Shown one piece after another: positions 1-64,000 of a DNA stretch of 64,000 bases. How positions within the stretch are numbered: the stretch's first letter is position 1; each line of letters begins with the position of its first letter. The notes under the pieces are model-generated. The model was given only the letters and a program-made list of their open reading frames with translations. It was not told the origin of the DNA and searched no databases. The DNA comes from Cyanidioschyzon merolae. Its lineage: Eukaryota. Both the position numbers and the translations under genes were made by a program. The DNA lies in NCBI GenBank assembly GCA_000091205.1, contig AP006489.2; one strand, 5' to 3'.

Positions 1-1
1 C

Positions 2-1318
2 GCCGCGACACCCGCTGGCGACCACGGAAGGAACCCCTTTGACGACGACGATGTTGAGCGCGTCACTTTGGACATTGATGAGTCCGAAATCGAAGCACAT
101 AAGAAAGTGTGGGACTCTCGGCGAGCTGCACTGGCGAACTCTGGTGGGCGCGACCCGCTGGACGCATCGGCACGTAGCGCGCTGGCGGCTAGCGCGGGAA
201 CGCCGCAGCGGTCTCTGCGCCACACACTGGCCCCTGACGTGCAAGACAGCATCCTGTTCATGGAACCAAGTCCTGAATCTGTCCCGGGGAATCACGGGAA
301 CGGTTCTGAAGTGGACTTTTCTCGAGCAGAGGGCTCGACAGATTTCCGGAAATCGGCGGCGAAGCCTGCTGTCGTGACGAATCTATCCTCCACATTTGAG
401 GAGGAAGCGCATCACCCGCGGGAACTGTCAGTTACCCCGTCGCTTCGTTCTGAAGACGTGCATCAGAAATTGAACCAATCCAGTGTGCATCACTTCGAGG
501 GGTCGGCCTTGCGACCCGCCCTCTCATGGGATCATATCCCCAGTAGCATTATTCGAGAAACGATCGTATCGCTCGAGACACAGATGGCTCAATATCAGAG
601 GGAGCTTGCTGCGGCTCAGGACGTTATCGGCTCGTTGAGAAAGGCTCTCTGCATTGAGCAAACCAATCGACAGAGCCAAGCTGCGAAAATCGCTGAGATG
701 GAGCTACAGATTCGCGCTTTAGAAGAGGAAACAGACCGAAAAAGCCTTCGAATTGCTTGTTTGGAAAAAGATCGCGAGGAACAGGAGGGTGTTCTCGAGC
801 GCCTCCGCGAGGAACTCGTCCAGACGCAGCGCCGGAACAACGCCGCACACGAGACGGAGGCGTATGCGGACATCTTGTCAAAGCTGCGGGCAGTGCAAGA
901 ACAGCTGGATCTCGTGCAACTCGAACGTGATTTGCTGGAGAAACGATTGAACGGACACTCGTTTGAATCCACTGCGAGAAAACAGAACGACAGCGACGTC
1001 TCAACCGGAAAGGAGAATATCGGGAATACGTCGTCGCGTGCGGTGCCTGCCGAAGCGCCCAGTGCGACGCCCGACGTGCCCAGTGCGCAACGCACGAAGC
1101 CAACACCGCTCCGGTTGACCCAGAAGAGTCCCCATGAAGACGCAGCGGCCGCGTCCGCAAGCCTGGAGCGGTCGGTGGCGAAGCAGCACATCCAAAAGTT
1201 TGAACGGATCCAGACGAGCTCGCTCCTGAGCGCCGAGCAAAGAAACGAGAAGCGGGTCATGCGTTTCACTGACTGGATCGGTAGCGTGCAAGAGCCGAGC
1301 AACTACATGAACACATGA
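2..1318 (+). CDS. Coiled-coil protein, 5' partial. The frame is open to the window edge; the track start at 68 is TTG and the first in-frame ATG is at 260.
   Basis: Reading frame has no stop from position 2. Long heptad-like stretch (LETQMAQYQRELAAAQ...LEEETDRKSL...LVQLERDLLEKRL) with good codon bias. No recognisable catalytic domain. Confidence 0.45.
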   Translation, partial: AATPAGDHGRNPFDDDDVERVTLDIDESEIEAHKKVWDSRRAALANSGGRDPLDASARSALAASAGTPQRSLRHTLAPDVQDSILFMEPSPESVPGNHGNGSEVDFSRAEGSTDFRKSAAKPAVVTNLSSTFEEEAHHPRELSVTPSLRSEDVHQKLNQSSVHHFEGSALRPALSWDHIPSSIIRETIVSLETQMAQYQRELAAAQDVIGSLRKALCIEQTNRQSQAAKIAEMELQIRALEEETDRKSLRIACLEKDREEQEGVLERLREELVQTQRRNNAAHETEAYADILSKLRAVQEQLDLVQLERDLLEKRLNGHSFESTARKQNDSDVSTGKENIGNTSSRAVPAEAPSATPDVPSAQRTKPTPLRLTQKSPHEDAAAASASLERSVAKQHIQKFERIQTSSLLSAEQRNEKRVMRFTDWIGSVQEPSNYMNT

Positions 1319-2823
1319 ACAGCCAAGGAGAGACAGAGAGAGGGTTTCGTGATCTGTGCTCGGTTCGTACGCCGAGCGTATTCAGGTTTTGCACGTGCAC
1401 TGGTGCGCATGGCTAGCCGCATACGCGAACAGCCTAGGGTGCAGGTGGCGAGTGCGCACTGCCCCGAAAGCAGATATGCATAAACCCAGCGCCCGTGCGC
1501 TGGTGTCGTTCCTGGTGATACCTTGAATCGGGTTGTGGTCTGGTTCGCACGAGCGTCCTGTTACAAAAGCCGATCAGCGTGATTCGAGGCCAAAGATGGA
1601 CCCACCGGAAATCTTCCAGATATACGAAGGCAGCTTTGCGGCACCGTGCCTTGGGTTATACGGGGGTTTACCACCAAGCATGTTCGTACTTTGCGCGGTC
1701 TGCTTCCGAGACCTGTCTCCGATGAGCAGCACAGCACGCCATCAGCAAGCTGTGCTCCAAGCGATGCTCTCGCTCATTTGCTCGCTTCGTTAAGCGCCGA
1801 GTGAGCGCGCTGTCATCCGGCAACATGAGACGGTGGATCCAAGACGGTGCACGCTTGGCGCTCTCTCACAGAATCCACACGACAACTGCAGAGATTCTCA
1901 AGTCGTCTGGCTGAATCCGATGCTTCGCACACGCCCATCCAACCGCATATTGCCGATGTTGACGCGCTCCTCGCTATAACCCGTCTGAAACGAATACGAG
2001 AGGCACCTCAAACGTCAGATGGGCGGCAGCAGTGTACGTTCCAAACTGTGATGCGTATCGTTCATCACTTTCCCTAAAAATACATCCTGCAACTTTTTGG
2101 ACACCTCATACGACCGAGCAGCGAATCTCTCTCCGCATCTCGTGCCAACGTGCACCGTCATTCATACCGCTGCGAGACGGCAGCGTGACTGACTTCCTGA
2201 CACCGCCGGCTCCGATCCAAGGCCTCTGTCACGCGGCTGGGACACGACCAGTGGAACGACCGCCCCTTCGCCCATGGCGCTGCTGGGGCCGCAGCCTTCC
2301 ACTTTTCCCGCCAGACGCACGAAAACGTCCCGCGCACTGAAAACGAGCGCGCCATCGGCCATGCGACGCCGAAGATCGGATATGCGCAGCTCCAGCTGCA
2401 GCTGCGTCCTTGCGACTCCATCGCTTGGATCGGGGCGAGAGGCGCAGCGCTCGGAAACCTCGCGAACAAGTCGGCTCTCGGGGGCTTGCAAGCTCAAGAC
2501 CAAACGATACGCTAGATGCGAGTCTGGAAGAAACGCGAGGCCGCACGATACCAGCTCGCCCAGTACGAAGAGCATGTCGAAGCTTTCCAAAGCCGTGCTG
2601 AGGAACTTTTGACCAAGATCGACAGCAGGTTAGAGAGACTGTGTGAGCGCCTGGAGAAAGTAGAAGAAAAGTGTTGCCAACTCGTCGGAATCAATCCCCA
2701 GCAGAGGGCAGGAGAAAAGTAGGCTGCGTCAACGCCGCACGAGAGCACCGGGCTGGCGTTACCGTTAACGAGAGGCAGGCACGACACGCGAAGCGCTGCG
2801 ACAGCGCGGTGCGTGCCTCGGCC

Positions 2824-3270
2824 TCATGACGAGCTCAAAGACTGAATCCAGTCCTGAACAGGGTCTCCCGTCGACGCGGCTCGGTCTTCGGACCTGGACA
2901 GCTGTTCCCGTAAAGCCTGCAGCTCAGCTGCCTGACGCTGAAGCTCCGCCTCGAGCTTCCTCCGCGCGTTGCGCTCCCGCTGCGCGTTCATAGAACTACC
3001 AGCCAAATAGCCGATAAAAACTGCACCCACTCGCGCAAAGTTCAAAAGACTCGTATACGACGCCGTGGCACCAGCTGAACCAACAGTTCCGGAAACCATT
3101 CCTGTCTTCTCAGTGCAGTATACCCGTTCCGGGTAGACAGAACGACGCGGATTCGCTGACGGCGAGCAGTGCGCGACTCTACCGATCCACTTTTTTCTTA
3201 ATTTGATCAAATGTTCATAGAGGCCAGCGTTCCCCAGCTGTGCGCTTTGTATCCGCGCGCGGTCATTCAT
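2824..3270 (-). CDS. Hypothetical small protein with one TM-like segment followed by a coiled coil (first ATG; track ORF starts at a GTG at 3282)
   Basis: ORF 2824..3282(-). Hydrophobic segment TSLLNFARVGAVFIGYLAGSS followed by RKLEAELQRQAAELQALREQL. No family recognised. Confidence 0.3.
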   Translation of the reverse strand: MNDRARIQSAQLGNAGLYEHLIKLRKKWIGRVAHCSPSANPRRSVYPERVYCTEKTGMVSGTVGSAGATASYTSLLNFARVGAVFIGYLAGSSMNAQRERNARRKLEAELQRQAAELQALREQLSRSEDRAASTGDPVQDWIQSLSSS

Positions 3271-3329
3271 CCATCGATCCACGTCCTACTTCCAAGTTCC
3301 ATACCTCATTCTTCTTCTCGGATATACTC

Positions 3330-4620
3330 GTCGTTTGATCTGCTCTATCGAGCGCCGAGCACCTGCCCTGATCGTCTGCGACAGCGCCTGTACCGTTGGT
3401 ACGGATGCAGCTCGGCAACAGAACGGCGTTGCCGTGCCAGAGAGAGCGTCGGCTCGACAGGTTAAACGAATGCCGTGTCACGGAGGCCTCCCATTCTTGT
3501 TGGACCGGCCACCCTTCCAATGGTTTCAGCTTCTCCTTGTGCATAACGGCTCTGAGAGGCTGCCCCACAAAGTTCGCTCGTGTCTGCTCCGCGGATCACG
3601 TCTTCAGTACCACACATCGTCCGATATGGATGGCGGCATTGAAGTCTCGGTTCACGGATTCTATGCGTTTATTGCCTCTGATTGAACAGATCCTTTCAAG
3701 GCGTCGTTGAACGCTCGCCCCCTGTTCGATTTGGTGCTCTATCAGCTATTCAAACTTTCCGATCGCCGAGGCGCTTCGCAGCCTTCCCACCGTCTCGATC
3801 TTCAGTATTGTACGCCTCTGCTGAATCTTTCGATTTTTTACTTTTGAAAATGGATGCACTACTTTGTACCCTTTTAAGTGAGGGCCTTCTCGGGGCGAGA
3901 AGGACTTGCGGAAGAAAGACGAGATGTGCTGCCTTGTGTTACGCTGTGTTGAAAACTTCATCAATTCGCCCAGAGCAGCGATCGCTACGTTTCACGATAG
4001 AGAGCACTCTTTCGATGCGGCTCAACAATGGACAGTACGGAGGAATGAAGAGCAGCTCTACCCGATAGACCCGGCAAAAGCTCGAACGCAAGCGGAAATA
4101 TCAAATGCAACGTTGTCCAAAGGAAGGACGTGGCAAGACCTTGAGAAGAAAATTTTCAAGGATTCAGTGGAGTAGATCGTGGCGTTGTATGAGCTTGCTG
4201 TACGGGCGAAACTGAGACCGTCGAAAGAATCCACTGCATCTATACTAGATAATGATGTCGTCGTTCTCTTCGAGTTCGATCTTAGATACAACGGGTTCCC
4301 TGTACGCGAATACCCAGATACGCTCCGATTGTTTCATCAGAAGCAAGTCTCACCGACTGGAAAAACAAACCGGCGTCCCTGTGCTTCATACGGATCGGAA
4401 CGTTCCAGGAACGCTGTCGCTGCGATTCCGATGGAAGATAGCCTTGCACGAACCAGGGCATTTTGGGAATGTATCACGGTGTTTTTGCGATCATATGAAC
4501 GAGCTGGCGAGAAAAATACATACAGGTAATGGCTATTGTCATCGCTCTCGCCTTCCGAAAAAAAGGGGTTCAAAGGGTCATTCTCTACCATTGACCTCAG
4601 GAAGTATCTGAAAATATCGG
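3330..4620 (-). mobile_element. Degraded composite DNA-transposon remnant, copy 1: Tc1/mariner-type transposase C-terminal fragment plus TnpB/Fanzor-like RuvC-III fragment plus a conserved downstream hairpin-rich element
   Basis: Minus-strand translation near 3990-4060 gives VELLFIPPYCPLLSRIERVLSIVKR (compare Tc1 [13 protein letters not shown]..LK). Minus-strand 3610-3650 gives ESVNRDFNAAIHIGRC (RDxNAAxNI RuvC-III signature). The whole interval is homologous, inverted, to 48640-49900: shared peptides FFRKSFSPREGP, C(V/I)RAFA(G/D)SI, LVLFE(F/Y)D, VLHT(D/G)R..PGTL, with a constant coordinate sum near 53188. Confidence 0.55.
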
Positions 4621-5024
4621 TTTCTTTTGGCGCGAAGCGCAGAATACTTGTTTCTTTCTGTGTTCTTCAACGATCTGAGCTCTGTGGACTGGCCGACTGA
4701 CCTGCATGAGGAAACCAGCCCTCCATACACTATTTAGAAAAGAACATATATCCTACAGGCAGTTCGTCGACGATCTATAGGGTACGCTGCATCGTGATAC
4801 CGATCTCCTGCAACATACCGCAACAGGGGTGAAACACAACTGGATTGAAAAGCCAGAAAGTCCTGCTGCCGACCTGGCCTGGGCTGGGCATCTGCCCGTC
4901 GGCGATTATCCGGACAGCACCGAAAGCGCTCCGCCTGGTTACGCTAACCGAGGTGTTTTTGGGCTTTTCGGTTGCCGCTGAGCGAGGTTCGCCCATAACC
5001 AACCTGCACTGCTGCACCAGTGGC

Positions 5025-6314
5025 ATGCGTCGTCTGGAGCAGAGCGAAGTGCAGGCTAGCACAGGAAGCGATCACGTTTCGCTGGTCTCTTTTCTGGCAC
5101 TGCAAGCACTCCTATACGCTACCGCCCTCAGCGGTGTTCTGGTGCCTTGCTTGGGCAACGACAGCGACACTGAGGTTGGGCAAGTGTCCAGCGCCGCCTG
5201 CGAGGAATTCGGCCCGCAAGCCGACCCCAGACTGAGACTCGCAGTAGCGCGGAGGACGCAGCGGCCCCAAGCGGCTCGGCGTTCGTGGAAACACGTTTTC
5301 GAGGACTGGGGTCGCGGCGTTGCCGCTGGGGTGCTCCTATCCGCAGCGCTGGTGCATATCCTCCCGTCCAGTGCTGTGCAGCTCGAAGATAACCTAGCCA
5401 CTGCGTACGGAATGGAACGCAGCACTGCTGTTTCTCTGTTGGGAACCTGTTTCCTCGTAGGCGTGCTGGGTGTCTACTGCATCGACTTGAGAGCGCGACG
5501 CGCTGCCGACGCACCCAGATTGCCAAGTCCGTTATGCGTAGACGCTCGAGCGCCACATCCTTGGGGCGATTGTTCGCAGCGACCGGCACCATCCGAGCGA
5601 GTGGATTCTGGACATCCGCTTTCCCAGCTCGAAGCACACCCTGCATCGACAAGCGCTGCATTGCAACGTTCACAGCCTGCAACTGCCGAGCACCATCTGC
5701 GGCCAATCTGGAAAATCCTGCTCTGCTCGCTGTCCTTTCACGCCCTATCAGAGGGTATGGCGCTTGGCTTGTCCGTGTATCGCACGTTCGTCGCGATGTA
5801 CCTTGCGATTATTTTGCATAAATTTTTCGCGGGGCTCGCGCTTGGCGTATCGCTTGCCAGCGCAAGAGAGCCAATGGCGCGTTGTCTCAGGGCTGGAGCG
5901 CTTTTCGCAGCGGCAACGCCATGTGCCGCTACCCTAGCGAGGCTGTCAGCGCACTGGAGTCAGTTGGACAGCGCCCGCTCGGGAGGAGCAGTCCGAATCG
6001 TAGGCGGCCTCCTGAATGGAATTGCTGCCGGGAGTTTCCTAGCGATCAGTTTACTCGAAATCATACCTTGTCCGAGGAATTCTGCTGAAGCTAGCCAAGT
6101 GGCGCCATGGATTGGAAAATCGCACGAAAATGCCATGGATTGGTACCGGGGAACGCCCGGCTATGAGACGCTAACGACAGCGGATTCATGTGCAACCCTG
6201 AATGCTGGCGTAGATACGGCTGCAGATCCAATGGCAGCGATGTCGAGTCGACAAACGCTCGTTCCGTTGCTTTTTAGTGCGGCTACATTCTCGCTGCTTG
6301 CGCTGTGGATTTGA
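5025..6314 (+). CDS. ZIP-family (ZRT/IRT-like) metal cation transporter. First ATG used; the track start at 4845 is TTG.
   Basis: HALSEGMALGLSVYRTFVAMYLAIILHKFFAGLALGVSLA matches the ZIP signature helices (HxxxE / HKxxxG). Multiple TM segments. Signal-like N-terminus MRRLEQSEV...LVSFLALQALLYATALSG. Confidence 0.8.
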   Translation: MRRLEQSEVQASTGSDHVSLVSFLALQALLYATALSGVLVPCLGNDSDTEVGQVSSAACEEFGPQADPRLRLAVARRTQRPQAARRSWKHVFEDWGRGVAAGVLLSAALVHILPSSAVQLEDNLATAYGMERSTAVSLLGTCFLVGVLGVYCIDLRARRAADAPRLPSPLCVDARAPHPWGDCSQRPAPSERVDSGHPLSQLEAHPASTSAALQRSQPATAEHHLRPIWKILLCSLSFHALSEGMALGLSVYRTFVAMYLAIILHKFFAGLALGVSLASAREPMARCLRAGALFAAATPCAATLARLSAHWSQLDSARSGGAVRIVGGLLNGIAAGSFLAISLLEIIPCPRNSAEASQVAPWIGKSHENAMDWYRGTPGYETLTTADSCATLNAGVDTAADPMAAMSSRQTLVPLLFSAATFSLLALWI

Positions 6315-6565
6315 GGTATCACACCGATCTACTTTTCCTGCGTTGCATACGGGAACGACACGCCGTCGCCGCCACCGCCTGCACAAGGCCTTGTATCGAT
6401 ACGCTCTATATATCTTGGGATCATTGAATCTAACCACGGATCCTGGCCTATAACAGGCGTTGCGTCGATACGAGCCCCGAAACGGCTTCAAGGAGCGACG
6501 CGCACATGCACACAGGCATCCGCGTCGATGCATTGATCCTGCAGTATCTAACGAGGCATGGTCAC

Positions 6566-8476
6566 CTAGGCGATTCCGGATGCAGTACCGCGCACCATCT
6601 CGGCGATGGTCGTTGTCGTGGCGCTCAAAGTCGCTACAGCGCCGAATGCTAGCATGAAAATGTCGAGTGCTCGCTCCCATGTGGAGAGTCGCTGCCAAAA
6701 CACACGCAGATGAAAGAGCGCCGGCAGCGTGTACGCGAGTGTCGCTGCACCGAGCGCACCCACAAGTGATTGGAAAAGTCCGAAATCTTTGCCGGCGATG
6801 ACTGCTGCGACAACGGTGCCAATGACAAGCGAAACACGCACGAGAACGGCAGCGGGCTCGTCAGTGAAATAGGTGCAATAGAGGGTTGCGACTCTCCTCG
6901 CCAGCGGTGCCCGGTCTGCGGCGATGGGCGGGGCCGGTTCCGGCGGTGCCTCAGCTGGTGCGCTGGCCTGCGGAGATGGCGGCGAGGCTCCACCAGGCGC
7001 ACCGAATGCATCGATATGATCTGGTACAGGGACCGGAGATGTCGAAATCGCCGCTTTGGAACCGCCAGATTCTTCGAACAGTAGCGCGCTGCCCGGACCC
7101 GAATCGCGCTGCTCTGAAGCAACTCGCACGTCGACAATATCGATGGAATCGAGTCGCTCGTCAAGAGGCTCTGGCGTTTGCTCCCCGTCGATTGCACGAG
7201 ACGCTTTACGCTCGGGCGTAATGCGAGTTTCGACGACCTGAATAGCGTCTATAGATACAGTCTCATCGAAAGGTTCCGGATGCCGGCTTGGCAGTGGCTC
7301 GCCTGAATGCGCCGATCCAGTACCCAGTTGACGCGTTCGAAGCCACGTCGTGGTTGCCAGCCAGGCCTCGAGCGCTTGAACAATGGGTACCAGCTGCAGT
7401 GGATATGTAAAAAGAATACCGATACAGGCAACGCTCTTCACAATACGCACGGCCGCGCTGTGACCCATATTCAGGAGAATGATCGAGCGAGTCTGCTTGC
7501 CAAAGGTCATGAAACCCAGCAATCCGATGAGCAGAAGAATCGCCCCCATGAGCACCATCGTTGCGCTCAGGATAACGTTGAAGCGACGGGGATTCTTCAT
7601 GCTCCCTTCGACTGGCAAGACCACACCGATGCCTTCCAGTGCAGCGCTCATCTGTCCAAAGAACACGGGCCACTTCCAGAACAAAGGCGAATACGGTCGA
7701 TATTGAAAGTTTGCCATGAGGAATACAAGCACCGCACTGAACCCGACGAAAATACCGATATTGGCTAGATAACTGAATGGTGTCAACTTCCGCACCGACC
7801 GCAGAAGCGCCAACGTGAGCACGATGGGCAGCGGGATGAGGAGGAACCAGGCTGGCGCACAGTCGCAGCGCGTCAGGTCATGTATGGTCTGGGCGAGGAA
7901 AATCAGATACCCCGTGCAGTACCCGAACTGGGTCAGCAGGAGCGCCAGATTCACGACCAGCTCTCCGGCACGACCAAAGGCATAGGCACCAACGTCGCCG
8001 TAAAGCACTTGTCGAGCGGGCACACACGACGCTGCCCCCGGAGAGTCCGAACTGACCTCTGCGAACGGTGCACGTTCTGAGCCAGGTTCTGTGCCGCCGC
8101 GTTGTCTCTGCCACCATTCTGCTGGGATATGGCGCTTCACGCGCACGAGTAAGACACAGCCATAGAAGGTCAACAGACTGACTAGGACCAAACCCAGAAT
8201 GCCTCGCGTCACGCCAGCGTAGGAAAACGCATAGGAAACGTAGAGAAAGTTCAAACCGAGGAATCCTTTCAGCAAGTTGGCAAACTCACCCAGCACGCTT
8301 TTCAAACTCGAGCCCGACGTGCGAAGCGTGTCGCTTTCGGGTTTCGTACCGGTTGCGTCCGCGTTTTCCGCAGAGTGCTCGGTAGCCACAACCAGGTCCG
8401 GGACACTGTCTGCAGCGGCCTGCGACGAGGCACCTCCCGGCGAGCTCGCCGCGTCTGGTGTAAAACGCCCGACCAT
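6566..8476 (-). CDS. Amino-acid transporter of the Aa_trans (AVT/ATF-like) family with a large low-complexity internal loop. First ATG used; the track start at 8554 is GTG.
   Basis: N-terminal SVLGEFANLLKGFLGLNFLYVSYAFSYAGVTRGILGLVLVSLLTFYGC is typical of the Aa_trans family. About 11 TM segments. An insertion of roughly 200 aa rich in P/A/S/E/D sits between helices. Confidence 0.75.
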   Translation of the reverse strand: MVGRFTPDAASSPGGASSQAAADSVPDLVVATEHSAENADATGTKPESDTLRTSGSSLKSVLGEFANLLKGFLGLNFLYVSYAFSYAGVTRGILGLVLVSLLTFYGCVLLVRVKRHIPAEWWQRQRGGTEPGSERAPFAEVSSDSPGAASCVPARQVLYGDVGAYAFGRAGELVVNLALLLTQFGYCTGYLIFLAQTIHDLTRCDCAPAWFLLIPLPIVLTLALLRSVRKLTPFSYLANIGIFVGFSAVLVFLMANFQYRPYSPLFWKWPVFFGQMSAALEGIGVVLPVEGSMKNPRRFNVILSATMVLMGAILLLIGLLGFMTFGKQTRSIILLNMGHSAAVRIVKSVACIGILFTYPLQLVPIVQALEAWLATTTWLRTRQLGTGSAHSGEPLPSRHPEPFDETVSIDAIQVVETRITPERKASRAIDGEQTPEPLDERLDSIDIVDVRVASEQRDSGPGSALLFEESGGSKAAISTSPVPVPDHIDAFGAPGGASPPSPQASAPAEAPPEPAPPIAADRAPLARRVATLYCTYFTDEPAAVLVRVSLVIGTVVAAVIAGKDFGLFQSLVGALGAATLAYTLPALFHLRVFWQRLSTWERALDIFMLAFGAVATLSATTTTIAEMVRGTASGIA

Positions 8477-9852
8477 GAAGGAAGCTTGCTTCGCATTCGC
8501 GTACGTCTGAGACAGCGTCAATGACGAAGAGTTCACGCTGTGAGGAAACCGCACCTAGTCAGGCGGGTAGGCAGTCTGCCTGAATACGTTCGTACGTATG
8601 GGTGTCGCGCGCGACTCGAGAAAGTAACGACAGCAGGTAGAGGCGCGCGTGGATACTCCGCCAAGCTCCGACGTGAGACACGGGGGCTGGTTGCTCTCAT
8701 ATGCACGTTGAGGGTGCCTATGCTTTGAATGCACGTAGTTGTAGGTGTGTCTGCTTTCCAGGGAAAAACTGTGCAGGAATATGGGCGAACGGATGCAGTG
8801 TCTGCATAGAAAAACGAAAGCGTTGAGCAGTACGCGTTTGTTTTTCATAGTAGCTATCGGAAAATCGACGCTTCGTTGCTTGATCCCTGAACAAATCAGC
8901 AGAAAGGTTGCAATGAGAAGTCTATCTTGCCGGCAGCAAGTCTCGAGCAGGCATCCTGGCAAGCTGGCTGGTTCCCGATCTAGCGAAATCAATACCACGA
9001 AAACGAGCTGCTTCCGGTGTCGGTGCACTGTGCTCGCGGTGCCTCTACTACGTCGTGTCGCGACTTGTGCCGCTGGAGCGTGAACTCTGCCGCAGAACGA
9101 TACGCAGCGCGAACAACAAAGCACGCTGTTGCTGTGGAGCTGTCGCAGCTCCTGCTGACAGCATCAGGCTGCGTAACCTGGTAGAGTCTCGTTCGGTGCA
9201 TCGATCTCGTTTGGCGTACCCGACGGACTACACGAATCAGGGAATCGCTGAACCATACGCAATGGTTATTGGCATCTGGGAGAGCGTCCATTATGCTGCA
9301 GGAGACTTGCAAGCTCCACTGGGTACCAGCCATAATTCCATGCGGATATCATGGTCGATTCAAATGGTCTAATAGGTGCTGAGCTCACCGTACGCGCTCA
9401 CTACCAAGTCTGTGGATGCATGGATCCTGTGCAGTTGATAAAGCATCCACGTTCGAAACCGATACTTGGTACGATGGTAGACAGTTCTTTCATGCCAGCT
9501 GGGCGTGCTGCAGGACGGTGCATGTGCTCGCTGCTCATCCTCCAATGCTCGACATGCACTCTTGTGAGAATTAAAAATGAAACAAGTCCATGAGCACGGG
9601 GCGTGCAAGTCTAACCTGGGATCTATCTCTGCTATCAGCAATACCAGCGTTTGCGGGCTTTTTCGAAGACGACTTTGTCTCTCTGATCTCCGGATTTGAA
9701 CACGTTGGTGTGCCTGCTTTTCGCCCAGCTCCGCTGCGGGCAGTCGAATGAAGTTGACAGCAGCTTTCAAGTCCCGAAATCAAAGCGCCAAGCTGTGATT
9801 CAAGCATTTCATGCACAGGCAAGCGTTCCGATTTGCGCTCGGCATGCCAGAT

Positions 9853-10339
9853 TCATACTTTTTTTGTGTATGGCCTCGATGCGCACTTCGTAGCGGTGAC
9901 GCTCGGCACGGGTATGGTAAGGGGTTTCCATGTAAGAAATGTGCTTTCACCTGCGGGCGGTGCACGACGGTGCATGAACGCCTGCCTCATGGCTCGGTAC
10001 ATGCCCTTGACAGGCGTACAAGGCTTTCCTCGATACTCGGCTCGGTTTCCGCCCCGGTGCACCGCACCCTATGATCACAGGCTTTTTCTGGGCGATCCCC
10101 TTGTCAAGGACGCGGTCCGCCGCACGCGCAAGCTGTTCTGTTCGATACAGGATTTGCGGAATGCGATGCTGTTCATAATGAAACAAGTACCGGAACGAAA
10201 CTCCATCTTGGAGAACAAGTCGCGCAGCATCGATTCGTTTGCGTTGCTTTCGTACAAAGCGGTGGTGTACGCTCTACTGGAAGTGATCGCTGCGATGACA
10301 GGTGCCCGAGTCGAACACCCTTCCCGACGCAAAAGATAG
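9853..10339 (-). pseudogene. TnpB/Fanzor-like nuclease fragment (copy A), frameshifted and truncated before the zinc finger and RuvC-III
   Basis: Consecutive minus-strand ORFs in different frames carry LFSKMEFRSGTCFIMNSIAFRKSCIEQNSLRVRR and then RGKPCTPVKGMYRAMRQAFMHRR..FLTWKPL. These align residue-by-residue with copy C (35.5-35.8 kb): DMDFAFRARFIINNITLH and KPKVSVKGMYRVMKQFLTRH..VDIWEH. Confidence 0.5.
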
Positions 10340-11093
10340 AGATGCAGACGCTATGGAGCATGCTCCGCGATAGGTAGCATACTGCCGTAAAGTACCGAAT
10401 CATCAACGGCTGCAGAGAGAGACAGCATGATTTGTCTATCGAATAAAGTCGGTTATTTAACGGAACAAGTTCAGTAACGTTTTTGCATGAGCCTGCGACA
10501 AAGGATTCTGGGAGATTCTTTGGGGGGTTTCGTTCCCCCAGCAACCCAGCGGCATGCTCAGTTGCGCCGCCGAGTTGCCTCAAAAGATAGTCGTATAGAA
10601 AACCTGAAGCAGTTGTGATATGGGCATGGTACACGTAAGGAAAGGAGCAGCGTGGACTATCTTACACACGAATTGGATAAAGATATCGCGTACCTTACGA
10701 AGCTTTGCTCAAGATCGTCTCAAACCATCTTGACTCCTGGAATGTCATGAATTCCAGTGGTAAAGCATCGAAGGAGCAACGCTGAAAACGCGATCAAGAA
10801 CCCTAACGCTGCGTGTGAGTCCGTGAACCCCCATTGCTGCCATTCGAATGCCACGGCTATCTATCTACACAAATTTTCGGAAAATAATCGAAAGCCTGGA
10901 AGAGAGCACCCAGTACCGTATTCCGAAATGTTCTGACATGGGCGTGCGACACAGCTTCCGCCAATTTTGAGAAGCGCGCTCCGTGAGCCGCGCCAGGTAT
11001 TCGAATACTTTAGACGTAGACAGCGTCTTGGTACCAGCATCCATAAGAGATGCTGTTTGGCAGCTACTGGAGCCCAGTGTGTGGCTGGTTTGA

Positions 11094-11128
11094 CACCACC
11101 ACCACCACCACCACCACCACCACCACCC
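11094..11128. repeat. (CCA)n microsatellite, about 11 units
   Basis: Run caccaccaccaccaccaccaccaccaccaccacc seen directly. Confidence 0.95.
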
Positions 11129-11734
11129 TGGATATGCACGCTGCCTGCAGAGGTTCCCTAGCGAGTCCGCAGGCCGCGTACCTGGCTGGCCAGATACCAC
11201 CTCGGTGTTGTACGTGGTGCACCGGTGTTTCGTGTCGTTTCACGTGCCAAGTACCATTCCACCAGATGTCTCTACTGGATTCCGGGTTTAGCGAATGGTC
11301 CCGCTTCCTCCACACCTAACCACGATTCCGTCACAAAGAAGCTGCACGGCGTGCCGCGTTCTCTCTTCCCTTGAAGACGCTTCCATTCCCAGTGCGGTAT
11401 GCGAACGGACGCTTCGCCGCCTCCGTTTTGCGTCAGGCAGCGCTGGTTAGACTCAAACTCATGGAGAGACGCATCTGCAAAGGCAGAGCAGCCAGTTCCA
11501 CGCTGAGTGCCGCTCGTCGTCGTCATCATCACCATCGACGAAAAGTTCTGCGCTGAGGCGCCTCGCCTCTCCTGTCAATATCGTGGAGCGTGGCGCGCCA
11601 CTATCGACGCTAGCGTGGCCAACTTCCAGACGCGAAACATCAAGCATTGGGTACTTGTTCGAAAATCATGCCTCTCCAAGTGCCAATGTATCCCATGCGA
11701 GCGCTCCAAGTGCCGGTCTGGTTTACAATGACGT

Positions 11735-14647
11735 TCAGACGCTATCGCGCAAATACTGACAGAGAAAGAGTACCTTCGAGAGCGTGTCCTCGCACCGAAG
11801 CCAAGAGCTGTCGAGTGCCCTCAGGCATTTCGATGCCCCGTGCTGCAGTGCCGGTTCCTTCATGATCAGCTCCGCGTGCTCGTTCAGAAACACCCGTAGC
11901 TGCGCCTGAGCAAGTTCAAAGTCACGCTCTGACTGCAGACGCCACGTGAAGAACGACAGCGCATCGGCAAGTGCCTCGGGCGGCAGCAGCCGTATTTCTA
12001 CGTCTGCCGCCGCTGGTGTCAGCGCATCCAGGCGCTTTGCGGCGGTGGCAAAGTCTGCTCGCTGCAATGCATCCACAAAACTCGAGGCTATCGAATCGGG
12101 AAGCGGTCTGCGGTCCTCGATGCCGGGCGAAACAGACGCGTCCGCAGCTTCGCGGTAGCCGTCGTGCAGCTCAGCGACTAGCGGTGGTGGCGGTTTCTGA
12201 GTCCCGGTCACGGAATCGCTCTCCCTCGTTGCCTTGTTCTGCTCCTTGATTTCGTCAAGGTACGGCAGCAGAAGCCAGTAGCTTTCAGGCTGACTCGAAA
12301 ACACGACGCCGCAGTGTGCATCGTCGATAGGTTCAACGGTTAGCGAAACACATCGCGGGTTATTTTCAGGGGATGCTGTAGCGTCTGCAACTGCGGAGAC
12401 AACGGGATCCCACGACATTGCCAGGTCCGGCAGCTGCACCGCATGACGCCGCCAGAGCGCTTCCACATCGAGACCATTTCCCGCTCGCGAAGAAAGCGCC
12501 ACCATATTGCCCTGCTCGCTGGGCCCCCGATAATACGCTTTGCAGTGCCACATGCAGATTCCGATATGCCCCACATGCGTTGTGACAATAAAATCGCCCC
12601 GTGGTGACATGGCGCATGACGTCGGTGCAGCAGCCATACGAAGCACATCCACACAGCGGCCTGCGACAAGATCCCACGTTCGGAGCGTTCCGTCCAGTGA
12701 AGTGCTCAGAATTTGTCGCCCATCTGCTTGGCAGCTGAAGCAGATATCCGTAATGCGAGCAGTGTGGCCCCTGAGCCAGCGCACACAGCGGCCGCTCGCT
12801 GCCTCAAAGACTTTGATGGAAAAGTCGTCAGCACAGCTCACAGCGAGAAGATCTGAAACCGGACTCCAGATGAGCTGTAGACCTGGACTGTGGACGACAA
12901 TATCGGCGACTTTCTCACGCGACTGATGTCGATAGATGCCGAGGCGTCCGTCGTGGCTACCCAGTGACGCAAGCAACCCGCCGCTCCCGTCGAAAGCGAC
13001 ACCCGCTACACCTCCCGGATGGTGCGCGTCTCGTATCCGCCACCGATGCAACCCACTCTGGAGGTTGAAGAGATCAACGTGACCCACAGAGAGACCTACT
13101 GCAGCGAAATGGCCGCAAGTGGAAATTGAAACACAAGTCGCAGTGCCTTGATCGAGATCCGTTGAAGCGTCACCCCGGAAACGGAGCACATGGCGATAGC
13201 GATGGTTCTCAGCGTAGCGCCAGGTGTAGGCCTCGGAGCGCCCGAGGTGACACGTTACCAGATTGGCAAGATCCGGGTCGTTTTGTCGAGCCTCACTCAC
13301 AGCAAACTCCGTTACCGGTGGAAGAAGCGATGCGGTGTCGGGATCGTCCTCGTCGAGTGCGAACTCATCCGATGCTTCAATGGCGCGCTCGTGTTGCATT
13401 TGACGGGCCCGCTTGCGTGCTCTCCGTAGCCGCGTTGTGACCTGGGACAACTCACGGTGATGATGGGATACGACTGTGCTGGTAACGCGCAGCTGCTGAT
13501 CACTGCAGCCCGCAGAGATCAGCTGGCGATAATCTTCACCGATGAAACGAATGCGCGTCGGCGGTGCCCGGTGCCCGGCTCGGTACTTGAGCAGACGCGG
13601 TGCACCGCTCGGTGAATCGCAAATAAACATGTTCATGCGATTATCCTCATCGCCAATGGTCAACAGGATCGGCTCGCGGGGATAGAAGAACGCCATCCGA
13701 CATGGACCCCGATGCAGACGCGGTATCGTGTCCAGAACTCGCCGTGCTTCGAGGTCGTAGATGCAGAGAGAGCCATCGGAGTGGAACGAGAACAGATGCG
13801 GAAACGCATTCGCATCGTCGTTCCGGAAACACAACGCATTGACAGTGAGCGAGGTACCCAGTGGCAGGTGCATCCGCAGGTTGTACTGATCCAGGATCGA
13901 GCCACGACCAATGTCGTAGATGATCACAGAGCCGTCGTGGAAACCCATGCCGATGATATCCAGCGCCGGAGACTCTGACAGCGCCGTCACTGCACCGTGC
14001 TTGGAAAAGTCGAGTGTCTGGAGGATGCGACTGTGGCAAATATCCACGAGTGCAATGCGCCCCTGGTCGCTTCCGATGCAGACGACGTCGAGCATCGTCG
14101 GTGGATGCACAATGAGGCCATTCGGGGTGATATCTTCTCCGAAGAATACTTCCGAGACGAGCTCATTGTCGCGGTTGTAGGTGCGCGCGCAGCGTTCTCC
14201 AGCGTCCACTGCAACGAATACTCCATTCCCAAAAGCGTATAGCCCAACGATGCAGCCACCTGGGGCAGTTTCGATCGACACACGGGATCGCAATTGTTCT
14301 GTTATATGAAGGCTGTGCTGTGTGGCAACAACCAGTCGCTCTCGACCGAGATGCGCTACGGCAGTGATGCGCGAAGGCAAAGCATTCGATAGGCTCAGTA
14401 AACGAAGCGTCCTTCCATCGTAGAGCTGCAGGCAGCGTCCAAGCGGTACGACAACGAACGGTGCAATGCCGAGTTCATAGAAGCATGGCTTGGGGGACGA
14501 GGTACCGCCAAGCATGCGCCCGCTTCCCTCACAGGTGACCAGGCCGAGAACTCGAAATGGAGCGTAAAGTGACGTGCGTTGCCCCAGCGCGACGAGTTCT
14601 CCCTCTTCGAGGCCACCTTCGAGCAGCTTTCCCTCCGCCTGCACCAT
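11735..14647 (-). CDS. WD40-repeat protein, UTP21/WDR36-like (U3 snoRNP / SSU processome component)
   Basis: 970-aa ORF with ATG start. Many WD-like repeats (GH..V..V..H, ..DG.V.I.D). C-terminal alpha-helical domain, as in Utp21. Assignment to UTP21 specifically is tentative. Confidence 0.75.
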   Translation of the reverse strand: MVQAEGKLLEGGLEEGELVALGQRTSLYAPFRVLGLVTCEGSGRMLGGTSSPKPCFYELGIAPFVVVPLGRCLQLYDGRTLRLLSLSNALPSRITAVAHLGRERLVVATQHSLHITEQLRSRVSIETAPGGCIVGLYAFGNGVFVAVDAGERCARTYNRDNELVSEVFFGEDITPNGLIVHPPTMLDVVCIGSDQGRIALVDICHSRILQTLDFSKHGAVTALSESPALDIIGMGFHDGSVIIYDIGRGSILDQYNLRMHLPLGTSLTVNALCFRNDDANAFPHLFSFHSDGSLCIYDLEARRVLDTIPRLHRGPCRMAFFYPREPILLTIGDEDNRMNMFICDSPSGAPRLLKYRAGHRAPPTRIRFIGEDYRQLISAGCSDQQLRVTSTVVSHHHRELSQVTTRLRRARKRARQMQHERAIEASDEFALDEDDPDTASLLPPVTEFAVSEARQNDPDLANLVTCHLGRSEAYTWRYAENHRYRHVLRFRGDASTDLDQGTATCVSISTCGHFAAVGLSVGHVDLFNLQSGLHRWRIRDAHHPGGVAGVAFDGSGGLLASLGSHDGRLGIYRHQSREKVADIVVHSPGLQLIWSPVSDLLAVSCADDFSIKVFEAASGRCVRWLRGHTARITDICFSCQADGRQILSTSLDGTLRTWDLVAGRCVDVLRMAAAPTSCAMSPRGDFIVTTHVGHIGICMWHCKAYYRGPSEQGNMVALSSRAGNGLDVEALWRRHAVQLPDLAMSWDPVVSAVADATASPENNPRCVSLTVEPIDDAHCGVVFSSQPESYWLLLPYLDEIKEQNKATRESDSVTGTQKPPPPLVAELHDGYREAADASVSPGIEDRRPLPDSIASSFVDALQRADFATAAKRLDALTPAAADVEIRLLPPEALADALSFFTWRLQSERDFELAQAQLRVFLNEHAELIMKEPALQHGASKCLRALDSSWLRCEDTLSKVLFLCQYLRDSV

Positions 14648-15628
14648 TGCGCTACACGTTCACACACAGGCACCGTTTCGAGAGGTACGTCGTAGCTGGA
14701 GCGCCCGTCCAGTCTGCGAATCTTTTATGGAGGCGTTTGCTGCGACCTTTATGCGAAAGCGGGTTCAAGTGTGAACTCGCGTGAGACTGCTGTTTGCAGG
14801 TTCGCAACTGATGCGCAGCACAGTGCGGATTCCAGCACGAAAACAACGCGGCCGCGCCAGAGGATCAACACGCTCGGGAACTCAGCGGTATATGTGGTCT
14901 GCGAGATGACGGCCCTGTTCAAGCGTGCCCGACGAGGCTCCGTTCCCAGCCGAGTTTCGAGCGTTCCCGCTTCAGGAGCGGTTTTGGGGTACAGTTCCTA
15001 CCTCTCGGTGCCAGGTACCCAGGCAGTTGACTGAAAAATTAGTCGCCTCTATTCAAGCCCCTCAGAAAAATAGAAACCTCAGTCAACCCCAAGAGTCTCG
15101 CGCAGAAGCAGTAGACTGCACTGCCTCAGAAACTGCGGATCAGCAGCGTAAGCGCTCGACGTCCACCGCTGGGCGACCAGTGCTAGCGTCCGCTCGCTCC
15201 GACAGACAAAGCGACACTGATCACTGGCTTGAACCGCTCGTTTAATGCCTCTACTGCGAAACAGGCGATCCCAGCCTGTTGCAAGAGAAAGCGTTCCACT
15301 GAAGCGCAACACCTGTCGAACACCAGCCGAGGCGGAAGCGACGGCCCCGAGTCGTGCGCACTGCCCAGGCGGCTTCCTGGATAGCGAAGAACAAAGGGGC
15401 GTTCAGGTTGCTTCTCGCTGGAGCACGTGGCATGGTATACACCTGTTGAAGCGTATTTGTTTCATTTGGTGGATAGATTTATAACGAGCGACACCTGAGT
15501 GTATTTTTGCAGCACTGGCATTCAACTAGATCCAGCGCTTCCGAGCAAACAACGAGTAACTGCTGGCTTCGGGGAAGACTGGCGTTTGCGCGGGAACTGC
15601 AGACGCGCTAGACGGGTGACACACACCC
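14648..15628. promoter_or_regulatory. Putative bidirectional promoter region between the divergently transcribed WD40 gene and FEN1
   Basis: A 981-bp intergenic interval flanked by two head-to-head ATG starts. No specific motif verified. Confidence 0.35.
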
Positions 15629-16771
15629 ATGGGTATTCGACAGCTGGCGAAGCTTATTGTGGACCATGCGCCACGAGCATATAAAGAACAAGATATTCGG
15701 GCGCTCTTTGGGCGGGTCATCGCCATCGACGCGTCTATGTGCATCTACCAGTTCCTTGTGGCGGTGCGTACGGCGGACGCTGCCAACCTCACCAACGAGT
15801 CTGGTGAGATCACCTCGCACCTCTCGGGAGTATTTTACCGCACCATCAAACTTCTGGAGCTGGGTATCAAGCCCATATACGTCTTTGATGGCAAAGCACC
15901 GGATCTCAAAGCAAATGAGCTCGCAAAAAGGAGATCCCGGCGAGAGGAAGATGAGCAGGCCGCAGCCAAGGCTCGCGAGGAGGGCGACCTCGAGCTCTAT
16001 GCAAAGTACGCTCGACGGGTGAATAAAGTCTCCGCGGAGACCATCGACAATGTGAAGCGTTTGTTGCGCCTCATGGGGATACCTGTTGTCGAGGCGCCCA
16101 GCGAGGCTGAGGCCCAGTGCGCTGTCCTCACCCGAGCAGGTCTTGCCTATGCGACAGCCAGTGAGGATATGGATGCGCTCACGTTTGGTACACCGCTTTT
16201 GATAAGGAATTTGTTTGCAGCGCTGGCATCTGGAGCCGAACGCAAAGATCGCAAACCGAGCGAGTTCTCGTTAGCGATAACGCTAGAGGATCTGGGCATC
16301 TCTATGGATCAATTTATCGATATATGTATTCTGTGTGGTTGCGACTATACCTGTACGATACCGAAAATCGGGCCCTATCGGGCTTTGATGCTGGTCAAAC
16401 AGCATGGCTGCATCGAGGAGGTGCTTGCATCGCTGCGGGAATCCAACCACCCGATACCCGATGATTTTGATTACCTCGGAGCACGAGGACTCTTTAAAGA
16501 GCCGCACGTCAAGGATGCTGCAGATATTGAACCGCTTTTGGAATGGCATGCTCCTAACGAAGAAGGACTCGTGCAGTTCCTGGTCCAGGAGAACAGCTTC
16601 AATGAACAGCTGGTGCGCAAAGCCGTGGAACGCATGACGAAAGCCCTGCGATCGGGGGTTGCAAATCAGTCGCGGCTGGACAATTTTTTCAAGCCGAAAA
16701 CCTTGCCCAAGAAGCATGAGCCAGAGCGGCCATCATCGAAGAGGAGCACGAAACGAGCACGCAAAACCTAA
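15629..16771 (+). CDS. FEN1: Flap endonuclease 1
   Basis: MGIRQLAKLI..AIDASMCIYQFL (XPG-N), XPG-I region and H3TH all match. C-terminal PIP box QSRLDNFF. Basic tail. ATG start confirmed in sequence. Confidence 0.93.
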   Translation: MGIRQLAKLIVDHAPRAYKEQDIRALFGRVIAIDASMCIYQFLVAVRTADAANLTNESGEITSHLSGVFYRTIKLLELGIKPIYVFDGKAPDLKANELAKRRSRREEDEQAAAKAREEGDLELYAKYARRVNKVSAETIDNVKRLLRLMGIPVVEAPSEAEAQCAVLTRAGLAYATASEDMDALTFGTPLLIRNLFAALASGAERKDRKPSEFSLAITLEDLGISMDQFIDICILCGCDYTCTIPKIGPYRALMLVKQHGCIEEVLASLRESNHPIPDDFDYLGARGLFKEPHVKDAADIEPLLEWHAPNEEGLVQFLVQENSFNEQLVRKAVERMTKALRSGVANQSRLDNFFKPKTLPKKHEPERPSSKRSTKRARKT

Positions 16772-17430
16772 GTGGATCCCGAGCCGCACCCGGAGGTTAC
16801 GCTCAGCAGGGTCAACGAACGACGAGACGCGCTGGTTAGCGCTGCTGACTTGTTCCCGGATGCATCACAGGGCCGTGGCCTGGTATGCACCAAAACTTAC
16901 GGTATGCGCGTTGCTCGATCATGACGGCAAGCTATGCGCATCTCGGTTGTGCTTGGTCTGGCACAAAACGCGAAAGCAAGCTGCCAGTGATCTTGATTGT
17001 CGCTTTCAAGTGAAGCGGCGGGTAAAGCACGCACCGACGGGCGCTATGTCGACCGCTGCTGCGGAACGACCAGACGGCAGGCGTCGCTGCGACCTTGTGA
17101 TGATGCCACAGAGAAGCACATAAATGAGCGTTTATCGTTACCAGCTTCGACGGAGCATGTGATTGTTCCCGCTGGAGAATGCACATTAGTGTGGTGCGTT
17201 CCCGTCAGGTCAAGTAACGACCGGGGATTCCGTCCGCACCGCCTCCGTTAGACATCATGTGCTGAAGGTGTCCGAGGCTCGTGCGCAGATCACTCGCTTG
17301 GGCCGTACTCGTCTATGTGTCGAAAGGAAACACCGTCGACGAGCCGAGTGCTTCGCTTCGATCGCTCATTCGTCATAGCATTGTAGATGAGCGACGAAAG
17401 CGCGTTCATGACGCCTCGCTCCGCGCCTCG

Positions 17431-18037
17431 CGAATGGAGTCTAGAGTGGGTATCGTCGAAAAATACAAGTCTATGATCGTTGACGAATTGCCCACGACAA
17501 TCGTTACCAGTAGAAAGAGGTAGAGAGAGAGCTATGCGGCGCGTCAGGCTTGCTCAGTCGCTGAACCCCTCCATACCAGTCCTTTGATCAACGCGAGCAT
17601 CCAGAGCGGTATCTCCTGGTCACCGAGTTTTTGCATCGGAATGCAGCTGCGTTTCAGTACAATGGCCGCACAGAGTGCGAAACGAGTCTCGTTCAAGTTC
17701 GCTCGACACGAAACCGCTGGACGCGACTGAAGCGCAGGACATTTCCGGGTATCGATCGCTGCATGCAAGTAGCGGTTCGGAAAGTGCATGCCCTGCTGGG
17801 TACTGGTGGCATCGCAACACAGCAAGTGTCACCACCAGGTCGATAGTCGCGCCATCTGATGTTGCATCAGTTACCCGATGTACGATCTTGTGAGTCTGGC
17901 TCTGTTTCACGCGCCTCTACGCTGCCGGATTCAACAGGCACCTGTGCTCGCGATACACGTACTTTGTCCTTATTCATTCGCGAAACTCGCATAGATCCGA
18001 TTGCTGGACTCGGTGTATGCTCCTGTCGATAAAGTCG
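17431..18037. repeat. Dispersed 606-bp repeat, copy 1. About 99% identical direct copy at 25076-25682.
   Basis: Both copies begin gaatggagtctagagtgggtatcgtcgaaaaatacaag and end gatccgattgctggactcggtgtatgctcctgtcgat. I found only 4 mismatches by eye. Flanks are unrelated. Confidence 0.9.
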
Positions 18038-18539
18038 ATGTACTCCGTGTGCGGCGCCCGAAAAGCACACCGAGCCTTGGGCGCAATGCCTTGCTGCTTA
18101 GCCCTCTTGCTTCTGCTTGTAAGGCTGCTATGAAACTTGGAACTCTGTGTCCAACCCGCAACGAAGACCCGTGCTACTATGCCACGCACCTAGAACCAAG
18201 ACTGTTCCAGTGCAGCCTGGGGGTATCTTCGTGCTACTGAGACGCTACCGACAGTGCGTGCGTTCACTTCGCGGCCTCTGCTGGACGCTAGTGCCAGACA
18301 GTCGAGGCTGACTGCGACTCAAGTGCAGTTATGCAGTTCGCTTATCGGGCTCTATGCTCTACACGAGACGCAGCGTCTACAGCACGTTGCAGTCGCGACA
18401 CGCACGCGTGCTTGAAAAGCACCGGTGGCTTCTTCTCTGGTCGCCCTTGTCACGCGCGCTTGCGGAAGCTTGATTTAAGGACACATCGCGCACAGCATAC
18501 AAGAGCACGCTGTACGTCCTCGCACGAAAACCGGTGTCT

Positions 18540-19874
18540 ATGCGCAAAAGTTACGATACGCAGGTCGCAACGAACGCCCCGAACAATGACGCGTCAGCGC
18601 GAGCGGTTACGCTACCCAGCTTGCTGCTGTTCGGGACGCGAGGAGCGGCAATAATAGCGTCTGCGGTACTGAACTGTGTTGAGCGTTTACGACAGGCTCG
18701 GGAGGACGTATCGTCCCAACGTTGTTGTTTCCAGTACGCGGGAAGCGAGCATAGCTTCTGTCGTACTGAACTGCGTCGAGCTTTTCAAAGCAGGCTCGCG
18801 GGGACGACCGCTCAGCCCGAGTTGGCTCCGGTCGGGAGCTCGCCTCCACTTCCGAACGGTGGTCTGTTTCGAGCGGAGAGGCTCGTTTTGGGCGGTGTCG
18901 AACCGGACACCTCACCAGGAGGCCCTGCGGTGCAGCACCACCTGATGCAGCAGTCCCAGCAGCACGCGGACGACTCTTGTACAACCGCAGCGCAGCCGAG
19001 CTTGGACTGGAGTGAGCTTGAGGTGTTCGAAAAAATAGCCTCGGGCACAGACACGGACATCTTCCGAGCTTCTCTCCACGGCGATGCGGTCGCTGTGAAG
19101 GTACTCTCCAAGTACGCTTCTACCGACGCTGAAGACGCTTTTAATCGCGAGTGGAGGACCTTCGTGGAGCACGACCTCAGGCACCAGAACATCATCCGCT
19201 TCTACGGCTGGGGCTATCGACCAAACGGGGAGCGCTTTCTTGTCGTAGAGCACGCCAAAGGCGGTAGCTTGCGGCAAGCACTGACTCGGCGACTCTGGAA
19301 GGACATCGGACGAGTGGTTCGCCTCGCCCGCGACATTACCGCTGCACTCGAGTACCTACACAGCCGAAACATTATCTACAGAGACCTCAAGTCCAGCAAC
19401 GTACTCCTGGATGCGTCCTGGAATCGAGCGCTGCTGTGTGATTTCGGAATCGCCAGAGCGATGATAGGCGATGGTGCAGGCCAAATGACCCGCGAATGCG
19501 GTACCTATCAGTACATGTCACCTGAGGTGATTCTCGGGAAAGCAGACTACGGCGAGAAAGCAGATATCTACAGTTTTGGCATCCTTTTGAATGAGATGTG
19601 CACGGGGGAGATTCCCTTCAGTCGTCAGCGACTCCTTCCTGTGCAGGCTGCGGCAGCGGTGGTGAACAAGGGTCTGCGACCCGGTATGCGCGGCTCCGTA
19701 GAGCGCAAGTATCCAGAGTTGCACGCGCTCATTCGCAAGTGCTGGGCGCAACGGGACGATGCTCGACCCACAGCTGCGGAAGCACGCGCTGAACTGGATG
19801 CCATTCTGGTTAAATATTTTTCTGCGGATCAGACGCCGACCGCAGATGCGCAGCTATCCACGGCCACAACTTGA
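18540..19874 (+). CDS. Serine/threonine (TKL-like) protein kinase with an atypical catalytic loop
   Basis: VAVKVL (VAIK), IIYRDLKSSNVLL (YRD in place of HRD), CDFGIA (DFG), YMSPEV (APE). The glycine-rich loop is degenerate (IASGTDTDIF). ATG at 18540 follows a GTG at 18534. Confidence 0.8.
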   Translation: MRKSYDTQVATNAPNNDASARAVTLPSLLLFGTRGAAIIASAVLNCVERLRQAREDVSSQRCCFQYAGSEHSFCRTELRRAFQSRLAGTTAQPELAPVGSSPPLPNGGLFRAERLVLGGVEPDTSPGGPAVQHHLMQQSQQHADDSCTTAAQPSLDWSELEVFEKIASGTDTDIFRASLHGDAVAVKVLSKYASTDAEDAFNREWRTFVEHDLRHQNIIRFYGWGYRPNGERFLVVEHAKGGSLRQALTRRLWKDIGRVVRLARDITAALEYLHSRNIIYRDLKSSNVLLDASWNRALLCDFGIARAMIGDGAGQMTRECGTYQYMSPEVILGKADYGEKADIYSFGILLNEMCTGEIPFSRQRLLPVQAAAAVVNKGLRPGMRGSVERKYPELHALIRKCWAQRDDARPTAAEARAELDAILVKYFSADQTPTADAQLSTATT

Positions 19875-20757
19875 GACACAGATGATCGTTTCGGCATCTG
19901 TGAGTCAGCGTGTGCGGCAACGAACTGCATTGGATGCGCTGGTATCTGGTCTCGGGCGAGCAGAAGAGAGCGAGACGCGGACGTGGATGCGACGTCACGC
20001 GTGAACGACTGCCCAGAGGCCGTGAAGCCGACTCGAGCGGCGTCTGGGATGAGCGCTTGCTCTCGTGCAGCGCACGAGAGACCGCGTGTAAATTACTCAT
20101 CAGCGAATAGTTATAAGTGGACGCAGGACCCGGGCATGTATTCGGCTGGTGCACAGGGGTCTGGGGTATAGCACCGGTTTGACAGACGCTCCCTGTGGTA
20201 GACGCATGCCTCGCGTCTTGTGAACAGAGCATGTATGCCCAGCGCGAAACTGGATTCGATGTGCCGGACGCTCCAAGTGTAAAGCATGCGATGCCGCATC
20301 TGGTGTTTTCTAGAGTACGCAGGCGTTTTTACGTTCAAGAATAAAGCGAGGCTGGGGCGTGCGAGTGCGACCCCGGCCCATGCCTAGCGCTGCGTGTACA
20401 CTCCGTCTCGATGGGCAACGGCTCGGTCGCAGCAAGCAGCAATGACAATAGCAACACGTTTTGCATTCGGATTCGACTTGAACTGGCATCGAGTCGATGT
20501 ACTCTGCGAAACGGTATCCGACAGCCGTCACAGTCCCTGAGCTTGCAAGGAACCGCGTTGCGACTGTGGCACTGTCGTACGCCCGTACGACACGCAAATA
20601 GCCAGATTCACGCGCGAGCGTCACTGCTCCCAGGAACAAGTGATAGAGTTGCCGCGCTGGGGCGCCTCACAGAAACAGAACGTGTTGTCCAAGTACGCGG
20701 GTGCGAGTTGGCGCGACCGCAGGTTACGCTCGGGCGACGCGGAACCAGAGCCTCACC

Positions 20758-21204
20758 TTACTTAAGCGGGATGAAACGTGACGACGATGAGGCACCAATA
20801 CCTGGCCTCCCGTGCTTAACTGGCTTGTACGTCAAACTGAACTCGCCAAGGTAGTGGCCAACCATATCCCCGCGGATTTCAACCTCGTTGAAGGTGCGCC
20901 CGTTGTGAACTCCGAGGCGTGCACCGATCATCTCCGGAACTATGATCATGTTCCTGCAGTGCGTTTTCACAATCTCCGGCTTGCTGAACTCATCAGGGAC
21001 TTCGGCCTTCGCTTTTCGAATTTTCTTTATGAGCGAGGTCTGCCGACGGTCCAGGCCACGCGCGAGCTTCCGCCGAGCGCGTGCTGGTAAGAGCTCCACC
21101 ATTTCATTGTGCGGCAGCGCAAGAAGTGCCTCCAGGTCTACACCTCTATAGGAAAACTTGCGAAAAGTTCGCTTCTTAGGCGCTGATGAGCTTTCCTCGT
21201 CCAT
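20758..21204 (-). CDS. RPS15: 40S ribosomal protein S15 (uS19)
   Basis: [19 protein letters not shown]...[62 protein letters not shown] is near-identical to eukaryotic RPS15 over its length. ATG start. Confidence 0.93.
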
Positions 21205-21244
21205 GGGTTACGCACGCGAGCTTTCCACGTTCAAGGGGTAAACC

Positions 21245-22460
21245 GTGTACGCCAAGCAGCGCAGAGGGCGGCATCTAAGCGAGTCGCGGCGAGGCCGCGA
21301 GCGGCGACCGCATCTTCCTCATGCTGTACCTTACGCACTTTTAGGGATATATCTGGACTTCATTGGCCTGTCCGATGCGTGCGCGCCTATTTTTGTCCAT
21401 TTTGATGCAATGCTGACCAAGCCAGCGTTCTCTGACCCGGTGCTCGGTATTCGCACGCGGTGGAGCATTCGTGATTCCAGGGCCCGCTTCCAAGTCCCAG
21501 AACCCATCCTTCATCCCGTATACACAGGTTGCTTCATTCGTTCGATCGCTTGCCCAGCGTCTCCCCTGATCGTCCGCAATACTGCCTGTACCGTTGGTAC
21601 GGATACAGCACGGATGCAGTACGGCGTTGCTGTGGTAAACGAGGGCTTCGGGCTCGAGGTTTGCCTCAGACGACACTGAATCAGGGCTCGTCGCCAGTTT
21701 GTGCTCAGCCAGTCTGCGGTTGCAAACTTGCCTTCGCTGCACGACACGTTGGAGCAACTTGGCTGTTAGGATGAATCCTGGGAGGCGCCTCTCTCCTTTG
21801 TGATCGTTCATGGAATGCACGATCGTTTAGCGACGCGGGCTATTGCTAGGCACCCACCAGTGGGTAGGCGCAGAAAGCGCACTGGGCCCGTGTGCGCATC
21901 CGATTCGCTGGACCTTTTGCCCAGAGGGTGGCTTGGGCGCGAATGTCCGCCAGGCCGCCGCCTGTCTGTGGCGCACGAACGCTTGCTTCATCGGTCGGTG
22001 CATGCGACGGGCGTATGCAAAGGGTTACACCCTGGATGCTCCTCTCGGTTTGCGCATCCGGTGCTGTACTCTGCGATCATGGGCCTCTTCTGGGCGATTG
22101 CCTCGGCGAGTGCTCTGTCTGCTGTAAACACAAGCGCAAGCGGTTTTACTAGATAGCGGTTATGTTGCATGGGATTTCATATTCTTGATGAAACAGGTAC
22201 CGGGAGGAAAATCCAGGCTGGAGCAGAAGTCGAGAAATGTCGATCTGCCAATGCTCCTTTCGTCCAAATAAGCGACGCCCTGGACATGGAAGCGATCGCC
22301 ACGATGGCTGAATTCCGAGTCCGAGGCCTTTTTCCAGGCACACAGAAGAGACGGAACCCCCTGGGGGCATAGTCCATAAGATGCAATGCCGCTGCCTGGT
22401 GCCGTTCCCGTGAAGGCCACAAAGAGAGGAGTCTATGTCTGTCATTCGGAATCAATTATG
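21245..22460 (-). mobile_element. TnpB/Fanzor-like element remnant (copy B) plus a downstream conserved hairpin-rich element shared with 3340-3450
   Basis: Minus-strand ORF ending at 22160 has LDFPPGTCFIKNMKSH, the family motif seen in copies A, C and D. Interval 21540-21650 is about 80% identical to 3340-3450, with core gcctgtaccgttggtacggat.cagc.cgg...cggcgttgc.gtg. Further minus-strand similarity (MHKEKLKPLEG vs MNDHKGERRLPG) runs up to about 21820. Confidence 0.45.
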
Positions 22461-22984
22461 ATTTGATTTGACAAGTTCTCGGAAAGTTCGGCTGGAGCTT
22501 GTGTCCAAACAGCGTCAGGCCGACGTCGAGTGTGTTTTTCCTCGTCAGGCCAGCGGCACGAGTTGCTGCATCCATGCATTGCCATGAGATCGAAGTATAG
22601 AAAATTTGGAGAATGCATGGTTTCGGCATGCGGGACGTTTGCAACATTAGAAAATTGGAGGTGTGTACATACGCACTGGATAACGATATTCGTTATTCTA
22701 CGAGCACGCGTTCACTAGCGACGCCAATCATGACGAATTCGTTGACAGCACGCATTCTGGCGGCAGCGTCCCAAAAGATCGATTCCGATGAACGCGACCG
22801 TGAAACCCAAAACAACGAATGATTCGATGAGCCCTGATTCATGACCTTCGAAAGCCGAACCTGTACAGCTTCAAAAAAACTTTCGGAAAAATATTCCAAT
22901 GGTACGAACAGAGCAACCAGTTTAGCGTTCGGTTTTCCGCTTTACGGATTCAAAGCACCGCACCTGGTGCAAGCCGCAACTGCA

Positions 22985-23565
22985 GCGCGGCGCCAGCGCG
23001 GACGCCCACCCCCTGCCAGCGTGGGGCCCATGGAGGTATCGTCTGCTTAGTCTCTAAAGTGGTAATCTATGGTAGTTTTATGCAGAATGACTTGGCAGGC
23101 GCTATGGACCGCGAGGGCGCTGCGCTCGCGTAGCAGATCGTGCAGTTTTATGCGTTGGTAATATAGTGACGCGCATGCGCTTGCGCGGACGCCCACTCCC
23201 TGCCAGCGTGGGGCCCATGGAGGTATCGTCTGCTTAGTCTCTAAAGTGGTAATCTATGGTAGTTTTATGCAGAATGACTTGGCAGGCGCTATGGACCGCG
23301 AGGGCGCTGCGCTCGCGTAGCAGATCGTGCAGTTTTATGCGTTGGTAATATAGTGACGCGCATGCGCTTGCGCGGACGCCCACTCCCTGCCAGCGTGGGG
23401 CCCATGGAGGTATCGTCTGCTTAGTCTCTAAAGTGGTAATCTATGGTAGTTTTATGCAGAATGACTTGGCAGGCGCTATGGACCGCGAGGGCGCTGCGCT
23501 CGCGTAGCATATCGTGCAGTTTTATGCGTTGGAGATATAGTGACGCGCATGCGCTTGCGCGGACG
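22985..23565. repeat. Tandem array of a 179-bp unit, about 3.2 copies, ending inside the 5' end of the PcyA ORF
   Basis: Unit gcgcttgcgcggacgcccactccctgccagcgtggggcccatggaggtatcgtctgcttagtctctaaagtggtaatctatggtagttttatgcagaatgacttggcaggcgctatggaccgcgagggcgctgcgctcgcgtagcagatcgtgcagttttatgcgttggtaatatagtgacgcgcatgc recurs at about 22997, 23176 and 23355. The first copy is slightly diverged. Confidence 0.9.
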
Positions 23566-24526
23566 GCTATTACTTGCCAAAGCTGACCATCCTGCCGCTT
23601 CACTTGAGCTGTGTGTACGCATGGCTTTTCTTGCAAGCAGTTGCGTAACAACTGCGCATCCGCTAACCCGTCGTTCAGCGAAGCAGCGCTGTGCGGCAGG
23701 GGTCCACGTGCGTCGCGCGTTGCTGGCCTCAGGTGCTGCTGGCGAGCGAAGGTTGCGGCGCGTGCAGCACCCACTGATTCAAAGACTCGCTGAGGGCATA
23801 GAGCGCACTTGGCAGACAGAGCTGCATGACCTTGCGCCGTTTCACCTACCAGAGGACCTAGGCTACATCGAAGGGAAACTCGAAGGCGAGAGAGTCGTTA
23901 TCGAGAATGTCTGTCATCAGAGTCCGGCCTTTCGAAAAATGCATCTGGAGCTAGCACGTGTCGGGACCTCCCAGACCGCGTCCTTGGATATTCTGCACTG
24001 TGTTATGTTCCCGTGCGCTGGGCGCGTCGGAACCAATGTACCCATGTTCGGCTGTGATATTGTAGCGGGACGGGGAGCGGTATCCGCAGCGATCGTCGAC
24101 CTGTCGCCAGTCAGCGCCTCGCGAGAACTGCCGCCGAGCTACCGAGACGCACTGCAGTCGCCGGAAATGGCTGCGCTTCGACGTTTTCGCCAGGTACGCG
24201 AGTTGCCGGCTTGGGGTCGCGAGATCTTCTCCGAATTCTGCGTTTTCATACGCCCGGTGCAGACACCCGAATGCAATGAAGAGGATCGCTTCGTGGATTT
24301 AGTATTGCGGATGCTCCGGATTCACTGCCATCTAGCACAGAAGAGCACGAGCACACCACATCTGGACCAGGTAAGAGAGGCCCTGGAGGGCCAGATTCAC
24401 TACTGTCGAAAACAGCAGGAGAATGACAAAACGCGCCGTGTCCTGGAGAGTGCTTTCGGTAAACCCTGGACGGAGCGCTACATTAGCACGGTGTTGTTTG
24501 ATTCGCCGGTGCTGGCAGCGAACTAG
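23549..24526 (+). CDS. pcyA: Phycocyanobilin:ferredoxin oxidoreductase (ferredoxin-dependent bilin reductase, PcyA type) with an N-terminal presequence. Start is ambiguous (23549 or 23621).
   Basis: [50 protein letters not shown]...[23 protein letters not shown]...[24 protein letters not shown]...[34 protein letters not shown] closely follows cyanobacterial PcyA as I recall it. The track start at 23540 is GTG, and ATG 23549 lies inside the last tandem-repeat unit. Confidence 0.85.
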
Positions 24527-25075
24527 ATTACCTTTTGGTAATGCTGTCAAGTGAGTACATGTACAACACGCAAGATGCATTTAGCATTGTAGTCGAGTGG
24601 AGTTCTAGGAGCCGCTCGGTACAAGCTCTTTTCCTGTTGCAGTGCCACGGCGGCGCGGTGTCGTCAGCTGGCGAAGAGGCCTCCACCAGAACCTGAACGT
24701 AAGCGACGCCGCGCTGTACGCTGCCTATTCACCGAGGACGCATCCATGAAACCAACGTGAAACGCATGGCAATGCCGCATGGGTCGTAACGCGAATGCGA
24801 ATGCCGCACAGCGCCTTTTGCATGACGATGATGGATGCAAACCTCCCGATATTTGTGTCGAGTGCCGGATGATGACTGGATGCACGTGCACGTGAAGTCG
24901 AATGGACAGGATGCTGCGGCTGGTACAGCGGCATCGGTCGCTGCCTGCACGGTACAAGCTGTCATGGAATGCGCGCCACTCGAGGGCATTCCATAATAGG
25001 ATATGTGCTCGCTTTGCGCTGGGGTCATGTTGGGAGTACCTGCAACGCGCATCATGCGTTGGACCAGACCGGCGC

Positions 25076-25682
25076 GAATGGAGTCTAGAGTGGGTATCGT
25101 CGAAAAATACAAGTCTATGATCGTTGACGAATTGCCCACGACAATCGTTACCAGTAGAAAGAGATAGAGAGAGAGCTATGCGGCGCGTCAGGCTTGCTTA
25201 GTCGCTGAACCCCTCCATACCAGTCCCTTGATCAACGCGAGCATCCAGAGCGGTATCTCCTGGTCACCGAGTTTTTGCATCGGAATGCAGCTGCGTTTCA
25301 GTACAATGGCCGCACAGAGTGCGAAACGAGTCTCGTTCAAGTTCGCTCGACACGAAACCGCTGGACGCGACTGAAGCGCAGGACATTTCCGGGTATCGAT
25401 CGCTGCATGCAAGTAGCGGTTCGGAAAGTGCATGCCCTGCTGGGTACTGGTGGCATCGCAACACAGCAAGTGTCACCACCAGGTCGATAGTCGCGCCATC
25501 TGATGTTGCATCAGTTACCCGATGTACGATCTTGTGAGTCTGGCTATGTTTCACGCGCCTCTACGCTGCCGGATTCAACAGGCACCTGTGCTCGCGATAC
25601 ACGTACTTTGTCCTTATTCATTCGCGAAACTCGCATAGATCCGATTGCTGGACTCGGTGTATGCTCCTGTCGATGGAGCTGG
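25076..25682. repeat. Dispersed 606-bp repeat, copy 2 (direct orientation relative to 17431-18037)
   Basis: See copy 1. The duplicated ORFs in the track (17544..17825 and 25188..25469) are identical. Confidence 0.9.
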
Positions 25683-27866
25683 GGTGTGGATTTTGCGGGC
25701 GGCAGCGCATCCAGCACCATAGGCTATTACCGAACGATGAGACTGGCATGTCATTTTTTCTGGTGCACTGAATAAATTGGCGAATGCACGCGTCTTGGCT
25801 CCGAACAATCAAACCCATTCGCGACGTGAGCCCGGTCTTTTGAACTCCTGCAAATGATCGTTTGCGCATAAGATGTAAAGACGTTCATGTACACGCTGAA
25901 TAAAACCTCCAATGTATCTCGCTCCGCTCCATGCAGTACGGGGTGCATCGACATGCGTTCTGACGTGGTCATGTCGCTCGTTGGTATGCCTCGTGACGCC
26001 CATTTAACTCGAATTTCGATCAAAACAAACGCTGGAGTGATAGAGTATCTGCATTCGGCTCGGGTCTTTGGCTTCATCCCCTTGATTTAGCGGCCTTGGC
26101 GACGACCGCGACACCGTGAACTACGGGTTCCAGGCTCACCACGAGGCTTTTCTCGTTGTCAATTGTGAACGGTTGGCAGTGAAGCTCGTTGCTCGACTCT
26201 GGTCCAGATGCTGCGAACTGCATGCAGATTGATGTTCCGTGGGTCTCCCGTATCCCTGAAAACTTCTATCTATTTGTTTCCTGTAAAACGAGAAACAATG
26301 TACGCGCTACGCCAATCCTTTTCGCAAAGCTGTTTGAGTCGTTCGTAGTTGCTCGCAGTAACTAGCTCCTTCTTCGCCTTGTCTTTTACTTGGCGGGTTG
26401 GTATACATAGGGTCACTGTACGCGATATACGGTTATTTTACTCGGAATGCAGACGAACGGAATGGGCAGCGGTACCAAATTTCGCCTTTTATAATCGTAT
26501 ACCCTCTATTGTACAAGTGGCGTTTCTTATCTTCTCCGCCGAATGCACGTCCATGGACCGAAGCGTGTCCCTCTGCTCCCGAGCGTATTCGAGCAGGAAA
26601 GCAACCCCGCAATTCATGGCTGGCGAAAGTGGACACGGACTTGTCTACTGGTACATTAGTAATAAATAGTGTTTTGTCAACAGAGAAGACGCTTTCAATT
26701 TGAATGAACCGGAATGAATAGGCTGGTTCGAAGAGCACCTCAACGACGCACTGCGCTCCATGGTCGTTGTTGATTGACGGAAAACGACCTTGTCGAAAAG
26801 CAGGACAAAAGCATGCCGGTCGGAGATCCCACGAAACGTGCTTCGACGACAGATGAGGTTTCCCATGACCCTTCCTGTATGGCAACTTGTCAGCGATTCC
26901 ATGACAGCGTCGCCACACGGGCTGATCTCGTCTCCATGTTCGCTTGATTCTCCTTTCCGAAAAGCGGCTCTCCCATTTTTGAGAACGCAATATCCATCGC
27001 CTCTATTTTCCCACGAATAACGTCCGATCGAATGAGGCGTTCATCCGTTCCTACTGAAACAAGCGTTTCCATTGCAGCACCAAGTCGATTACGCGACACA
27101 GAACGCACGAGCGAGTCTCGCCGCTGAAGCGCGCTTCTCCCTGGCTCCACCCGAGTATCTCTATCAGCCTCGGTATGAAGCATCCTGGAACTGCATATAT
27201 GCTGTGCCTCTCATGCTGGTGTTTCCTGGAGCATGCACGTCGTGGAATGATCTGAGCAGCACGCTCAAGTGTAGAGAACATGTATGGTGCATTCTGCTTT
27301 TTTTTGAGCGCACGACGTCCATGATCTCGACAACGACCGGGACGATTCATGCGTTCTCTCTGACCCTCGTATGACGAACTTGTAAGCGTCGGGTCTGTCG
27401 TTGACCAGCCAGCAGTGACGCCATCGAGTCTCATCGCGAGCTTTCGCCGACCAACAGGAATCGTTCTTGTTGTTGAATACCACCGAGAGGACCGAATAAA
27501 ACCAGAAACGGCATGCTGGTACGGGCATTCCGGATAAGCACAAGCACGTCAGTGGTCGATACCTTTACGTCACGCGCATCCTCAGCACCGATTCCTACGT
27601 ACCCTAGTCTCTATAGTTGCTCATAACTGAGACGAATATGACGGAACATGTCGCTCGCCTCCTTCGATTCGCATGCCGCTCACGACCGTCTCCGCGAGAC
27701 GTGCACACTTCACGCTGCGAAAGAGGAGAGCGCTCTCACCTGAGCGCTTTCCAGTTGACCGTATGTAGAAGAGAAACTGCTTTTCGTGGAGATATCTCCC
27801 GTGAAGCCCACGCAGCGCCAACCCTGTGCCACAAAGACCGCACGATTCTAATACCATCACTGCTAT

Positions 27867-30800
27867 TTACGAACCTTGGAGTAATCGGGAAACTTCCTCT
27901 TGCAGAGCTGCAAGTGCGGCATCCAGCGAGGTAGCATCACGGCCGCCTGCCTGGGCTTGGGTAGGTTTTCCACCACCGCCACCGCGGCACCGCTTTGCTG
28001 CCGCCTGTAGTAACCGACCCATATGCACGGGCGTCTCGCTAGCCACGAGCGGTGTACAGCGGCCGACCATGATCACTTGTTGCGCACTGGGTGCTGCTGC
28101 TGCTGCTAGCACTACGATACCTCGATCACCAAGTTGCGAGAGGATGGCGTCGGCAGCGGCACCGAGGATATCGTTGTCCCAGGAGCCGAGCGCCGTTCCC
28201 ACTGCGTCTACTTGATCCAGACGCTTGATGAGCAACGCCACCGGCTTGCCAGTCTCTTGTCTGAGCTGCTGCGTTGGCAAGCAGCGCATTGCGAGCGCTT
28301 TGGCAAGCTCTGTGCGCGCACTCGCCGCCTGTCGCTCTAGCAGCTTGTTTTCGTTCAGTAATGCCTCAGCTCGTGCCACGAGCTCGGCGCTTTGGGTCAC
28401 CCGCAAAGTCTGCTGCAGGGTACGCACCAAGAGATCCCGCTGGTTCAGGAAATCGCGAGCGGCCTGCCCGCATATCGCCTCAATCCGCCGAACACCCGAG
28501 GATATGCTACTCTCGCTTAGGACATGAAAGAGGCCAACTTCTGCTGTGTTGCGGACATGGGTGCCTCCACAAAGCTCCATAGAGACCCCTGGCACATTGA
28601 CGACCCGCACCACATCACCGTACTTTTCGCCGAACATCGCGATTGCACCGCGCTGAACCGCTTCCGGATACGGCAGATGCTCTACGATCAACGGATGTGC
28701 TTCGTCAATCCACTGATTGACGAGCTCACTCACCAGCTCCAGTTCACGGTCGGTGAGCGCTCTCGGAGCCGTAAAATCAAAGCGTAGACGCTCTGAGTCG
28801 ACAAGCGACCCCGCCTGGGCGACCTGATCAGCACCAAGGACTTGGCGGAGTGCAGCCTGCAGAAGATGCGTACCTGTGTGGTGTGCCCGAATCCGACGAC
28901 GACGGGCTGCGTCAATACGAGCGGTTACGACGTCACCCACGTGTAGGTCAGCAGAGGTGCCATCCAGGGAGGCTGTATGGATCCAGGCATTGCCCAGCTG
29001 TTGCACGTCGGCAACTCGTAGCGCTATTCGCGGTTCCCGCTGCACCAGCTGCAATTCACCGGTGTCGGCAACCTGTCCTCCGCCTTCAGCATAGAAGGGG
29101 GTGCGGTCCAAAATGACTTGCACTTTGTTCAGCGACCCTTCGGGTACGCTGGCGAGGCTCTGCACTGCCTTGCCATCCACGATAAGGGCCACAATGCGCG
29201 CAGTGGCGACTTGCTCCTGCTCGTAACCAACAAACTCGGTACGGTCTATAGCGGTGCCGTTGCCGCCCAGCTGTGCGACAAGTTCGCTCTCGGCGGGCAG
29301 ATCGATGCTACCCGGTCGACCGCGCTCACGTGCTCGTGCTCGTTGTGCCTCCATACAGCGCTGGAAGGCGTCCATATCGATCTGGAGACCCTGCTCAGCA
29401 GCGATTTCCTGTGTCATCTCAACGGGAAAGCCGTACGTGTCGTAGAGCTCGAAAGCGTCCTCCCCTGAGATATGCCCCCGATTTTCGCGCAAAAGTTCAG
29501 CGAGTAGGGCTTCACCACGTTCCAGCGTTTGCCGAAAACGCACTTCCTCCATCTGCAACTCTCGTGTGATACGAGCGCGATGCTCAGCAACGTGCAAGTA
29601 GCCGGCGTCTGCGGCTAGCGCTACGGCAGTGCCCGCGACCACTTCAGTGAACGCCTGCTCAATACCCAGTTGACGCCCGTGACGAACCATACGGCGAATG
29701 AGGCGCCGCAGCACATACCCACGCCCCAGGTTTGAGGGCTGCACGCCGTCTGCTAACAGGTGGACGACGGCTCGAGCGTGGTCTGCAACGATCTTCGCAG
29801 AAACTCGTTCGCGTTCAGATAGGGAAGCGTACGCCCGGCCGGCAAGCTCCGCCGTCTTGTCAAGCAACGGCCGCATCAGGTCCGTCTCGTAGTTATTCGG
29901 TACACCCTGGAGCACCTGCGCGATTCGCTCCAGTCCCATACCGGTGTCAATGTTTCTGGCTTGCAGGGGCATAAGGCGTCCTTCGGTATCTCGATTAAAC
30001 TCCATGAAAACCAAATTGTACAGTTCAATAAAACGCTCATCGTCATTGAGGTCCAGAATACCCGTTCCGGCGGTGGCCGGCGGCACGCTCGTCTCGTGTC
30101 CGCCGGATGCGACATTCGTGCCCAGCTCCGGCTTAAAGTCGTAGTAGACTTCTGAGCAAGGCCCACAGGGACCGGTCGGTCCACTCGACCAGAAGTTATC
30201 GGTTTCGCTCATGCGAACGATGCGGTGTTCGGGGAGTCCCACCACGTCACGCCAGATCTCGTAGGCCTCCTGATCAGCGTGCAGAACGGATACACAGAGT
30301 CGTTCGCGCGGAATGCCGTACACCTCGGTAATGAGCTCCCAAGCCCACCGGATCGATTGCTCTTTGAAATAATCACCGAAGGAAAAATTTCCCAGCATTT
30401 CAAAAAAGGTGTGGTGTCGTTTGGTGCGTCCAACGTTCTCGATATCATTCGTGCGCAAGCACCGCTGCGCTGAGACTGCTCTTGGGGGATCCGGAGGCTG
30501 CCGCTGCCCCAGAAAGATCGGCTTGAAGGGCACCATGCCCGCTATCGTGAGCAGAATCGTGGGGTCGTCCGGAACCAGAGACGCGGACGGCACAACCCGG
30601 TGTCCTCTTTGCTGATAAAACTCCAGAAACGCAGCCCTAATTTCGTTTGATGATAAGCGTTTTCCGACAGCTACGCGTTCCGCTGCTTTCTTGCGGGCAG
30701 TCGCCTCAGGCGATAAGGTTGCTATCAGCGCCGGGCGAGCACTCCGTTGTGGTCGAGAGAGCGCTCGTTCTCTCTTCGCATACCGATTGATACGTGGACA

Positions 30801-30962
30801 CCACTTCCAACGCGGTAGTGTCCCAGTAGCGTAGTCTCGTAGTGACCATGGTGTCGACCAGGACACCAGGTTGCGCGGCACAAGTTGGCGCAGGCTCGTC
30901 GTTGCCCACTGCATACCTTGTGGTGAATTGGCGAAGCCAAAGGTGTGTTCTTTCAGGTCCAT
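27867..30962 (-). CDS. Alanyl-tRNA synthetase with an N-terminal extension (possible organellar or dual targeting). First ATG used; the track start at 31010 is GTG.
   Basis: Class II AlaRS catalytic core (FLEFYQQRGH..PSASLVP..DPTILLT, FEMLGNFSFGDYFK), editing domain (HTGTHLL..GEKYGD..VEL CGGTHV) and C-terminal DHHA1-like region, all in one uninterrupted ORF. Confidence 0.93.
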   Translation of the reverse strand: MDLKEHTFGFANSPQGMQWATTSLRQLVPRNLVSWSTPWSLRDYATGTLPRWKWCPRINRYAKRERALSRPQRSARPALIATLSPEATARKKAAERVAVGKRLSSNEIRAAFLEFYQQRGHRVVPSASLVPDDPTILLTIAGMVPFKPIFLGQRQPPDPPRAVSAQRCLRTNDIENVGRTKRHHTFFEMLGNFSFGDYFKEQSIRWAWELITEVYGIPRERLCVSVLHADQEAYEIWRDVVGLPEHRIVRMSETDNFWSSGPTGPCGPCSEVYYDFKPELGTNVASGGHETSVPPATAGTGILDLNDDERFIELYNLVFMEFNRDTEGRLMPLQARNIDTGMGLERIAQVLQGVPNNYETDLMRPLLDKTAELAGRAYASLSERERVSAKIVADHARAVVHLLADGVQPSNLGRGYVLRRLIRRMVRHGRQLGIEQAFTEVVAGTAVALAADAGYLHVAEHRARITRELQMEEVRFRQTLERGEALLAELLRENRGHISGEDAFELYDTYGFPVEMTQEIAAEQGLQIDMDAFQRCMEAQRARARERGRPGSIDLPAESELVAQLGGNGTAIDRTEFVGYEQEQVATARIVALIVDGKAVQSLASVPEGSLNKVQVILDRTPFYAEGGGQVADTGELQLVQREPRIALRVADVQQLGNAWIHTASLDGTSADLHVGDVVTARIDAARRRRIRAHHTGTHLLQAALRQVLGADQVAQAGSLVDSERLRFDFTAPRALTDRELELVSELVNQWIDEAHPLIVEHLPYPEAVQRGAIAMFGEKYGDVVRVVNVPGVSMELCGGTHVRNTAEVGLFHVLSESSISSGVRRIEAICGQAARDFLNQRDLLVRTLQQTLRVTQSAELVARAEALLNENKLLERQAASARTELAKALAMRCLPTQQLRQETGKPVALLIKRLDQVDAVGTALGSWDNDILGAAADAILSQLGDRGIVVLAAAAAPSAQQVIMVGRCTPLVASETPVHMGRLLQAAAKRCRGGGGGKPTQAQAGGRDATSLDAALAALQEEVSRLLQGS

Positions 30963-31221
30963 GAGGAACAGCACTCCAGCGCCTTGCTCCGTATGTCTGA
31001 AGTTCCGCACAGTCAGTAAAACCGGTCTTTGACACCTTCACGATGAGAAAGACGACGTCTCGAAAATGCAGAGGCGTATCGTGCTCACACCTCGCTCGCC
31101 GGTGGACTAGCACGGCTGATGGTACGGGAGCCGGGGCGAACGTCGCATCTCCGGCCGGCGGTCGGTGGCTTGATCATCACCTGGCTCAGCGAGGTACAGC
31201 ATTGAGCATCTGAGCGGTTGT

Positions 31222-31556
31222 ATGGTACTCTGGACGGAGCTGGTGAAGGAAACGCAGCTATGATAGATCTCTCGTTGTTGTATAGGCTGTATAGAGCAAT
31301 ATAGGCGAAAGAGAACGCAACCGATTCCTGTTTATCAATGAATGAACACTCTCTGGTCAAGCAGGTGTCTCTGGATAACGTTCTTTTTTGGAGATTTCGA
31401 CGGAGCTGGTGAAGGAAACGCAGCTATGATAGATCTCTCGTTGTTACATAGGCTGTATAGAGCAATATAGGCGAAAGAGAACGCAACCGATTCCTGTTTA
31501 TCAATGAATGAACACTCTCTGGTGAAGCAGGTGTCTCTCGATAGAGAATTAGCAGC
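31222..31556. repeat. Tandem duplication, 2 units of about 167 bp, roughly 200-550 bp upstream of the AlaRS start
   Basis: cggagctggtgaaggaaacgcagctatgatagatctctcgttgtt.tataggctgtatagagcaatataggcgaaagagaacgcaaccgattcctgtttatcaatgaatgaacactctctggt.aagcaggtgtctct occurs twice (about 31225 and 31400) with 2-3 mismatches. Confidence 0.85.
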
Positions 31557-32333
31557 CTGATGTCGCGGGTCTGTCGAGAGCAGACTCCTTCAGGCGACAC
31601 ACAGCTTGCTGAGCTGCTGTGCCCAAACGGCATTTCTGTAGGGCATTGCGAGCTTAGTGCCTCCCAGTGCTGGGCTTGGGTCGGAACAACGCCGGTTCTT
31701 GCCTCGAACAGCGTCGCTTTCGGGGTACACTGCACCAGAGTTTCCCAGCGAACGCGCGGCAGAGTCCCAGCTGCTTCTGGCGCGTGTGCTCGTACAGCGC
31801 AGCGTCATCGCACTTGGTCCAACTCGCAAAGCAATCCGTCCTAGCGGACTGCTATGCAGCCACTGCGGTGTTTCCAGCTGCGTTTGGTGTGCGAAACAGA
31901 CGGCAATAGGTCCAGCATGCACTGCACTGCCATGATGCCAACGAAACAGCTCCCTGAAGTAGACAGGGAGACTCGCGATCTAGTTCCGGTGCCGTGAACG
32001 TTATCTACGCTGCATATGGTACTGGCGTTGCGCGTTTGTTGCACAAGCGCCGAGTCGCCACAGAAGCAAAGGTCGCGTTTCATACTCGGTTGAACAGATC
32101 AAGGCAAAGCTGGGTGTTTCCGTGGTTCGATGCGCATACGCTCGTTCCCAGTAAGTACGCAAACTGCCGAATAGCGAGCGTTGAGCGCGTGGCACCCTCT
32201 TGCCGCGAATCACACATTTGATGAGGCATTGCACCATGCAGCACCGGACAGCGCGTCGAGCGCACATGTTTGTATCCTAGCGTCCGTTGAAAAAAACGAC
32301 CATACCAGAGATATCATATAGGCAAGTGTGTGC

Positions 32334-34691
32334 TCACGCATGCTCCCGTGCAGCGTCTCCAGGCGGTGGCAGCAGCGGCGCTTTGGCGGCACTCGTGGAA
32401 AGCAGCGCGGCAACCACGGTCACGTTGTCTTGAGTCTCTCGCTGTAATGCCTCCGTAACCAGGCGGCGTGCCAACAGACCAGGGACCTGCACAGTGCCTC
32501 GGATGATTTTCGCTACTTCACCGACATCCATGACATCCCAGAGACCGTCGGTGGCAAGGATCAGGATATATTCTCGATCGGGCTGCAAATGCTGGATGTA
32601 GAGCTCAGGTTCCGCAGTCAAATAGCGTTTGAGCGCAATGTCCCCGATCGCACGCGTAACCAGCGTAAGACCCTCAACTCGAAGCGTACCAGCGCTATCT
32701 GCAAGGACCCGTGCGCCTTGTTCTTGAAGACGTGCACGTTCCTGTGAAGACGCTGTACAAGTTTGATCTAAAGTGACGAGGATAGGCACCAAGGCCGTAT
32801 CGGGTTGCACTTCAAAGAGCACCGCCCTGGAGTCCCCGATATTTGCCACATATAACGTGCCGCTGTGCACCATCGCCACAAGTGCCGTGCTGCCAACAAG
32901 TCCTCGCTTCCCGAGGGCCTGTGATGCGTCGTGCTGGGCGCACCACAGCGACCAGCACATATCCACGAAACAGAGAAGCTCGCGCAGCACTTGTTCGGGG
33001 CGCATTTGCGGGTTACGACCCAGCAGCCTCTGGAGAGCATCTGGAATCAGAGCCGCCGTAAAGTCAGCTGCCTCCACACCACCATGGCCATCGAAAACAC
33101 CCAGTATATGGGAACTGCCCCAACAGGCGAGTGCCGGTCCAGACTGGACAAGCTCTATTGACAATTGCAATGGAGATGCTACCAGGTGACGATCTTCCAT
33201 ACGATCTGGTCCACGACGACCCGACACGGCATACGCCTCCGCTTGCACCCGATCTGAGCGATCTACAGAGGCAGGTGAGCTGCTTCGGTCGAGACGTTGG
33301 CGGAAACCAGCAGGCGCGGCGCTTCCCGTATCGCTAAGCGGGAACGGGCGATGCGCAACGCTCTGAACCAGTTCATGCGCTATGGTGGTGATCTCGTGAG
33401 CGTCCTTTCCAAAGTACGAAGCGGCGAGCGCACTCGGATCGGTTTCAGAAACAAGGTCAGCACCGGTAGCCGCAGAGGCCTGACGAGTGCGCTCCGCTGG
33501 ACCTCTTGGGGTCTGCGATGCGTCCACCTCGTCGTCGCCGATGTGCGTTGCCCACGCAGCGCCAGCCAAGGCGCCCTCTGGGTTCTCCGCCAAGGTAGAA
33601 CGCAGTATCCTGACCGCTTTAAACGAGGAACGCTTCAGCTGGTCAACCAATGCAGCTAGTTCCTTCACCACAGCTGACATGGCAGGCCGTCTCGCAGGGT
33701 CCGCATCCCAACACCTTTCAATGAGTTCGCACAGGCGTTGACCCTCGCGACCTCCAAGTGCATCCACATCCAGTCTGGGTCGCAGGTGCTCGGTAACGAT
33801 AGCCGTTCGTAGCTGCAGCTCGTTGAAGCGTGTCTCCAGAACCGTGTGCAGCTCTGGCTCGGAAAGTTGTCGATCCACGTAAGGCACAGAGGCGGTGACT
33901 ATCTCATTCAGCGTGATACCGAACGCGTAGACATCGGATGCATACGTAGATCCCCAGCCTGAACGCTCCGCGCTCAGAAGCTCCGGCGCCATGTACACGG
34001 TCGTACCAACCATATGAGCAAGACGTCCGGCACTGGGTCCAACGGGCAAAGGCGTGCCTTCGGAATGCAGACGATGCTTTCCTTCGTTAGCTTGTCGAAT
34101 AGCATGCGCGCTTGACTCCCGTATGGATTCCGTGTTTGGTAGCGAGTGCGAGTTGCTCATGATGGCGAGTTCAAAGTCCGCGAGCAGGACGCGATCATCT
34201 TCCAAGAGCAAGTTGGCCGTTTTCACATCGCGGTGGATAACACCAAGCTCGTGCAGGTTCTGCAAGCCGATGGCGAGCTGCAACGCCCACTCGAGTCGCT
34301 GGAGAATGCTATGGGTACCGGGCGTTGTCCGTTTATGGAGGACATCGAAAACGCAGCCCCCAGAGCACCAGGGCGTCACCGTGCAGTAAAACGGGGGCGC
34401 TTCGCATACCGCTAACAGCGGCAGCAGACCCGCCGGCATGCTTACCTTCTCATCGCCACGCTGGACGCAAGTTCTCTGACGTGCACGCACTGTAACATAG
34501 TGCTGCAGGTGAACCTGAGAGTGAAAGCGTTCCAACGCTGCGCTGGATGTGATGCGTGGCTGCCTCACCGCGACCGCCAGACCGTCCAACGTACCGCGGT
34601 ACACAGCGGCACCGCTACCTATAGCCGCTGGGTCAGCGAGTGGTCCCAGCTCAGCGCGAGACACCTGACGAAGTTCGCTTACAATGGACAT
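32334..34691 (-). CDS. Bifunctional protein-kinase / PP2C-phosphatase fusion protein (N-terminal kinase domain, C-terminal PPM/PP2C domain)
   Basis: Kinase motifs: VIHRDVKTANLLL, LADFELA (DFG replaced by DFE), YMAPELL. PP2C motifs: GVFDGHGG, LATDGLWDVM, DNVTVV. Single 785-aa ORF with ATG start. Confidence 0.85.
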   Translation of the reverse strand: MSIVSELRQVSRAELGPLADPAAIGSGAAVYRGTLDGLAVAVRQPRITSSAALERFHSQVHLQHYVTVRARQRTCVQRGDEKVSMPAGLLPLLAVCEAPPFYCTVTPWCSGGCVFDVLHKRTTPGTHSILQRLEWALQLAIGLQNLHELGVIHRDVKTANLLLEDDRVLLADFELAIMSNSHSLPNTESIRESSAHAIRQANEGKHRLHSEGTPLPVGPSAGRLAHMVGTTVYMAPELLSAERSGWGSTYASDVYAFGITLNEIVTASVPYVDRQLSEPELHTVLETRFNELQLRTAIVTEHLRPRLDVDALGGREGQRLCELIERCWDADPARRPAMSAVVKELAALVDQLKRSSFKAVRILRSTLAENPEGALAGAAWATHIGDDEVDASQTPRGPAERTRQASAATGADLVSETDPSALAASYFGKDAHEITTIAHELVQSVAHRPFPLSDTGSAAPAGFRQRLDRSSSPASVDRSDRVQAEAYAVSGRRGPDRMEDRHLVASPLQLSIELVQSGPALACWGSSHILGVFDGHGGVEAADFTAALIPDALQRLLGRNPQMRPEQVLRELLCFVDMCWSLWCAQHDASQALGKRGLVGSTALVAMVHSGTLYVANIGDSRAVLFEVQPDTALVPILVTLDQTCTASSQERARLQEQGARVLADSAGTLRVEGLTLVTRAIGDIALKRYLTAEPELYIQHLQPDREYILILATDGLWDVMDVGEVAKIIRGTVQVPGLLARRLVTEALQRETQDNVTVVAALLSTSAAKAPLLPPPGDAAREHA

Positions 34692-35225
34692 TTGAAGCGT
34701 CTAGGTAACGCTAGTCACCTAAACTTCCAGCGATCCTGCCAAGAACGTCGGTAGGCAGGCAGGCTGGCTGGCTGGCTGGCTAGCTGGTAAACCACAACGC
34801 AGCATGCTGCAGTGCAAACGGATTCAAAGGGAACACTGACCTATCTACTCGCTATATCGCTGCGTTTCTATCTTATTCAGACCTTTTTTAGTGTGCAGCC
34901 TTGGCATTCGCACGGAAGCAAGAGGGGTTTACGAAATCCTACCTAGTTTTGCGATTCTCGGTCGTTTTAGCGGAGTTGTGCCTTGGATGCTTTGTCGCTG
35001 GAATTCGTTACGTTAAGGAAATGAAGGTGATTCGCGTCGCCGTCGAGCAAGAGCTCCTTCAATGATCGATATCGGGACTTCATGCATACGTACTAACCTC
35101 TATTTTTCTCCGTTGCTTCAGCGTACAACGTGCAAATCAGGCATGCTTGGAGGTTTCGACCTCTCTATTTAAGGCTTCTCGTGAGTGCAGCTAATAACGT
35201 CACTGGACTCACGCGGAAATAATTC

Positions 35226-36040
35226 TTGACGACACCGACCATCGATGACTTGTTCAACAGCTCACGTCAAAAGATCACTGAGCTAATCACGTCAAATACT
35301 CGATTCCGTTCGACGGACATATCACCCCGTCTTCATGAACATGGAAGAGACAGCATTCCACAGCGGCATGACACCTCGCCGGGTAATACGCTCGAAAGGC
35401 TACCGTCTCCTCTGTTTGTACGGAAATTCGCCATGGTCTTGGATTTGAGTCATCATAACGACTGCGTCCAATGGGCAGTGCGTCACCGAGTTGCACGAAG
35501 TAAGCGTCGACGGGTCGTAATCTATCGACTTGTTCTCCGATATGGATTTTGCTTTCCGTGCTCGTTTCATCATAAACAACATTACACTCCACATTTATTC
35601 CATCGAATGGGACAGCGTACGCTTTCATGAGCAGCGGACAGCGTACTCGCCGAGGAGGTTGCCCACAACAACAAGTCCACGATCTTATTGTATGGAACCA
35701 AGCGCGGAAACGGAGCAGCGGGCATTGGAGGAAACCCAAAGTATCTGTCAAGGGCATGTACCGGGTGATGAAGCAATTCTTGACGCGCCACAAGGCGGCG
35801 CCCGGAAGAGTAGATACGGTGGACATATGGGAACACATGACGACAACCATATATAACCGCTGCAAGCGGCACACCTGGCCAGTATACAAAGGAGATGGAA
35901 ATGCCAAGCGAAGCGTCGATGCCAATGATCGCCTGTACATGAAATGCGTTGACATGAACTGGAAGCGGCGAAACCGCGACTCGAACGCCGCCATCAACAT
36001 CTTTCGACTGCCGAATACGAATCTGGAAGTAAAGTGAGAG
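35226..36040 (+). pseudogene. TnpB/Fanzor-like RuvC nuclease remnant (copy C). The most complete copy; split over three frames.
   Basis: Frame a: FAMVLDLSHHNDCVQWAV (RuvC-I-like, GIDLG-type). Frame b: DMDFAFRARFIINNITLH. Frame c: KPKVSVKGMYRVMKQ...YNRCKRH...MKCVDMNWKRRNRDSNAAINIFRL (zinc-finger remnant plus canonical RDxNAAxNI RuvC-III). The upstream extent is limited by the kinase-PP2C gene, so the N-terminal domains are missing. Confidence 0.65.
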
Positions 36041-36242
36041 ACCGACGTATTTAAAGCTTCAAAAACGAGAGAGAAAAAGCCGGCAAAGACTGGTGTTGAT
36101 GATAATGGGTAACGACGAAAACCTGAGCATGTAACTCCTCCGTGCAAGCGGGACACGTTCCATTTCATCATGATACGGACGTCGTCCATACGTCTCAATG
36201 AACGTAACAGATCCGTTCCGTTTCATGCTGACACTGGTGTCG

Positions 36243-36677
36243 TTAGCTTTGCCGGTCTTCCCGGGTTGCGGCAAAGGCGTTGGACGCGCCGGGCGTCTCC
36301 GGGGCCGCCCCGCGCGCTCGCAACTCCCAGACGGGTTCGTAAGGTCCCGCTCGGCGCCCTACGGATGCATGGGCGTTCTCGTCGTCCTCAGCACCGTTGG
36401 CGTACAAGCGTTCCGCGTCTTCTGGTGACAGGAGACGCGATCGAAAACATCGCACAAGCCGCCGCACCTTGCCCACGCACGAGTCCACCGTACCATTCAT
36501 GTAGTAGTACCGAAACTGGTACACTGGACTGTAGCAGAACCAGAGCGCATCCAAGTCAGGAACACAGCTCTCAGGTACTTTAGAACTGCTACGTTCTCCG
36601 GCCAGAGCAACGTCAGTGCGATGGCTTGTCTGGGAGTCGGCGGGCACAGCCGACGTTCGCGGCTCGGCGGCTGCCAT
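36243..36677 (-). CDS. Twin Cx9C (CHCH-domain) protein, probably mitochondrial intermembrane-space
   Basis: CVPDLDALWFC (C-x9-C) and CVGKVRRLVRC (C-x9-C) lie 22 residues apart. Small 144-aa ORF with ATG start. Confidence 0.5.
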   Translation of the reverse strand: MAAAEPRTSAVPADSQTSHRTDVALAGERSSSKVPESCVPDLDALWFCYSPVYQFRYYYMNGTVDSCVGKVRRLVRCFRSRLLSPEDAERLYANGAEDDENAHASVGRRAGPYEPVWELRARGAAPETPGASNAFAATREDRQS

Positions 36678-38072
36678 GATGAACTGCGACCCCAGATAAC
36701 GCCTACTCGTTGTTTTCTATCGCTGCGTTAGGTGCCGTAGCAGGTAAACGCAAGCGTCTATCTCGAGCAGCTCAAACGCGAGCAGTACCCACGAGGCATA
36801 GCAGCGGCTTGTGCACCATATCGCAAAAGCGTTTTTTCGTCTGGCAGTTGACGCCCGTGTGCAGCAAATGCGGGTGCGTTCGGCTTCGCACAACAGCTAT
36901 CCATTATTTTCCCAAATAATACATACATGTACAGTAAAATCGCATATGCGTGCCAGAGGTCCTGGTGTGCATGCGCATTTCTCTATGGCATGGGATGGGT
37001 GGCACGAACCGGACATCGCTCCATGTGTGCGCTCTCTCGAAGCATCTGGGTATGCATGCGGCATACCGCTCCAGATGCTCAGGTTCCACCCGCCGTGTTC
37101 ATCATTATCATCATCATTACCGTGAACGTGTTCTATACTTCCCATTGGAGATGATGGTTCGTTCACGTCATCTCCCTGGTGCCAGGCATGCTATGTGCGC
37201 TCACCGCAACGACTACGGCGCCGGTACGGACGCTGCTTGGCGACAGAACAAGCGCACGAACACGCTTCCAGCCGCTGTGGACACAAGCGTTTGGCGCACG
37301 AGCCGGTACGCGCACCCTCCGCAAGGCCTCTGGCATGCTGGTCGGCGTGTTCACGATAGCACCGCGCGGAGTTGCGCAGTGCGAACGAGACAATAGCGAT
37401 ACCAACGTGCTGCCTGCGATGCGCCGATGACATCGCCTACGCAGAGCGGCGACAAAGATGCAGGCGGCATAGCGCAGGCATCATCCAGAAACTATGTCGG
37501 TGGCAACGCAGCGAGCTGTCATCTCTTGCCCGCAACGAATGACTCGCCTTTCGCAAAACAGGTCCGCCGTCATCGATCCCTCCATGCAGCACTCGTGCGC
37601 GCAGGCGTCCGTGGACAACACACTGCAGTCCGGTACAAAAGCCTTGCTCCAAGCGCATCTATCCGCAGAAAAATTGACGCTTCGACTTGCTGCTGTGGAC
37701 GACGATACCACTGCCAGCGCCAGACGCGATGCAAGCGGACGTGACACCCTACAATTGACACCAGGCGCAAGCATGCACCCGTAAGCGATCCGGCTCCATT
37801 GGAAAACACAACCGATATGGCAACACGGTCGATAGCGACGATGCCCCTGCACTCGACGTATCGGCAATCCGGAGGTGCCTACACATCGACGGCAAGCCGG
37901 TCGACCGCTTGCGGCAAGCAGAAGCGCGGTTTCGGCAGGCACTAGGCACACACGATAGGACGTATGAAACGACCAGAATATCCGAGAAGAAGTATAGGGA
38001 ATGTAACTTGGAGGTAGGGTGTTTGATGGATACTTAAGCGTGCACTGAAAACCCCACAAAAAGAAAAGAAAA

Positions 38073-38615
38073 ATGCGCATAATCGGAGAACGCTACGAAA
38101 GCGCTTTGTCAATGAAAGAACATGAAGAGGCGCCGCTGCTGCCGCCGCAGCCAACGCACGGCGTCGACGTCGGGGCTCGCTGCACGGCTGCCGCTGGTAC
38201 CGTAGGTACGGGTGCTGCATACCCTGCGCTTCGCGTCTCCGAGCAAGTGGTGAACATGGCGCGGCTTTTTGAAGTGCCACCAGATAGTATCGCCGCTAAG
38301 AAGCGAGAGCACAACTGGTGGAACCGCACCGTTGACCAGTTAGAAGACTGGAAGGACTCGGTCACGGAGACCAAGTGGTACCAGCGCGTGGAGCGGGTTG
38401 CGTCTTCGGGCTACACCTTCGTAAGACGAGCGTTCGGTTTAGGCGGCCGCGTGGCCTGGATCAGTGCAACCAGCGCTTTGGTGCTTGTGGTTCCCCTGGT
38501 TTATGAAATTGATCGGGAGCTGGATGCAAACGCGGCAAGTTCTTCGGCCGCAGCCGCTGGGGGCAGCGGTGTTGGCAGCAGTAGCACCGCTGGCCGTCCC
38601 GCTGCGACTCGATGA
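38073..38615 (+). CDS. TOM22/TOM9-like mitochondrial outer-membrane import receptor subunit
   Basis: GGRVAWISATSALVLVVPLVYEIDRELDANAA resembles plant TOM9/Tom22 (GKAAWIAGTTFLILVVPLIIEMDREAQ). Single TM followed by a short tail. ATG at 38073; an alternative ATG lies at about 38256. Confidence 0.55.
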   Translation: MRIIGERYESALSMKEHEEAPLLPPQPTHGVDVGARCTAAAGTVGTGAAYPALRVSEQVVNMARLFEVPPDSIAAKKREHNWWNRTVDQLEDWKDSVTETKWYQRVERVASSGYTFVRRAFGLGGRVAWISATSALVLVVPLVYEIDRELDANAASSSAAAAGGSGVGSSSTAGRPAATR

Positions 38616-40956
38616 GAGGCCTTCGCCCCCGCGGACCGCGACAGTGTTTGTGCTCCAGACCTGGTCAAGTGGTATTGATCGCCTGCGAGGTGTATTTGAC
38701 ACGAGCTGCCCCGAATAGCGGCCTGTAGGCATGGTGAAACAAGCGAACGTATTGGACCGCTACGCCGAGTCGTAACGTATAGAGGAGCTCGTTATGTGCT
38801 CGGCATCGAGAGTTCTGGAATACATGTATCATCATGATCTTTTTGACTTTGTTCGTCGTTGTCTCGCGGAGGTATTGGACAAAGGGAATGAATCCTGTCG
38901 ATAGGGGGAAACGCCGCGGAAAGAATTCATGCTGGGGCTGCTCGCTTGCGAAAAACTGGTTCACTCGCCCAAGTCAGTCATTCTGGCATTCAGCACGTAC
39001 TTGAACCGAGCTTCTCGTGGCGCTGATGCCGAACCTCTTGCACCCAAAACGGAACCTGTCGTTCTCTATTTAGACAAATGTCTGACTGGTTGTCCATACA
39101 TTCCCGTCCGTAATTTCTTTGTGAAAACCTCTCAAAGAAGCCACAGGACGCGACTTTTTCGTACTAAGGATACGAAAAGTGACGAAGAGGCACTGATGGA
39201 CATAGGGAGAAAACGTGCTTCTACGGGACTCCGTCACGCGTTGCACAGCACACGAACACTGTTGTACTGAAACGCAAACGCTTCCCACACAATGGACGAG
39301 TGTTCGTCGCCCTGGACGTTACGCGATTCGAGAAAAACGCTCGACCTGTATACGGTACTCAAAGAGGTTTAGAACGCTGTCCGTACAGAAGATGCAAGCG
39401 AGCATGACAACAATAAAAGTCCTAGCGGCTCTTCAATGGTGCAATCGCCTACATATCACCAGGCGGAGAGGATCAATCGACATCTCATTGTTCCTTGACG
39501 CGTGCTTCGTGGCTTCTCCTTCCTCGGTGCTGCTGTCCTACTCTCGGACAAGGTCGCCGTCCATCAAGTAAAAGCGGTCATGCGGCACCCGACATACGTT
39601 GGCGTTGAGCTGATCTTCGTACCAGCTTCTGCGTTCTGGTGCAATCCAGTCGAAAACAGCTTGTCTAGTGCGAAGCGCCGGTTTTCGCGCCCACGGATCA
39701 ATAGATTGGTCAGTTGCACCCACGACGCTGAAAGCTGCAGGATGCCACTGAGGATCGCGTAGCTTTCTAGTCGAGGAAGGCTCGCCTAGCACTCATCGCC
39801 TCGACGCACCTCGTCAAGCAAATGTGCGTAAGTTTCTCGGACACACGGCATCGAGCTGTCCTTTTTCCACTCGAATTTTCTGATGAAATTTCCCTGCGAC
39901 AGTACAACGGATATTCGTTAGAAAGCACGCAACTCGATCTGATGTAATGATCAGAGGTTTGGAGGCACACTTCCCAGCATACCTTCAGACGTGGACGCGT
40001 CACGTTGTCAATTGAGGTAAACGATACAGCACAGGTGTGAAAAATTATTGAACAAGACTCAAAAAGCAAATCCATTTGCAGGTCAATGTCGAGCGATTCA
40101 TGAGGTCTGTCTCGTGAGCGTTGTACGCTCAACTCGCTGGTCCAAGAAACTGAAGACTACTTCAAGCGGATTCCTTAGGTGTCTATAGAGGCGAGTGGCG
40201 AGCTGGTGATGAAGCGCTCGAAATGGCAGCGAGTTCGGAAGAAAAGTCATTCCAACAGCGACAGTCGCTTCAGACCGTCCAAGCACATCCTAGTGTGCTC
40301 GGTGCCGGGCCGACGGACGTCACCTGCAGAGCATGGTTCAGACGTCATGCCTGCCTTGCTTGCATCCTGCGCTACTGCGTTTCCCAGAGGAGAGCCATCC
40401 CGGGGGGAATCGGATTTCCTTCCAGCATCCGAGCGTCTTGGCCTGACCGAGCGTCCACTGGATATGGTCACCAGTTGTCGAGTCAAGACCCATGAGATCA
40501 CCGTTGACATTTGTTTGTAGTAGTGCATGGACTCCACAGTAGGTCATGGTAGGTCTCTGTGAGCAAGCATGAAGCATTCGAACAAGATCGTGATGAGTAT
40601 GGCCGTACATCGTTCATGGCTCCTGGGCTACCGCGAGGACCTGGAAAGAGGTTCGCATTGGCGGTCAGGATCGACGGAATATCCAACTGAATGCACTCTG
40701 TGAAGTATAGACCTGAGTTCAGCACCGACACTCATTCTCATCCGTCCTAAGTAGCTGGACGTACGTAGAGAGGTTTCGTGGCGAGCATGCGTTTCGAGTC
40801 CAAGAACATCGTTGCCGTCTTCGCAGCTCTGATTCAAGAGGATAGAGCCAACGACGTGCATAGAACGCCAATGATGCTGCTCAACTTCTCCAAGGCTCTC
40901 TCTGATCGAGATTCGAGTCTGATGGACGCAAGAAGCCACACCAGCTACTGCAGTGA

Positions 40957-41874
40957 ATGCATTGTGACCATCTCGACGCCCTGAGTATCGTAACGGGCAG
41001 AGACGGGGGATGCGCTGTGCGCCTCGTTCAGAGCGTTCACGAGCATCCACAGAGCTCATACCGCAAAATTTTGGCGATAGTGGACGAAACCGTGTTGTCG
41101 TCGCCGACATTGTCGGTTGTGCGGAGGCAACAAGCGTGCATTCACCAATATCTTCAAAGAGCTGGAAAAACTGAAGCCCATAACTCGCGTCCTTGGGTTG
41201 CAGTCTACGGCGCCAGACATGCCGCTGTGCGCAAGGGCCGTACTCGTGCCTCTTCCGCCAGAGCGTACAACGAATTCAGGAATCGATTCTATACGATTTT
41301 CATCGATGATATCGTGATTCTATCCACGCATCACGAGCAAGCGTGCACAATGAAACAGGTGGAGAGGCAGCGCTTGCAACAGAGCCGGATGGATAACGTG
41401 GTGGTGTACCGTACGCTGACCGAATGCCAGATAGCGAGACGATCGAAAAAGAGCGGCTTGCTGGTATGTGATTCAACCAGAAAACACACGCGGACGCATT
41501 TCCTGTACCGAGACTTGACCACCACGATCAACCTTCGGAAACGTCTTGCGCTTCCACAGCATCTGGCGGCTTTTTTTCGACAAAGCTTTCAAGCGAATCG
41601 TTTGGTACTCTGTGTGGGCATTGGGCTAAAATGCGCAAGTCCTTCGATGAAAACATCAGTGCTCAGGAGCGAGGGCATTGAATCGTCGCTTGGACCACTG
41701 AACTGGGGTTTTACGCTTCAGCTACCCAGCAAGGCTGCTACTGGGCTCACAGACACCTGGAACACCTGTCCTTGGCCATCGATGAACGATATTGGTGTTC
41801 CATTATTCGATATTGCAGCGTGTGCACGCTTGAAACCAACGCTGCATTGTTTCGATATAGACAGGATTACCTAG
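40957..41874 (+). pseudogene. LTR-retrotransposon (Ty3/gypsy-like) reverse-transcriptase fragment
   Basis: SSARAYNEFRNRFYTIFIDDIVILSTHHEQ...LQQSRMDNVVVYRTLTECQIARRSKKSGLLVCDS. This matches the RT motif block NAPATFQR.MN / YxDDIxIxS / L..H.LY.KLSKCEF....V.FLGHVVS. No intact gag, protease or integrase nearby. The surrounding sequence is AT-richer. Confidence 0.4.
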
Positions 41875-42483
41875 GCGAACTGACCAGACTCTGTACTTAC
41901 AGCATCCACAAAGATCTGCATCGCAACGGCAGCTGCTGGTATGGACCGGACACCTGAATAGCGACGACGGCTCCCTAAACCGATGCCGTGCAGTGCTTAA
42001 CAGGGATGCTACTGGACCAGCGCTGTCACCGTCACGAACAAAGTTTGAAGACGTGAATCGTTTCGACGCTTGTCACGGAGTCGTTGCCGGTCGGTACCAT
42101 CGTTGTCGTCGTTCGCACAGACTTGGTGTTGATCAGAGTTCGCGCATGCTCCGATTGTGCCCGTGGAGGACTCGCCACATACGATGCAATTTCTGAGTGC
42201 AGATGTCATCAGTCCAGCCCATGGATATTGCAATGGTTTTTCATCGCGCACTGACCAGCCGATGAACAAGCGACACACTTCTGGACGTGAGCGCAGGGTC
42301 TCCAGCGAGCAACCGAACAGCTGACGCTCGGGCGCCGTCCAGCGCACTGCCACCAACGGTCATCTGGAGACGACGGCGTTTCCCGCAAATATTGCTGACT
42401 GTTGGAGCGGTCGTAGACCTTGCGAGCCAGTGTGTTTCATTTGCGGCTTTGCAGGGCGCTCTCTGCTTCTACACCAGCAGCAA

Positions 42484-44757
42484 TTACAATGACGTTCGCG
42501 AGTGCGGTAGAAGCAGCGCGTCCCGTAAGCACGCGGCACGCCACGCCGCCACCTGCGGAAACAGTTTGCTCACATGGGCGACAAAGTCCCGTGCCGTGCT
42601 CTCGCTCTCGAATACAAGGTCCAGCACCTGCGTAACATCCGAGCGCTGAATGAGCACACACCAGCCCTCATTGGTAGCAGACGTTGTCGGCTCGGGCTCG
42701 GTTAACTCCAGAATGTATTCGAGTGGAAGACCAAGTAGGGGCTGGAAGCCGCCACCTTCCAGCACCTCCCCTACGATGAGCATTTTGCTCTCGTTCTCGT
42801 CGGCCGCGCACAGGACACGCCTGCCCTCCAGTGAACAGTTAAAAACATCCGTCTGGGCTAGCGCCAAGGTCATCGTCTCCGCCGACTGTGTTGACCAGCG
42901 GCTCGGATCCGAACGCGCCAGATCGCACTTGTAAAGGGGCAGCAGGACGGCGTCCACGTCCGAGTAGGTATCGCTGTCGAGCGTTGCCTCGAGATACCCC
43001 AGAAAACAGGTCACCCGTTTGTATGCAGCGCTTGTCTCCGACGAATCAGCCGGTCGGGATGGGGTTCCAGTCTGTCTACGCGGCGCTTGAGCAGCTACAG
43101 CATGCGCTAGCATCCAGAGACTTGCGTCCGCGATCACATGCTCTCGACGCTGCACGCTGTCGAGCGCGTTCTCGTTCAGGGTGTTCGCTTCAGAGGGCGT
43201 CACCGACCCGAATCTCGATCGATAACGATCCCTGATGTGTTGGAGAAGATCATTGCACAGGCGCTGGCGGTCCTCCGCGTGAGCAAGCAGGCGTCCCAGA
43301 TCATTCGCGTAGGCTGGGTTCTGCTCCAGGCTGAGCTGGATATCCCCGATGCGTTCTCGGTAGAGCTGGACAATGGACGCATCGATTTGCGTGTGCTGTT
43401 CGGGGTCGTCAACTGCAAGGACAAGCCTCAATAAAACCATTTCAAGAGTGGTTGCTATACCACCCGCACCGTTGGTTTTCTCATCGAACACCGATCCCCA
43501 GAACGATCTCCCCGGGTCTAGCTGGATCCAGAGTTCGCCTTGGGGCACCGCTTCCAAGCGGTTGATGAGCGCCTCACGAGCCGCTATGCAAACGGGAACG
43601 CTCGCCGCATATGCCGTCAAGCATCGTAAACGAACGTGGTCAGCAATTCGATCAGCGTTCGAAGCACTTGCTTTGACGAAACGAGATAACAGCGCTGTAT
43701 AACGCTCGCTACGTACGAGAGTGGCGCAGCATTCAGAGCATACCAAGGCTGAGTGCCCACGTTCCAGAAAGAAAATGAAAAGTTGGACTGCGTCCGATAG
43801 CGTTAGATCCGAGCGATCACCATTCGCTGCTGCGACGAGCACCGGAGTCAGAAAATCGCTGCGCAACAGGTTCAAGAGCGTCAGCTGCACGAAAGGACCA
43901 GCCTGGTTCGCCAGTTCACCCAAGAACTCGTAGACGTCCTGGAGCTCGGCGGCTGCTCTCGCTTGATCCCCGTTGACGGAGACTGCCGCGATTGCAGCTT
44001 GTCCCAGATTGGCGATATAACGCCTAGAAAAACTATTTTTTTGCTCCATCTCTCGCGATAGAAAGCGATCGAGTGTCGGTGCATCTGCGCTTAAGCGGAC
44101 GAGTCCCAAGATCATACCATATGCTGCCGCACGCACCAGACGATCGTCGTTGTCCAGAAACTGTGTAGCAGCATTCAGGAGCGGGAAAGTGTTATCCTCT
44201 TCGCGAAAGACCAAGGGCAAAGAGGCAATGTCCAGGCGCAAGCAGACTGTGCGCAGGAGAGAGAGATAGCTCGGAAGGAGGTCCGAATCCACGTCAGCCT
44301 CTTTTCCTGTGGCAGAATGAGTAGCTTCCGTCTCTTGGAAAAGCGGTGCTGCCAGAACGACCTGACGTAGTGCGTCGTGCGCCAGCAGGTACGCCAACAG
44401 AAGCGGGTCGTGGATATTCCATAAAAGCATCGCTGCAGTCTGTAAAGCTTTGACACGGAGCGCTTGCTGCTTCGCATCGCCGGCTGGCTGAACAGCAAGC
44501 TCCAGAATGGCCGCCCAGCACTCGTTTTCCAGGAAAGCGGTGCGGCTTAGTTCTCGTTCTCGCGGCTCTGTCGACAGCACCAGTTCCACAAGCTCCCCGA
44601 GGGCGTCGAATCGAGCAACCACATCCATTTGACCCGCGTCCGAGACCAGCTGTGCGACTCGCTCTGCACGCTGAGCGACATTTTCCCGAGGTTGTAACCA
44701 GCTAGACCAGGAGCCACGCGGAGCTGCCTGCGCTCCCCTGGACTTGGTCGGTGTCAT
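42484..44757 (-). CDS. CLEC16A/FPL-domain family protein (conserved eukaryotic helical-repeat protein). First ATG used; the track start at 44763 is GTG.
   Basis: ALQTAAMLLWNI...LLPSYLSLLRTVCLRL...VFREEDNTFPLLNAATQFLDNDDRLVRAAAYGMILGL parallels the CLEC16A N-terminal FPL region (LLQTLNILF...IMAYYISFLKTLSLKL...[38 protein letters not shown]). Family call is tentative. Confidence 0.55.
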   Translation of the reverse strand: MTPTKSRGAQAAPRGSWSSWLQPRENVAQRAERVAQLVSDAGQMDVVARFDALGELVELVLSTEPRERELSRTAFLENECWAAILELAVQPAGDAKQQALRVKALQTAAMLLWNIHDPLLLAYLLAHDALRQVVLAAPLFQETEATHSATGKEADVDSDLLPSYLSLLRTVCLRLDIASLPLVFREEDNTFPLLNAATQFLDNDDRLVRAAAYGMILGLVRLSADAPTLDRFLSREMEQKNSFSRRYIANLGQAAIAAVSVNGDQARAAAELQDVYEFLGELANQAGPFVQLTLLNLLRSDFLTPVLVAAANGDRSDLTLSDAVQLFIFFLERGHSALVCSECCATLVRSERYTALLSRFVKASASNADRIADHVRLRCLTAYAASVPVCIAAREALINRLEAVPQGELWIQLDPGRSFWGSVFDEKTNGAGGIATTLEMVLLRLVLAVDDPEQHTQIDASIVQLYRERIGDIQLSLEQNPAYANDLGRLLAHAEDRQRLCNDLLQHIRDRYRSRFGSVTPSEANTLNENALDSVQRREHVIADASLWMLAHAVAAQAPRRQTGTPSRPADSSETSAAYKRVTCFLGYLEATLDSDTYSDVDAVLLPLYKCDLARSDPSRWSTQSAETMTLALAQTDVFNCSLEGRRVLCAADENESKMLIVGEVLEGGGFQPLLGLPLEYILELTEPEPTTSATNEGWCVLIQRSDVTQVLDLVFESESTARDFVAHVSKLFPQVAAWRAACLRDALLLPHSRTSL

Positions 44758-46509
44758 GTGCACCGAGCTATGTTTGCCTCTTGCGCTGGTCTGGGCGCGA
44801 AGCGAGCCCCGTTGAGCTTGGACGTCTCGAAGGCGTCACGATTGCTGTTGCTGTTGCTGCTGCTGGGAACGCAGTTCTCCCGAACGTCTCCAGGGGCAGT
44901 GGATACCAGCGACCGCTCAGTATCTGCCCCAGCGAGCGCTCAGCAGCGTCGCACGTCCGAAACGCTTGCGAACTTTTCTCTCGACTGGGCGCTGTTCGGA
45001 CTTTGCGCGTTCGCTTTCGCTGGGAGCGGGTGGAGGTGGCAGCCTAGTTTACACGGCGGCATGTAACGCTGGCGAGCACTCAAGCTGGACGCCCAGTCTT
45101 AGCACGTTGGGCGTCCAGCTCTTTTTTGATGGTTTCCAGGTAGCGGCGCTAGCGCTTCTTGGGCGTTCGCGCTTGCACCCGAGAGCGCCTGCGGCTGGGC
45201 GAGTGCTTCTTCGGACGTACCCTCCTGCTTGCCTGGCCTGGAACGATGCCACAAGTTGTGGATACCTGACGCAGGAACCCACCGGGGCCCTGTGCTGGGC
45301 TCGCATGGCAAGGCTACTCTGGAGACGCCCAGCGAAGCGTCAGTCGCCCGCTGCGGAACTAGAGTCGCGCGTGTAGCACGTGAAGACACCACGCTGGGGA
45401 CGCAGCCGTACGCTTGCACGGCCGTCTTGCAGTGAACCGCTGTTGAAGAGTTCCCGGGGGCGGCGCTTGCGCTGATCGTGCATAGAGCTGCGACTGACAA
45501 GCGATCCCAGACAGAGCGGCAGCAGTGGTGAGCGCTCACCGCCGCCCAGGCACGTATTGGCCCGTCACGCGTTCAGAACGTTTCCCTTGAATAGTGCGCA
45601 ACGGCTAGCTCGAATGACGGGACTAGGACGCTCTCGACCTCATCGGGAGCCTGGACGACGCTGTCGATTCTGGAAGGGCATAGTAATGAGGCTGGCGATT
45701 GCCCTGAGAGCGAACCTGGCATGACTGACTTGTGGTGAACGTTGCGCTCGTTTTTCGCCGCGCAGCATGCTTACGAAAGCTACATCCACGTGCCAGACGC
45801 ACCGACTTGTATAGACCGGTTGCAATCGTTGGTGAAATCTTCTGCCGATCGCTCACATGCATCTCACAAAACTATATCACCTGCAAAAAGCGTGATTGAT
45901 TGACGCTGCAAACAGCGCACGGGTCTCGGTCATCCAACGTGGACCGCGAAATAACCTCACAAATTGTCAATGGACGCTTACGTGAACAACGCATATCCCT
46001 GCAATGCGTGGTCACGAGTCGAGCAGGCAGCGCAGTGGGCCACGCGGAAGCGAATGCGCTCCCATCGCTCGTTCCCTGGCGATATGACCACATGACCAGC
46101 ACCTTTTTCGTTCTTCATATGTTTCCGTGTTTAACGTGCCGCATCTGAAGCGTTTTCCCTGAGACGACTTGGATCTGATGCGCAGGGACCTCGCACGACT
46201 TCGCCGCCGTGGAGTACCGACCAGAAGCGGCGCAGCGCATGAGTAGGCCATGCCGCGATTATGAAACTTTTTGTACAATCATGGATATTGTTCCTGAGGC
46301 CTCGAAGCACGTGCATCGAATACATGGCACATTCTAAACATCACAGTACAAAATTGTATGGCCGTCGGCGCGACGCGGACGCGTGTTCATACGCCGCAGC
46401 ACCTGGTCATCGCTTCTGTCGGATGATACGCTAGTCGACCGCGAAAGCTCCCGTATTGGCGCTCCGAACCTGCTACAATACGAGTTGCTCAGATAACCTA
46501 GTTCTGACC

Positions 46510-46863
46510 ATGAAGTACCTTGCTGCATATATGCTTCTCAAGTTGGGTGGAGCGGAGGAGGTTACTGCTGATGACATACGAAAAGTTGTCAGTGCTGCCG
46601 GCGCCGAGGTCGACGACGATCGAGTCGCTGCGCTACTCCAAGCGGTTAACGGACGATCCATCGACGAACTCGTCACTGAGGGCCGCTCTAAAATGGAGTC
46701 GGTTGCAGGGGTTGCTGTTGCGGCAGCGTCGGCAGCACCTGCGGCAGCCGCTGCTGGAGGCGGTGACAGCGGCGCTGCGGCAGCGTCAGCCGACAAAGGC
46801 GCAGCGAAAGAGGAACCCAAAGAGGAAAGCGACGAGGACCTTGGCTTTGGTTTGTTCGATTAA
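46510..46863 (+). CDS. RPLP2: 60S acidic ribosomal protein P2
   Basis: [14 protein letters not shown]...hinge [12 protein letters not shown]...C-terminal [13 protein letters not shown], diagnostic of P1/P2 stalk proteins. ATG at 46510; the track ORF begins earlier at a non-ATG codon. Confidence 0.93.
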
Positions 46864-47343
46864 ACAGTTTGTTGTGAACGTCATCGTTGAAACTGTGCTG
46901 AACCTCACTAGCCTGGAGACGTTTTGAGGAGCGTTCGGCTCTGGCTTGCACGCGGAGCAACGGCGACGTTTCGCAAGGCACTGGGACCGCTGGCCTCCGT
47001 TTCGACCAAGCGTGCTACGGCGTCGTGGATGGCGTGCGCATGGCAACATTCATATGAATAGTTTACGGACTTGCTGGTGCGTTAGGCAAGATGAGGGTGT
47101 GCGGGCTTTCTTTGACGCTTCGTTGGAAGACGAATACATTCGCAGAGAAAGCTGCAAGTCGTTCGCGCCATCAGGTCGACGCTGCGGCCTGGTCGAAGAG
47201 ATGCGACCGGACAGCCATGCAACTGAACTGCACCAGCGGTTCCGCAGCACCCTTACCGCCAATGCAGATAGGGTGCCAGGCTTCTCGACGTCTATCGTTT
47301 GCAGGTGACGCATTGCCAATGCACCGCACAACGGAACCAGACA

Positions 47344-47985
47344 CTATAAACGATGCCGGTGCATCTTCAAGCGCCGTTTGGCAAGTTCCATACCCCACGG
47401 CCGATGCGTACACCAGAAACCATCGCCGGGTGCCCGCGGGATAACATGCACGTGCACGTGGGGCACGCTCTGACCAGCGCAACGCCCGTTATTGACGCCG
47501 ATGTTGTATCCGAAACGCTCCTGGGAGGAAACCGACGCTTCTACGCGCGTCACTGGTTCCTCTGTCGGTTCTCGTGCGCTCATTCGTTCAGAAAACGTTA
47601 GTCGGCTCGCGTCGGAAACCCGTCGGGTGAGGTAGACTTCACGAAGCACGACCTGGGCGACGTGGCGTGCCTGCGTAAACAACTCCGCGAGTTCCGACTC
47701 TGTGAGCGCGTCCATACTCGAAACGTGTCTCCGCGATATGACTAAACAGTGCCCGAGCGTCACAGGTGTCCGGTCCAGAATCGTAAGCGTTCGCGCACTC
47801 GCGTGCAGTGCAACGCAGTTCTCCAGAGTCAGGCAGCAGAACACACAGTCGACTTTCGAGGAGGAGTAGCTGTCTTCGGTGCTTAAGTCAATGTCGCCGC
47901 CGTCCGCTTGGTGCTGCAGTGCAACACGAATTCGGTGGACAAGGTTTTCATCGAGCAGCGGCCGCGGTTTCGTTCGGTCCCGCAT
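47344..47985 (-). CDS. HIT (histidine triad) family protein. First ATG used; the track start at 48228 is TTG.
   Basis: CVFCCL..LHASARTLTILDRTPVTLGHCLVISRRH...GQSVPHVHVHVIP (HxHxHxx triad). At about 213 aa it is longer than typical HINT proteins because of an internal insertion. Confidence 0.7.
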   Translation of the reverse strand: MRDRTKPRPLLDENLVHRIRVALQHQADGGDIDLSTEDSYSSSKVDCVFCCLTLENCVALHASARTLTILDRTPVTLGHCLVISRRHVSSMDALTESELAELFTQARHVAQVVLREVYLTRRVSDASRLTFSERMSAREPTEEPVTRVEASVSSQERFGYNIGVNNGRCAGQSVPHVHVHVIPRAPGDGFWCTHRPWGMELAKRRLKMHRHRL

Positions 47986-48175
47986 CAGTCTTCCTAGACG
48001 CGAACAAACTGGCGGCGTGCTGTCGACCTCTGAACCAGTCGCAGCTGGCAGCGCCAAGCGCTGGAGATTTGCGCCGCAGCCCGGAATCGCACGAGATCCC
48101 CAGGCATGCGCTGGGCGTCTGCAGCTGGAGCGCAAGTCTGGGCTCCACGGAACGTTCAAGGCACTGGGGTTGCAT

Positions 48176-48202
48176 GTGGTGGTGGTGGTGGTGGTGGTGG
48201 TT
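48176..48202. repeat. (GGT)n microsatellite. It encodes the poly-Thr run of the upstream non-ATG part of the HIT ORF on the minus strand.
   Basis: gtggtggtggtggtggtggtggtt seen directly. Confidence 0.95.
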
Positions 48203-48504
48203 ACCGACTGGTAGCAGGCGTGCAACAAGTCCCGCGCCTTTCAGGTATGAATCATGTTGGAAGCGTGTCACGCTGCGTCACGCTTGAATGGACAGACGAT
48301 TCATGATGCGTCTTCAAGTGCGAACGATGGCACTCCTGCTCTGGCGTATAGCACGAGATCGGAATCACGATGCAATGTATTGTACAGATTGTAGACGAGT
48401 TGCTTCTAGGATGTATACGCTTTACGGAACAGTGCAAGGAGGACTGCAAGAATGCTTCAGGTCAGTCATAAAACAGTACGCAGATGATTTAGGAACTCTG
48501 AAAG

Positions 48505-48530
48505 AAAGAAAGAAAGAAAGAAAGAAAGAA
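48505..48530. repeat. (GAAA)n microsatellite, with a G12 homopolymer at about 48653
   Basis: gaaagaaagaaagaaagaaagaaagaaag and cggggggggggggt seen directly. Confidence 0.95.
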
Positions 48531-48639
48531 GTGTGTGCGATCGGCACCAGAAACTGGTATTGTGAAAGTGTGCCTGCGGTCAGTGGTAGAAGTAGCAGAA
48601 AACGACCCATTGATCACTCCAGGGAAAGCAAACGATACG

Positions 48640-49900
48640 ATAGTAGACGCCGGGGGGGGGGGGTCTCTGTTTCTCAAAAGCTTGTTCTTTTTGTCCTGGT
48701 AACACGGGGCTCTGGTCACTAAAAAGCCCTAGTTCACGCACGGCTATCTTCCACCGAAATCGGAACTAGAGCGTTCCTGGAAAGTCACGACCCGTATGAA
48801 GCACGGACGTCGCTTTGCTTTTCCAGTTAATGAGACTCTCTTCGGACGAAACAGTCGTAGCGTCTATGGGTATTCGCGGAGCAGGGATCCCGTCGTAGGT
48901 ATACACGATCGTACTCGAAGAGAACGAGGGAATCATCATCTGTTCTAGGTGCAGTGGATTCATTTGGCAGGTCAGCTTTGGCTCGTAGAGAGGGTTCGTA
49001 CATCAGCACAAACCACTTTTTCGAAGACCTGAAGACTTCTCCCTGACGTCTGCCGACATGTTTCTATTGGAAAATTGTGGTATTTTACCGCTCTCTTTGC
49101 ATTCGAGCCTTTGCCGATTCTATCAGGGTAGAGCTGCTTTTCAATCCTGCGTACGCTTCGTGGTTGAATCCCGTTGAAGGAGTCGTTTCTATCGTGAAAC
49201 GCCATGGTCGCTGCACTGGGCGAATTGATGAAGCGTTCAGCATACGACGACACACGGGCGCACATCTCGACTTTCTTCCGCAAGTCCTTCTCGCCTCGCG
49301 AAGGTCCGAACCTGCGGCTTGCAACAGGTCCGTTCATTCGACGAAATAAAGAATCCCATGGAGCGGTATGTGCACGCAAGTCGAGGATCCTGAAGCGCTG
49401 TTACCGCCGGATGCCGAAAGAAAACGACAAAATCCTCTTCTCGCCGACCATGGAGCGAAGCAGACCAAATGACGAAAAAGAAGAAGAACGGTTGAGATAG
49501 GCCAGAAAACGTGTCCGCCCGACGGGACGATCACGAGACTTTGGTGACACCGAGGACACGAGTTGAACGAAGCCCTGCATTGGCGCGTACCACCAGAGGC
49601 AGTTCACGCGAGACGTTCACGAACCGAGGCGTTAACGCCACCATTAATATCAGACGTTGTGCGGTGCGGAATACGAGACCTGAGAAGTTTAGGCGATCTA
49701 ACTTTGTGGAGCAGCCTCTCAGGGTCGAAGTGTGCATGGAGAAGCTGAAGCCGATAGCACGCGCCCCGTCGAAAAAGGCTGAGAGACGTCTCCACATCAG
49801 GGGTTAGATATTCAGTCTATGGATGTCAAAATCATAGCGTGTAATGGCGAAACAATCTTGTCGGCATTGGCGAGTTGGGATGAGGATCCGGTTCAGGGTA
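48640..49900 (+). mobile_element. Degraded composite DNA-transposon remnant, copy 2 (inverted relative to copy 1 at 3330-4620): Tc1/mariner-type transposase C-terminal fragment plus TnpB/Fanzor-like RuvC-III fragment
   Basis: Plus-strand CIRAFADSIRVELLFNPAYASWLNPVEGVVSIVKRH (compare Tc1 [33 protein letters not shown]). Plus-strand 49620-49660 gives NRGVNATINIRRCAV (degenerate RDxNAAxNI). Homology to copy 1 is listed under that feature. Confidence 0.55.
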
Positions 49901-50812
49901 CGTTCAGCTCGACAACGCTGGACGAGTAACGGAACGTGTAAGTGAGCGCCAGTTTTCGCGGTGTATTCGGGTTATGCGGACGTGGACGCGCCACAAAGCT
50001 CACATGCACGTCGTCCCGTGCGCTATGATGCAGCAAAAGCACCATGTAAGGATGTCAACGGCGGACTAGGTCTGTCGCCGTACACTCTTCTGTGCAGGTT
50101 CGACTTGTGGCGGCGTCTCCGCTACGACAAATCAGTGACCGATTCGACTCCGTAGATCGGCACTGGTAACGTAGCTTTTGAAACAGGCCACTTTCTCAGA
50201 CCATCATGATGTACTGAGCGTTGACGAGCCGTCAGCGTGCCCACTCGAAATGAGGGACCAGTCAACCGGGCACCATGGCATCCACGCGACGCATTCCGCA
50301 TCGTGCCGTATTCCTGGCGGCGTTGGGCGTTCAGACACCTACACGACTTCATGTGCAGCGGTTTTACATATTCGTTTCGCGGATATGACGCACTGGAGTC
50401 GTCTGAGCTGCGTGCAGGTTCCGGTCGTCAGTGCCGCCTGACTCGAATTCAACAGTCCAGTGGTCTCGTACTAGGGAGCGCGTCCGCGCTCGTCTCGTGA
50501 CGACCTGCGGCATACGCAACGTCGACGTCGAGGGAAAAGCCCCAAACAAAGCTGCTACTTCAGGGCTCTGATATCGTGGCGCGCGGAAAGAAACGATATG
50601 AGTTTCACCATACGCCCTTGACCCTGGTAGGATTCCTGGTACCAGCACAACTAGCGACAGCATGCGTAGTTGCACGATTCGTAGCAACTGTTGCTCGAAC
50701 AGCATTCATCGTCGTCGAACGCCCGGTAGTAGTCACCGCAGCAGCACTCAGCGTAGTCGTTGTAGCAGGATATATAGTTGTGTGCTCGGCATCGGAAAAT
50801 CGGCGTGTGCTG

Positions 50813-52786
50813 CTAGCGCTCTAAATCAAAGAGAAGCCTCATGATTCGCTGCACTTGCTGGCGGGCTGTGCTCGCGGTAGCTCCCTGTTCCGCGTAGTGT
50901 CGCTCGAGTCGATGCATCGCATCAGGATCAAGGTGGATACCTTCGGCGCTCACAATGGCGAGGCACTCGGCCAAGGCCGGCCATAGAACAGCAGGAGCCT
51001 TGCAATGGGCACGAATCAGGGCACGAACGCCAATGTGGCTCGGGAGCACTGTCGTAGCTGCAATTTCGCCGTTTGCGAACACATGAAACAAGTCTAGCGC
51101 GGTACGAGCACGGTGCGTTCGGTCACTAGCAACGAGCAACGCATCTAGTATCGAGCGAAGCATCTGTGGTGTCAGTTTCTCTTGAATGGTCTCGTTCCTA
51201 CGCACATAGGTCTCGTAGATGGTAAAGGCGTAGTCCGCAAGACGCACCGCACGAGCGTTGTACGCGAGACCCCGGATTGCCGGAACGACGAGGCGCTGGG
51301 CATCTGGTAGGGTCCCTCGCAGGATCTGCAGCACTTGTGCGCCCTTGCCGTTGTAGGCAAACGCTTCAACCTCGGCGATGGGCAGAGCTTCCCGCGCTGG
51401 CGCTGGGCCGCGTTCTGAATCGGGGAGGGCGCTCCACCTGGACTGAATGCGAGGCAAGAACCGATCCGCAAGGCTAAAGAATTCCCTCCAAGAATGCCTT
51501 GATGCGTCAGGAAGTGATGACGGTCTCCAACGCGGATCTAGTCCACGAAAAAGAACCCGAAACGTGAAAGCGTCGGGTACGAGCCTTGCGAACCCTGCGT
51601 CATGCCTCGTCTCTTTGCCTAAGGCATACGGGCTAGGAACCCAGCGATCGTAAAACCCAAGCATTTCCTCAGTGCAGCCTCGGGTGCCGAGAAACTCCAG
51701 CATGATGTTCAATGTGCCTCTGTCTGGCTCTATTTGCCATTCCCGGCGGATACGCTCGAGAAAGCGTTCCAAGAAGCCTAACGGTTCGTCCTCGGTGATC
51801 GGATGCGGAAGCTGCCGACGCCGCCACGTCGGATAGAAAGGACCCCCTCGAGGTCCATTGCAGAGCCCGTCGAGCACCGTATTCAGGAGAACGATATCGG
51901 GACTACATTGATATCGCCGGCAAACGTCGAAGCACTCGTCCAGGTCCTGCGGCCAGCGCAGATACCCCAGCGCTTGAACACGACACTTCCACAGAGCGCT
52001 GTAGACCCCAAGGGAGAGTGCGGGAGCTGCTGCGTAGACCTGCTCCAGCGTGCGATACAGCCGGGTAACGGTCTCGGGTCGAAGCCAGCGGATCCATGGC
52101 GTCCAGCTGGCAAGCGCTTTCGCAAACGCGAGCTTGTCTGTTGGCTGTAATGCGCTCACGTCCCCAAAAGCGCTCGTACACCATTCGACGATATCCGAGA
52201 GCAGAGCCCCCGTCTGGCGATCATGTGGGACACTGGGCCAGGAAGCAAGCTTTGTCCGCACTGCAGCAGCGATCAGCGGGGCACGTCGATTCGCGTCGGG
52301 AGACCGGTTCTTCTCCCCAAACGGAACGCTTTCTGCCTGGCTGTGTCGAAGTGCTGCATGAAGGCTCTGGATGGTGTCGGAGTCTCGGATGGCTTGCAGC
52401 GCTCGGTGCAGGTCTGTAGCGCAGGAGTCCGGAGTATCCGCCGCTATCAGTGCCGCCTTCCGCAGTGCAGCACTGGCAAGCTCATTCGCCGACAGCGGCT
52501 GTTGTGAATGGCTGGAAACCAGACGACGACGACGACCTGGAGCATGTGTATGGAATCCGTCCAAAGTCGCTGCGTGTAGTTCAACGGCGCCGCTCTTCGA
52601 CAGCAGCTCCGGGTGCACCTGCAGTCCGCAGTTCGACAGCCAACAGCTAGCACGCTGTGGGCTCAAGGCACTACATGTCCCCGGTATTCGCTGGTAGTAC
52701 GGTTTCCAGTTAATGAAAGTAAAGTCCAGCGTGTGCAGTCGCAAACGAGCAGAAGAACGGTGCAGTTGCAACGCTTTCCCCAGCAT
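50813..52786 (-). CDS. PPR-like (pentatricopeptide/helical-repeat) protein, probably organellar RNA-binding. First ATG used; the track start at 52888 is GTG.
   Basis: Repeated about 35-aa helical units with PPR-like cores (LNTVLDGLCNG, TLNIMLEFLGTRGCTEEMLGFYDRWV, FTFRVLFRGL). Long single ORF. Confidence 0.5.
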   Translation of the reverse strand: MLGKALQLHRSSARLRLHTLDFTFINWKPYYQRIPGTCSALSPQRASCWLSNCGLQVHPELLSKSGAVELHAATLDGFHTHAPGRRRRLVSSHSQQPLSANELASAALRKAALIAADTPDSCATDLHRALQAIRDSDTIQSLHAALRHSQAESVPFGEKNRSPDANRRAPLIAAAVRTKLASWPSVPHDRQTGALLSDIVEWCTSAFGDVSALQPTDKLAFAKALASWTPWIRWLRPETVTRLYRTLEQVYAAAPALSLGVYSALWKCRVQALGYLRWPQDLDECFDVCRRYQCSPDIVLLNTVLDGLCNGPRGGPFYPTWRRRQLPHPITEDEPLGFLERFLERIRREWQIEPDRGTLNIMLEFLGTRGCTEEMLGFYDRWVPSPYALGKETRHDAGFARLVPDAFTFRVLFRGLDPRWRPSSLPDASRHSWREFFSLADRFLPRIQSRWSALPDSERGPAPAREALPIAEVEAFAYNGKGAQVLQILRGTLPDAQRLVVPAIRGLAYNARAVRLADYAFTIYETYVRRNETIQEKLTPQMLRSILDALLVASDRTHRARTALDLFHVFANGEIAATTVLPSHIGVRALIRAHCKAPAVLWPALAECLAIVSAEGIHLDPDAMHRLERHYAEQGATASTARQQVQRIMRLLFDLER

Positions 52787-54357
52787 ATCGACGTCGACGT
52801 TGGAAGCAGTCGTTTCCGTGCCTCTAAAACTGTGAAACGCTGGGTTACCACTTGATGGCTCAAGACAGCGCTCTCTGCTTACTGCCACGGCCAGTCCAGG
52901 GGCAACGTTCCAAGCGGGACTTTTGTTTCTGCGGCTGTTCCAAAAGCCATGAAAGGAGAGTATCCAGTGGAGCTCGCAAATGAACGCATTGGCAGCGCGT
53001 CGTTCGTACCAACGAGGCCGAGCGCCACCAGCGACAACGTGTTGCTGCTCCTGAGACCGTGTGTTCGTGCTGCTGTTATTGTGCCTGGCAATGTAGCTGT
53101 TGCGGTGTCCAGCGACCTGGTGGTTGCATGGACCGAATGCGGTTAGCGGAAGCGCCAGGGTCCGGCTGCTGGGCTGCGGTGCACAAGACGAACCGGCCGA
53201 CTCGCTCGAGACTCGCGAGACGCGCTATTGCACCTGAAGTTGCTCCTACAGCACGGCAAACTTTACAAGACTCCCTGAGAGCGGTATCGTGTACTGGTGA
53301 AAGAGCAGCCAACTGCTGGTGCCGGGTCTAGCAGAGGCAGCGCTGAGCCCCTGTTGATGTGCGCGCCGCTTTTGAACACGGGAATCGTCCGTTAAGGCAC
53401 TCATGGAGAAGGGGCACCTGCTCCCCATCGCGTCCCACTGCTGGAACTTGAACCGCCATCGACCGACATTGCTGCGTCCCTAGCACGCTTTGTGTCCAGT
53501 TGCTTGTTCAGGGTAGCTTGCTACCGCAGCAGAATAGAACCTTCAGTCGGGAGCAGGTTTCCAGGTTGCGTCATTTTGGCTCACGCTTTCCCTAGCGTTC
53601 AGAACGCTGCAGCATCCCGTTGCTTGCCCCGCACGTACTGTGAAAGTATCACTCTCCGATGAAGGCATTGGTGCTTTCCAGGGCGCAAGGAGCTTTGGTG
53701 GGGTTCCATTCCCGCAGATGATACGGGAAGAGTCTCCATACACTTGAGGGAAAGAAGCGGCAGTCACCGTGGTCGAGGTCAGCGCCTCGATAGAGTCCTC
53801 GTATCCGAACGCGGAGCGTGCGATGCACCGCCCCGCCCCAAGGAAACGAATACGTTGGACCTGTTTTTCCATGGGCCACCTCGATGTGTCGTTTGTCCCG
53901 CATGCATGGTATCGCTCGCTCATGGGCGGGTGCACTGTCCACTGATATCTTCGCTGCACCGCAAACAAACAGCCCGCTGGCGTGATGTCCATAGCGGTCC
54001 GATGAACGCCAGCACAGCCAAGAGTGCACCGTTTCTGTGGCGTGTGTGTGTGTGTGTGCGTAATCGAAACAACAAACCGAGCGCTATCGGGTGCACGGAG
54101 CCTACCTGCTGCCGAAACATAATCCCCTACTCAGCTGCCGCCCGTTGTATGCTCTAGCCCTATACCGGTGCTCTTTGTTGAAATGAGACGCACCGGTACC
54201 GTGAGCATCGAGTCAGCGTTCCGGTGAATGCTCACCATAGCAACAGACTACGTCTCTAGTTTTGCAGGTAGCGCAGCGTTCGTCCGAGCAGAGAGTGCGC
54301 CCTCTCTGAACACCAACTTTGTCTTTTCCAGCCGCGGGGTGCGTCCCGTTCGGTTTT

Positions 54358-55325
54358 TTTAGTGAACTGGACTCGTGATTTGGACTAGCCGCGTTCGGAT
54401 ACACGAACACTGCAGGCTTATTATAGAGGAACTATCGGTAGTGCCTTTCCAGTCGCCATTGCAGCCAATACCGATCTCTACGCTCTCCGTGAATTAGACC
54501 CGTGATTCCAACCACACTCATTCGGATACTAGAACACTGCACGCTTGTTATAGAGGAACTATCGGTAGTGCCTTTCCAGTCGCCACCGCAGCCAATACCG
54601 ATCTCTACGCTCTCCGTGAATTAGACTCGTGATTCCAACCATACTCATTCGGATACTAGAACACTGCACGCTTGTTATAGAGGAACTATCGGTAGTGCCT
54701 TTCCAGTCGCCATTGCAGCCAATACCGATCTCTACGCTCTCCGTGAATTAGACTCGTGATTCCAACCATACTCATTCGGATACTAGAACACTGCAGGCTT
54801 ATTATAGAGGAACTATCGGTAGTGCCTTTCCAGTCGCCACCGCAGCCAATACCGATCTCTACGCTCTCCGTGAATTAGACCCGTGATTTCAACCATACTC
54901 ATTCGGATACTAGAACACTGCAGGCTTATTATAGAGGAACTATCGGTAGTGCCTTTCCAGTCGCCATTGCAGCCAATACCGATCTCTACGCTCTCCGTGA
55001 ATTAGACTCGTGATTCCAACCACACTCATTCGGATACTAGAACACTGCACGCTTGTTATAGAGGAACTATCGGTAGTGCCTTTCCAGTCGCCATTGCAGC
55101 CAATACCAATCTCTACGCTCTCCGTGAATTAGACCCGTGATTCCAACCACACTCATTCGGATACTAGAACACTGCACGCTTGTTATAGAGGAACTATCGG
55201 TAGTGCCTTTCCAGTCGCCATTGCAGCCAATACCGATCTCTACGCTCTCCGTGAATTAGACTCGTGATTCCAACCATACTCATTCGAATACTAGAACACT
55301 GCAGGCTTGTTATAGAGGAACCAGC
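54358..55325. repeat. Tandem satellite, 120-bp unit x about 8 copies, immediately upstream of the ASADH gene
   Basis: ccgtgaattagac.cgtgattccaacca.actcattcggatactagaacactgca.gcttgttatagaggaactatcggtagtgcctttccagtcgcca..gcagccaataccgatctctacgctctc recurs with exact 120-bp phase (54488, 54608, 54728 and so on). Two unit variants partly alternate. Confidence 0.9.
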
Positions 55326-55424
55326 TCTAGGTTCTTGGTACACACCTCAACCGCTTCCCTTATAGCTGCAACTGCATCATCGCGGCACTGGTGCTTCCGC
55401 TGAGAGCGCTCGCGTCCAGCGCGC

Positions 55425-56855
55425 ATGCCGGCGCCGCGGTGGGCTCGCCGGCCGCCCATCGCCACCCTGGAGCTTGCTCTTCGACCTCAGCTCAACGTGG
55501 CTTTCAGTGCCTGTTTCATGTTCGTGACTATCGGTATTGGGACGACTACCTTTCGCGAGCAGAAGCTCGATGTGCATCGTGCACTCAAAGCATCTCAACC
55601 CGCGTGGAACGTTGCCAACGTGCGTTTCCGGGTAGCGTGCGCTCCGTTTCGCAAGACGTCGTCGACGACGCGGTCTCGGCGAGCCGGCACCGCCGCCCTA
55701 CACGCCCGACTGAACCTGACTGAGCGCATTCCGGTGGCGGTCCTCGGTGCTACCGGTTCGGTTGGACAGCGTTTCGTGCAGCTGCTTGAGGGTCATCCCT
55801 GGTTCGAGGTAGTTGCTCTGGGCGCTTCGTCGCGTTCCGCGGGCCACAAGTACGGCGAGCAGGTGTCTTGGAAGCAGGCGACGCCCATACCCGCAGACAT
55901 GGCCGATATCGAGATATCGGAATGTGATCCGAATGAGGCTGCCTATCGGGACGTGAGGATCGTGTTCAGCGGACTAGACAACCAGATTGCTGGCGAGATC
56001 GAGACGCGTTTCGCGCAAGCCGGAAAAGCCGTCTTCTCGAACGCGAAGAACCACCGCATGGACCCGGACGTGCCTATCCTGATTCCTCCCGTCAACGCCT
56101 CACATATTGAAGCAGTGCGAACACAAGCGGTGTATCGTCAGAGTGGAGGTTTCATCGTCACCAACGCGAACTGCTCTACGACAGCGATGACTATCGGTCT
56201 GGCGCCTATATGGAAGAGCCCCGAGCTTGGCATTGAGACGATTGTGGTTAGCACCATGCAGGCCATTAGCGGTGCTGGGTACCCTGGGCTCAGCGGTATG
56301 GATATTCTTGACAACGTTGTTCCGTATATTGGTGCCGAGGAGGGCAAGATGGAAACCGAATCACTGAAAATTTATGGAGAATACCAGCCGACTCGAGGCT
56401 TCGTGCCTGCAGAGATCAATGTTTCGGCGATGTGCAATCGGGTACACGTGCTGGACGGGCACACTGAAGCGGTATCCATCAAAGTCCGGAATCGCGGCAA
56501 CCGGAGCAAGGAAGAACTGGCCCAAATGGTGATTCGAGCCATCCAAGAGTACCCGTCGACATCTCGCGATGTTTTTGGACTACCAAGCGGACCTGAACGC
56601 GACGTTGTCTACAATCAGGCACCAGATCGTCCGCAGCCGCGGCTTGATCGGAACCTGGGTAGAGGCTTTACGGTTACCGTAGGACGGGTGCGCCCCTGCA
56701 ATGTGCTCGACGTGAAATTGGCCTTGTGCGGACACAACACCATTGTCGGAGCCGCTGGTGGCAGTATCCTGAACGCCGAACTCGCTGTGGTGAAGAAACT
56801 CATCGCAAGCGTCGGTGTAGGTGCAACGGAGCATGGCGCAGCCGTTCGGCGTTGA
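55425..56855 (+). CDS. asd: Aspartate-semialdehyde dehydrogenase with an N-terminal presequence of about 90 aa (organelle-targeted, probably plastid)
   Basis: VAVLGATGSVGQRFVQLL (NAD(P)-binding GxxGxxG), active-site region SNANCSTTAMTIGLAPI, and C-terminal dimerisation domain. ATG start confirmed. Confidence 0.9.
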   Translation: MPAPRWARRPPIATLELALRPQLNVAFSACFMFVTIGIGTTTFREQKLDVHRALKASQPAWNVANVRFRVACAPFRKTSSTTRSRRAGTAALHARLNLTERIPVAVLGATGSVGQRFVQLLEGHPWFEVVALGASSRSAGHKYGEQVSWKQATPIPADMADIEISECDPNEAAYRDVRIVFSGLDNQIAGEIETRFAQAGKAVFSNAKNHRMDPDVPILIPPVNASHIEAVRTQAVYRQSGGFIVTNANCSTTAMTIGLAPIWKSPELGIETIVVSTMQAISGAGYPGLSGMDILDNVVPYIGAEEGKMETESLKIYGEYQPTRGFVPAEINVSAMCNRVHVLDGHTEAVSIKVRNRGNRSKEELAQMVIRAIQEYPSTSRDVFGLPSGPERDVVYNQAPDRPQPRLDRNLGRGFTVTVGRVRPCNVLDVKLALCGHNTIVGAAGGSILNAELAVVKKLIASVGVGATEHGAAVRR

Positions 56856-57797
56856 GCGCTAGCGGGGAACTCGCCGTACACGTGATGGCGCGTAAACCTT
56901 TATCATCTACGCACCCTTTGGTTCTATGGATGGAACGTGCGCGCTCTGCGTTTACGTATCCTTAGATTGCAATATTCACAACGTCTGGGTGCATCCGGAG
57001 AAAAGCCGTCGCAACTGCAATGGCCAGTGAACGCCCCAGCGATAACCCAGAGACGTAAACAACGCGGCGATCAAGCATGCCGCTGGAAGCGCGCCGACCT
57101 TGCCCGGAAATCATCGCCTCTGCTGAGCAGGCATCAAACAGGCATCGTGGTGAAAGCCTCGTCCAGGCATCCGCGCCCTATGCGCTCTTTAGCACATATT
57201 CGTTGGCGCGTCTCATGCACGGCAAGGCTGTAGCGTCATTGGCTGTGTGTCTGGATGCTTCAAGCACTGTGGCACCACGCTGTCAGGTCATGAGAGGCTT
57301 ACGCAGCGGCTGCGACGCCAAGAACGCTCGCGCATTGCGTACGCACAGTCCTGTACGCAACGGTGCTTGGTCAGGAGCAATGCTGCTGGAGGTTTCATCC
57401 CGCTGCGTATTCAAAAGCAGGACCCGGAGTCTCAGTGCGCAACAAGTTCCCTATTGATCTGGGATCTGCTCAGCGAATGCGTCGACTGAAGACGCCTGTG
57501 TGTACCCAAGGAACGCACCGCATCGCACCACAGCATAGCATACCATGGCGTACCGAAGCGAACCTTGCATGCTGATCGATATCGGTTGCCGCGTCCAGGT
57601 CGAACGATGATTTCGATATTCCCTGGACAACGACAGACTTCGATCGGCTGTATGCGCAAAAGGCCACCTCAACAACCGACATGCACGCGCTGCCTCTGCA
57701 CACTGACCAGGGTGGCCATGGATTGGCCAAAGCGCTGCGATATGCGAATCACAGGCTCCGACACATCTTCATCAGCGACCGCATGTCGCGCAGTGCG

Positions 57798-58916
57798 TTA
57801 CGATTTAACGATTTGAACGACATCTTCGTCCTGAAGTACGTGATCTGCACCAACTTTCTGAGGAGAGAACTTCACAGACGAGCCCCAGACCCACGCGTAC
57901 CGCATCTGATCCAGCAACGACTTGTGGATTCGACGGCACAGTGCGCGTACGGTGCAGTGTTCGGGTGCATTGCGGAGCACAATAGGTGCGTCATAGTCCG
58001 GTATTTCGCCCTTGGGCTTGGTGTAGATGCGGATCAGGTCCAGCTTTTTCCACATCTCCTCGAGGAGTCCATCGAGATTCCAGCCCAGATGTCCACTTAT
58101 CGGCACATAGTCCTCAAGTCGGTCGTACAACTCAAGTTCCTCCATGCTCGTTGCGTCAATCTTATTTAGCACATAGAGCACCGGCACATAGACTCGATTC
58201 CCTTCCAGAACGTCGATGAGATCGTCGGGTGTCGCATCCTCCTTGAGCACGATTTCAGCATTGGGACAACGATACTCTTGGCATATGGTTCGGCAAAGCT
58301 CCAAATCGAGATGCGATGCCGGTCCCTGGAACAGGGTGGTCAGCGTGACTCCGCCGCGGTCTTTTCGACGCACCGCTATCCGCGGTCGCTGCTTCCCGAG
58401 TCGAATGCCGAACCCTTCAAGCTCGCGCTCGATGATGCGCTTGTGAACGACTGGCTTGGTCGCGTCCAGAACAATCATGATTAAATCACAGGAGCGTGCG
58501 ACCGCGATGACTTGCCGGCCCCTGCCGCGACCCTCCTTGGCCCCTTCGATGATGCCAGGCAGGTCGATGAGCTGGATTTTTGCACCCCGGTAAAAGATGT
58601 TCGATGGAATAGCAGTTAGCGTCGTGAACTCGTACGCAGCCACCTCGCTTTCCGTCTCGGTGAGCTTACTGAAGAGCGTGGACTTACCCACGGACGGGAA
58701 ACCGATCATGGCAACGCGTGCGTCACCGGTTCGAGCGACGTCGAAGCCTTCACCACCGCCACCGCCGCCGCTGGCTTTGGTGCTCTCGAGCAACAGTTCC
58801 CGCTTGAGCTTCGCAAGTCGGGACTTGAGACGGCATATATGACCCATGGTTGCTTTGTTCACCTGGGTTCGAGCCAGTTCATCCTCGATATCTTTGATTT
58901 TCTGCAGTGTCGCCAT
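57798..58916 (-). CDS. DRG1: Developmentally regulated GTP-binding protein 1 (Obg-family GTPase with TGS domain). First ATG used; the track ORF extends upstream from a non-canonical start.
   Basis: [73 protein letters not shown]...[21 protein letters not shown]...C-terminal TGS ...[25 protein letters not shown], collinear with DRG1. Confidence 0.93.
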
Positions 58917-60701
58917 TGTTCCCCTACAGACTACACCGCCAGGGCCTGCGGCAACAAACGCGCTGTAGAGGCAGCGCGTTTCTCCACGGCGATATGCGAT
59001 ATTTGCCGCCGCGTCCACGCACTGCACCATTGCGTACCGGGAGGCGATGCCTCGAACTGACTGTGCTCGACGAGTGTGCGGTTGATATCGGTTGCTGGAG
59101 GCACAAATTTCGAATTATCGGGCGACAGGTCCACGATCCTACTCCAGGCAAGTGCGACTCGGCTTGTCCGCCTGGTCATTGTGGCCCAGAGCGCGAGCGA
59201 GCGCCACCTTCCGGCGCCTGTGAGGCTGCCTCGGCCCCGGTACCACGACGTATGCAAGTTCCCGAAACGAGGTCCTCTATGCTACTGGTTGTCCACGTGA
59301 TCAGTCGGTGCCTGTGACTGAGCCTTCTCGATGACATTCGCTCTCGTCGATCATATTTTCGTGCTTCGCAGCGGCGCGTGCAGGCGAACGCTGCGATCCG
59401 GTGCGGCAACCTTGCAAGCGCGAATGCCCTGCTCTTGATAATTCGATGCTTTGCACGCGCAAACGGGTTTGAGTCACAACTATCTGCATAGGATCATGAA
59501 AGACGAACCGGTGCAATGAGGCATTCAGGAACGGGCGCACGGGCCTCGGAGTACCGGCTCTGAGCGGGCGATGTCGACGAGCGCGTCGTCAATACGCGAT
59601 TGCGACCAACTTGGGGCCGCAGCAAGCATCAGCGGCCTCTCTGGCAACGCATCGACAACGAGACGAGAGACTGCTCACGTTAGACGTGCAACCTGATTCC
59701 ATCGAGGCCATGGGAATCGCCAGACTCGATACAGGGTTGCGGGGCACGGCCGTCGATTCGCCTGCAACGACATACGACGCTGTTGCTGTTGCCCGGGACC
59801 ATGCCATCTTCAGAGCGAGCGATCGACTTTGAGCGGGGCCCTCACATCCGACCAGCGAACAACGTGTCAAACTCTTGGACTGGAACGCTCGTTCTTCGTA
59901 GCAGGTAGAGCGAAGCGCGATGATAACCCATCTCTAACCATAAAGTACCCTGCTCGCGTGCACGTCGTTGTCGCTTTCCTCGATGGCTTCCCGAACGCAA
60001 CACGCAAGCGTCTTGCAGCATGCATCTCCGTAGAACGTCGCTATGTCGCGAACCGACACGCACAAGGGTATAGGAAAGCTGTTTAGCCGCTGTGCTGCAT
60101 CTGTTCCAGCGGTTTGAGCGCTACGGCGGACGCTCCAAGCACGAACTCGGCGCACGATAGAACGTACAAGACGACCAGTGCATCTGGATGGGAGTATCAG
60201 CAATGCAGCTTGGAGGCAGGGTGCAACAACATCATGGACGCTTTCCCGAAAGCCTATTCCCATCCGAATCGCACTCTGGAGTCCGTGATCGAAGGCAACG
60301 TTTTGCGATCGGACGCGCAGATCCTCAATCGCCGCGCATGCATGCTCGTGTTGCCATGCCGCGCAAGTGCATTGCGCTGGGGCGGCGAGGCGCGCTTCTG
60401 TAACTGTGGCACATTTGTCTAATACAGGCGACGCGCCCCCGCAGCAGCCGCAGCGACTGCATATCGGGTCGAGCGGGCGTGCAGGCATACGCCACGAACG
60501 CTGGCGCATGCTCGCGTGACTGCGGGCATTTTTCAAGGTCGACTGTCGGAACGTACCGTAGTGGAGCTGCACACGGGCGTACCTCTCACTTGTTTGAGTT
60601 AACTGTTTGAAAACATAGCGCGTAATTGATCAGAGAGGGGTTCGGAGAGAAAGAGGGGTGAAACGCTGTCCTGGGCGCTGAATTATTCGCAGCACGGACG
60701 A

Positions 60702-61694
60702 ATGAGCTTCGTAACAACTGGGCCCGGGGGCTTGCACGAACTCGTGCTACGCCGCGTTCGCGACCTGGGGAACGAAGCCACCATTCGTCGGGTTATTGAG
60801 GCGACAACCTCGGGAAAAGCGAATGACTATGCGCCTTACGCTCCTGAAGGGTCGAAAACGAGCGGTACGCTGCGGCTATTGCTCGCCGCGATTTGGAAGA
60901 GCTATCTGCGCAAGCTGCAGACCGACCCGGTGGTGACCAAGTCCATCTCTGCGGCGATAATCTCACTAGTATCTGACTTGCTCGCCTCTTCCCTTTCGGG
61001 TTCGAAACTTAGCTCGCGTTCGCTTCTGAACCAGTTCAGTATAGGCTTGGCTATTCGTGGCCCCATTGTACACTACTTCCATCAGTTTCTGGACCGTGTG
61101 GTGTTTGCGCGTGTCACCAACCAGACCCAAATCGCAGTGGTCATCGCAAAGGTCATTATCGATCAGTTCATTTTCTCGCCACCGTACAACGCGCTTTATT
61201 TCCTTATCATTGGACTGCTGGAGGATCGCTCGCTCGCCGAGATCGGCCGCAAGATTCGTCGCGAGCTCTGGGGCGTGATGAAAACGAACTGGATTGTCTG
61301 GACACCTGCGAACATCATTTCGTACTACGCCATCCCGTTGGAACTGCGGGTGTTATGGGGTAATTTGGTGGGTATTATTTGGACCGCTATATTGATTTCG
61401 AAAGTGCGCCGAGGAGGTGGGAGCAGTTCTACCAGTAACCAGAACAGCGGCGGTAGTGGCAGCGGCGACATGTCCGCGAACTCGAGCGGTCACGCTCGTA
61501 TCGGATCGTCGGAGCAACCCAATGATCAGAGCGGAACGCGTACCTACGCAAATGCTGCTGCAACGAGATCGAGTGTAGGCCTCAGGGCTGGCGACGCATC
61601 AGCAGCATCGGGCAAACATCGTCAACCTATTGCCGAGAACACGAACGATGTTGAGGAATCAGAACACCTGAATGACCATAATAAGTTTGAATAG
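60702..61694 (+). CDS. Mpv17/PMP22-family membrane protein with a long low-complexity C-terminal tail
   Basis: Four TM segments with family signature ...WIVWTPANIISYYAIPLELRVLWGNLVGIIWTAILIS. The tail is rich in G/S/N. ATG start. Confidence 0.7.
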   Translation: MSFVTTGPGGLHELVLRRVRDLGNEATIRRVIEATTSGKANDYAPYAPEGSKTSGTLRLLLAAIWKSYLRKLQTDPVVTKSISAAIISLVSDLLASSLSGSKLSSRSLLNQFSIGLAIRGPIVHYFHQFLDRVVFARVTNQTQIAVVIAKVIIDQFIFSPPYNALYFLIIGLLEDRSLAEIGRKIRRELWGVMKTNWIVWTPANIISYYAIPLELRVLWGNLVGIIWTAILISKVRRGGGSSSTSNQNSGGSGSGDMSANSSGHARIGSSEQPNDQSGTRTYANAAATRSSVGLRAGDASAASGKHRQPIAENTNDVEESEHLNDHNKFE

Positions 61695-61782
61695 GAGGGT
61701 ACCAGCATAAATCCGGTTTGCTCTTGTTTCTTTTGCGTTCAAAGAATGCCTGTCAGCAGACAGGGCTTTGGATGAGAGACGC

Positions 61783-61809
61783 GCAGTAACGACTACTACT
61801 ACTGCTACC

Positions 61810-61853
<44 letters not shown>

Positions 61854-61859
61854 CACAGA
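61783..61859. repeat. Trinucleotide microsatellite (ACT)n/(GCT)n
   Basis: actactactactgctaccactactactactgctgctgctgctgctgctgctgctgctgcc seen directly. Confidence 0.95.
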
Positions 61860-62379
61860 TTTGGTCACGACTCGACTCGGACCTGCTAGGTTGTTCGTGG
61901 ATGCGGCATGGAAGCGGGCACATTGGCACTGGAGCAGTGCGCTGCAGCCTGAACCCGCAGGCTGTGACACCCGCACCAGCGTGAAATTGAACAGGCTCGC
62001 GTACTTAACTAGGGCATACATACCAAAGGCCGTTCTCTTGCGACTGTCAAAAATACCAGCCTTTGCGGAGCGGTTTTCGCGACTGTTTCCTTTTCTTCTC
62101 TCTTATCTCCGGATTTCTATACGATGGTCTCTCGTTTCACCCCAGCTCTGATGTCAGCTGTTGAAGGAAGCGGATGGCAGTGCTCAAATCTCGATCTCAC
62201 TGATTCCGGCGGTTTTCGACGACTCCTATGCCCGGGCATAAGTTGCCCGTGATGCTTCCCGTGCCATTTTCATCTGCTTGGTTTACAGACCGGGTGCGCA
62301 TGTCAGAGCGATGACAAGCCCTATGGTGGTCAAGTGTTCCCGTGTGTCCACCGAGCCTCCGTCTTGTAAATTCGCTCTG

Positions 62380-62780
62380 TGACTCGTACAGGCTTGCTTC
62401 ATCGCTCGGCATGTGTCCAGGTGAGGTGTATCGGACGCTCATCTGGATACCCGACTCCGTCTCCGCCTCCATCTTCGCAAACCGAGGCACTCTCCTACGA
62501 TCACGCGCTTCTTCTGAGCGATCCTCTAGGCGAGTTTCCTGCCCGCTGCACGAGCCAGTGTGCGCTGCCTCATTTGATATACGACTTGTGGACCGTGATG
62601 GTGTACGTGATGAAACAAGTACCGGAAAGAATATCCAAGTTGGAGACCAAGTCGCGAAATTCGGATCCGTCTACCCACTTGCCATGCAAACCAGTGACGC
62701 ATTTTCCAGAGGAAGGGATCGCTGCGAAGCCTGCAGTCCCAGCTCGAGACACTTGACGATGCAAACACATGAGACGGGAG
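62380..62780 (-). pseudogene. TnpB/Fanzor-like nuclease fragment (copy D), minus-oriented and frameshifted
   Basis: Minus-strand FRDLVSNLDILSGTCFITYTITVHKSY matches the family motif. Further downstream on the minus strand, ...PIHLTWTHA corresponds to the FLTWKPL / VDIWEHM segment of copies A and C. The opposite-strand frames (MKQVPERISKLETKSR) also align with copy A, which supports nucleotide-level homology. Confidence 0.4.
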
Positions 62781-64000
62781 CTTCTTGGAACACATCCTTT
62801 GACAAGGTTCCAGCTGGTTCCGCATCTGGTTTCATCGGTGGCTGCAAAGAATGGAGCACTGGTGTTTCAAGCGGAATCGCTCATTTGAGGTGAGAATCTC
62901 AGTGAGGGTTCGGTATGGGTTTTTTTTTCGGAGGACCGGTCAAGGACTGACGTCGCATCGTTTCCTTTTTTCTATGGACCTATCAGCGCGGAGCGGAACG
63001 TCCACGAGTTACCGTGAATGAGAAAACACCAAAGACTCGAAGCATGTGTGATTTGAGCGTGCCTCACACACGAGAAGCGGACGATTATGGTATGTAACGA
63101 GTCATTGTTCGAGGACGTCCGGAATCATGGTTATTTCGCTGATATCATGAATGCCGGGGACAACGCGTCCATAGAGCGATTCCGACGAGCCGAGCGAGAT
63201 TCCCAAAAGCACCAAAGAATCCGTAGGGCTTTATTCCAGCACTTTGAATAACAAGGCTGTGCATCGAAACAATTTTCGAAAAGCGTTGTATACGAGAAAC
63301 AGTGCGACTAGTTCAGTGTTACATTATTATCCGATACCAGTGTAGACTTCAAAGAAGCGTTTGTGATGTGTGATCTGTGAAACCGAAAAATGTCCTTTCC
63401 CATCGAGGGTAAATGTAGATCCACTTGCAGACGCGAGCCAGCCTTTTCTGACATGCCGACTGCTATCGGTTTAGGTTTCTCCTTGCAGACTTCGAGTATT
63501 AGACGCTGCACCATGGAGTTCGCTTGCGTCATCTCCTCGGATCTCGTCTTCAGCGTCACACAGTTTCTGGTATTCTCAGCAGCGTTGAAGTTTCGATTCA
63601 CGAACTCCATGTATTTCTCGCTGCTGCTCGTACTCATCAATGGAAGCATTCCCCGAACTTTTGCCCTCCGAGCCACTTGCGTCTTGTCATTGTCCCGTGG
63701 GGCGAAGAGCTTTGCTCGCCCAGCGCCCGCTTCTTCTTCTTCTTCTTCGTTACTCGGCTATCTTCGCTCGACGGTCGAAGAGAAGGGCATGTATTCCCTT
63801 TGTTTCTGGCCTCCTGGATCCTCGCTTTCCATGTCGACACCTTTCCCTTGGATTTTTATTTCTTCAAATGAATGCACTTTGAATGTTTCTACTATAAAAG
63901 GCTAAAAAGCATTTGATGCCACGCACCTGGGCATGGAGCACAACTGAGCTGAAAGACCACAGCGAAGCAGCATCATCCTCCAGGCTGCTGGAACGCCGCT

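Follow-up and report, generated by a model that had tools for sequence, protein, structure and literature searches.

A probable fossil of a non-autonomous DNA transposon with transposase and Fanzor1 remnants in Cyanidioschyzon merolae

The repeat that we call copy A, in the genome of Cyanidioschyzon merolae, is very probably the non-functional fossil of a non-autonomous DNA transposon, derived by one internal deletion from an ancestor that carried a DDE_3 transposase gene and a Fanzor1 gene. Fanzor1 belongs to the TnpB superfamily and is a RuvC nuclease guided by omega RNA. Copy A is about 1.35 kb long, is internally deleted, and holds the remnants of two genes, the transposase in its 5' half and Fanzor1 in its 3' half. 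We based this reading on the homologies of the two halves, the deletion junction that the copies share, the reading frames, and the mapping of individual residues, all of which we observed directly.

We analyzed 64,000 nucleotides of contig AP006489.2 (assembly GCA_000091205.1), referred to here as the window. Seven long open reading frames (ORFs) of the window were exact matches to annotated C. merolae 10D proteins, including BAM79622-BAM79637 and CYME_CMG116C; the CMG tags suggest chromosome 7. Metagenomic contigs with 99.2-99.7% identity to the window are also known. Copy A lies in the 3.2 kb that separate an amino-acid transporter gene (6566-8554) from a WD40 gene (11735-14647). The dispersed repeat to which it belongs is present four times in the window (copies A, B, C, and D); these align collinearly for about 1.3 kb at pairwise DNA identities of 66-72%. 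Copy A occupies about 9572-10925 on the minus strand; its ends, which are approximate, mark the limits of similarity when its DNA is aligned collinearly to copies C and D and to the metagenomic loci L012 and L013. Copy C, on the plus strand (34829-36167), is the best preserved and has the DDE_3(225)/Fanzor1(524) structure found in A. The same structure was recovered for copy D (61982-63323, minus strand) from DNA, profile, and transposase alignments. Copy B (21942-22800, minus strand) is partial; it has the same junction, and its Fanzor homology is detectable only to about residue 593. Every copy of the repeat contains multiple stops and frameshifts. When compared by blastn, copy A 9983-10222 and copy C 35775-35526 were 68% identical over 253 nt (E 2e-15), which bore out the homology to copy C proposed in a sequence-only reading of this DNA. 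The limits of 9853-10339 given there were too narrow.

The copy C ORF at 35627-36037, which carries KGMYR, WEH, and NRDSNAAINI, was the query for phmmer, run exhaustively against 1.84 billion representatives. We found 92 relatives, mostly short ORFs of decayed copies, together with several intact proteins, 536-765 aa in length. When frameshift-corrected copy C was the query, a word-indexed protein search gave no matches, and a second, profile-based protein search added no further relatives. The intact relatives are metagenomic and have a GC content of 43%, unlike the host of copy A; no intact autonomous copy was found from C. merolae itself. On the Cas12f1-like TNB family (PF07282) the copy C ORF scored 20.6-21.3 bits, under the cut-off of 26.3, and Pfam reported no TNB domain (PF07282) in copy A. 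Three of the five intact relatives scanned (P0098, P0117, and P0096) passed the PF07282 gathering score with 33-35 bits. PDB sequence searches with copy C, P0098, and the family profile returned nothing relevant, and the link to Fanzor1 was made by fold comparison. The AlphaFold2 (AF2) model of P0098 (pLDDT 72.5) had SpuFz (9CEU/8GKH) as its top Foldseek match (E 8e-15 to 2e-13, TM 0.53/0.58), followed by PpFz and GtFz and then by Cas12f and TnpB. In addition, the alignment of 14 intact relatives (A2) matched the Fanzor1 proteins of Bao & Jurka 2013 with an hhalign probability of 99.6% (E 4e-24, 527 columns). The residues D413 (LDPGRVNLY), G551 and G553 (VIIGYGTG), E565, E595 (VWEHxTTQKC), and D644 (RNRDFNAAINIL) were invariant in the 14 relatives. 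With the predicted full-length structure and the profile in agreement, we conclude that the intact relatives of copy A are a Fanzor1 clade.

The Fanzor1 remnant of copy A covers 9714-10132 on the minus strand and corresponds to P0098 residues ~527-664, from the RuvC-II strand to RuvC-III, as found by profile-to-DNA alignment, by tblastn with intact relatives, and by multiple alignment. The profile-to-DNA alignment was a custom, frameshift-aware procedure whose profile was built from alignment A2. With it, copy A from 10189 to 9967 mapped to P0098 residues 509-585, reliably only from 10132 on, with a score of 124 against 28.8 +/- 2.8 for shuffles (z ~34). The stretch from 9776 to 9714 (RDLKAAVNFIRLPAAELGEKQ) mapped to the RuvC-III helix (37.1 against 21.6 +/- 2.8 for shuffles, z ~5.5). 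At 10026 to 9916 lies the segment KPCTPVKGMYRAMRQAF...FLTWKPL that the sequence-only reading had reported; it is 37.5% identical to copy C over 40 aa and also matches intact Fanzor1 proteins. The same reading had ended the copy before the zinc finger, yet both the zinc finger and the RD motif of RuvC-III are present, as remnants only. The first CxxC of the finger is degraded to TATKCASR, and the second is preserved as CMKC (9804-9815, minus strand, by multiple alignment). Next comes a TGA stop (9780-9782) and then FRDLKAAVNF (9779-9750), a RuvC-III remnant (9750-9782, minus strand) that corresponds to NRDFNAAINI of the relatives and keeps the catalytic Asp codon. The Fanzor1 ORF of copy A is not intact: it runs through at least three frames, has the in-frame TGA at 9780-9782, and has lost the N-terminal two thirds of the protein. 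A search for the RuvC-I Asp found no Fanzor homology upstream of P0098 residue ~509-527 in any copy in the window. The strings LDVG and LDDT of copies B and C were considered as RuvC-I and rejected, the same DNA being transposase. On these alignments, the part of copy A from 10132 to 9714, including the KGMYR segment, reads as a Fanzor1/TnpB-superfamily pseudogene fragment.

Upstream of the Fanzor1 remnant, copy A encodes the remnant of a DDE_3 transposase of the Tc1/mariner-IS630 type (10150-10846, minus strand). Frameshift-aware alignment matched this DNA to residues 7-227 of a 317-aa relative, with about seven frameshifts and several stops. The alignment score was 121 for copy A against 43.4 +/- 6.4 for shuffles (z ~12), and the other copies behaved similarly: 148 against 43.4 +/- 7.5 for copy C (z ~14), 98 against 41.1 +/- 4.7 for copy D (z ~12), and 99 against 43.0 +/- 6.0 for copy B (z ~9). 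Corrected translations matched the transposase by BLASTP with E values of 1e-15 (A) and 4e-12 (C); the alignment that selected these translations is also the one that scores them, and the shuffle controls are the only unbiased measure. The 317-aa transposase itself scored 90 bits on PF13358 (DDE_3). When the corrected translations of A, C, and D were scanned, DDE_3 went undetected by Pfam; this assignment, like that of copy A to Fanzor1, is a comparison with specific relatives. In copy A the context of the first catalytic Asp is retained (AAVDDS), the second Asp has changed to Asn (FIMNS for LMDNI), and the third catalytic residue falls in the deleted part, leaving the triad incomplete.

The segment MEFRSGTCFIMNSIAFRKS, which the sequence-only reading had taken as TnpB/Fanzor-like, falls inside this transposase remnant. 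It aligns to ETLNFPSDTVMLMDNIAFHKS of the transposase, the region around the second catalytic Asp. Within it, the 17 residues FRSGTCFIMNSIAFRKS are identical to the transposase at 10 of 17 positions, against 4 of 19 for a Fanzor reading of that DNA, and we therefore regard the Fanzor extension as spurious. We had also considered Fanzor homology up to about 10300, from tblastn extensions and with MEFRSGTCF as a mere wrong Fanzor frame. This extension was dropped because, in a restricted profile alignment, the Fanzor signal upstream of residue ~509 was not significant and because the transposase alignment explains the DNA. Accordingly, the earlier identification stands for the 3' two thirds of the described stretch, from 10132 on, and fails for MEFRSGTCFIMNSIAFRKS.

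The two remnants meet at a deletion junction (10132-10150, minus strand), located with the transposase and profile alignments, where Fanzor1 codon ~525 follows transposase codon ~227 in a different frame. Transposase homology in copy A reaches ~10150, and reliable Fanzor homology begins at 10132 (LARAAD...). The corresponding end of the transposase and start of Fanzor are at 35592 and 35604 in copy C, 62582 and 62585 in copy D, and 22169 and 22137 in copy B. The frame offset across the junction is identical in A, B, C, and D. In L013, from another cyanidialean genome with 50% GC, the junction unites the same transposase and Fanzor1 residues, as judged from residue positions and not from frame offset. 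A junction common to all copies indicates descent from one internal deletion derivative. The stretch had been described as contiguous, but an old deletion breakpoint divides it into parts of two different proteins.

The junction also accounts for the reading frames of copy A. Three minus-strand ORFs that overlap, each in its own frame, had been described, and we found them at 10075-10332, 9947-10186, and 9853-10062. The change of frame between the first and the second is due to the old junction. The change between the second and the third is due to a 2-nt deletion (10048-10057, minus strand), a gap unique to A in the A/B/C/D DNA alignment; the profile alignment has frameshifts at 10056 and 10048. 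The three ORFs are the transposase frame, the Fanzor frame past the junction, and the Fanzor frame past the 2-nt deletion. Protein identity between copies A and C was 36-40% in all three frames, as expected of neutral DNA-level homology. For the frame of MEFRSGTCF..., the earlier figure of about 50% over 45 aa was too high: we measured 36% over 72 columns, and 18 of 45 (40%) in the best 45-column window.

One alternative holds that 9853-10339 is a single frameshifted TnpB/Fanzor fragment from a nuclease-dead lineage, in which the RuvC-II Glu was lost and K-P stands for E-D. To evaluate it we located the canonical RuvC-II position by comparison with SPu-1, the consensus of the SpuFz1 family. 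By hhalign, P0098 G553 falls on SPu-1 G500 and P0098 E595 on SPu-1 E536. The AF2 model of P0098 has, in order, a strand at 548-553 that ends on G553, a low-confidence loop, a helix at 570-583 (VKGMY...), a strand at 588-593, and E595. In copy A, the end of the RuvC-II beta-strand is VIIGCG (10061-10078, minus strand). KPCTPVKGMYR (9994-10026, minus strand) corresponds in the multiple alignment to GEPSVPVKAMYR of the intact relatives and represents the loop and the helix start past the RuvC-II strand. By eye, an E-P-x-K/R-G-like string also occurs in some other Fanzor1 supplement sequences. The K-P of copy A lies 14-15 residues downstream of the second Gly of VIIGCG, and its K aligns to SPu-1 R510. 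Because the hallmark Gly falls on VIIGCG, the canonical Glu position of TnpB is represented in copy A by the Gly at 10061-10063 and not by K-P. The KGM segment is homologous to Fanzor1, but its K-P is not the RuvC-II catalytic position. The position of the alternative catalytic Glu is AAA (Lys) in copy A (9925-9927, minus strand, by multiple alignment). This site reads TWKP in A, IWEH in C, TREH in D, and VWEH/Y in the relatives, and Glu is the commonest residue there among decayed relatives (12 of 21).

G500 and E536 of SPu-1 are extremely conserved in Fanzor1 (Bao & Jurka 2013). In the cryo-EM structure of SpuFz1, Mg2+ is bound by D383, N385, E541, and D606 (Saito 2023). By an offset of +5 in numbering, we infer that these are D378, N380, E536, and D601 of SPu-1. 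In all Fanzors the canonical Glu position is taken by Pro or Gly and an alternative Glu lies downstream, and these proteins still cleave DNA (Jiang 2023; 2026 preprint). In ApmFz2 the two residues are G416 and E467, and the E467A variant is inactive (Jiang 2023; 2026 preprint). The predicted active site of the family Fanzor is therefore a normal D-altE-D, with Gly at the canonical site and Glu before TT-x-K-C, and a normal site of this kind argues that the lineage is not nuclease-dead. A missing RuvC-II Glu in a Fanzor-like sequence is no sign of inactivation.

Two observations do favor a single fragment of a dead nuclease. K-P precedes xxxVKGMYR in both A and C, and the change from Glu to Lys in these copies is genuine, with the intact relatives invariant for G-E-P (E565). 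In contrast, 10150-10332 is transposase, and E565 aligns to SPu-1 R510, in a Gly-rich loop that the AF2 model gives low confidence. SPu-1 and CMe-1 have no Glu there, so E565 is not the general catalytic residue. The Glu that would correspond to the Mg-binding residue of SpuFz1, given the +5 offset, is E595 (WEH), which copies C and D keep (WEH and REH) and which has become Lys in copy A. Furthermore, RuvC-I was deleted before the copies diverged, and substitutions that came later are consequently uninformative on function. We consider a nuclease-dead lineage very unlikely, and we conclude that copies A-D are dead as truncated pseudogenes. A separate idea is that E565 (G-E-P-S-V-P-V-K-A-M), an invariant Glu near RuvC-II in addition to E595, is the Glu of the TnpB string E-D-L-N-V-K-G-M, displaced by a Gly-rich loop, which, if E565 reaches the active site, would make the clade an intermediate between D-E-D and D-altE-D. 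We regard this as unlikely, though somewhat less so than a nuclease-dead lineage. If it were true, cleavage by the E565 clade (for example, collateral activity) might differ from that of other Fanzors.

The intact relatives suggest what the ancestor of copy A looked like. The gene for P0169 (765 aa) is always found 71 bp downstream of the gene for the 317-aa DDE_3 protein. Both genes lie in one 3478-bp unit, which was found in at least five different flanking contexts with 99.5-100% identity. Near-identity in varied contexts suggests that the unit is a recently active transposon of a metagenomic organism with about 43% GC, and the intact relatives are apparently active. At L005, the locus of the solo Fanzor1 P0170, no DDE_3 was found. 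At its ends the 3478-bp element has only short, imperfect inverted sequences, without a clear TA duplication. The ends of the window copies show a weak TGAAA...TTTCA terminal motif; neither terminal inverted repeats (TIRs) nor a TA duplication could be discerned in these decayed copies. RNAalifold applied to the 3' 190 nt of five decayed copies gave -2.4 kcal/mol and no conserved structure.

We propose the following history for copy A. The ancestral autonomous element carried a gene for a DDE_3 cut-and-paste transposase and a Fanzor1 gene in tandem. An internal deletion then joined transposase residue ~227 out of frame to Fanzor1 residue ~525. With it the transposase lost the last residue of its catalytic triad, and Fanzor1 lost its entire N-terminal two thirds, WED/REC and RuvC-I among them. 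The resulting derivative of about 1.3 kb was presumably mobilised in trans and rose in copy number within the cyanidialean lineage before it decayed neutrally, most plausibly in that order.

Copy A might instead be a further degraded copy of CMe-1A. About 150 copies of CMe-1A, each about 80% identical to the consensus, have been described in C. merolae, and this single family is the only tie between Fanzor and C. merolae in the searchable literature (Bao & Jurka 2013). We compared its 3169-bp consensus, from the supplement of that paper, to the window by blastn and found matches to other relics, E, F, and G (71-78%), and to several 5'-end fragments; copies A, B, C, and D had no match. P0098 and the CMe-1 protein share 25% identity (E 7e-10), and a search of the CMe-1A consensus for DDE_3 found none. 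That copy A is another CMe-1A copy is slightly less likely again than a nuclease-dead lineage. The missing DNA match, taken with a protein identity of about 25%, places copy A in a second, transposase-linked Fanzor1 family.

A fusion of transposase and Fanzor that encodes, or once encoded, a functional domesticated chimera could explain why the junction is kept in all copies seen, including the one in the other genome (L013). However, the two parts are out of frame with each other in A, C, and D, all copies have multiple stops and frameshifts, and the divergence of about 30% is found in all three frames, as in neutral decay. Such a chimera would also be without the third DDE residue and RuvC-I. 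We find a functional fusion extremely improbable. Finally, spurious ORFs do overlap abundantly on both strands of this DNA, and no family matches the 303-aa antisense ORF that overlaps copy C, but the notion that the ORFs are chance artefacts of GC-rich intergenic DNA is refuted by four collinear copies in the window, 92 relatives, and z values of 9-34 against shuffles.

Taken together, these results indicate that C. merolae probably has a second Fanzor1 family besides CMe-1A, tied to DDE_3 and represented by copies of a single deletion derivative. It has been known since 2013 that C. merolae contains Fanzor1 relics and that some transposons link Fanzor1 to a transposase, and the broad biological weight of the finding is small. 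The near-identical, full-length, putatively active relatives from metagenomes are candidates for compact eukaryotic genome editors.

The copy A family can be compared with five kinds of known system. Like CMe-1A, it has C. merolae as host, belongs to the Fanzor superfamily, and consists of many old copies, often internally deleted, that show no clear TIR or target-site duplication. Unlike CMe-1A, whose consensus is without a transposase, it is linked to DDE_3, and there is no DNA similarity between the two. With SpuFz1 of S. punctatus (8GKH/9CEU) and SPu-1, the intact relatives share the fold, the Gly/Glu pair G500/E536, the C4 zinc finger, and NRDxNAAxNI. Their identity to these proteins is just ~16-17%, and their Gly-rich loop (YGTGRGNGGGHKGE) is longer and includes one additional, invariant Glu. 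Compared to SpuFz1, copy A itself is a truncated pseudogene without WED/REC and RuvC-I, in which the alternative Glu has become Lys. In TnpB (ISDra2), which has E-D-L-N-V-K-G-M, the catalytic Glu ends the strand right before the helix; here that position is Gly, a 15-residue loop follows, and the catalytic Glu stands just after the next strand. The start of the VKGM helix is still recognisable in the family (PVKGMYR).

Transposons that combine a mariner-type transposase with Fanzor1 are already known (PGv-1, PUl-1, and ROr-1/2; Bao & Jurka 2013). These carry a DDE transposase and Fanzor1 in one unit, as does the intact relative, and copy A has the same gene order. The TIRs and TA duplication typical of mariner elements could not be demonstrated in the copies studied here. 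Ghost Spu-1 elements (Saito 2023) are likewise a multicopy derivative that keeps the ends of the element without the nuclease coding sequence. Ghost Spu-1 keeps the inverted repeats only, whereas the derivative seen in copy A retains ~0.7 kb of transposase and ~0.45 kb of Fanzor on either side of one breakpoint.

Intact relatives of the family to which copies A-D belong (decayed relics in the window that join a DDE_3 transposase to a Fanzor1 protein) were found on metagenome contigs. A 3478-bp element on ENA/JGI metagenome contigs L006-L011 encodes both a DDE_3 transposase (317 aa) and a Fanzor1 protein (765 aa), has a GC content of about 43% and ends in CTACA...TGTAG-like termini. It occurs in at least five distinct flanking contexts with 99.5-100% identity. 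This element looks to have been active recently. Contig L006 also carries a second, divergent pair, an 803-aa protein and a DDE_3 transposase, in inverted orientation. A solo Fanzor1 protein, P0170 (712 aa), is intact at L005:10001-12139, and no DDE_3 transposase was found near it on that contig. L005 is 32.7 kb long, 56.8% GC and dense in genes, with a 2625-aa Peptidase_S74-domain protein, a UvrD helicase and ATG8 among its other products; it may belong to a large DNA virus or to some other eukaryote.

Decayed members of the copy-A family were also identified at L013:2318-3079 and L012:436-1450. Both contigs appear nuclear and have a GC content of 50-52%, and therefore are not from C. merolae 10D. 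The L013 member has its transposase (to about residue 226) abutting Fanzor1 (from about residue 530), much as in the window copies, and the L012 member is similar to copy C on both sides. Opposite copy C in the window lies a 303-aa ORF (35287-36198, minus strand), which had no match in Pfam and is almost certainly spurious.

The window contains several direct, tandem and simple repeats. Two 602-bp direct repeats (17429-18030 and 25073-25674) are 99.3% identical, are spaced 7.6 kb apart, and flank the genes for the kinase, RPS15 and bilin reductase. Both repeats hold a decayed remnant, NRYLHAAIDT (17697-17807 and 25341-25451), resembling RuvC-III of CMe-1, the protein of the published Fanzor1 element CMe-1A. 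Among the tandem repeats, eight 127-bp units (54235-55423) adjoin the ORF start of aspartate-semialdehyde dehydrogenase, which is 476 aa as a window ORF compared with 445 aa in the NCBI annotation; three 187-bp units (22990-23579) overlap the bilin-reductase ORF start, and two 166-bp units lie at 31218-31543. The repeat scan paired (CCA)n / (TGG)n microsatellites at 11094-11130 and 48170-48199 as an inverted repeat.

Three relics in the window (E, F and G) match the CMe-1A consensus at 71-78% identity: 3483-3746 (minus strand), 49378-49431 with 49615-49800 (plus), and 63517-63680 with 63808-63957 (minus). All three have a large internal deletion, with consensus positions ~940-2820 missing. Isolated fragments matching the consensus at 3285-3457 and 9262-9300 (plus) and at 37934-38018 and 60049-60311 (minus) represent its 5' end, which is common to TE-N2_CMe. 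One of these fragments adjoins the 3' end of copy A.

In relics E and F, the start of the CMe-1 Fanzor ORF is directly preceded by DDE_3 transposase remnants (3978-4429, minus strand, in E; 48894-49211, plus strand, in F), scoring 33.5 bits on Pfam PF13358, above the cut-off. A further, weak DDE_3-like remnant lies at 39505-39654 (plus strand; tblastn E 7e-4). The published CMe-1A consensus contains no transposase, and Bao & Jurka left the element unclassified. Because the remnants in E and F directly precede the Fanzor ORF start, CMe-1 may also derive from a Tc1/mariner-IS630-type element.

Follow-up and report, generated by a model that had tools for sequence, protein, structure and literature searches.

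The window analyzed here is a 64,000-nt stretch of the Cyanidioschyzon merolae genome (contig AP006489.2). A repeated block lies there between the ribosomal protein gene RPS15 and a remnant of a TnpB-like nuclease gene, and another copy lies near the start of the window beside a second nuclease remnant. The relevant features are given below; cons denotes positions in the consensus sequence of the transposon CMe-1A, taken from supplementary file 2 of Bao & Jurka 2013 (PMC3627910).

2824-3282, minus: small ORF beside copy A (152 aa, GTG start)
3191-3511, plus: copy A, left-end module (cons ~1-290), its distal end fused to an inverted Fanzor 3' remnant (nhmmer E 4e-86)
3483-3811, minus: Fanzor1 (CMe-1) C-terminal pseudogene remnant with RuvC-III motif NRDFNAAIHI (tblastn 3512-3811, blastn cons 2816-3081)
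3882-4831, minus: DDE_3 (IS630 / Tc1-mariner type) transposase pseudogene, linked to the deleted Fanzor remnant on its upstream side (74% identity to 48721-49307)
9257-9386, plus: left-end module fragment (nhmmer, model positions 50-172, E 2.4e-9)
9497-10886, 34852-36104 and 62044-63276, strand not given: copies of family 2, a second, compact TnpB-like pseudogene family
17694-17876, minus: CMe-1 Fanzor pseudogene remnant (tblastn)
20758-21204, minus: RPS15, 148-aa ORF (Pfam Ribosomal_S19, E 9e-33; identical to C. merolae 10D BAM79624.1)
21390-21935, plus: copy B, the main locus, TE-N2_CMe-like (left-end module and distal part; cons ~1-533)
21965-22888, minus: family 2 fragment abutting the distal end of copy B (blastn to a 4-copy consensus)
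25338-25850, minus: CMe-1 Fanzor pseudogene remnant (tblastn)
37897-38119, minus: copy C, truncated left-end module (nhmmer E 8e-45)
39720-41589, plus: CMe-1 Fanzor pseudogene remnant (tblastn)
49502-49798, plus: CMe-1 Fanzor pseudogene remnant (tblastn)
60015-60320, minus: copy H, short-form left-end module (cons 1-253) with the true 5' terminus (nhmmer E 1.4e-74)
60702-61694, strand not given: PMP22-like ORF (identical to C. merolae 10D BAM79637.1)
63416-63679, minus: CMe-1 Fanzor pseudogene remnant (tblastn)

Comparison of the window with itself by BLAST aligns 3223-3457 with 21421-21657 as a direct repeat in the same orientation (237 aligned nt, 70.9% identity, E 4.5e-24). A gapless comparison gives 71% identity across 214 nt, and overall the values range from 67 to 71%. 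The initial annotation had described two copies of about 100 bp, in the same orientation and roughly 80% identical. Their direct-repeat arrangement stands, but an identity of 80.5% is reached only in the quoted motif, a 77-nt core at 3360-3436 that includes a 21-nt exact run (GCCTGTACCGTTGGTACGGAT), and falls to 70-71% over the 111 nt originally delimited. The block is also longer and more frequent than proposed: profile HMM matches span 3191-3511 and 21390-21719 (the latter with E 5e-85), copy B runs to ~21935, and at least four copies of the module, plus a small fragment, are detected in the window. An additional ~150 bp of minus-strand similarity between the two loci was not recovered, as the local alignment of 3458-3800 with 21690-21970 reaches a score of 16, below the shuffle mean of 18.5.

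The block very probably represents the first ~260-320 bp of CMe-1A, a known transposon, of which the window holds old, immobile relic copies; we refer to this segment as the left-end module. CMe-1A, the one Fanzor1 family that this paper describes in C. merolae, is 3169 bp long (Bao & Jurka 2013, Mob DNA 4:12, PMC3627910), with ~150 copies showing ~80% identity to the consensus and no terminal inverted repeats (TIRs) (PMC3627910). A separate element of ~70 copies, TE-N2_CMe, is 95% identical to the 5' 635 bp of CMe-1A (PMC3627910). The consensus has four blastn sites in the window at 69-87% identity (E 2e-13 to 2e-44). Copy A aligns as cons 84-254 = 3285-3457(+) at 78%, copy B as cons 90-286 = 21489-21689(+) at 69%, copy C as cons 84-166 = 38018-37934(-) at 87%, and copy H as cons 1-253 = 60311-60049(-) at 75% with E 2e-44, while the small fragment at 9257-9386 aligns as cons 45-83 = 9262-9300. 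In copy B, similarity resumes further along the element, where cons 455-533 corresponds to ~21850-21930 (score 38, shuffle maximum 31), and the segment 21641-21932 is 79-82% identical to paralogous copies in two metagenome loci (L055 and L038) whose similarity stops at the same point. Given the match on to cons ~533 and the shared end point of the paralogues, copy B is a nearly complete TE-N2_CMe-type copy of ~545 bp.

Nothing essential thus separates these copies from CMe-1A and TE-N2_CMe: the host is the same, identity is 69-87% over ~260-530 bp of the consensus, and the family includes both solo copies and long copies contiguous with Fanzor1. The repeated block is an ordinary relic of an already known red-alga transposon. 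The initial assignment of the block to a TnpB-like (Fanzor) mobile element was therefore right, as CMe-1A carries the Fanzor1 nuclease gene. Module copies have a mean pairwise identity of 63%, as expected of neutral relics. The similarity between copies A and B reflects transposon inheritance, and there is no sign that a protein frame or a secondary structure constrained their decay.

The position of the block within the element follows from the consensus. Module matches fall at its start, and the Fanzor ORF spans cons 906-3110 in the same orientation. The block therefore forms the left end of the family and precedes the ORF by ~650-900 bp. Additional copies were collected by scanning metagenome contigs with one 24-nt pattern from the module, which gave 50 loci (labelled L followed by a number); hot-spring metagenomes contain contigs with ~99% identity to the window. 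HMM matches in the 50 loci and the window were clustered into 26 distinct module copies, a sample skewed toward copies conserved at one site because the pattern used for collection lies inside the module. The module is contiguous with a downstream Fanzor ORF on the same strand in L019, L011, L008, L024, L031 and L055, with single HSPs covering cons 3-2477 (L019), 3-1172 (L011), 84-1810 (L024), 84-1461 (L008) and 84-1317 (L031); no intact Fanzor ORF was found in L055 or L019. These contiguous copies confirm the orientation of the published consensus and argue against a chimeric Repbase consensus. Beyond the 5' terminus of the module, the flanks are unrelated between copies (alignment A4), as at every transposon terminus. 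Head-to-head arrangements or terminal inversions occur at three independent loci (L055, L046 and L028-type).

Fanzor guide RNAs are encoded at the right end of the element and extend past it into adjoining DNA (Saito et al. 2023, PMC10432273, and Yoon et al. 2023, 10.1101/2023.08.09.552727). The initial annotation had placed the block there, as a right end or omega-RNA (reRNA) scaffold; under this model a minus-strand RNA would start inside the last part of the TnpB-like ORF, cross the block and continue into the flank as a guide. Such a role is very unlikely. At locus A the block does start within ~30 bp of the Fanzor C-terminal remnant, in a junction conserved at a second locus, and the sequence past the block varies, although it does so at any transposon terminus. 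Both the CMe-1A consensus and the contiguous copies nevertheless put the block in the left-end region, ahead of the ORF and on its strand, and in loci A and B the block is on the plus strand, inverted relative to the adjoining minus-strand nuclease remnants. The sequence at the canonical right end of CMe-1A (cons 3110-3169) differs from the block and contains a hairpin of its own. The arrangement originally described, with the block just past a minus-oriented nuclease remnant, is found in only 4 of the 26 copies, and all nuclease remnants mapped in the window or inspected in the fetched loci are pseudogenes. Nor is the block bound to TnpB-like sequences as had been proposed: such a remnant lies within 500 bp of 7/26 copies and of none of the other 19. 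Occurrence of the block independently of TnpB-like sequences was one of the outcomes that the initial annotation had itself named as refuting its reading.

The block thus resembles the omega-RNA region of Fanzor and TnpB systems in being a non-coding terminus of a transposon with a TnpB-like nuclease and in the variable host sequence past its boundary, but differs from it by its location at the opposite end, upstream of the ORF, by the lack of a conserved fold and by the usual absence of a nearby nuclease gene. In one sub-lineage, of which L055 is the type, the module sits directly past the end of the Fanzor ORF; with no structure, a deleted ORF and two such loci only, an omega-RNA role has a very small chance there as well. 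The alternative first suggested for the block, a subterminal repeat, came near the truth, since the module is a terminal segment of the element, but the end concerned is the left one and not the right.

The copies provide no sign of a conserved fold. Described as hairpin-rich, the block lacks thermodynamic support on the strand proposed, with MFE z-scores of +0.51 and -0.14 for the two copies relative to dinucleotide shuffles. RNAalifold applied to 25 distinct copies gave -0.97 kcal/mol in sense and -0.68 in antisense orientation, with 0 compensatory pairs, which removes the covariation expected of an omega-RNA scaffold. Regarding the two nested inverted repeats reported earlier, the palindrome gtaccgttggtac is indeed found in copies A and B; this 13-nt palindrome is private to them. 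The pair ggcaac...gttgcc is present in copy A only, its counterpart in copy B being the non-complementary ggatgc...gttgct. Across module copies, the positions of these two repeats are paired in 58.8% of cells, compared with 58.5% in shuffles. An alternative 4-bp stem, CCGN...NCGG, shows a few double changes, but these are equalled by a slid control.

These results also bear on the idea that the block is a free-standing structured non-coding RNA gene or the head of a SINE-like retroposon, unrelated to a DNA transposon, which we regard as highly improbable. Solo copies of ~260 bp with a fixed 5' end exist and would agree with it. However, Rfam gave no match at the gathering threshold over the whole window, and at E<=1 over both loci it returned only a chance lncRNA match (E 0.17); moreover, the copies share no conserved fold, their 5' end is the fixed one and their 3' end the variable one, and long copies join the block to the body of a Fanzor transposon.

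Two minus-strand ORFs overlap the block, at 3263-3568 (101 aa) and 21341-21820 (159 aa), and raise the question of a protein-coding exon. They share WH.NAVL.P.CIRTNGTG..ADDQGR in the same open frame across the block and are called as genes in metagenome annotations, including a 156-aa product on contig L001. A coding function can nonetheless be practically dismissed. Mismatches between copies A and B are distributed as 19/26/24 over the codon positions, with no third-position excess; the CMe-1A consensus is interrupted by stops in each of the six frames, and stops also close the frame of the ORFs in other copies. A frameshift breaks the 159-aa ORF in two contigs that share ~99% identity with the window (L005 and L006). 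Both ORFs remain far below the Pfam gathering score (best weak matches E 0.035 and 0.096), and in a genome of 56% G+C long spurious ORFs are common.

The nuclease remnants beside copies A and B were said to be minus-oriented and TnpB-like at both places. This is correct for their orientation and general type, a Fanzor with NRDFNAAIHI at locus A and a TnpB-like sequence at locus B, but the latter belongs to a different family and is truncated. The remnant beside copy A matches aa 616-716 of CMe-1 at 44% identity by tblastn (E 2e-16), with in-frame stops, and after an internal deletion retains cons ~826-969 and 2816-3091. The DDE_3 pseudogene lying upstream has a sister copy that matches Pfam DDE_3 with E 9e-9, and the composite of DDE_3 and deleted Fanzor occurs at 4 loci or more. 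The junction at locus A, between the Fanzor 3' end and the inverted module, is common to the paralogous L055 (4340-4822) in one 484-nt HSP at 69% identity. Since it also exists at this L055-type locus, the composite at locus A was inherited rather than formed on the spot.

At locus B, the neighbouring fragment covers positions 31-951 of the 4-copy family 2 consensus at 71% identity. It lacks the 3' end of the family, being truncated near RuvC-II, before the zinc finger and RuvC-III, a further point against an omega-RNA past the end of this ORF. The consensus translation of family 2 reads ...VIVG.GAGGGN...GKPYTPVKGMYRAMKQAF...VDTWEH.T...C.C.KC...FRDLNAAVNF, and the sister copy at 35732-36025 matches PF07282 (Cas12f1-like TNB) with E 2.3e-4. 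Family 2 is separate from the CMe-1 Fanzor, as BLASTP aligns only RDxNAAxN between the two (E 0.13) and the CMe-1 tblastn search of the window returned no family 2 match. An NCBIfam search of family 2 yielded nothing useful. In a PDB search, the best matches were to caspase-3 (E 0.49, over MDFPSGTCFIMNNITFHKSS); they were judged to be due to chance because other copies have C..C/KC...RNRD.NAAINI and one matches PF07282.

The neighbouring host genes were examined with respect to promoter co-option, a possibility raised in the initial annotation. The initial annotation had listed a 148-aa ORF and RPS15 as the two minus-strand genes flanking the copies; RPS15 does flank copy B, but it is itself the 148-aa ORF, and the neighbour of copy A is the other small ORF, at 2824-3282(-). 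RPS15 and copy B point away from each other, with ~190 bp between the start codon of the gene and the 5' terminus of the copy. More generally, all four main window copies present their 5' terminus to the start of the nearest host ORF, divergently and at ~0-390 bp from its start codon, which would be consistent with their retention as promoter or 5' regulatory sequence of RPS15 and other adjacent genes. Among copies whose 5' terminus has a long ORF (cut-off 180 aa) no more than ~1 kb away, the arrangement is divergent in 9 and tandem in 3, two of the nine being window copies; the neighbours of copies A and B are shorter than the cut-off and also divergent. With A and B included, and with the probably orthologous L033 and L036 counted once, about 11/14 are divergent (binomial one-sided p ~0.03).

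We give such a regulatory role a slim chance only. The orientation bias is marginal and could equally reflect an insertion preference for promoters, and the divergence of the copies is as expected of neutral relics. In Cyanidiococcus yangmingshanensis, the syntenic spacer between the bilin-reductase gene and RPS15 is ~0.7 kb long versus 2.5 kb here, and no trace of the module, CMe-1A or family 2 was found in it; RPS15 therefore does not need the element. A tendency to insert near promoters is the simpler explanation.

Returning to the module as the left end of CMe-1A, the copies share their 5' end and have nested 3' ends at about cons 254-264, 582-596, 636 or 3169. Many copies form a short class (~260 bp) that stops at cons ~254-264 and is followed by unrelated flanks. 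Solo copies of TE-N2_CMe length cover cons 1-636 (L015, L045) or 84-634 (L028, L035, L051), and shorter TE-N2-like copies cover cons 1-582 (L013, L027 and others) or 4-596 (L012 and others). Conversely, the Fanzor-bearing part (cons 648-3145) is also found separated from the 5' 636 bp, in L015 and L045. The ~260-bp class, the Fanzor part lacking the 5' 636 bp and the link between deleted Fanzor and DDE_3 are absent from the paper of Bao & Jurka. No TIRs were detected: aligned with either 3' end in reverse complement, cons 1-300 scores 20 (shuffle mean 18), and the sole inverted match between the CMe-1A ends is the 10-mer GACAAAACGT (cons 3098-3107). The termini of the consensus are 5' CGATGAC and 3' GAAAGGCG (...AAGGCG).

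In the active family, the module was probably a cis-acting left end, a role suggested by its distribution, since no other segment is present in every size class. Such an end would carry sequence needed for mobilisation, possibly together with a promoter directed toward the interior of the transposon. If the family behaved like characterised Fanzor and TnpB systems, its guide RNA would arise at the other end, from cons ~2950-3169 and beyond. A bolder interpretation, which we consider unlikely, is that the ~260-bp module is a discrete unit of an unclassified TIR-less Fanzor1 transposon, namely a fixed origin of one-ended, rolling-circle-like transposition that would produce the nested ends (~260, 590, 636 and 3169) and could mobilize varied TnpB-like cargos, such as the Fanzor1 unit or the family 2 sequence in L056 (10439-12330). 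In this interpretation the module may also prefer to insert head-to-head with gene promoters or with the 5' end of another copy. If true, one-ended transposition would classify CMe-1A.

The constant 5' end and the nested, variable 3' ends (about 260, 590, 636 and 3169) recall Helitron and IS91 elements, as a mechanistic analogy only, and hairpins are present near two CMe-1A 3' ends, at cons ~556-592 (identified by eye) and ~3120-3150. Unlike those of Helitrons, however, the CMe-1A termini (CGATGAC...AAGGCG) do not conform to 5'-TC...CTRR-3', and no RepHel-like sequence was encountered in a non-exhaustive look. A second parallel concerns Fanzor1 in Spizellomyces punctatus, where non-autonomous "ghost loci" of ~550 nt have ends in common with Fanzor loci (Saito et al. 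2023, PMC10432273). Like TE-N2_CMe, they are short non-autonomous derivatives that share terminal sequence with a nuclease element and accompany or outnumber it. They differ in keeping inverted repeats and a right-end omega-RNA-like region, whereas TE-N2_CMe has just the left 635 bp in common with its nuclease element and lacks TIRs.

For annotation, the block should be masked as a CMe-1A / TE-N2_CMe repeat and the overlapping minus-strand ORFs should not be annotated as genes; beyond this, the finding matters little. It also illustrates that a TnpB-like remnant nearby in repeat-dense intergenic DNA is no evidence of an omega-RNA, and that orientation should first be compared with the family consensus. 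The nested 3' ends, the link between the DDE_3 remnant and the deleted Fanzor, and family 2 could help to classify this Fanzor1 transposon.

A last observation concerns the 21-mer private to copies A and B. Gene conversion between the two copies was tested as its origin and rejected, the local identity profile of A and B not rising above that of A and L046. Chance or a common sub-lineage would suffice to explain it.

Family 2, a second, compact family of TnpB-like pseudogenes, occurs in the window and, in many copies, in the metagenome loci L007-L056. The survey of Bao & Jurka (PMC3627910) has a single Fanzor family in C. merolae. The family 2 consensus is ~1.4 kb long, holds RuvC-I to RuvC-III within ~175 amino acids, displays the motif C.C.KC...RNRD.NAAINI and matches neither the consensus of the transposon CMe-1A nor its Fanzor1 protein, CMe-1. 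Stops or frameshifts were found in every copy seen, including those of the window:

9497-10886 (-), family 2 copy
21965-22888 (-), family 2 copy
34852-36104 (+), family 2 copy
62044-63276 (-), family 2 copy

At one metagenome locus, a family 2 pseudogene lies downstream, on the same strand, of a copy resembling TE-N2 (the 5' 635 bp of CMe-1A), a layout that parallels TE-N2 and Fanzor1 in CMe-1A itself. Different nuclease cargos seem to be preceded by one and the same 5' module.

L056 10439-11078 (+), TE-N2-like copy (CMe-1A consensus 11-636)
L056 11274-12330 (+), family 2 TnpB-like pseudogene

Three independent loci carry the left-end module, i.e. the first ~260-320 bp of CMe-1A, either in a head-to-head arrangement or with an inversion of its initial ~55 nt:

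L055 4583-4843 (-) and 4848-5181 (+), head-to-head or terminal-inversion pair
L046 2592-2861 (-) and 2874-3086 (+), same
L028 8083-8137 (-) and 8138-8393 (+), same

The 5' termini of head-to-head modules are separated by 0-12 bp (HMM coordinates), and a T-rich run precedes this terminus in most copies. The 5'-terminal 10-mer of CMe-1A, GACAAAACGT (consensus 5-14), recurs inverted at consensus 3098-3107, exactly at the Fanzor stop codon and ~60 bp inside the 3' end, a recurrence that was not significant within the CMe-1A consensus in a shuffling test. At locus A, an inverted module is fused directly past this point (copy A junction at ~3455-3490). Among 26 distinct module copies (window and L007-L056), 14 cases could be scored against the closest long ORF; in ~11 of these the 5' terminus faces the ORF's start in divergent orientation, mostly at a distance of ~50-800 bp, a marginal bias (p about 0.03).

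A CMe-1 Fanzor with an internal deletion, in which consensus ~826-969 is joined to ~2816-3091, was also observed, with a DDE_3 transposase pseudogene (IS630/Tc1-mariner type) immediately upstream of it. This composite recurs, at 67-74% identity, in at least four loci. It is a hint that a mariner-type element once carried the "unclassified" CMe-1 Fanzor.

3483-4831 (-), DDE_3 and deleted Fanzor composite
48331-49800 (+), same
L014 4607-5917, same
L016 8783-10083, same

The window contains further Fanzor remnants and repeats:

39720-41589 (+), near full-length, heavily degenerate CMe-1 Fanzor1 pseudogene (tblastn; amino acids 66-697 at 24-31% identity, many stops)
17429-18030 and 25073-25674, direct 602-bp duplication, copies 7.6 kb apart
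54235-55423, eight 127-bp tandem units, 93-94% identical
22990-23579, three 187-bp units, 95-99% identical
31218-31543, two 166-bp units, 93% identical
11094-11127 and 48176-48201, (CAC)n/(GTG)n runs
61818-61858, (CTG)n run

The 602-bp duplication, which includes a Fanzor C-terminal remnant, is 99.3% identical between copies and far younger than the other repeats; it therefore reflects a recent event, either segmental duplication or gene conversion. The three 187-bp units are located in the RPS15/bilin-reductase spacer, which is enlarged here and short in Cyanidiococcus.

Follow-up and report, generated by a model that had tools for sequence, protein, structure and literature searches.

Protein kinase and PP2C phosphatase domains are combined in Arabidopsis VTC3 (At2g40860, a 'protein kinase and PP2C-like domain-containing protein' also known as TKL-Pl-3), which, like the red-algal protein described here, has its kinase domain at the N-terminus and its PP2C domain at the C-terminus of a single polypeptide. 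VTC3 was cloned in 2013 (PMC10069634, PMC11066809, PMC12675267), and Arabidopsis and Physcomitrium that have lost it show a smaller light-induced pool of ascorbate (PMC12675267, PMC11066809). The genetic evidence for this ascorbate role comes from those two plants only. We found no paper linking VTC3 to pseudokinases.

Several better-described proteins depart from the canonical kinase active site in comparable ways. By the sequence definition of Manning et al., a pseudokinase is missing one or more of three residues, namely the VAIK Lys, the HRD Asp and the DFG Asp (PMC4718504). The RAF-family TKL pseudokinases KSR1 and KSR2 have Arg in place of the β3 Lys and retain the catalytic-loop Asp and Asn and the DFG Asp; KSR2, in which the β3 residue is Arg692, binds ATP-Mg, has weak activity and phosphorylates MEK1 (PMC4718504). 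In the Tribbles proteins the DFG Asp is lost and the glycine-rich loop is degraded and acidic, and TRIB1 has no observable nucleotide binding (PMC4718504). A mycobacterial maltokinase is active with 322-DFE-324 at the DFG-equivalent position, the Asp ligating Mg and the Glu contacting an Mg2-bound water (PMC4306142).

A VTC3 orthologue in Cyanidioschyzon merolae

The stretch of DNA that we analyzed (the window) comprises 64,000 nucleotides of C. merolae contig AP006489.2, and the gene of interest is a single, uninterrupted, ATG-started open reading frame on its minus strand (Table 1). The frame has stops 4 and 10 codons before the ATG and so cannot extend further at its N-terminus. The protein is identical over 785 of 785 residues to XP_005535913.1/BAM79627.1 of C. 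merolae 10D, annotated as "protein phosphatase 2C, with protein kinase domain"; the gene and its fusion architecture are thus already annotated and published, and are not new. The sole paper that we found citing the accession of the C. merolae protein includes it in a list of four PP2C genes. The neighboring genes are unrelated housekeeping genes (coding for AlaRS, a bilin reductase, an FPL protein and others), there are no tRNA genes in the window, and the gene context yields no functional clue. A sequence-only reading of this locus had proposed a kinase–PP2C fusion in a single polypeptide, free of frameshifts and introns, and this stands: Pfam matches to PF00069/PF07714 and to PF00481 fall within the one continuous frame, and the motifs that it quoted (HRDVKTAN, DFE, APE, DGHGG and DGLWD) are all present in the translation at the positions given in Table 1.

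Table 1. Features of the C. merolae kinase–PP2C gene (window positions; residues refer to the 785-aa product)
Feature	Coordinates	Strand	Basis
Complete CDS (785 aa + stop), VTC3 orthologue by similarity, kinase-like–PP2C fusion	32334..34691	-	ORF list, protein identity, upstream stops
TKL-type protein-kinase-like domain, ~residues 15-350	33642..34649	-	Pfam PF00069 + PF07714, B-Raf/MAP3K12 matches, AlphaFold2
Degenerate Gly-rich loop PAAIGSGAAVYR, A23-x-G25-x-x-A28 in place of GxGxxG	34596..34631	-	B-Raf alignment
R43, replacing the β3 'VAIK' Lys	34563..34565	-	Aligned to B-Raf VAVK and plant VTC3 VAVKK
Q59, replacing the αC Glu	34515..34517	-	Aligned to B-Raf E501
Insert of ~24 residues, αC-β4, Cyanidiophyceae-specific	34431..34502	-	Alignment columns 126-143; pLDDT 62-68
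Catalytic loop HRDVKTAN (H153, R154, D155, K157, N160), intact	34212..34235	-	Translation
D172-F173-E174, DFG equivalent; Mg-binding Asp kept, Gly to Glu	34170..34178	-	Translation
Insert of ~40 residues, activation segment, low confidence/disordered	34041..34160	-	Alignment; pLDDT <50 over 183-226
End of activation segment, family signature GPSAGRLAHMVGTTVYMAPE, closing in APE	33981..34040	-	Alignment
Inter-domain linker, residues 351-479, A/S-rich, mostly disordered	33255..33641	-	Composition, AlphaFold2
PP2C (PPM) phosphatase domain, residues 480-766	32394..33254	-	Pfam, sequence matches, Foldseek, conservation
PP2C motif RGPDRMED	33192-33215	-	Translation
PP2C motif DGHGG	33078-33092	-	Translation
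PP2C motif GDSR	32826-32837	-	Translation
PP2C motif DGLWD	32535-32549	-	Translation
PP2C motif DN	32424-32429	-	Translation

By similarity, collinearity and shared signatures, we identify this protein as the red-algal orthologue of plant VTC3 (At2g40860). We used a Drosera VTC3-type protein (P0099) as the representative of VTC3 in place of the Arabidopsis sequence; proteins that bear the name 'VITAMIN C DEFECTIVE 3' or 'protein kinase and PP2C-like domain-containing protein' match P0099 at 66-91% identity. In BLASTP comparisons the kinase regions share 35% identity over 338 aa (E 7e-48) and the PP2C regions 35% identity over 281 aa (E 3e-35), with the domains collinear. Two signatures, [GK]P[ST]xG..MVGT..YMAPE and VPYxD..HTVLE..LRP, are invariant in the red algae and present in the green lineage, bearing out the earlier assignment to the At2g40860 type. 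In a phylogenetic tree the protein lies within the Cyanidiophyceae, inside a red-algal clade. The kinase–PP2C architecture recurs at a similar length in over 50 proteins from red algae and over 120 from plants, and VTC3 is a signaling protein conserved across the red and green Archaeplastida.

The red and green proteins differ in their motifs, the green lineage having VAxK, DFG and DGHRG where the red algae have VAxR, D-x-[D/E] and DGHGG; among the angiosperm VTC3 proteins listed, 113 of 120 have the β3 Lys and 118 of 120 have DFG. Relative to plant VTC3, the C. merolae protein also has a longer linker and ~130 extra residues in inserts. The VAxK/DFG contrast is one between clades, and the literature does not define the VTC3 family by these motifs.

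The N-terminus is short, the frame starting only ~20 residues ahead of the Gly-rich loop, which begins at residue 23. With no upstream extension, a long transit peptide would not fit at this end; chloroplast localization has been reported for Arabidopsis VTC3.

The PP2C domain is predicted to be active

The PP2C domain matches PF00481 over residues 497-757 (E 9.5e-39; 134 bits against a cut-off of 20.3), and Foldseek aligns its fold with PPM1K at a TM score of 0.87-0.89 and an rmsd of 2.4 Å. The sequence-only reading had called this domain complete, and all of the catalytic and metal-binding motifs are indeed present: R493, E499, D500, D534, G535, H536, D620, D715, D719, D755 and N756 are invariant in 46 red-algal orthologues. 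We take the metal- and phosphate-binding roles of these residues to be those known for PPM1A. From this we predict that the domain is active as a Ser/Thr phosphatase dependent on Mn/Mg. It resembles HAB1, OsPP2C50 and PPM1K in fold and catalytic residues (26-29% identity, TM up to 0.89), although none of these has a fused kinase domain and the ABA-receptor context of the clade-A plant PP2Cs is absent from the C. merolae protein. When the whole AlphaFold2 model was used as a Foldseek query, solely PP2C structures appeared among the 50 matches listed; the pTM of that model is 0.54, so the geometry between the domains is not reliable.

The linker is of low complexity and rich in S, A and P, as had been noted earlier, with S/A/P/T/G making up 51% of residues 355-480. 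AlphaFold2 predicts disorder at residues 370-416 and 451-477, with one confident helix at 419-447 (33351-33437).

A kinase-like domain with a non-canonical ATP site

Pfam recognizes the N-terminal domain as Pkinase (PF00069, E 2.4e-24) and PK_Tyr_Ser-Thr (PF07714, E 5e-23), each match being broken into two stretches by the activation-segment insert. The best sequence matches of this domain among solved structures are to MAP3K12 and the RAF kinase B-Raf, and the AlphaFold2 pLDDT is mostly 85-97 outside the inserts. We examined active-site positions in an alignment of 46 red-algal orthologues and in the 120 angiosperm VTC3 orthologues among the matches listed.

Much of the catalytic machinery is present: the canonical HRD Asp, catalytic-loop Lys and Asn, DFG Asp and APE are all found in the C. 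merolae protein. H153, R154, D155, K157 and N160 are invariant in the 46 red-algal and 120 listed angiosperm sequences, and D172 and both P236 and E237 of the APE motif (A235-P236-E237) in 46/46 red algae. In the adenine pocket, V30 and A41 are nearly invariant and L162 is invariant in the red-algal alignment. Two further regions are strongly conserved in that alignment: the end of the activation segment, where G218, P219, S220, G222, R223, L224, M227, V228, G229 (the Gly of MVGT), T230 and Y233 are invariant along with P236 and E237, and a C-lobe surface motif, VPYVDR..ELHTVLETRFNE..LRP, which is extremely conserved.

Four canonical features are replaced in C. merolae: the β3 Lys (R43), the αC Glu (Q59), the GxGxxG loop (A23-x-G25-x-x-A28) and the DFG Gly (E174). 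R43 falls in a strand predicted by AlphaFold2 (residues 38-45), and the β3 residue is Arg in all 46 red-algal orthologues, whose alignment contains no invariant N-lobe Lys that could compensate as in WNK kinases. The Gly-rich loop is similarly altered across the group, with Ala in 35 sequences and Gly in six at residue 23, Gly in 43 at residue 25 and Ala in 44 at residue 28. The αC Gln, by comparison, is restricted among the red algae to C. merolae and two close relatives, the other 43 having Glu; it recurs in 21 of the 120 listed angiosperm VTC3 proteins. Among 12 near-identical full-length variants from other assemblies and metagenomes, the few differences are mostly within the kinase-domain inserts and linker, and all 12 retain R43, Q59 and DFE, which are therefore not sequencing errors.

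These observations modify the sequence-only reading, which had centered on loss of the Mg-binding DFG motif. DFE is present as described, but the Mg-binding Asp is retained and only the Gly is replaced. Nor is it a one-off substitution: position 174 is Glu in four and Asp in 42 of the 46 red-algal proteins, and since D-x-[D/E] is found in every one, DFE appears to be an old trait of red algae kept by selection, and not a recent inactivating change. Of the catalytic residues whose conservation the earlier reading had proposed checking, both Asp residues (D155 and D172) are conserved in 46/46, but the β3 Lys is Arg in 46/46. R43, Q59 and the Gly-rich loop, reduced to A-x-G-x-G-A, all of which that reading had missed, are more diagnostic deviations than DFE. 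With Arg in place of the VAIK Lys, the domain falls within the formal definition of a pseudokinase and, as with KSR, is formally a predicted one.

The likeness to KSR extends to the TKL fold, the β3 Arg and the retained catalytic-loop Asp and Asn and DFG Asp; KSR proteins differ in keeping DFG and in having no phosphatase fusion, and the resemblance is one of analogous active-site change with no orthology. Tribbles proteins share a Glu at the DFG-Gly position (SLE in TRIB1/2; PMC4718504), but the C. merolae protein keeps the DFG Asp and the other catalytic machinery intact. Maltokinase has exactly D-F-E at the equivalent position, but it belongs with the sugar kinases of the ELK/APH-like branch; its catalytic loop is HGD, it has no PP2C domain and its origin is unrelated.

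Possible roles of the kinase-like domain

All statements about the activity of VTC3 made here are read from sequence. The explanation that we favor, while stopping just short of calling it probable, is that this VTC3 orthologue is an intact PP2C tethered to a non-canonical kinase-like module that binds ATP-Mg and has either weak or specialized phosphotransfer activity or a regulatory role. The red-algal ATP site is fixed in a non-canonical form, with Arg for the β3 Lys and an acidic residue for the DFG Gly. The domain would probably still bind ATP-Mg, and would serve the tethered PP2C either through weak or specialized phosphotransfer or as a module for regulation or docking that depends on nucleotide. 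It would thus differ both from a conventional kinase of high turnover and from a decayed remnant. Against this, the invariance of the catalytic Asp, Lys and Asn and of the DFG Asp over very deep divergence fits full competence equally well, and the existence of an active kinase-like enzyme with DFE (maltokinase) weighs the same way. The β3 Arg that accompanies a normal DFG in Hibiscus VTC3, and the αC Gln in 21/120 of the listed angiosperm proteins, suggest moreover that these positions may simply be tolerant.

A fully competent domain would be an atypical Ser/Thr kinase in which Arg43 takes the phosphate role of the β3 Lys and the acidic residue at the DFG Gly helps to organize the metal site, as in eukaryotic-like kinases with DFE, making the protein a true dual kinase/phosphatase. 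We consider this possible but rather unlikely. Invariance of HRD, K157, N160, D172 and APE in the 46 red-algal sequences is what it would lead us to expect, as is the strict conservation, with no drift, of the Arg and the acidic residue; KSR2 phosphorylates MEK1 with a β3 Arg and bound ATP-Mg (PMC4718504), and maltokinase works with 322-DFE-324 (PMC4306142), which also means that DFE alone does not abolish phosphotransfer within the kinase-like superfamily, an effect that the earlier reading had thought possible. However, maltokinase is a small-molecule kinase and not a eukaryotic protein kinase, the β3 Lys has been described as more highly conserved than any other residue in protein-kinase-like proteins (PMC4718504), and C. 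merolae lacks the αC Glu partner as well and has a degenerate Gly-rich loop. At the other extreme, the domain could be a dead, non-nucleotide-binding pseudokinase whose only role, as in Tribbles, is to scaffold the PP2C or to offer it a surface where substrates dock. Absence of the VAIK Lys, the Glu shared with the TRIB1/2 'SLE' motif (PMC4718504) and the conservation of VPYVDR..ELHTVLETRFNE..LRP, as expected of an interaction face, are all consistent with this, but we judge it improbable: unlike TRIB, the protein conserves the DFG Asp, HRD Asp, catalytic Lys and Asn, V30, A41 and L162, a pattern hard to explain without nucleotide or metal binding.

That the fusion or DFE is an artefact, whether through faulty assembly or annotation that joined two neighboring genes or because this is a pseudogene in decay, has virtually no likelihood. 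We found no evidence in support of an artefact, and both versions are refuted by the continuous reading frame with stops just upstream, the like architecture and length of the many red-algal and plant proteins, retention of the motifs in 12 independent near-identical variants, and the intact PP2C catalytic residues.

Implications for VTC3 function

Red algae offer a testable point, in that throughout an ancient lineage other residues stand in for the β3 Lys and the DFG Gly, yet both the PP2C site and the catalytic loop are invariant. This pattern suggests that the phosphatase is the indispensable catalytic part of VTC3, and predicts that plant VTC3 should tolerate a β3 K to R change or replacement of the DFG Gly with D or E. 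Such tests would be convenient in C. merolae, which is amenable to genetics and has almost no introns. A more speculative proposal, of which we are doubtful, is that red-algal VTC3 is a distinct mechanistic variant in which R43 and D/E174 together replace the Lys–Glu(αC)/DFG-Gly arrangement, forming a nucleotide-gated, largely non-catalytic switch for the PP2C. If so, the core function of VTC3 would be phosphatase targeting or regulation and not dual catalysis, and the red algae together with Hibiscus would constitute a natural 'kinase-impaired' series for dissecting VTC3 biochemistry.

The vtc3-1 mutation

The Arabidopsis vtc3-1 allele is a G202E substitution (PMC12675267), and we asked whether it is equivalent to the DFG to DFE replacement. 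The two are distinct: in ~100 of the 120 listed angiosperm orthologues the DFG Gly falls at residue 169 and the Gly of MVGT at residue 202. The comparison, made by numbering only, indicates that the vtc3-1 site corresponds to the invariant MVGT Gly (G229 in C. merolae), which suggests that the kinase-like domain matters in vivo.

A kinase-PP2C fusion of the VTC3 family

The fusion of a kinase domain to a PP2C domain in one reading frame, proposed in a sequence-only reading, is borne out: a single ATG-started ORF carries both domains by Pfam, and every motif quoted in that reading translates at its expected position. In-frame stops 4 and 10 codons before the ATG rule out an N-terminal extension. 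The kinase match (PF00069, E 2.4e-24; PF07714, E 5e-23) is split in two because of a Cyanidiophyceae-specific insert of ~40 residues, predicted to be disordered, in the activation segment; another such insert, of ~24 residues, lies between alphaC and beta4. The protein is identical (785/785) to C. merolae 10D XP_005535913.1/BAM79627.1, annotated as "protein phosphatase 2C, with protein kinase domain", and twelve full-length variants found in other assemblies and in metagenomes are nearly identical to it, with 2-6 residue differences each, mostly in the linker and the kinase-domain inserts; all twelve keep R43, Q59, and DFE.

Features of the fusion protein and of the window (kinase positions were assigned by alignment with B-Raf and plant VTC3 together with predicted secondary structure)
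Feature	Window position (strand)	Residues	Detail
Fusion ORF	32334..34691 (-)		785 aa
GxGxxG loop equivalent		23-28	A23-x-G25-x-x-A28
beta3 VAIK Lys equivalent		43	R43
alphaC Glu equivalent		59	Q59
Catalytic loop		153-160	HRDVKTAN, intact
DFG equivalent		172-174	D172-F173-E174
APE		235-237	
Linker helix	33351-33437	419-447	pLDDT ~81-96
PP2C domain		497-757	Pfam, E 9.5e-39
Microsatellite	34754-34787		tetranucleotide, 8.5 copies, 90% matches
Other protein-kinase ORF	18534-19874 (+)		446 aa; Pkinase, E 4e-47
Bilin reductase ORF	23540-24526 (+)		PF05996, E 2e-66

The architecture is common to ~50 red-algal proteins, including those of Galdieria, Cyanidium, Cyanidiococcus, Porphyridium, Pyropia, and Gracilariopsis, and in a rough neighbor-joining tree without bootstrap support the C. 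merolae protein falls within Cyanidiophyceae, inside a red-algal clade. Several of these relatives are named "Protein kinase and PP2C-like domain-containing protein", the name of Arabidopsis At2g40860 (VTC3). The proposed At2g40860-type membership holds by alignment with an angiosperm orthologue, which is collinear with 35% identity per domain (E 7e-48 and 3e-35) and itself shares 66-91% identity with proteins carrying the name VITAMIN C DEFECTIVE 3, "protein kinase and PP2C-like domain-containing protein", or TKL-Pl-3; the canonical VAxK and DFG of the type are absent from the C. merolae protein. The fusion is a real feature, but its gene was already annotated and its family already published. 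VTC3 was reportedly cloned by Conklin et al. in 2013 as a putative dual kinase::PP2C. Ascorbate in vtc3 mutants is ~35-50% of wild type with no light-induced rise, and a moss VTC3 knock-out behaves similarly (PMC12675267, PMC11066809).

Most non-cyanidiophyte red-algal orthologues begin MGS(T/V) (alignment A1, column 19 onward), and Drosera VTC3 (P0099) begins MG followed by CIRGCC; these N-termini read as possible signals for N-myristoylation and palmitoylation rather than as transit peptides. Gly2 is missing from the Cyanidiophyceae proteins (MSIV, MNEV, MNSV, MDTA).

A red-algal variant of the kinase site

The sequence-only reading described the Mg-binding DFG as replaced, which is inaccurate: the Mg-binding Asp (D172) is kept and only the Gly is changed, to E174. 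It also missed the Lys-to-Arg (R43) and Glu-to-Gln (Q59) changes. Across 46 red-algal orthologues D172 is invariant, as are H153, R154, D155, K157, N160, P236, and E237, and the beta3 residue is Arg in every one. At the DFG-Gly position 42 have Asp and four have Glu, the latter confined to the Cyanidioschyzon, Cyanidiococcus, and Cyanidium group, and the alphaC Gln is limited to C. merolae plus two close relatives. In the adenine pocket, L162 is invariant and V30 and A41 nearly so.

We searched 1.84 billion representative proteins by profile, followed by profile alignment. Green-lineage proteins carry the canonical VAxK, alphaC Glu, HRD, and DFG/DYG; examples are those of an angiosperm, Mesostigma, Chlorokybus, and a pedinophyte, each with DGHRG in its PP2C. 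Of 120 listed angiosperm orthologues, 113 have the beta3 Lys, 99 the alphaC Glu, and 118 a canonical DFG, the two exceptions looking like gene-model errors; the alphaC residue is Gln in the other 21 (Drosera, Nepenthes, Acer, Chenopodium, Coffea, Trifolium, and others). This comparison argues that the red-algal state is an ancient, selected, clade-level family variant, not a lesion in this gene. What is added here is the contrast between red algae, all with a beta3 Arg and an acidic residue at DFG+2, and the green lineage with its canonical motifs, a pattern that gives concrete mutational predictions for VTC3 biochemistry; in the open-access literature we found no paper containing both "VTC3" and "pseudokinase".

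All seven angiosperm beta3 Arg sequences (P0304, P0305, P0308, P0309, P0317, P0326, and P0332; VAARKP, canonical DFG) are from Hibiscus, an independent Lys-to-Arg change within angiosperms. Outside the main lineages, VTC3-like homologues from Ancoracysta twista (P0098), the diplonemid Lacrimia lanifica (P0145), Gymnodinium smaydae (P0175), MMETSP transcripts (P0112, P0123), and metagenomes (P0129, P0144) keep the beta3 Lys, often with DFD, DFE, or DLE, and often with VRD, LRD, or HGD where HRD is expected; the named members come mostly from transcriptome assemblies, in which prey or symbiont contamination is possible. Three metagenomic proteins of the green-type DGHRG clade (P0124, P0125, P0184) form a subclade with DFQ for DFG and QED, not MED, as first PP2C motif, a further lineage in which the DFG Gly is non-canonical.

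What the kinase-like domain may do

Under the standard sequence definition, absence of the VAIK Lys makes a kinase domain a predicted pseudokinase (PMC4718504). The closest analogy is KSR2, likewise TKL-type with a beta3 Arg (Arg692), which binds ATP-Mg and has weak activity (PMC4718504). Nucleotide binding is probably retained, since the adenine pocket and the residues that contact metal and phosphate are invariant; phosphotransfer would then be weak or specialized, or the domain would serve the tethered PP2C as a docking or regulatory module that depends on nucleotide. We favor this combined reading tentatively, at somewhat under an even chance.

The earlier suggestion that DFE could alter or abolish phosphotransfer holds only in part, since mycobacterial maltokinase carries 322-DFE-324 in an active kinase-like enzyme (PMC4306142) and DFE is thus not in itself disabling. 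A fully active atypical kinase, for which that enzyme and the intact catalytic loop speak and the absence of the beta3 Lys does not, is a less likely alternative. Tribbles, whose SLE also places Glu at the DFG-Gly position and for which nucleotide binding by TRIB1 was not observable, would be the model for a dead scaffold; unlike the C. merolae protein, it additionally lacks the DFG Asp and the G-loop (PMC4718504), and we consider a scaffold of this kind improbable. By numbering, vtc3-1 (G202E), a loss-of-function allele of Arabidopsis, falls on the invariant MVGT Gly (G229 in C. merolae), not on the DFG Gly, and its position suggests that an intact kinase-like domain is important in vivo.

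The PP2C domain, linker, and neighborhood

RGPDRMED, DGHGG, GDSR, DGLWD, and DN are all present in the PP2C domain, with key residues invariant across the 46 red-algal orthologues. The closest solved structures by sequence are HAB1, OsPP2C50, and PPM1K, and superposition of the AlphaFold2 model (mean pLDDT 78.6) on PPM1K gives TM 0.87-0.89 at an rmsd of 2.4 A. By sequence and modeled fold, the phosphatase should be active. The linker is predicted to be disordered except for one confidently predicted helix with an L..YF motif common to Cyanidiophyceae orthologues; the helix is a possible docking element for one domain or the other.

The identity of the fusion protein marks the window as C. merolae nuclear DNA, in keeping with its 55% GC and intron-free genes, and the neighbors are housekeeping genes unrelated to the fusion (alanyl-tRNA synthetase, bilin reductase, FEN1-like nuclease, Utp21, transporters, and others). 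The microsatellite has GGCT as its plus-strand unit (GCCA/GCCT when read on the gene strand) and sits 63-96 nt upstream of the fusion gene's start codon. The other protein-kinase ORF, ~12 kb away and unrelated to the fusion, matches Pkinase in a single unbroken stretch, and the ferredoxin-dependent bilin reductase fits the phycobilin synthesis expected in a red alga, which lends support to the C. merolae origin.

Follow-up and report, generated by a model that had tools for sequence, protein, structure and literature searches.

In a 64,000-nucleotide stretch of the Cyanidioschyzon merolae genome (contig AP006489.2 of assembly GCA_000091205.1; "the window" in what follows), positions 34810-36181 (+ strand) are very probably (about 0.88) a dead copy, copy A, of an ancient non-autonomous cut-and-paste DNA transposon with a Tc1/mariner transposase front and a Fanzor1 tail. 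The original prediction, made from the DNA letters, had placed here a Fanzor pseudogene at 35226-36040, in three pieces and three successive frames. Its three peptide strings do lie on the + strand where it put them, and the locus is indeed a pseudogene; the repeat-derived sequence is larger, however, and its Fanzor-derived part uses two frames and begins only at about 35599. The eukaryotic nuclear setting was borne out by exact protein matches to the C. merolae 10D RPS15 and kinase-PP2C.

Copy A is a full-length member of a 1.38-kb repeat family, here called family 2, and was delimited by DNA similarity to other copies (about 34.9-36.1 kb), by the conservation profile of a 17-copy alignment and by terminus mapping. 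Three further copies lie on the - strand of the window: copy B at 9557-10938 (full length, 75% identity to the consensus), copy C at 21956-22936 (truncated at its 3' end, covering consensus positions 16-984) and copy D at 61968-63342 (full length, 73% identity). The four copies in the window and 13 distinct copies from hot-spring metagenomes (n=17) yielded a consensus of 1383 bp with 26-bp terminal inverted repeats (TIRs) at its ends, holding transposase codons 1 to ~240 and then the last ~180 Fanzor codons, joined out of frame; in this majority consensus an open Fanzor frame of 180 codons is regained. Copy A is 76.6-77% identical to the consensus by direct pairwise alignment and 74.6% identical to a consensus made without it (about 75-77% in all), and the family copies, nearly all full length, show 68-75% identity to consensuses made without them. 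Fifteen of the 17 aligned copies are full-length units of ~1.38 kb with the junction between the two genes; copy L036 is without ~80 consensus positions, and copy C retains the junction despite its cut 3' end. No intact ORF is present in any family 2 copy seen here. The window is rich in relics of transposable elements of several families, and at least 10 Fanzor relics (family 2 and CMe-1-type) fall within it.

The decayed 5' TIR of copy A occupies 34810-34835 (CAGTGCAAACGGATTCAAAGGGAACA; consensus CACTCGTGTCAGATTAAAACGGAACA) and the decayed 3' TIR 36156-36181 (CGTTCCATTTCATCATGATACGGACG; consensus TGTTCCATTTTATTCTGACACGGGTG), both on the + strand and both located by mapping the termini of the 17-copy consensus. 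The consensus termini pair as an inverted repeat with 23 of 26 matches, a score reached by 0 of 2000 shuffles, and the TIR tip CACCCRTGTCAG is common to family 2 and to an intact element, L043, described below. An inverted-repeat search of six decayed copies scanned singly detected no TIRs, which are visible in the consensus only. In 14 of 16 copies the base directly after the 3' end is a T; few of these relics, whose flanks are heavily decayed, have TA on both sides, and TA flanking both TIRs was seen only beside L043.

Positions 34891-35598 (+) preserve, in one frame, what is left of codons 1 to ~240 of a transposase of the Tc1/IS630 (DDE_3) type. This part was recognised through the consensus, the translation of which matches Pfam DDE_3 at 41.4 and 39.4 bits (gathering score, 28.6) and aligns with an intact 307-aa transposase, P0178, from Met1 to the second Asp (30% identity over 243 aa, E=2e-24); the translation of copy A itself gave no Pfam match for the transposase part. 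The consensus transposase aligns to copy A over 34897-35619 in a single frame (48% identity, E=8e-60), and this frame runs without a frameshift from 34891 to about 35619. In copy A the start codon has changed from ATG to GTG (34891), the first catalytic Asp to Glu (35344-46) and the second to Asn (35575-77), and seven in-frame stops have accumulated (35014, 35170, 35182, 35227, 35284, 35446 and 35518). A complete D, D, E triad is absent, the third residue having been deleted in the progenitor of the family: the junction falls ~8 codons past the second Asp, and in P0178, as read directly in its sequence, 34 residues separate the second Asp from the Glu. The segments that had been taken for the RuvC-I and middle parts of a Fanzor both belong to this transposase. 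DMDFAFRARFIINN, the string with "...FIINN", is its second-Asp motif (DNxxFH, here D>N; consensus FIMDNIAFHKS), and FAMVLDLSHHNDCVQWAV (FAMVLDLSHH), the source of "VLDLSHH", is what the remnant yields when read out of frame; its ancestral frame at that point is GNSPWSWI*VIITTASNGQCVTEL.

The transposase gives way to Fanzor at a deletion junction at 35593-35604 (+; transposase ...AFHKS / LYRMEQRALA... Fanzor). In the consensus the switch takes place within ~6 nt and with a 1-nt offset between the reading frames, a single-nucleotide statement that, with 17 copies at ~70-75% identity behind the consensus, could be a consensus error. The first Fanzor segment, FHRMGQRTLS*AADSVLAEEVAHNNKSTILLYGTKR at 35598-35705 (+), was located by tblastn with the intact relative P0057 and with the Fanzor part of the consensus; a profile of intact relatives matches 35598-35729 (14.9 bits, 1.9e-6), and an in-frame TGA at 35628-35630 interrupts the conserved QRALAxAAD motif. 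The second segment, 35684-36121 (+), is reached via a +2 insertion at 35718-19, was recovered by Pfam, phmmer, profile and consensus alignment, and includes the ORF at 35627-36037 (136 aa, ending in ...NRDSNAAINI), the stop of which is created by a +1 insertion at 36035; a 19-nt deletion follows 36071, and the consensus stop lies at about 36125. Copy A thus keeps ~175 Fanzor codons and not an uninterrupted ORF of ~600-800 aa. The breaks between frames had been ascribed to frameshifts or to short introns, and the former stands: the TGA at 35628, the +2 at 35718-19 and the +1 at 36035 are simple stops and indels, not GT-AG introns.

The published Fanzor motif, D-X(125,275)-[TS][TS]-X-X-C4-X(5,50)-RD (Bao and Jurka, 2013; PMC3627910), was used to judge what is left of the nuclease. 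As had been proposed, a zinc-finger remnant precedes the RD, and the [TS][TS]-x-x-zinc-finger...RD C-terminus is kept, with two cysteines lost. The second segment carries the Fanzor1-conserved Glu (WEH, 35831-33), TT (35840-45) and a zinc finger in which Cys1 has become Tyr (35852-54, TAT), Cys2 remains (35861-63), Cys3 has become Tyr (35936-38, TAC) and Cys4 remains (35945-47), so that CxxC...CxxC now reads YxxC...YxxC; the family consensus has all four cysteines (KCHRC...LCMKC). The C-terminal RD (RuvC-III) motif is present (NRDSNAAINI, 35972-36001; RDSNAAINI, 35975-36001; Asp codon GAC, 35978-80). The Fanzor1-conserved Gly (xYGxG) and Glu read LLYGTK and WEH in copy A, and VGYGTG and WEH in the consensus. 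The RuvC-I aspartate is absent: the match of copy A to the intact-relative profile begins only at profile position 525, and the sequence upstream is transposase-derived.

The profile search that had been proposed as a check gave a divided answer. The ORF at 35627-36037 scores 20.6 bits (E=5e-4) against PF07282 (Cas12f1-like_TNB / OrfB_Zn_ribbon), below the gathering score of 26.3, whereas the family consensus reaches 27.3 bits, above it, and a profile of five intact relatives of 680-760 aa matches copy A over 35702-36058 at 65.9 bits (6.9e-22). Searched as a single sequence, the ORF had no meaningful match in NCBIfam or PDB, and a word-indexed protein search found an allelic copy, P0001, as its sole match. 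When 1.84 billion proteins were searched exhaustively with phmmer, 90 relatives emerged at E<=1e-3, among them intact proteins of 536-756 aa that score above the PF07282 threshold. The predicted C-terminal TnpB/Fanzor block is accordingly real and far beyond chance, and chance similarity was set aside on the profile and relatives scores.

When five of the intact relatives were scored against PF07282, three gave 32.7-34.9 bits (above 26.3), and P0057 and P0031 gave 24.4 and 16.5 bits (below it). The intact relatives possess RuvC-I (LDPGRVNLY), and hhalign of these with the published Fanzor1 CMe-1 gave 98.2% probability (E=6e-14), covering the IETDGV and DPG (RuvC-I) motifs. The best PDB match of their profile was the Spizellomyces Fanzor1 (8GKH), marginally (E=0.018). 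On these motifs and alignments the intact relatives are assigned to the Fanzor1 type, as against Fanzor2 or TnpB. The original prediction had also put the locus with Fanzor and not with bacterial TnpB, and TnpB was rejected on the grounds that the relatives show Fanzor1 motifs and are carried by Tc1-type elements of eukaryotic style. A virus link hinted at by contig L002 found no support, as an IMG/VR scan yielded no viral relatives of the intact Fanzor. An AlphaFold2 model of the intact relative P0022, from a 5-sequence alignment, reached a mean pLDDT of 50.9 and less than 50 in its RuvC half.

The intact relatives also show how the two genes belong together. L043 (~3.2 kb) has the layout TA / TIR - DDE_3 transposase - 698 aa Fanzor - TIR / TA, with TIRs of 30 bp and a transposase scoring 104.8 bits against DDE_3. 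A DDE_3 gene and a PF07282 gene occur on the same strand on the ENA contigs ERZ1426603 and ERZ1426850 with P0178, where a 636-aa Fanzor adjoins the transposase, and on L042, L043 and L044. The points equivalent to the family 2 junction are nt 966 and nt 2888 of L043, ~1.9 kb apart. Because these intact ~3.2-kb relatives have the complete TIR-transposase-Fanzor-TIR layout, family 2 is interpreted as an internal-deletion derivative without ~1.9 kb. The progenitor would have been a Tc1/mariner-IS630-type element of ~3.2-3.3 kb (TA / TIR - DD34E transposase - Fanzor1 nuclease - TIR / TA), from which an internal deletion of ~1.9 kb would have taken the final third of the transposase gene, its third catalytic residue with it, as well as WED/REC and RuvC-I, the initial ~70% of the Fanzor gene, so that both TIRs were left on a unit of 1383 bp. 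The analogy of other DNA transposons with internal deletions suggests that this shortened element may have been mobilised in trans by the transposase of full-length elements; it would then have spread to many intergenic spacers of the compact genome before decaying neutrally. For C. merolae itself, the 64 kb of genome and the metagenome fragments contained no full-length progenitor. The loss of the N-terminal WED/REC part had been blamed on the neighbouring gene; the deletion, which also took RuvC-I, instead dates back to the progenitor of all family 2 copies.

Copy A fills ~88% of a 1551-bp spacer between the start codon of the kinase-PP2C gene (34691) and the stop codon of a PANTS-like gene (36243), lying 119 bp upstream of the ATG of the former and 61 bp downstream of the stop codon of the latter. 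The kinase-PP2C gene is on the minus strand, and position 34691, previously read as its end, is its START codon. Compared with contig L001 from another strain (99.3% identical), copy A has 14 SNPs in 1372 nt (1.02%) and the kinase coding sequence 4 in 2358 (Fisher p=7e-4), and other nearby non-coding DNA has 0.7-1.1% SNPs. All disruptions of copy A are common to both strains, and no indels separate them within the element. Copy A varies between strains like other non-coding DNA, that is, by neutral decay.

These data bear on whether the locus does anything at present. A Fanzor gene that still works or was inactivated recently, its frame changes being short introns, could be argued from the 136-codon ORF with its intact RD motif and conserved Glu, and the five strain differences inside this ORF (2 non-synonymous, 3 synonymous) are too few to test. 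Against it, the first ~70% of the gene is gone, a TGA interrupts a conserved motif, alignment to the consensus resolves the frame changes into indels of 1-2 nt, two zinc-finger cysteines are now tyrosine, and the SNP density is the same as that of other non-coding DNA. Introns, moreover, are reported in fewer than 30 C. merolae genes, and we regard the chance of a live gene as negligible. With no RuvC-I, two of four zinc-finger cysteines lost, both retained transposase Asp mutated, nine stops and several frameshifts, copy A is, as judged from its sequence, enzymatically inert; since RuvC-I and the N-terminal domains that bind guide RNA are missing, nuclease activity is out of the question. Co-option of the relic, for instance to serve the flanking genes as a promoter or terminator, is compatible with a dead transposon and fits its large share of the spacer and the presence of the insertion and all its lesions in two strains, but the strain SNP density stays within the non-coding range and the family has no conserved sub-block beyond its coding-derived parts, which leaves such a role unlikely.

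The origin of the element can be questioned in two other ways. Since C. merolae has ~150 copies of CMe-1A, a Fanzor1 element, each ~80% identical to their consensus (Bao and Jurka, 2013; PMC3627910), and six CMe-1-type relics lie within the same window, copy A might be expected to be one more of these; yet tblastn with the published CMe-1 protein found nothing at 34.8-36.2 kb at E<=0.01, across 150 aa the family 2 consensus and CMe-1 share just 24% identity (E=3e-5), and a DDE_3 transposase, none of which is described for CMe-1A, precedes the Fanzor in the intact relatives and in the family consensus. We consider this highly improbable. Two unrelated fragments lying side by side through nested or adjacent insertions, instead of one deletion-derived unit, would be easier to imagine in a window so dense in relics of several families; this is scarcely more probable, as the same junction occurs, within a few nt, in 17 of 17 aligned copies at unrelated loci (15 of them full-length ~1.38-kb units), the outer ends of family 2 pair as an inverted repeat, and in the intact relatives both genes recur, identically ordered and oriented, between homologous TIR tips.

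The internally deleted transposon can also be taken further, if speculatively. Family 2 may represent a second, previously unlisted, Tc1/IS630-borne Fanzor1 lineage of C. merolae whose derivative perhaps succeeded by keeping both of the sequences required in cis, the TIRs for the transposase and the Fanzor 3' end, the omega RNA site, and so supplying guides to Fanzor in trans. On the same reading, family 2 and CMe-1A together would account for far more of the intergenic DNA of this compact, famously TE-poor genome than is usually stated; we hold this extended reading to be doubtful. An omega-RNA-like structure sought in the 3' 187 nt of the consensus was no better than shuffles (z=-1.27), these had no Rfam match, and dead copies cannot show covariation.

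If the dead-transposon reading is right, C. merolae has at least two distinct Fanzor1 lineages, one of which came on a Tc1/mariner-type vehicle with intact relatives persisting in environmental DNA. A plausible earlier reading is corrected, in that only the last ~175 codons are Fanzor and the remainder is Tc1-type transposase. The 1383-bp consensus can be used to mask and count the repeat in Cyanidiales genomes, and many metagenome "hypothetical proteins" (among P0001-P0090) can be flagged as pseudogene fragments. Neither a new kind of system nor a working nuclease is revealed.

Nor is the locus the first record of Fanzor in this genome, as had been suggested: Fanzor1 (CMe-1/CMe-1A) was reported for C. 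merolae in 2013 (PMC3627910), and copy A belongs to a different family, one not among the C. merolae families listed there (Bao and Jurka, 2013). CMe-1A is ~3.2 kb long with no TIRs, a classification given as unknown, no transposase assigned and some copies with intact ORFs (PMC3627910). CMe-1/CMe-1A and family 2 share a genome, the Fanzor1 superfamily, great age, high divergence and high copy number, and differ in having only 24% identity across the C-terminal 150 aa that both possess. The RNA-guided DNA endonuclease SpuFz1 of Spizellomyces punctatus (PDB 8GKH) aligns from the E-x-x-TS-x-C zinc-finger region to the NRD motif; by comparison, copy A is without RuvC-I and the guide-RNA-binding N-terminal domains. 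Like internally deleted, MITE-like Tc1/mariner derivatives, family 2 has both TIRs, no complete transposase, a uniform length and many dispersed copies, and unlike classical MITEs it is longer (1.38 kb) and holds recognisable coding remnants of two genes; a de novo MITE survey reported none in C. merolae (PMC3964958). The closest known counterparts are the Mariner/Tc1-type Fanzor1 elements PUl-1 and PUl-2 of Pythium ultimum and PGv-1 of Phaeocystis globosa virus, which have TIRs of ~24-33 bp, a TA duplication and a length of ~3.3-3.8 kb and encode a Tc1/mariner-type transposase and a Fanzor1 protein (PMC3627910). The contigs with L043 and P0178 agree exactly with this layout as described, whereas C. 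merolae family 2 is a 1.38-kb internal-deletion derivative with partial genes only. Family 2 is thus apparently a distinct, unlisted Fanzor1 family of an already known kind.

The three peptide strings on which the original prediction of a Fanzor-like nuclease relic was based are present on the plus strand within 35226-36040, and the strongest belongs to a 136-aa ORF (35627-36037, plus strand) with the C-terminus ...CKRH...MKCVDMNWKRRNRDSNAAINIFRL. This ORF is part of a decayed repeat, copy A (34810-36181, plus strand), flanked by a kinase-PP2C gene (32334-34691) and a PANTS-like gene (36243-36677), both on the minus strand; position 34691 is thus the start codon of the kinase-PP2C gene and not its end, as had been assumed. 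The RPS15 and kinase-PP2C proteins of the window are exact matches to C. merolae 10D proteins (BAM79624.1 and BAM79627.1), which identifies the window as nuclear DNA of this strain.

Alone, the ORF matched Pfam PF07282 (Cas12f1-like_TNB, formerly OrfB_Zn_ribbon) at E=5e-4 and 20.6 bits, short of the 26.3-bit gathering score, and single-sequence searches of NCBIfam and PDB gave no useful match. Exhaustive phmmer searching of 1.84 billion representative proteins yielded 90 relatives at E<=1e-3, the majority fragments of 60-280 aa. The few long relatives are P0022 (682 aa), P0031 (756 aa), P0043 (536 aa) and P0020 (376 aa), and long cluster mates include P0112 (698 aa), P0121 (692 aa) and P0124 (701 aa). 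P0022, P0043 and P0020 exceed the PF07282 gathering score (32.7-34.9 bits), and P0057 (24.4) and P0031 (16.5) fall just under it. A profile built from five long intact relatives (A1) matched the window at 35702-36058 (65.9 bits, 6.9e-22) and 35598-35729 (14.9 bits), had Spizellomyces Fanzor1 (8GKH, E=0.018) as its top solved structure, and aligned by hhalign to CMe-1, the published C. merolae Fanzor1 protein (98.2% probability, E=6e-14), with the IETDGV and DPG (RuvC-I) motifs inside the alignment. From these relatives, Pfam scores, profile matches and alignments, we identify the C-terminal block as genuinely Fanzor1-derived.

No viral relatives were detected when IMG/VR was scanned with the Fanzor profile, and AlphaFold modelling of an intact relative gave a structure too poor for use (mean pLDDT 50.9). 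Intact Fanzor P0057, a cluster mate of P0121, is encoded without a transposase at 5569-7224 of the contig L002 (JGI 3300035702, 7757 bp), where genes with RNA_ligase, 2H-SAK and Peptidase_S74 domains form a virus-like context.

The region is repeated on the minus strand of the window near 9.6-10.9, 22.0-22.9 and 62.0-63.3 kb (copies B, C and D), in each case decayed, and a metagenome scan with a consensus peptide added 38 loci representing 13 further distinct copies. A majority consensus of the 17 copies (MAFFT alignment) defines family 2, with a conserved unit of 1383 bp bounded by 26-bp inverted repeats, CACTCGTGTCAGATTAAAACGGAACA versus the reverse complement of TGTTCCATTTTATTCTGACACGGGTG (23/26 matches, a score reached by 0/2000 shuffles). 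Almost all copies are full length, and each shows 68-75% identity to a consensus from which it was excluded. The terminal inverted repeats (TIRs) are seen in the consensus and were not detected when copies were scanned one at a time, target-site duplications were not readable in the relics, and neither an omega-RNA-like structure nor an Rfam match was found for the family. ORF fragments of dead transposon copies account for dozens of 60-280-aa 'hypothetical proteins' in metagenomes (clusters P0001-P0090 and P0166-P0177); P0117, a member of one such cluster, carries the source label tRNA(Ile)-lysidine synthase. That so many of these clusters are mutually <50% identical suggests that the genomic copies number many dozens. 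Low-complexity runs lie beside the window copies B and D (10860-11320 and 61660-62150), where ORF translations contain poly-G/W/P, poly-T and poly-A/V stretches.

In the consensus, one frame reopens a 180-codon Fanzor C-terminus (...YRMEQRALACAADSVLAEGIAQKKPVIVGYGTGRGNGAGHRGEPSVPVKGMYRAMKQAFTRHR...DIWEHLTTAKCHRC...FRLCMKCVDNSRKQRNRDLNAAINIL...) that passes the PF07282 gathering score at 27.3 bits. Directly 5' of it lies, in a different frame, the coding sequence of a DDE_3 transposase (MYSLDIRSAAIRAY...FVAIDETAFDSSMIPLTGYAPRGSRLF...VIAAIASSG...CFIMDNIAFHKS) scoring 41.4 and 39.4 bits on PF13358 (gathering score 28.6), which aligns from Met1 to the second Asp of P0178, an intact 307-aa HTH+DDE_3 transposase (30% identity, E=2e-24), and with copy A in a single frame at 34897-35619 (48% identity, E=8e-60). 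The transposase runs to ...AFHKS and the Fanzor from LYRMEQRALA..., the change falling within ~6 nt and the halves being one nucleotide out of frame. At copy A, tblastn with intact relatives places Fanzor-derived sequence in two frames only, from ~35598, and not in three as originally read. The supposed conserved middle segment, DMDFAFRARFIINN, is a decayed LDFPSGTCFIMDN, the motif of the second catalytic Asp of the transposase, and the supposed RuvC-I, FAMVLDLSHHNDCVQWAV, comes from reading the transposase remnant out of frame; the ancestral frame of the remnant there is GNSPWSWI*VIITTASNGQCVTEL. The original observation is partly confirmed and its interpretation partly supported.

Between its decayed TIRs (34810-34835 and 36156-36181), copy A has a transposase start changed from ATG to GTG (34891), first and second catalytic Asp replaced by Glu (35344) and Asn (35575-77), and seven in-frame stops in the transposase frame (35014, 35170, 35182, 35227, 35284, 35446 and 35518). 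Beyond the deletion junction (about 35599) are a TGA within QRALAxAAD (35628), a 2-nt insertion (35718-19), the conserved Glu of WEH (35831), a zinc finger YxxC...YxxC with Cys changed to Tyr (35852 and 35936), the RuvC-III Asp (35978), a 1-nt insertion (36035), a 19-nt deletion after 36071 and the consensus stop (about 36125). Lacking RuvC-I and the N-terminal domains, and with a broken zinc finger, stops and frameshifts, copy A cannot act as a nuclease.

The same locus in another strain (JGI contig L001) is 99.3% identical over 6.4 kb and shares every indel in copy A; a 9-bp (ATC)3 length difference lies at 37106. SNPs number 14/1372 (1.02%) in copy A, 4/2358 (0.17%) in the kinase-PP2C CDS, 0/435 (0%) in the PANTS-like CDS, and 8/1099 and 11/966 (0.7-1.1%) in other non-coding flanks. 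SNP density differs significantly between copy A and the kinase-PP2C CDS (Fisher p=7e-4), and copy A behaves neutrally between strains.

Two ENA contigs encode P0178 and, 3' of it in the same orientation, a 636-aa PF07282 protein, and a DDE_3 gene lies directly 5' of the intact Fanzors P0124 and P0112 (contigs L042, L043 and L044). L043 holds a complete element of ~3.2 kb, in which TA-flanked 30-bp TIRs (232-261 and 3426-3455) enclose a transposase (282-1284, DDE_3 104.8 bits) and a Fanzor (1313-3409), and its TIR tip CACCCATGTCAG matches CACCCGTGTCAG of family 2. The transposase N-terminus (282-413, consensus residues 1-49) is in another frame than the rest (454-966), which could reflect a short intron or a frameshift; the gene caller starts this gene at 523. 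Since the family 2 transposase and Fanzor parts map to L043 282-966 (42% identity, E=1e-40) and 2888-3361 (51% identity, E=2e-44), respectively, family 2 corresponds to a derivative with about 1.9 kb deleted internally. This derivative may have been moved by DD34E transposase supplied in trans by full-length elements, and with a divergence from consensus of about 25-30% it has probably been dead for long.

Bao and Jurka (2013; PMC3627910) described one Fanzor1 family in C. merolae, CMe-1/CMe-1A, of which CMe-1A is 3169 bp long, present in about 150 copies ~80% identical to the consensus, without TIRs and unclassified. Because the CMe-1 protein has no tblastn match at 34.8-36.2 kb and shares 24% identity over 150 aa with the family 2 consensus, copy A is assigned by sequence comparison to a second, distinct C. 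merolae Fanzor1 family. CMe-1 tblastn identified six CMe-1/CMe-1A relics in the window, at 3512-3811, 17694-17876, 25338-25850 and 63416-63679 (minus strand) and 39926-41589 and 49502-49798 (plus strand), all decayed (24-48% identity); the relic at 39.9-41.6 kb covers residues 131-697, split into short ORFs. With the four family 2 copies, at least ten Fanzor-bearing relics occupy ~10 kb (15%) of the 64 kb. Nucleotides 1-630 of the CMe-1A consensus, also found in the separate repeat TE-N2_CMe (Bao and Jurka, PMC3627910), match at 3285-3457(+), 9262-9300(+), 37934-38018(-) and 60049-60311(-) with 75-87% identity. The literature searched contained no description of mariner-type Fanzor elements from C. 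merolae. Copy A is an ordinary fossil, left in the genome by an element of a known type whose family is unlisted for C. merolae in that literature. The L043/P0178 layout is that of PUl-1, PUl-2 and PGv-1, which encode both a Tc1/mariner transposase and Fanzor1 and have TIRs of ~24-33 bp and a TA duplication (Bao and Jurka, 2013; PMC3627910).

Follow-up and report, generated by a model that had tools for sequence, protein, structure and literature searches.

Copy D, a dispersed repeat near the right end of the window (the whole stretch of DNA analyzed here, 64 kb), is very probably a decayed copy of an old, dispersed, internally deleted, non-autonomous transposon of the IS630/Tc1-mariner type that carries the tail of a Fanzor1 gene. 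Several long ORFs in the window encode proteins identical to ones annotated in Cyanidioschyzon merolae strain 10D (BAM79621-BAM79637, including CYME_CMG115C; 584,452-bp chromosome). The window is gene-dense, with introns almost absent, and copy D is found in the intergenic spacer downstream of an Mpv17/PMP22-like gene (60702-61694). An earlier note had read 400 bp of this spacer as a TnpB/Fanzor-like relic, one of six in the window. These 400 bp are only the middle of a 1,375-bp unit (61968-63342), in which a Fanzor1 C-terminal relic (~62534-62059) is indeed present, whereas the rest of the coding part derives from a DDE transposase.

Two dispersed repeat families in the window

At the DNA level, the proposed likeness of the 62.5-kb region to other copies is real (68-72% identity, E 4e-11 to 3e-19), with matches at (i) 10068-10224 (72% over 163 nt, E 3e-19), (ii) 35654-35479 (70% over 179 nt, E 2e-14), and (iii) 22186-22354 (68% over 170 nt, E 4e-11); the four copies, A to D, can be aligned over about 1.3 kb. 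Comparison of the window with itself separated two dispersed families, fam1 and fam2, so that the six relics taken for one family mix the two: the sites at 10, 22, 35.5, and 62.5 kb form one DNA family (fam2, at ~9.6-10.9, 21.6-22.9, 34.8-36.2, and 62.0-63.3 kb), and those at 3.6 and 49.6 kb belong to another (fam1, at ~3.2-4.8 and 48.3-49.8 kb, with a partial copy at 63.4-64.0 kb). The copies are as follows.

9557-10944, minus strand: fam2 copy A (DNA alignment, tblastn of the consensus)
21561-22955, minus strand: fam2 copy B, the most decayed; 5' end approximate
34810-36181, plus strand: fam2 copy C, the best preserved; carries NRDSNAAINIFR; its tail alone matches Pfam TNB (E 0.003)
61968-63342, minus strand: fam2 copy D, very probably a 1,375-bp decayed non-autonomous IS630/Tc1-mariner-type transposon with a Fanzor1 tail; ends taken from the 16-copy alignment
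3483-4811, minus strand: fam1 copy, IS630-type transposase relic plus internally deleted CMe-1-like Fanzor
48351-49800, plus strand: fam1 copy, IS630-type transposase relic plus internally deleted CMe-1-like Fanzor
63416-64000, minus strand: partial fam1 copy (relic G), likewise with an internally deleted CMe-1-like Fanzor, positions 790-936 of the CMe-1A consensus joined to about 2828-3091; runs off the window

CMe-1A is a published C. merolae element with a 3,169-bp consensus, ~150 copies at ~80% identity, a 734-aa Fanzor1 protein, and no terminal inverted repeats (TIRs), which was left unclassified and whose 5' 635 bp constitute TE-N2_CMe (Bao & Jurka 2013, PMC3627910). The fam1 relics match it at 70-78% (3483-3746, 49378-49800, and 63416-63957). 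In the copies at 3.5-4.8 and 48.35-49.8 kb, consensus positions ~916-969 are joined to ~2816-3091 after a transposase relic, and the IS630-type transposase fragment P0139 matches at 3978-4315 and 48912-49199. By consensus DNA or protein alignment, CMe-1A-like pieces lie at the following positions in the window.

3285-3457, 3483-3746, 9262-9300, 37934-38018, 49378-49431, 49615-49800, 60049-60311, 63517-63680, and 63808-63957

Fragments of the first ~250 bp of the CMe-1A consensus, shared with TE-N2_CMe, occur at 3285-3457, 9262-9300, 21421-21657, 37934-38018, and 60049-60311; three of these, read in the plus-strand direction, precede fam2 copies by 0.3-1.8 kb. By eye, the 3' end of relic G seems to lie directly against the TA and TIR of copy D (~63343-63347), and its end, …AACGCTTCTTTGAAGTC, resembles the CMe-1A consensus terminus, …GCGTTTTTCTTTTGAAAGGCG. 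It looks as though one element inserted precisely at the terminus of the other.

More diverged Fanzor1 relics are present at ~39.7-41.6, 25.3-26.3, and 17.7-17.9 kb. The first (39735-41631, plus strand) is a nearly full-length, frameshifted Fanzor1 that matches amino acids 78-702 of the metagenomic Fanzor1 proteins P0089/P0090 at 25-42%, its C-terminal part scoring 83.6 bits against the Fanzor1 HMM. The third, a C-terminal relic at 17694-17876, recurs at 25338-25520 within a 602-bp direct duplication (17429-18030 and 25073-25674; 99.3% identity, 7.6 kb apart), whose 25-kb copy extends into a longer relic (25293-26265). Intergenic tandem repeats comprise (i) a 127-bp unit repeated 7.3 times (54394-55321, 96%), with a copy number in 10D that differs from metagenome contigs L001 and L002; (ii) a 187-bp unit repeated 3 times (22996-23565, 98%), just beyond the end of fam2 copy B; and (iii) a 166-bp unit repeated 1.9 times (31233-31543).

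Scanning metagenome contigs with the four-copy alignment gave 35 loci, which reduce to 16 distinct loci; of these, four are orthologs of the window copies. A majority consensus of 1,385 bp was built, from the DNA alignment alone, on these four and the 12 further paralogous loci. All copies are 56-77% identical to it, and 13 of the 16 fall at 70-77%. Copy D is itself one of the 16 members, which makes E-values of D against the consensus slightly circular. The consensus is bounded by a 25-bp TIR, CACCCGTGTCGGATGAAAACGGAAC, and its two ends (CACCCGTGTC-GGATGAAAACGGAAC versus, as reverse complement, CACCCGTGTCAGAATG-AAATGGAAC) agree at ~22 of 25 positions; the two ends of copy D itself agree at 15 of 25. 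The termini of copy D are as follows.

63318-63342, minus strand: sense-5' TIR, CACTGGTATCGGATAATAATGTAAC on the minus strand
61968-61992, minus strand: sense-3' TIR, plus-strand reading CACCCGCACCAGCGTGAAATTGAAC
63343-63344, no strand: TA flanking the 5' TIR, putative half of a target-site duplication

The opposite flank of copy D (61966-61967) reads GA. Across the copies, whose flanks are decayed, an exact TA is seen at 3 of 12 5' flanks and at 3 of 13 3' flanks, the latter rising to at most 6 of 13 if the alignment is shifted by 1-2 nt; this is an enrichment over chance, which is ~5% per flank. TA on both sides is found in a single relic copy, L025, and also in an intact relative, L040. An 18-nt TIR pattern allowing up to three mismatches had no match in the window, because the TIRs of the window copies are too decayed. 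Similarity between copies stops precisely at the TIRs, with unrelated flanks beyond, at both ends of copies A to D and at the 12 further loci, which bears out the view that these are independent insertions. The suggestion of a formerly active family is likewise supported. As far as the literature was searched, we found no description of a TIR-bounded IS630/mariner-type family in C. merolae.

Transposase and Fanzor1 relics in copy D

The coding content of fam2 emerged from the 16-copy consensus. The four-copy consensus contained 10-15 stops in each frame and looked non-coding, and tblastx among the fam2 copies scored similarly in all six frames, so that no coding frame could be chosen from the window alone. 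Pfam scans of individual copies (ORFs and six frames) yielded almost nothing, the sole match being that of copy C, frame 3, to TNB (see above). The Fanzor1 HMM gave only 2-5 bits for fam2 on stop-to-stop fragments and hand-stitched translations, and tblastn searches that used CMe-1 plus four diverged full-length Fanzor1 proteins as queries matched other relics of the window and none of fam2. A hand-stitched four-copy profile, its frame path chosen by eye, gave a suggestive hhalign match to the C-terminal region of a Fanzor1 alignment (E 7e-6), whereas 27 controls of that profile (other frames, antisense, reversed, and column shuffles) scored far lower, at 12-24 score units.

In the 16-copy consensus, frame 3 reads ...LFVAIDETAFDSS...YAPRGS...GSVDESKFLDLFSNLDFPSGTCFIMDNIAFHKSS...AYSPRGSP and matches (i) Pfam DDE_3 (PF13358; 39.4 bits, E 6.8e-10, cutoff 28.6) over profile positions 3-114 of 146, and (ii) the NCBIfam IS630 transposase model NF033545 (E 5.4e-10). 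It carries IDET, MDN...H, and the start of YSPxxxP(I)E, and is cut off at this third catalytic motif. P0139, a related intact fragment, scores 102 bits against the IS630 model (cutoff 100). A protein homolog search that took the consensus transposase core as query, limited by its word index, recovered just four short relic ORFs. The coding relics of copy D are as follows.

63024-63272, minus strand: transposase N-terminal region relic, presumed DNA-binding; matched in tblastn by the N-terminal frame of the consensus (39% over 94 aa, E 3e-11); contains in-frame stops
62510-62923, minus strand: DDE_3 transposase catalytic core relic; matches the consensus in tblastn (50% over 138 aa, E 2e-33)
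62059-62534, minus strand: Fanzor1 C-terminal relic of ~170 codons; matches the consensus tail in tblastn (E 1e-22 and 8e-5), split over two frames and interrupted by stops
62513-62493: KKRVIVG, in the tail
62429-62394: TPHLDTCRAMKQ, in the tail
62354-62325: SVDTREHLTT, in the tail
62196-62161: DRDLSTAIRFLQ, RuvC-III-like RD motif, in the tail

The N-terminal relic is presumed to have been the DNA-binding region. The core of copy D also matches the independent transposase P0139 (32% over 72 aa, E 3e-5). It retains the first catalytic aspartate, in FAATDET (62848-62828), and has lost the second, TYT standing in place of MDN in LDILSGTCFITYTITVHKSY (62638-62579).

LDILSGTCFITYTITVHKSY is one of the two peptides on which the Fanzor assignment had been based. 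Both are present on the minus strand as reported (LDILSGTCFITYTITVHKSY at 62638->62579 and PIHLTWTHA at 62434->62408), and the match of the first to the SGTCFI(M/K)N segment among copies A, B, C, and D reflects true positional homology. Its identity is different from that proposed: LDILSGTCFITYTITVHKSY aligns with LDFPSGTCFIMDNIAFHKSS of the consensus and LPYPKGTVILMDNIAFHKT of P0139, which shows that the right frame had been picked, but in a transposase peptide, and it corresponds to ...CFIMDNIAFHK..., the second catalytic motif of IS630/Tc1-mariner DDE transposases. PIHLTWTHA, which had been equated with FLTWKPL and VDIWEH, is an out-of-frame chance resemblance, and we rejected it as a homologous segment: it lies 25 codons upstream of the corresponding position, in another frame, and overlaps TPHLDTCRAMKQ. 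The counterpart in copy D of FLTWKPL in A and VDIWEH in C is SVDTREHLTT (62354->62325), just outside the flagged interval. Two other candidate Fanzor signatures, SYVVLGFSV as RuvC-I and FRDLFSNM...SGTCFIMN as Fanzor motifs, were likewise discarded; both sit in the transposase part of the consensus.

Immediately downstream of the transposase, frame 2 of the consensus reads ...KKPVIVGYGTGRG...PVKGMYRAMKQAF...VVDIWEHLTTAKCHRCEG...CLCMKCVDNSRKQRNRDLNAAINILRL... and comprises the last ~170 codons of a Fanzor1, with the VIVGYG strand, the TNB zinc ribbon, and the RuvC-III RD motif. This tail matches the Fanzor1 HMM at positions 538-669 of 680 (61.4 bits, E 4e-21; best of 2000 shuffles, 9.5) and Pfam Cas12f1-like_TNB just under the cutoff (23.8 bits, E 5.2e-5, cutoff 26.3). 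The C-terminal motif described for Fanzor1, [TS][TS]-x-x-C4 zinc finger-x(5,50)-RD (Bao & Jurka 2013, PMC3627910), is found in the consensus as ...VVDIWEHLTTAKCHRCEG...CLCMKCVDNSRKQRNRDLNAAINI...; copy D keeps only EHLTT and DRD...AI of it, the cysteines having been lost. Upstream of HMM position 538, the consensus gave no Fanzor HMM match, and neither the complete RuvC fold (with the first catalytic aspartate, RuvC-I, 125-275 residues upstream) nor the N-terminal WED/REC half was found in it. Since a DDE transposase, and not more Fanzor, lies upstream of the VIVGYG strand, the unit holds a Fanzor fragment rather than a Fanzor gene. Frame 2 is also open for ~150 codons upstream of the Fanzor part (nt ~390-860; ~63010-62530 in copy D), overlapping the transposase in frame 3, an observation for which only composition suggests itself as a cause and that we count against the explanation preferred here.

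It is very unlikely, on this evidence, that the region is simply a fragment of a TnpB/Fanzor gene and that the six window sites represent a single formerly active family. A Fanzor1 tail relic does occur in copy D and in copies A to C, the 3.6- and 49.6-kb copies also have a Fanzor tail, and C. merolae holds the ~150 copies of CMe-1A. Against this, the diagnostic peptide belongs to a DDE transposase and the second peptide is out of frame, the family at 62.5 kb has no DNA similarity either to that at 3.6 and 49.6 kb or to CMe-1A, and even the consensus contains only ~170 of ~700 Fanzor codons. The implied role of TnpB/Fanzor as the mover does not hold either; with only the last quarter of Fanzor present in the consensus, a DDE transposase acting on the TIRs is the mover indicated.

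That copy D is instead a diverged fragment of CMe-1A is still less likely, even though a CMe-1A-like relic immediately adjoins it (63416 onward) and fragments of the CMe-1A 5' region are scattered in the window. Apart from the RD motif (NRDSNAAINIFR in copy C), blastn, tblastx, and tblastn gave no similarity between fam2 and the 3,169-bp CMe-1A consensus. In BLASTP, the consensus tail matched Fanzor1 proteins of several lineages (E 5e-7 to 1e-4) and CMe-1 only at E 0.014; its best matches (E 5e-7 to 4e-5) are thus to other Fanzor1 proteins. Moreover, CMe-1A is reported to be without TIRs, whereas fam2 has them.

Proposed origin, decay, and gene conversion

An apparently near-intact element of ~3.4 kb on a metagenome contig (L040; JGI sample 3300007033, contig Ga0102680_101607, locus 1-3810) offers an example of what the parent of fam2 would have looked like. 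Its features are as follows.

420-451 and 3779-3810: TIRs, 32 nt
751-1284: IS630-type transposase ORF, DDE_3
1520-3616: intact Fanzor1 gene (P0090, 698 aa), in the same orientation as the transposase

P0090 is 42% identical to CMe-1, and the N-terminal part of the L040 transposase may be frameshifted. The TIR core of L040, …TGAATAATGGAACAC…, is homologous to …GATGAAAACGGAACAC… of the fam2 TIR; its transposase and tail, in contrast, are each only 29% identical to the fam2 consensus, which makes L040 a distant relative and not the direct parent. The full-length parent of fam2 itself was not found. The intact layout of L040 (TIR, transposase, Fanzor1, TIR) makes it most plausible that fam2 is an internally deleted, non-autonomous derivative of a Mariner/IS630-type Fanzor1 transposon, and the sizes agree: 3.39 kb minus the ~2.0 kb between the YSPxxxPIE motif and the VVAYG strand of L040 leaves 1.39 kb, the length of fam2.

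We propose that a parent of ~3.4 kb, composed of TIR, transposase, Fanzor1, and TIR, lost ~2 kb by an internal deletion that would have taken out the last part of the transposase together with the first three quarters of the Fanzor, with a junction that can be placed to within about 10 codons. Because both TIRs were kept, the deletion derivative could be mobilized by transposase supplied in trans, and would have moved by cut-and-paste into TA sites with the Fanzor tail as an inert passenger. A different possibility, that the 1.4-kb elements are mobile carriers of guide (omega) RNA, encoded by the Fanzor tail and right end (which would then have been kept for a reason) and working in trans with full-length Fanzor1 from autonomous elements, we regard as quite improbable; if true, such guide carriers would be the eukaryotic counterpart of guide-only IS200/605 derivatives. 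More likely than this is another reading of the same relics: fam1 and fam2 each carry a DDE transposase relic together with Fanzor1, both families thereby link the two proteins, and this hints at a clue to the classification of CMe-1-type elements. Perhaps, then, IS630/mariner-type transposons once carried the unclassified CMe-1A family along as a passenger, a suggestion that we hold somewhat short of an even chance.

Copy D is 71.7% identical to the consensus (K2P 0.36) and contains at least six in-frame stops across its modules, as well as several frameshifts; judged from this decay, it probably has no coding function today. A present-day function, either of a 183-aa plus-strand ORF (62342-62893) or of a structured RNA, for instance a Fanzor guide (omega) RNA, is accordingly a very improbable alternative. 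Gene callers do predict an ORF at D on metagenome contigs, and the guide RNA of TnpB/Fanzor systems extends over the 3' end of the ORF. The 183-aa ORF, however, has no Pfam match, is absent from the 10D protein set, runs antisense to the relic, and is not kept as an ORF in the other copies. As to RNA, Rfam and tRNA scans gave no matches, the 263 nt at the 3' end of D show no more folding stability than shuffled sequence (z +1.63; L040, z -0.01), and conservation across fam2 is not higher at the 3' end.

A second locus, D' (L011 2909-4192; L012 1-1279), is 99.5% identical to the interior of copy D (62034-63316, 1.28 kb), while the terminal 26-66 bp and the flanks of the two differ. D' lies beside an FMO-like gene that is BAM79647 in 10D; counted by accession number, this is the tenth annotated protein after the Mpv17-like gene BAM79637. 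As D and D' are both ~28% diverged from the consensus and yet 99.5% alike, their likeness does not come from descent, and the simplest reading of the two sequences is a recent ectopic gene conversion between two old relics. Such a conversion would explain the breaks and chimeras of metagenome assemblies at D: contigs L001, L002, and L004 end inside D, L010 crosses its right end as in 10D, and L003, which is either an assembly chimera or a recombinant, joins the left flank of D to the right flank of D' (2938/2939). That the copies are segmental duplications of one locus and not products of transposition is scarcely credible, since, for all the near-identity of D and D' and the separate 602-bp, 99% duplication (17429-18030 and 25073-25674), similarity among A, B, C, D, and the 12 further loci ends at the TIRs with unrelated flanks, and the differences between D and D' at their termini and flanks form the gene conversion pattern of pre-existing insertions, not that of a duplicated block.

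Significance and comparison with known systems

As yet another decayed transposon copy between genes, copy D is of little direct importance. Although C. merolae is known for its scarcity of transposons, its genome contains an old TIR-bounded family of the IS630/mariner type. A de novo survey reported no miniature inverted-repeat elements (MITEs) in this alga (PMC3964958). The transposase relics linked to Fanzor1 tails in two families of the window also hint at how the unclassified CMe-1A once moved.

CMe-1A and TE-N2_CMe resemble fam2 in that they come from the same genome, belong to the same protein superfamily, Fanzor1, and are, like it, old. In contrast, CMe-1A encodes a full 734-aa Fanzor, has no transposase, and is reported to lack TIRs, whereas fam2 spans 1,385 bp and combines TIRs with a DDE relic and a Fanzor tail. 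With IS630/Tc1-mariner elements, fam2 shares matches to the DDE_3 and IS630 models, catalytic motifs, TIRs, and, at several copies, TA flanks; it differs in being cut off at the third catalytic motif and, in copy D, in the loss of the second catalytic aspartate and the presence of stops. Like internally deleted non-autonomous transposons and MITEs, fam2 has kept its TIRs and would have lost coding capacity by an internal deletion and been amplified in trans, although at 1.38 kb it is larger than MITEs.

Fanzor1 elements of the Mariner type, with TA duplications, constitute a recognized class known from oomycetes and algal viruses (PMC3627910). The members PUl-1, PUl-4, and PGv-1 (PMC3627910) carry a transposase followed by Fanzor1 in the same orientation, with TIRs and TA, as does the proposed parent of fam2, and the fam2 consensus tail aligns with the C-terminus of the PUl-1 Fanzor (E 4e-5), including the PVKG...ALK motif. 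Unlike them, fam2 has ~2 kb deleted, resides in a red alga, a host group with no such element listed in PMC3627910, and is dead in all copies seen. The feature is real and repeated, and it is a Mariner/IS630-type Fanzor1 element of a known kind, in long-dead, deletion-derivative form.
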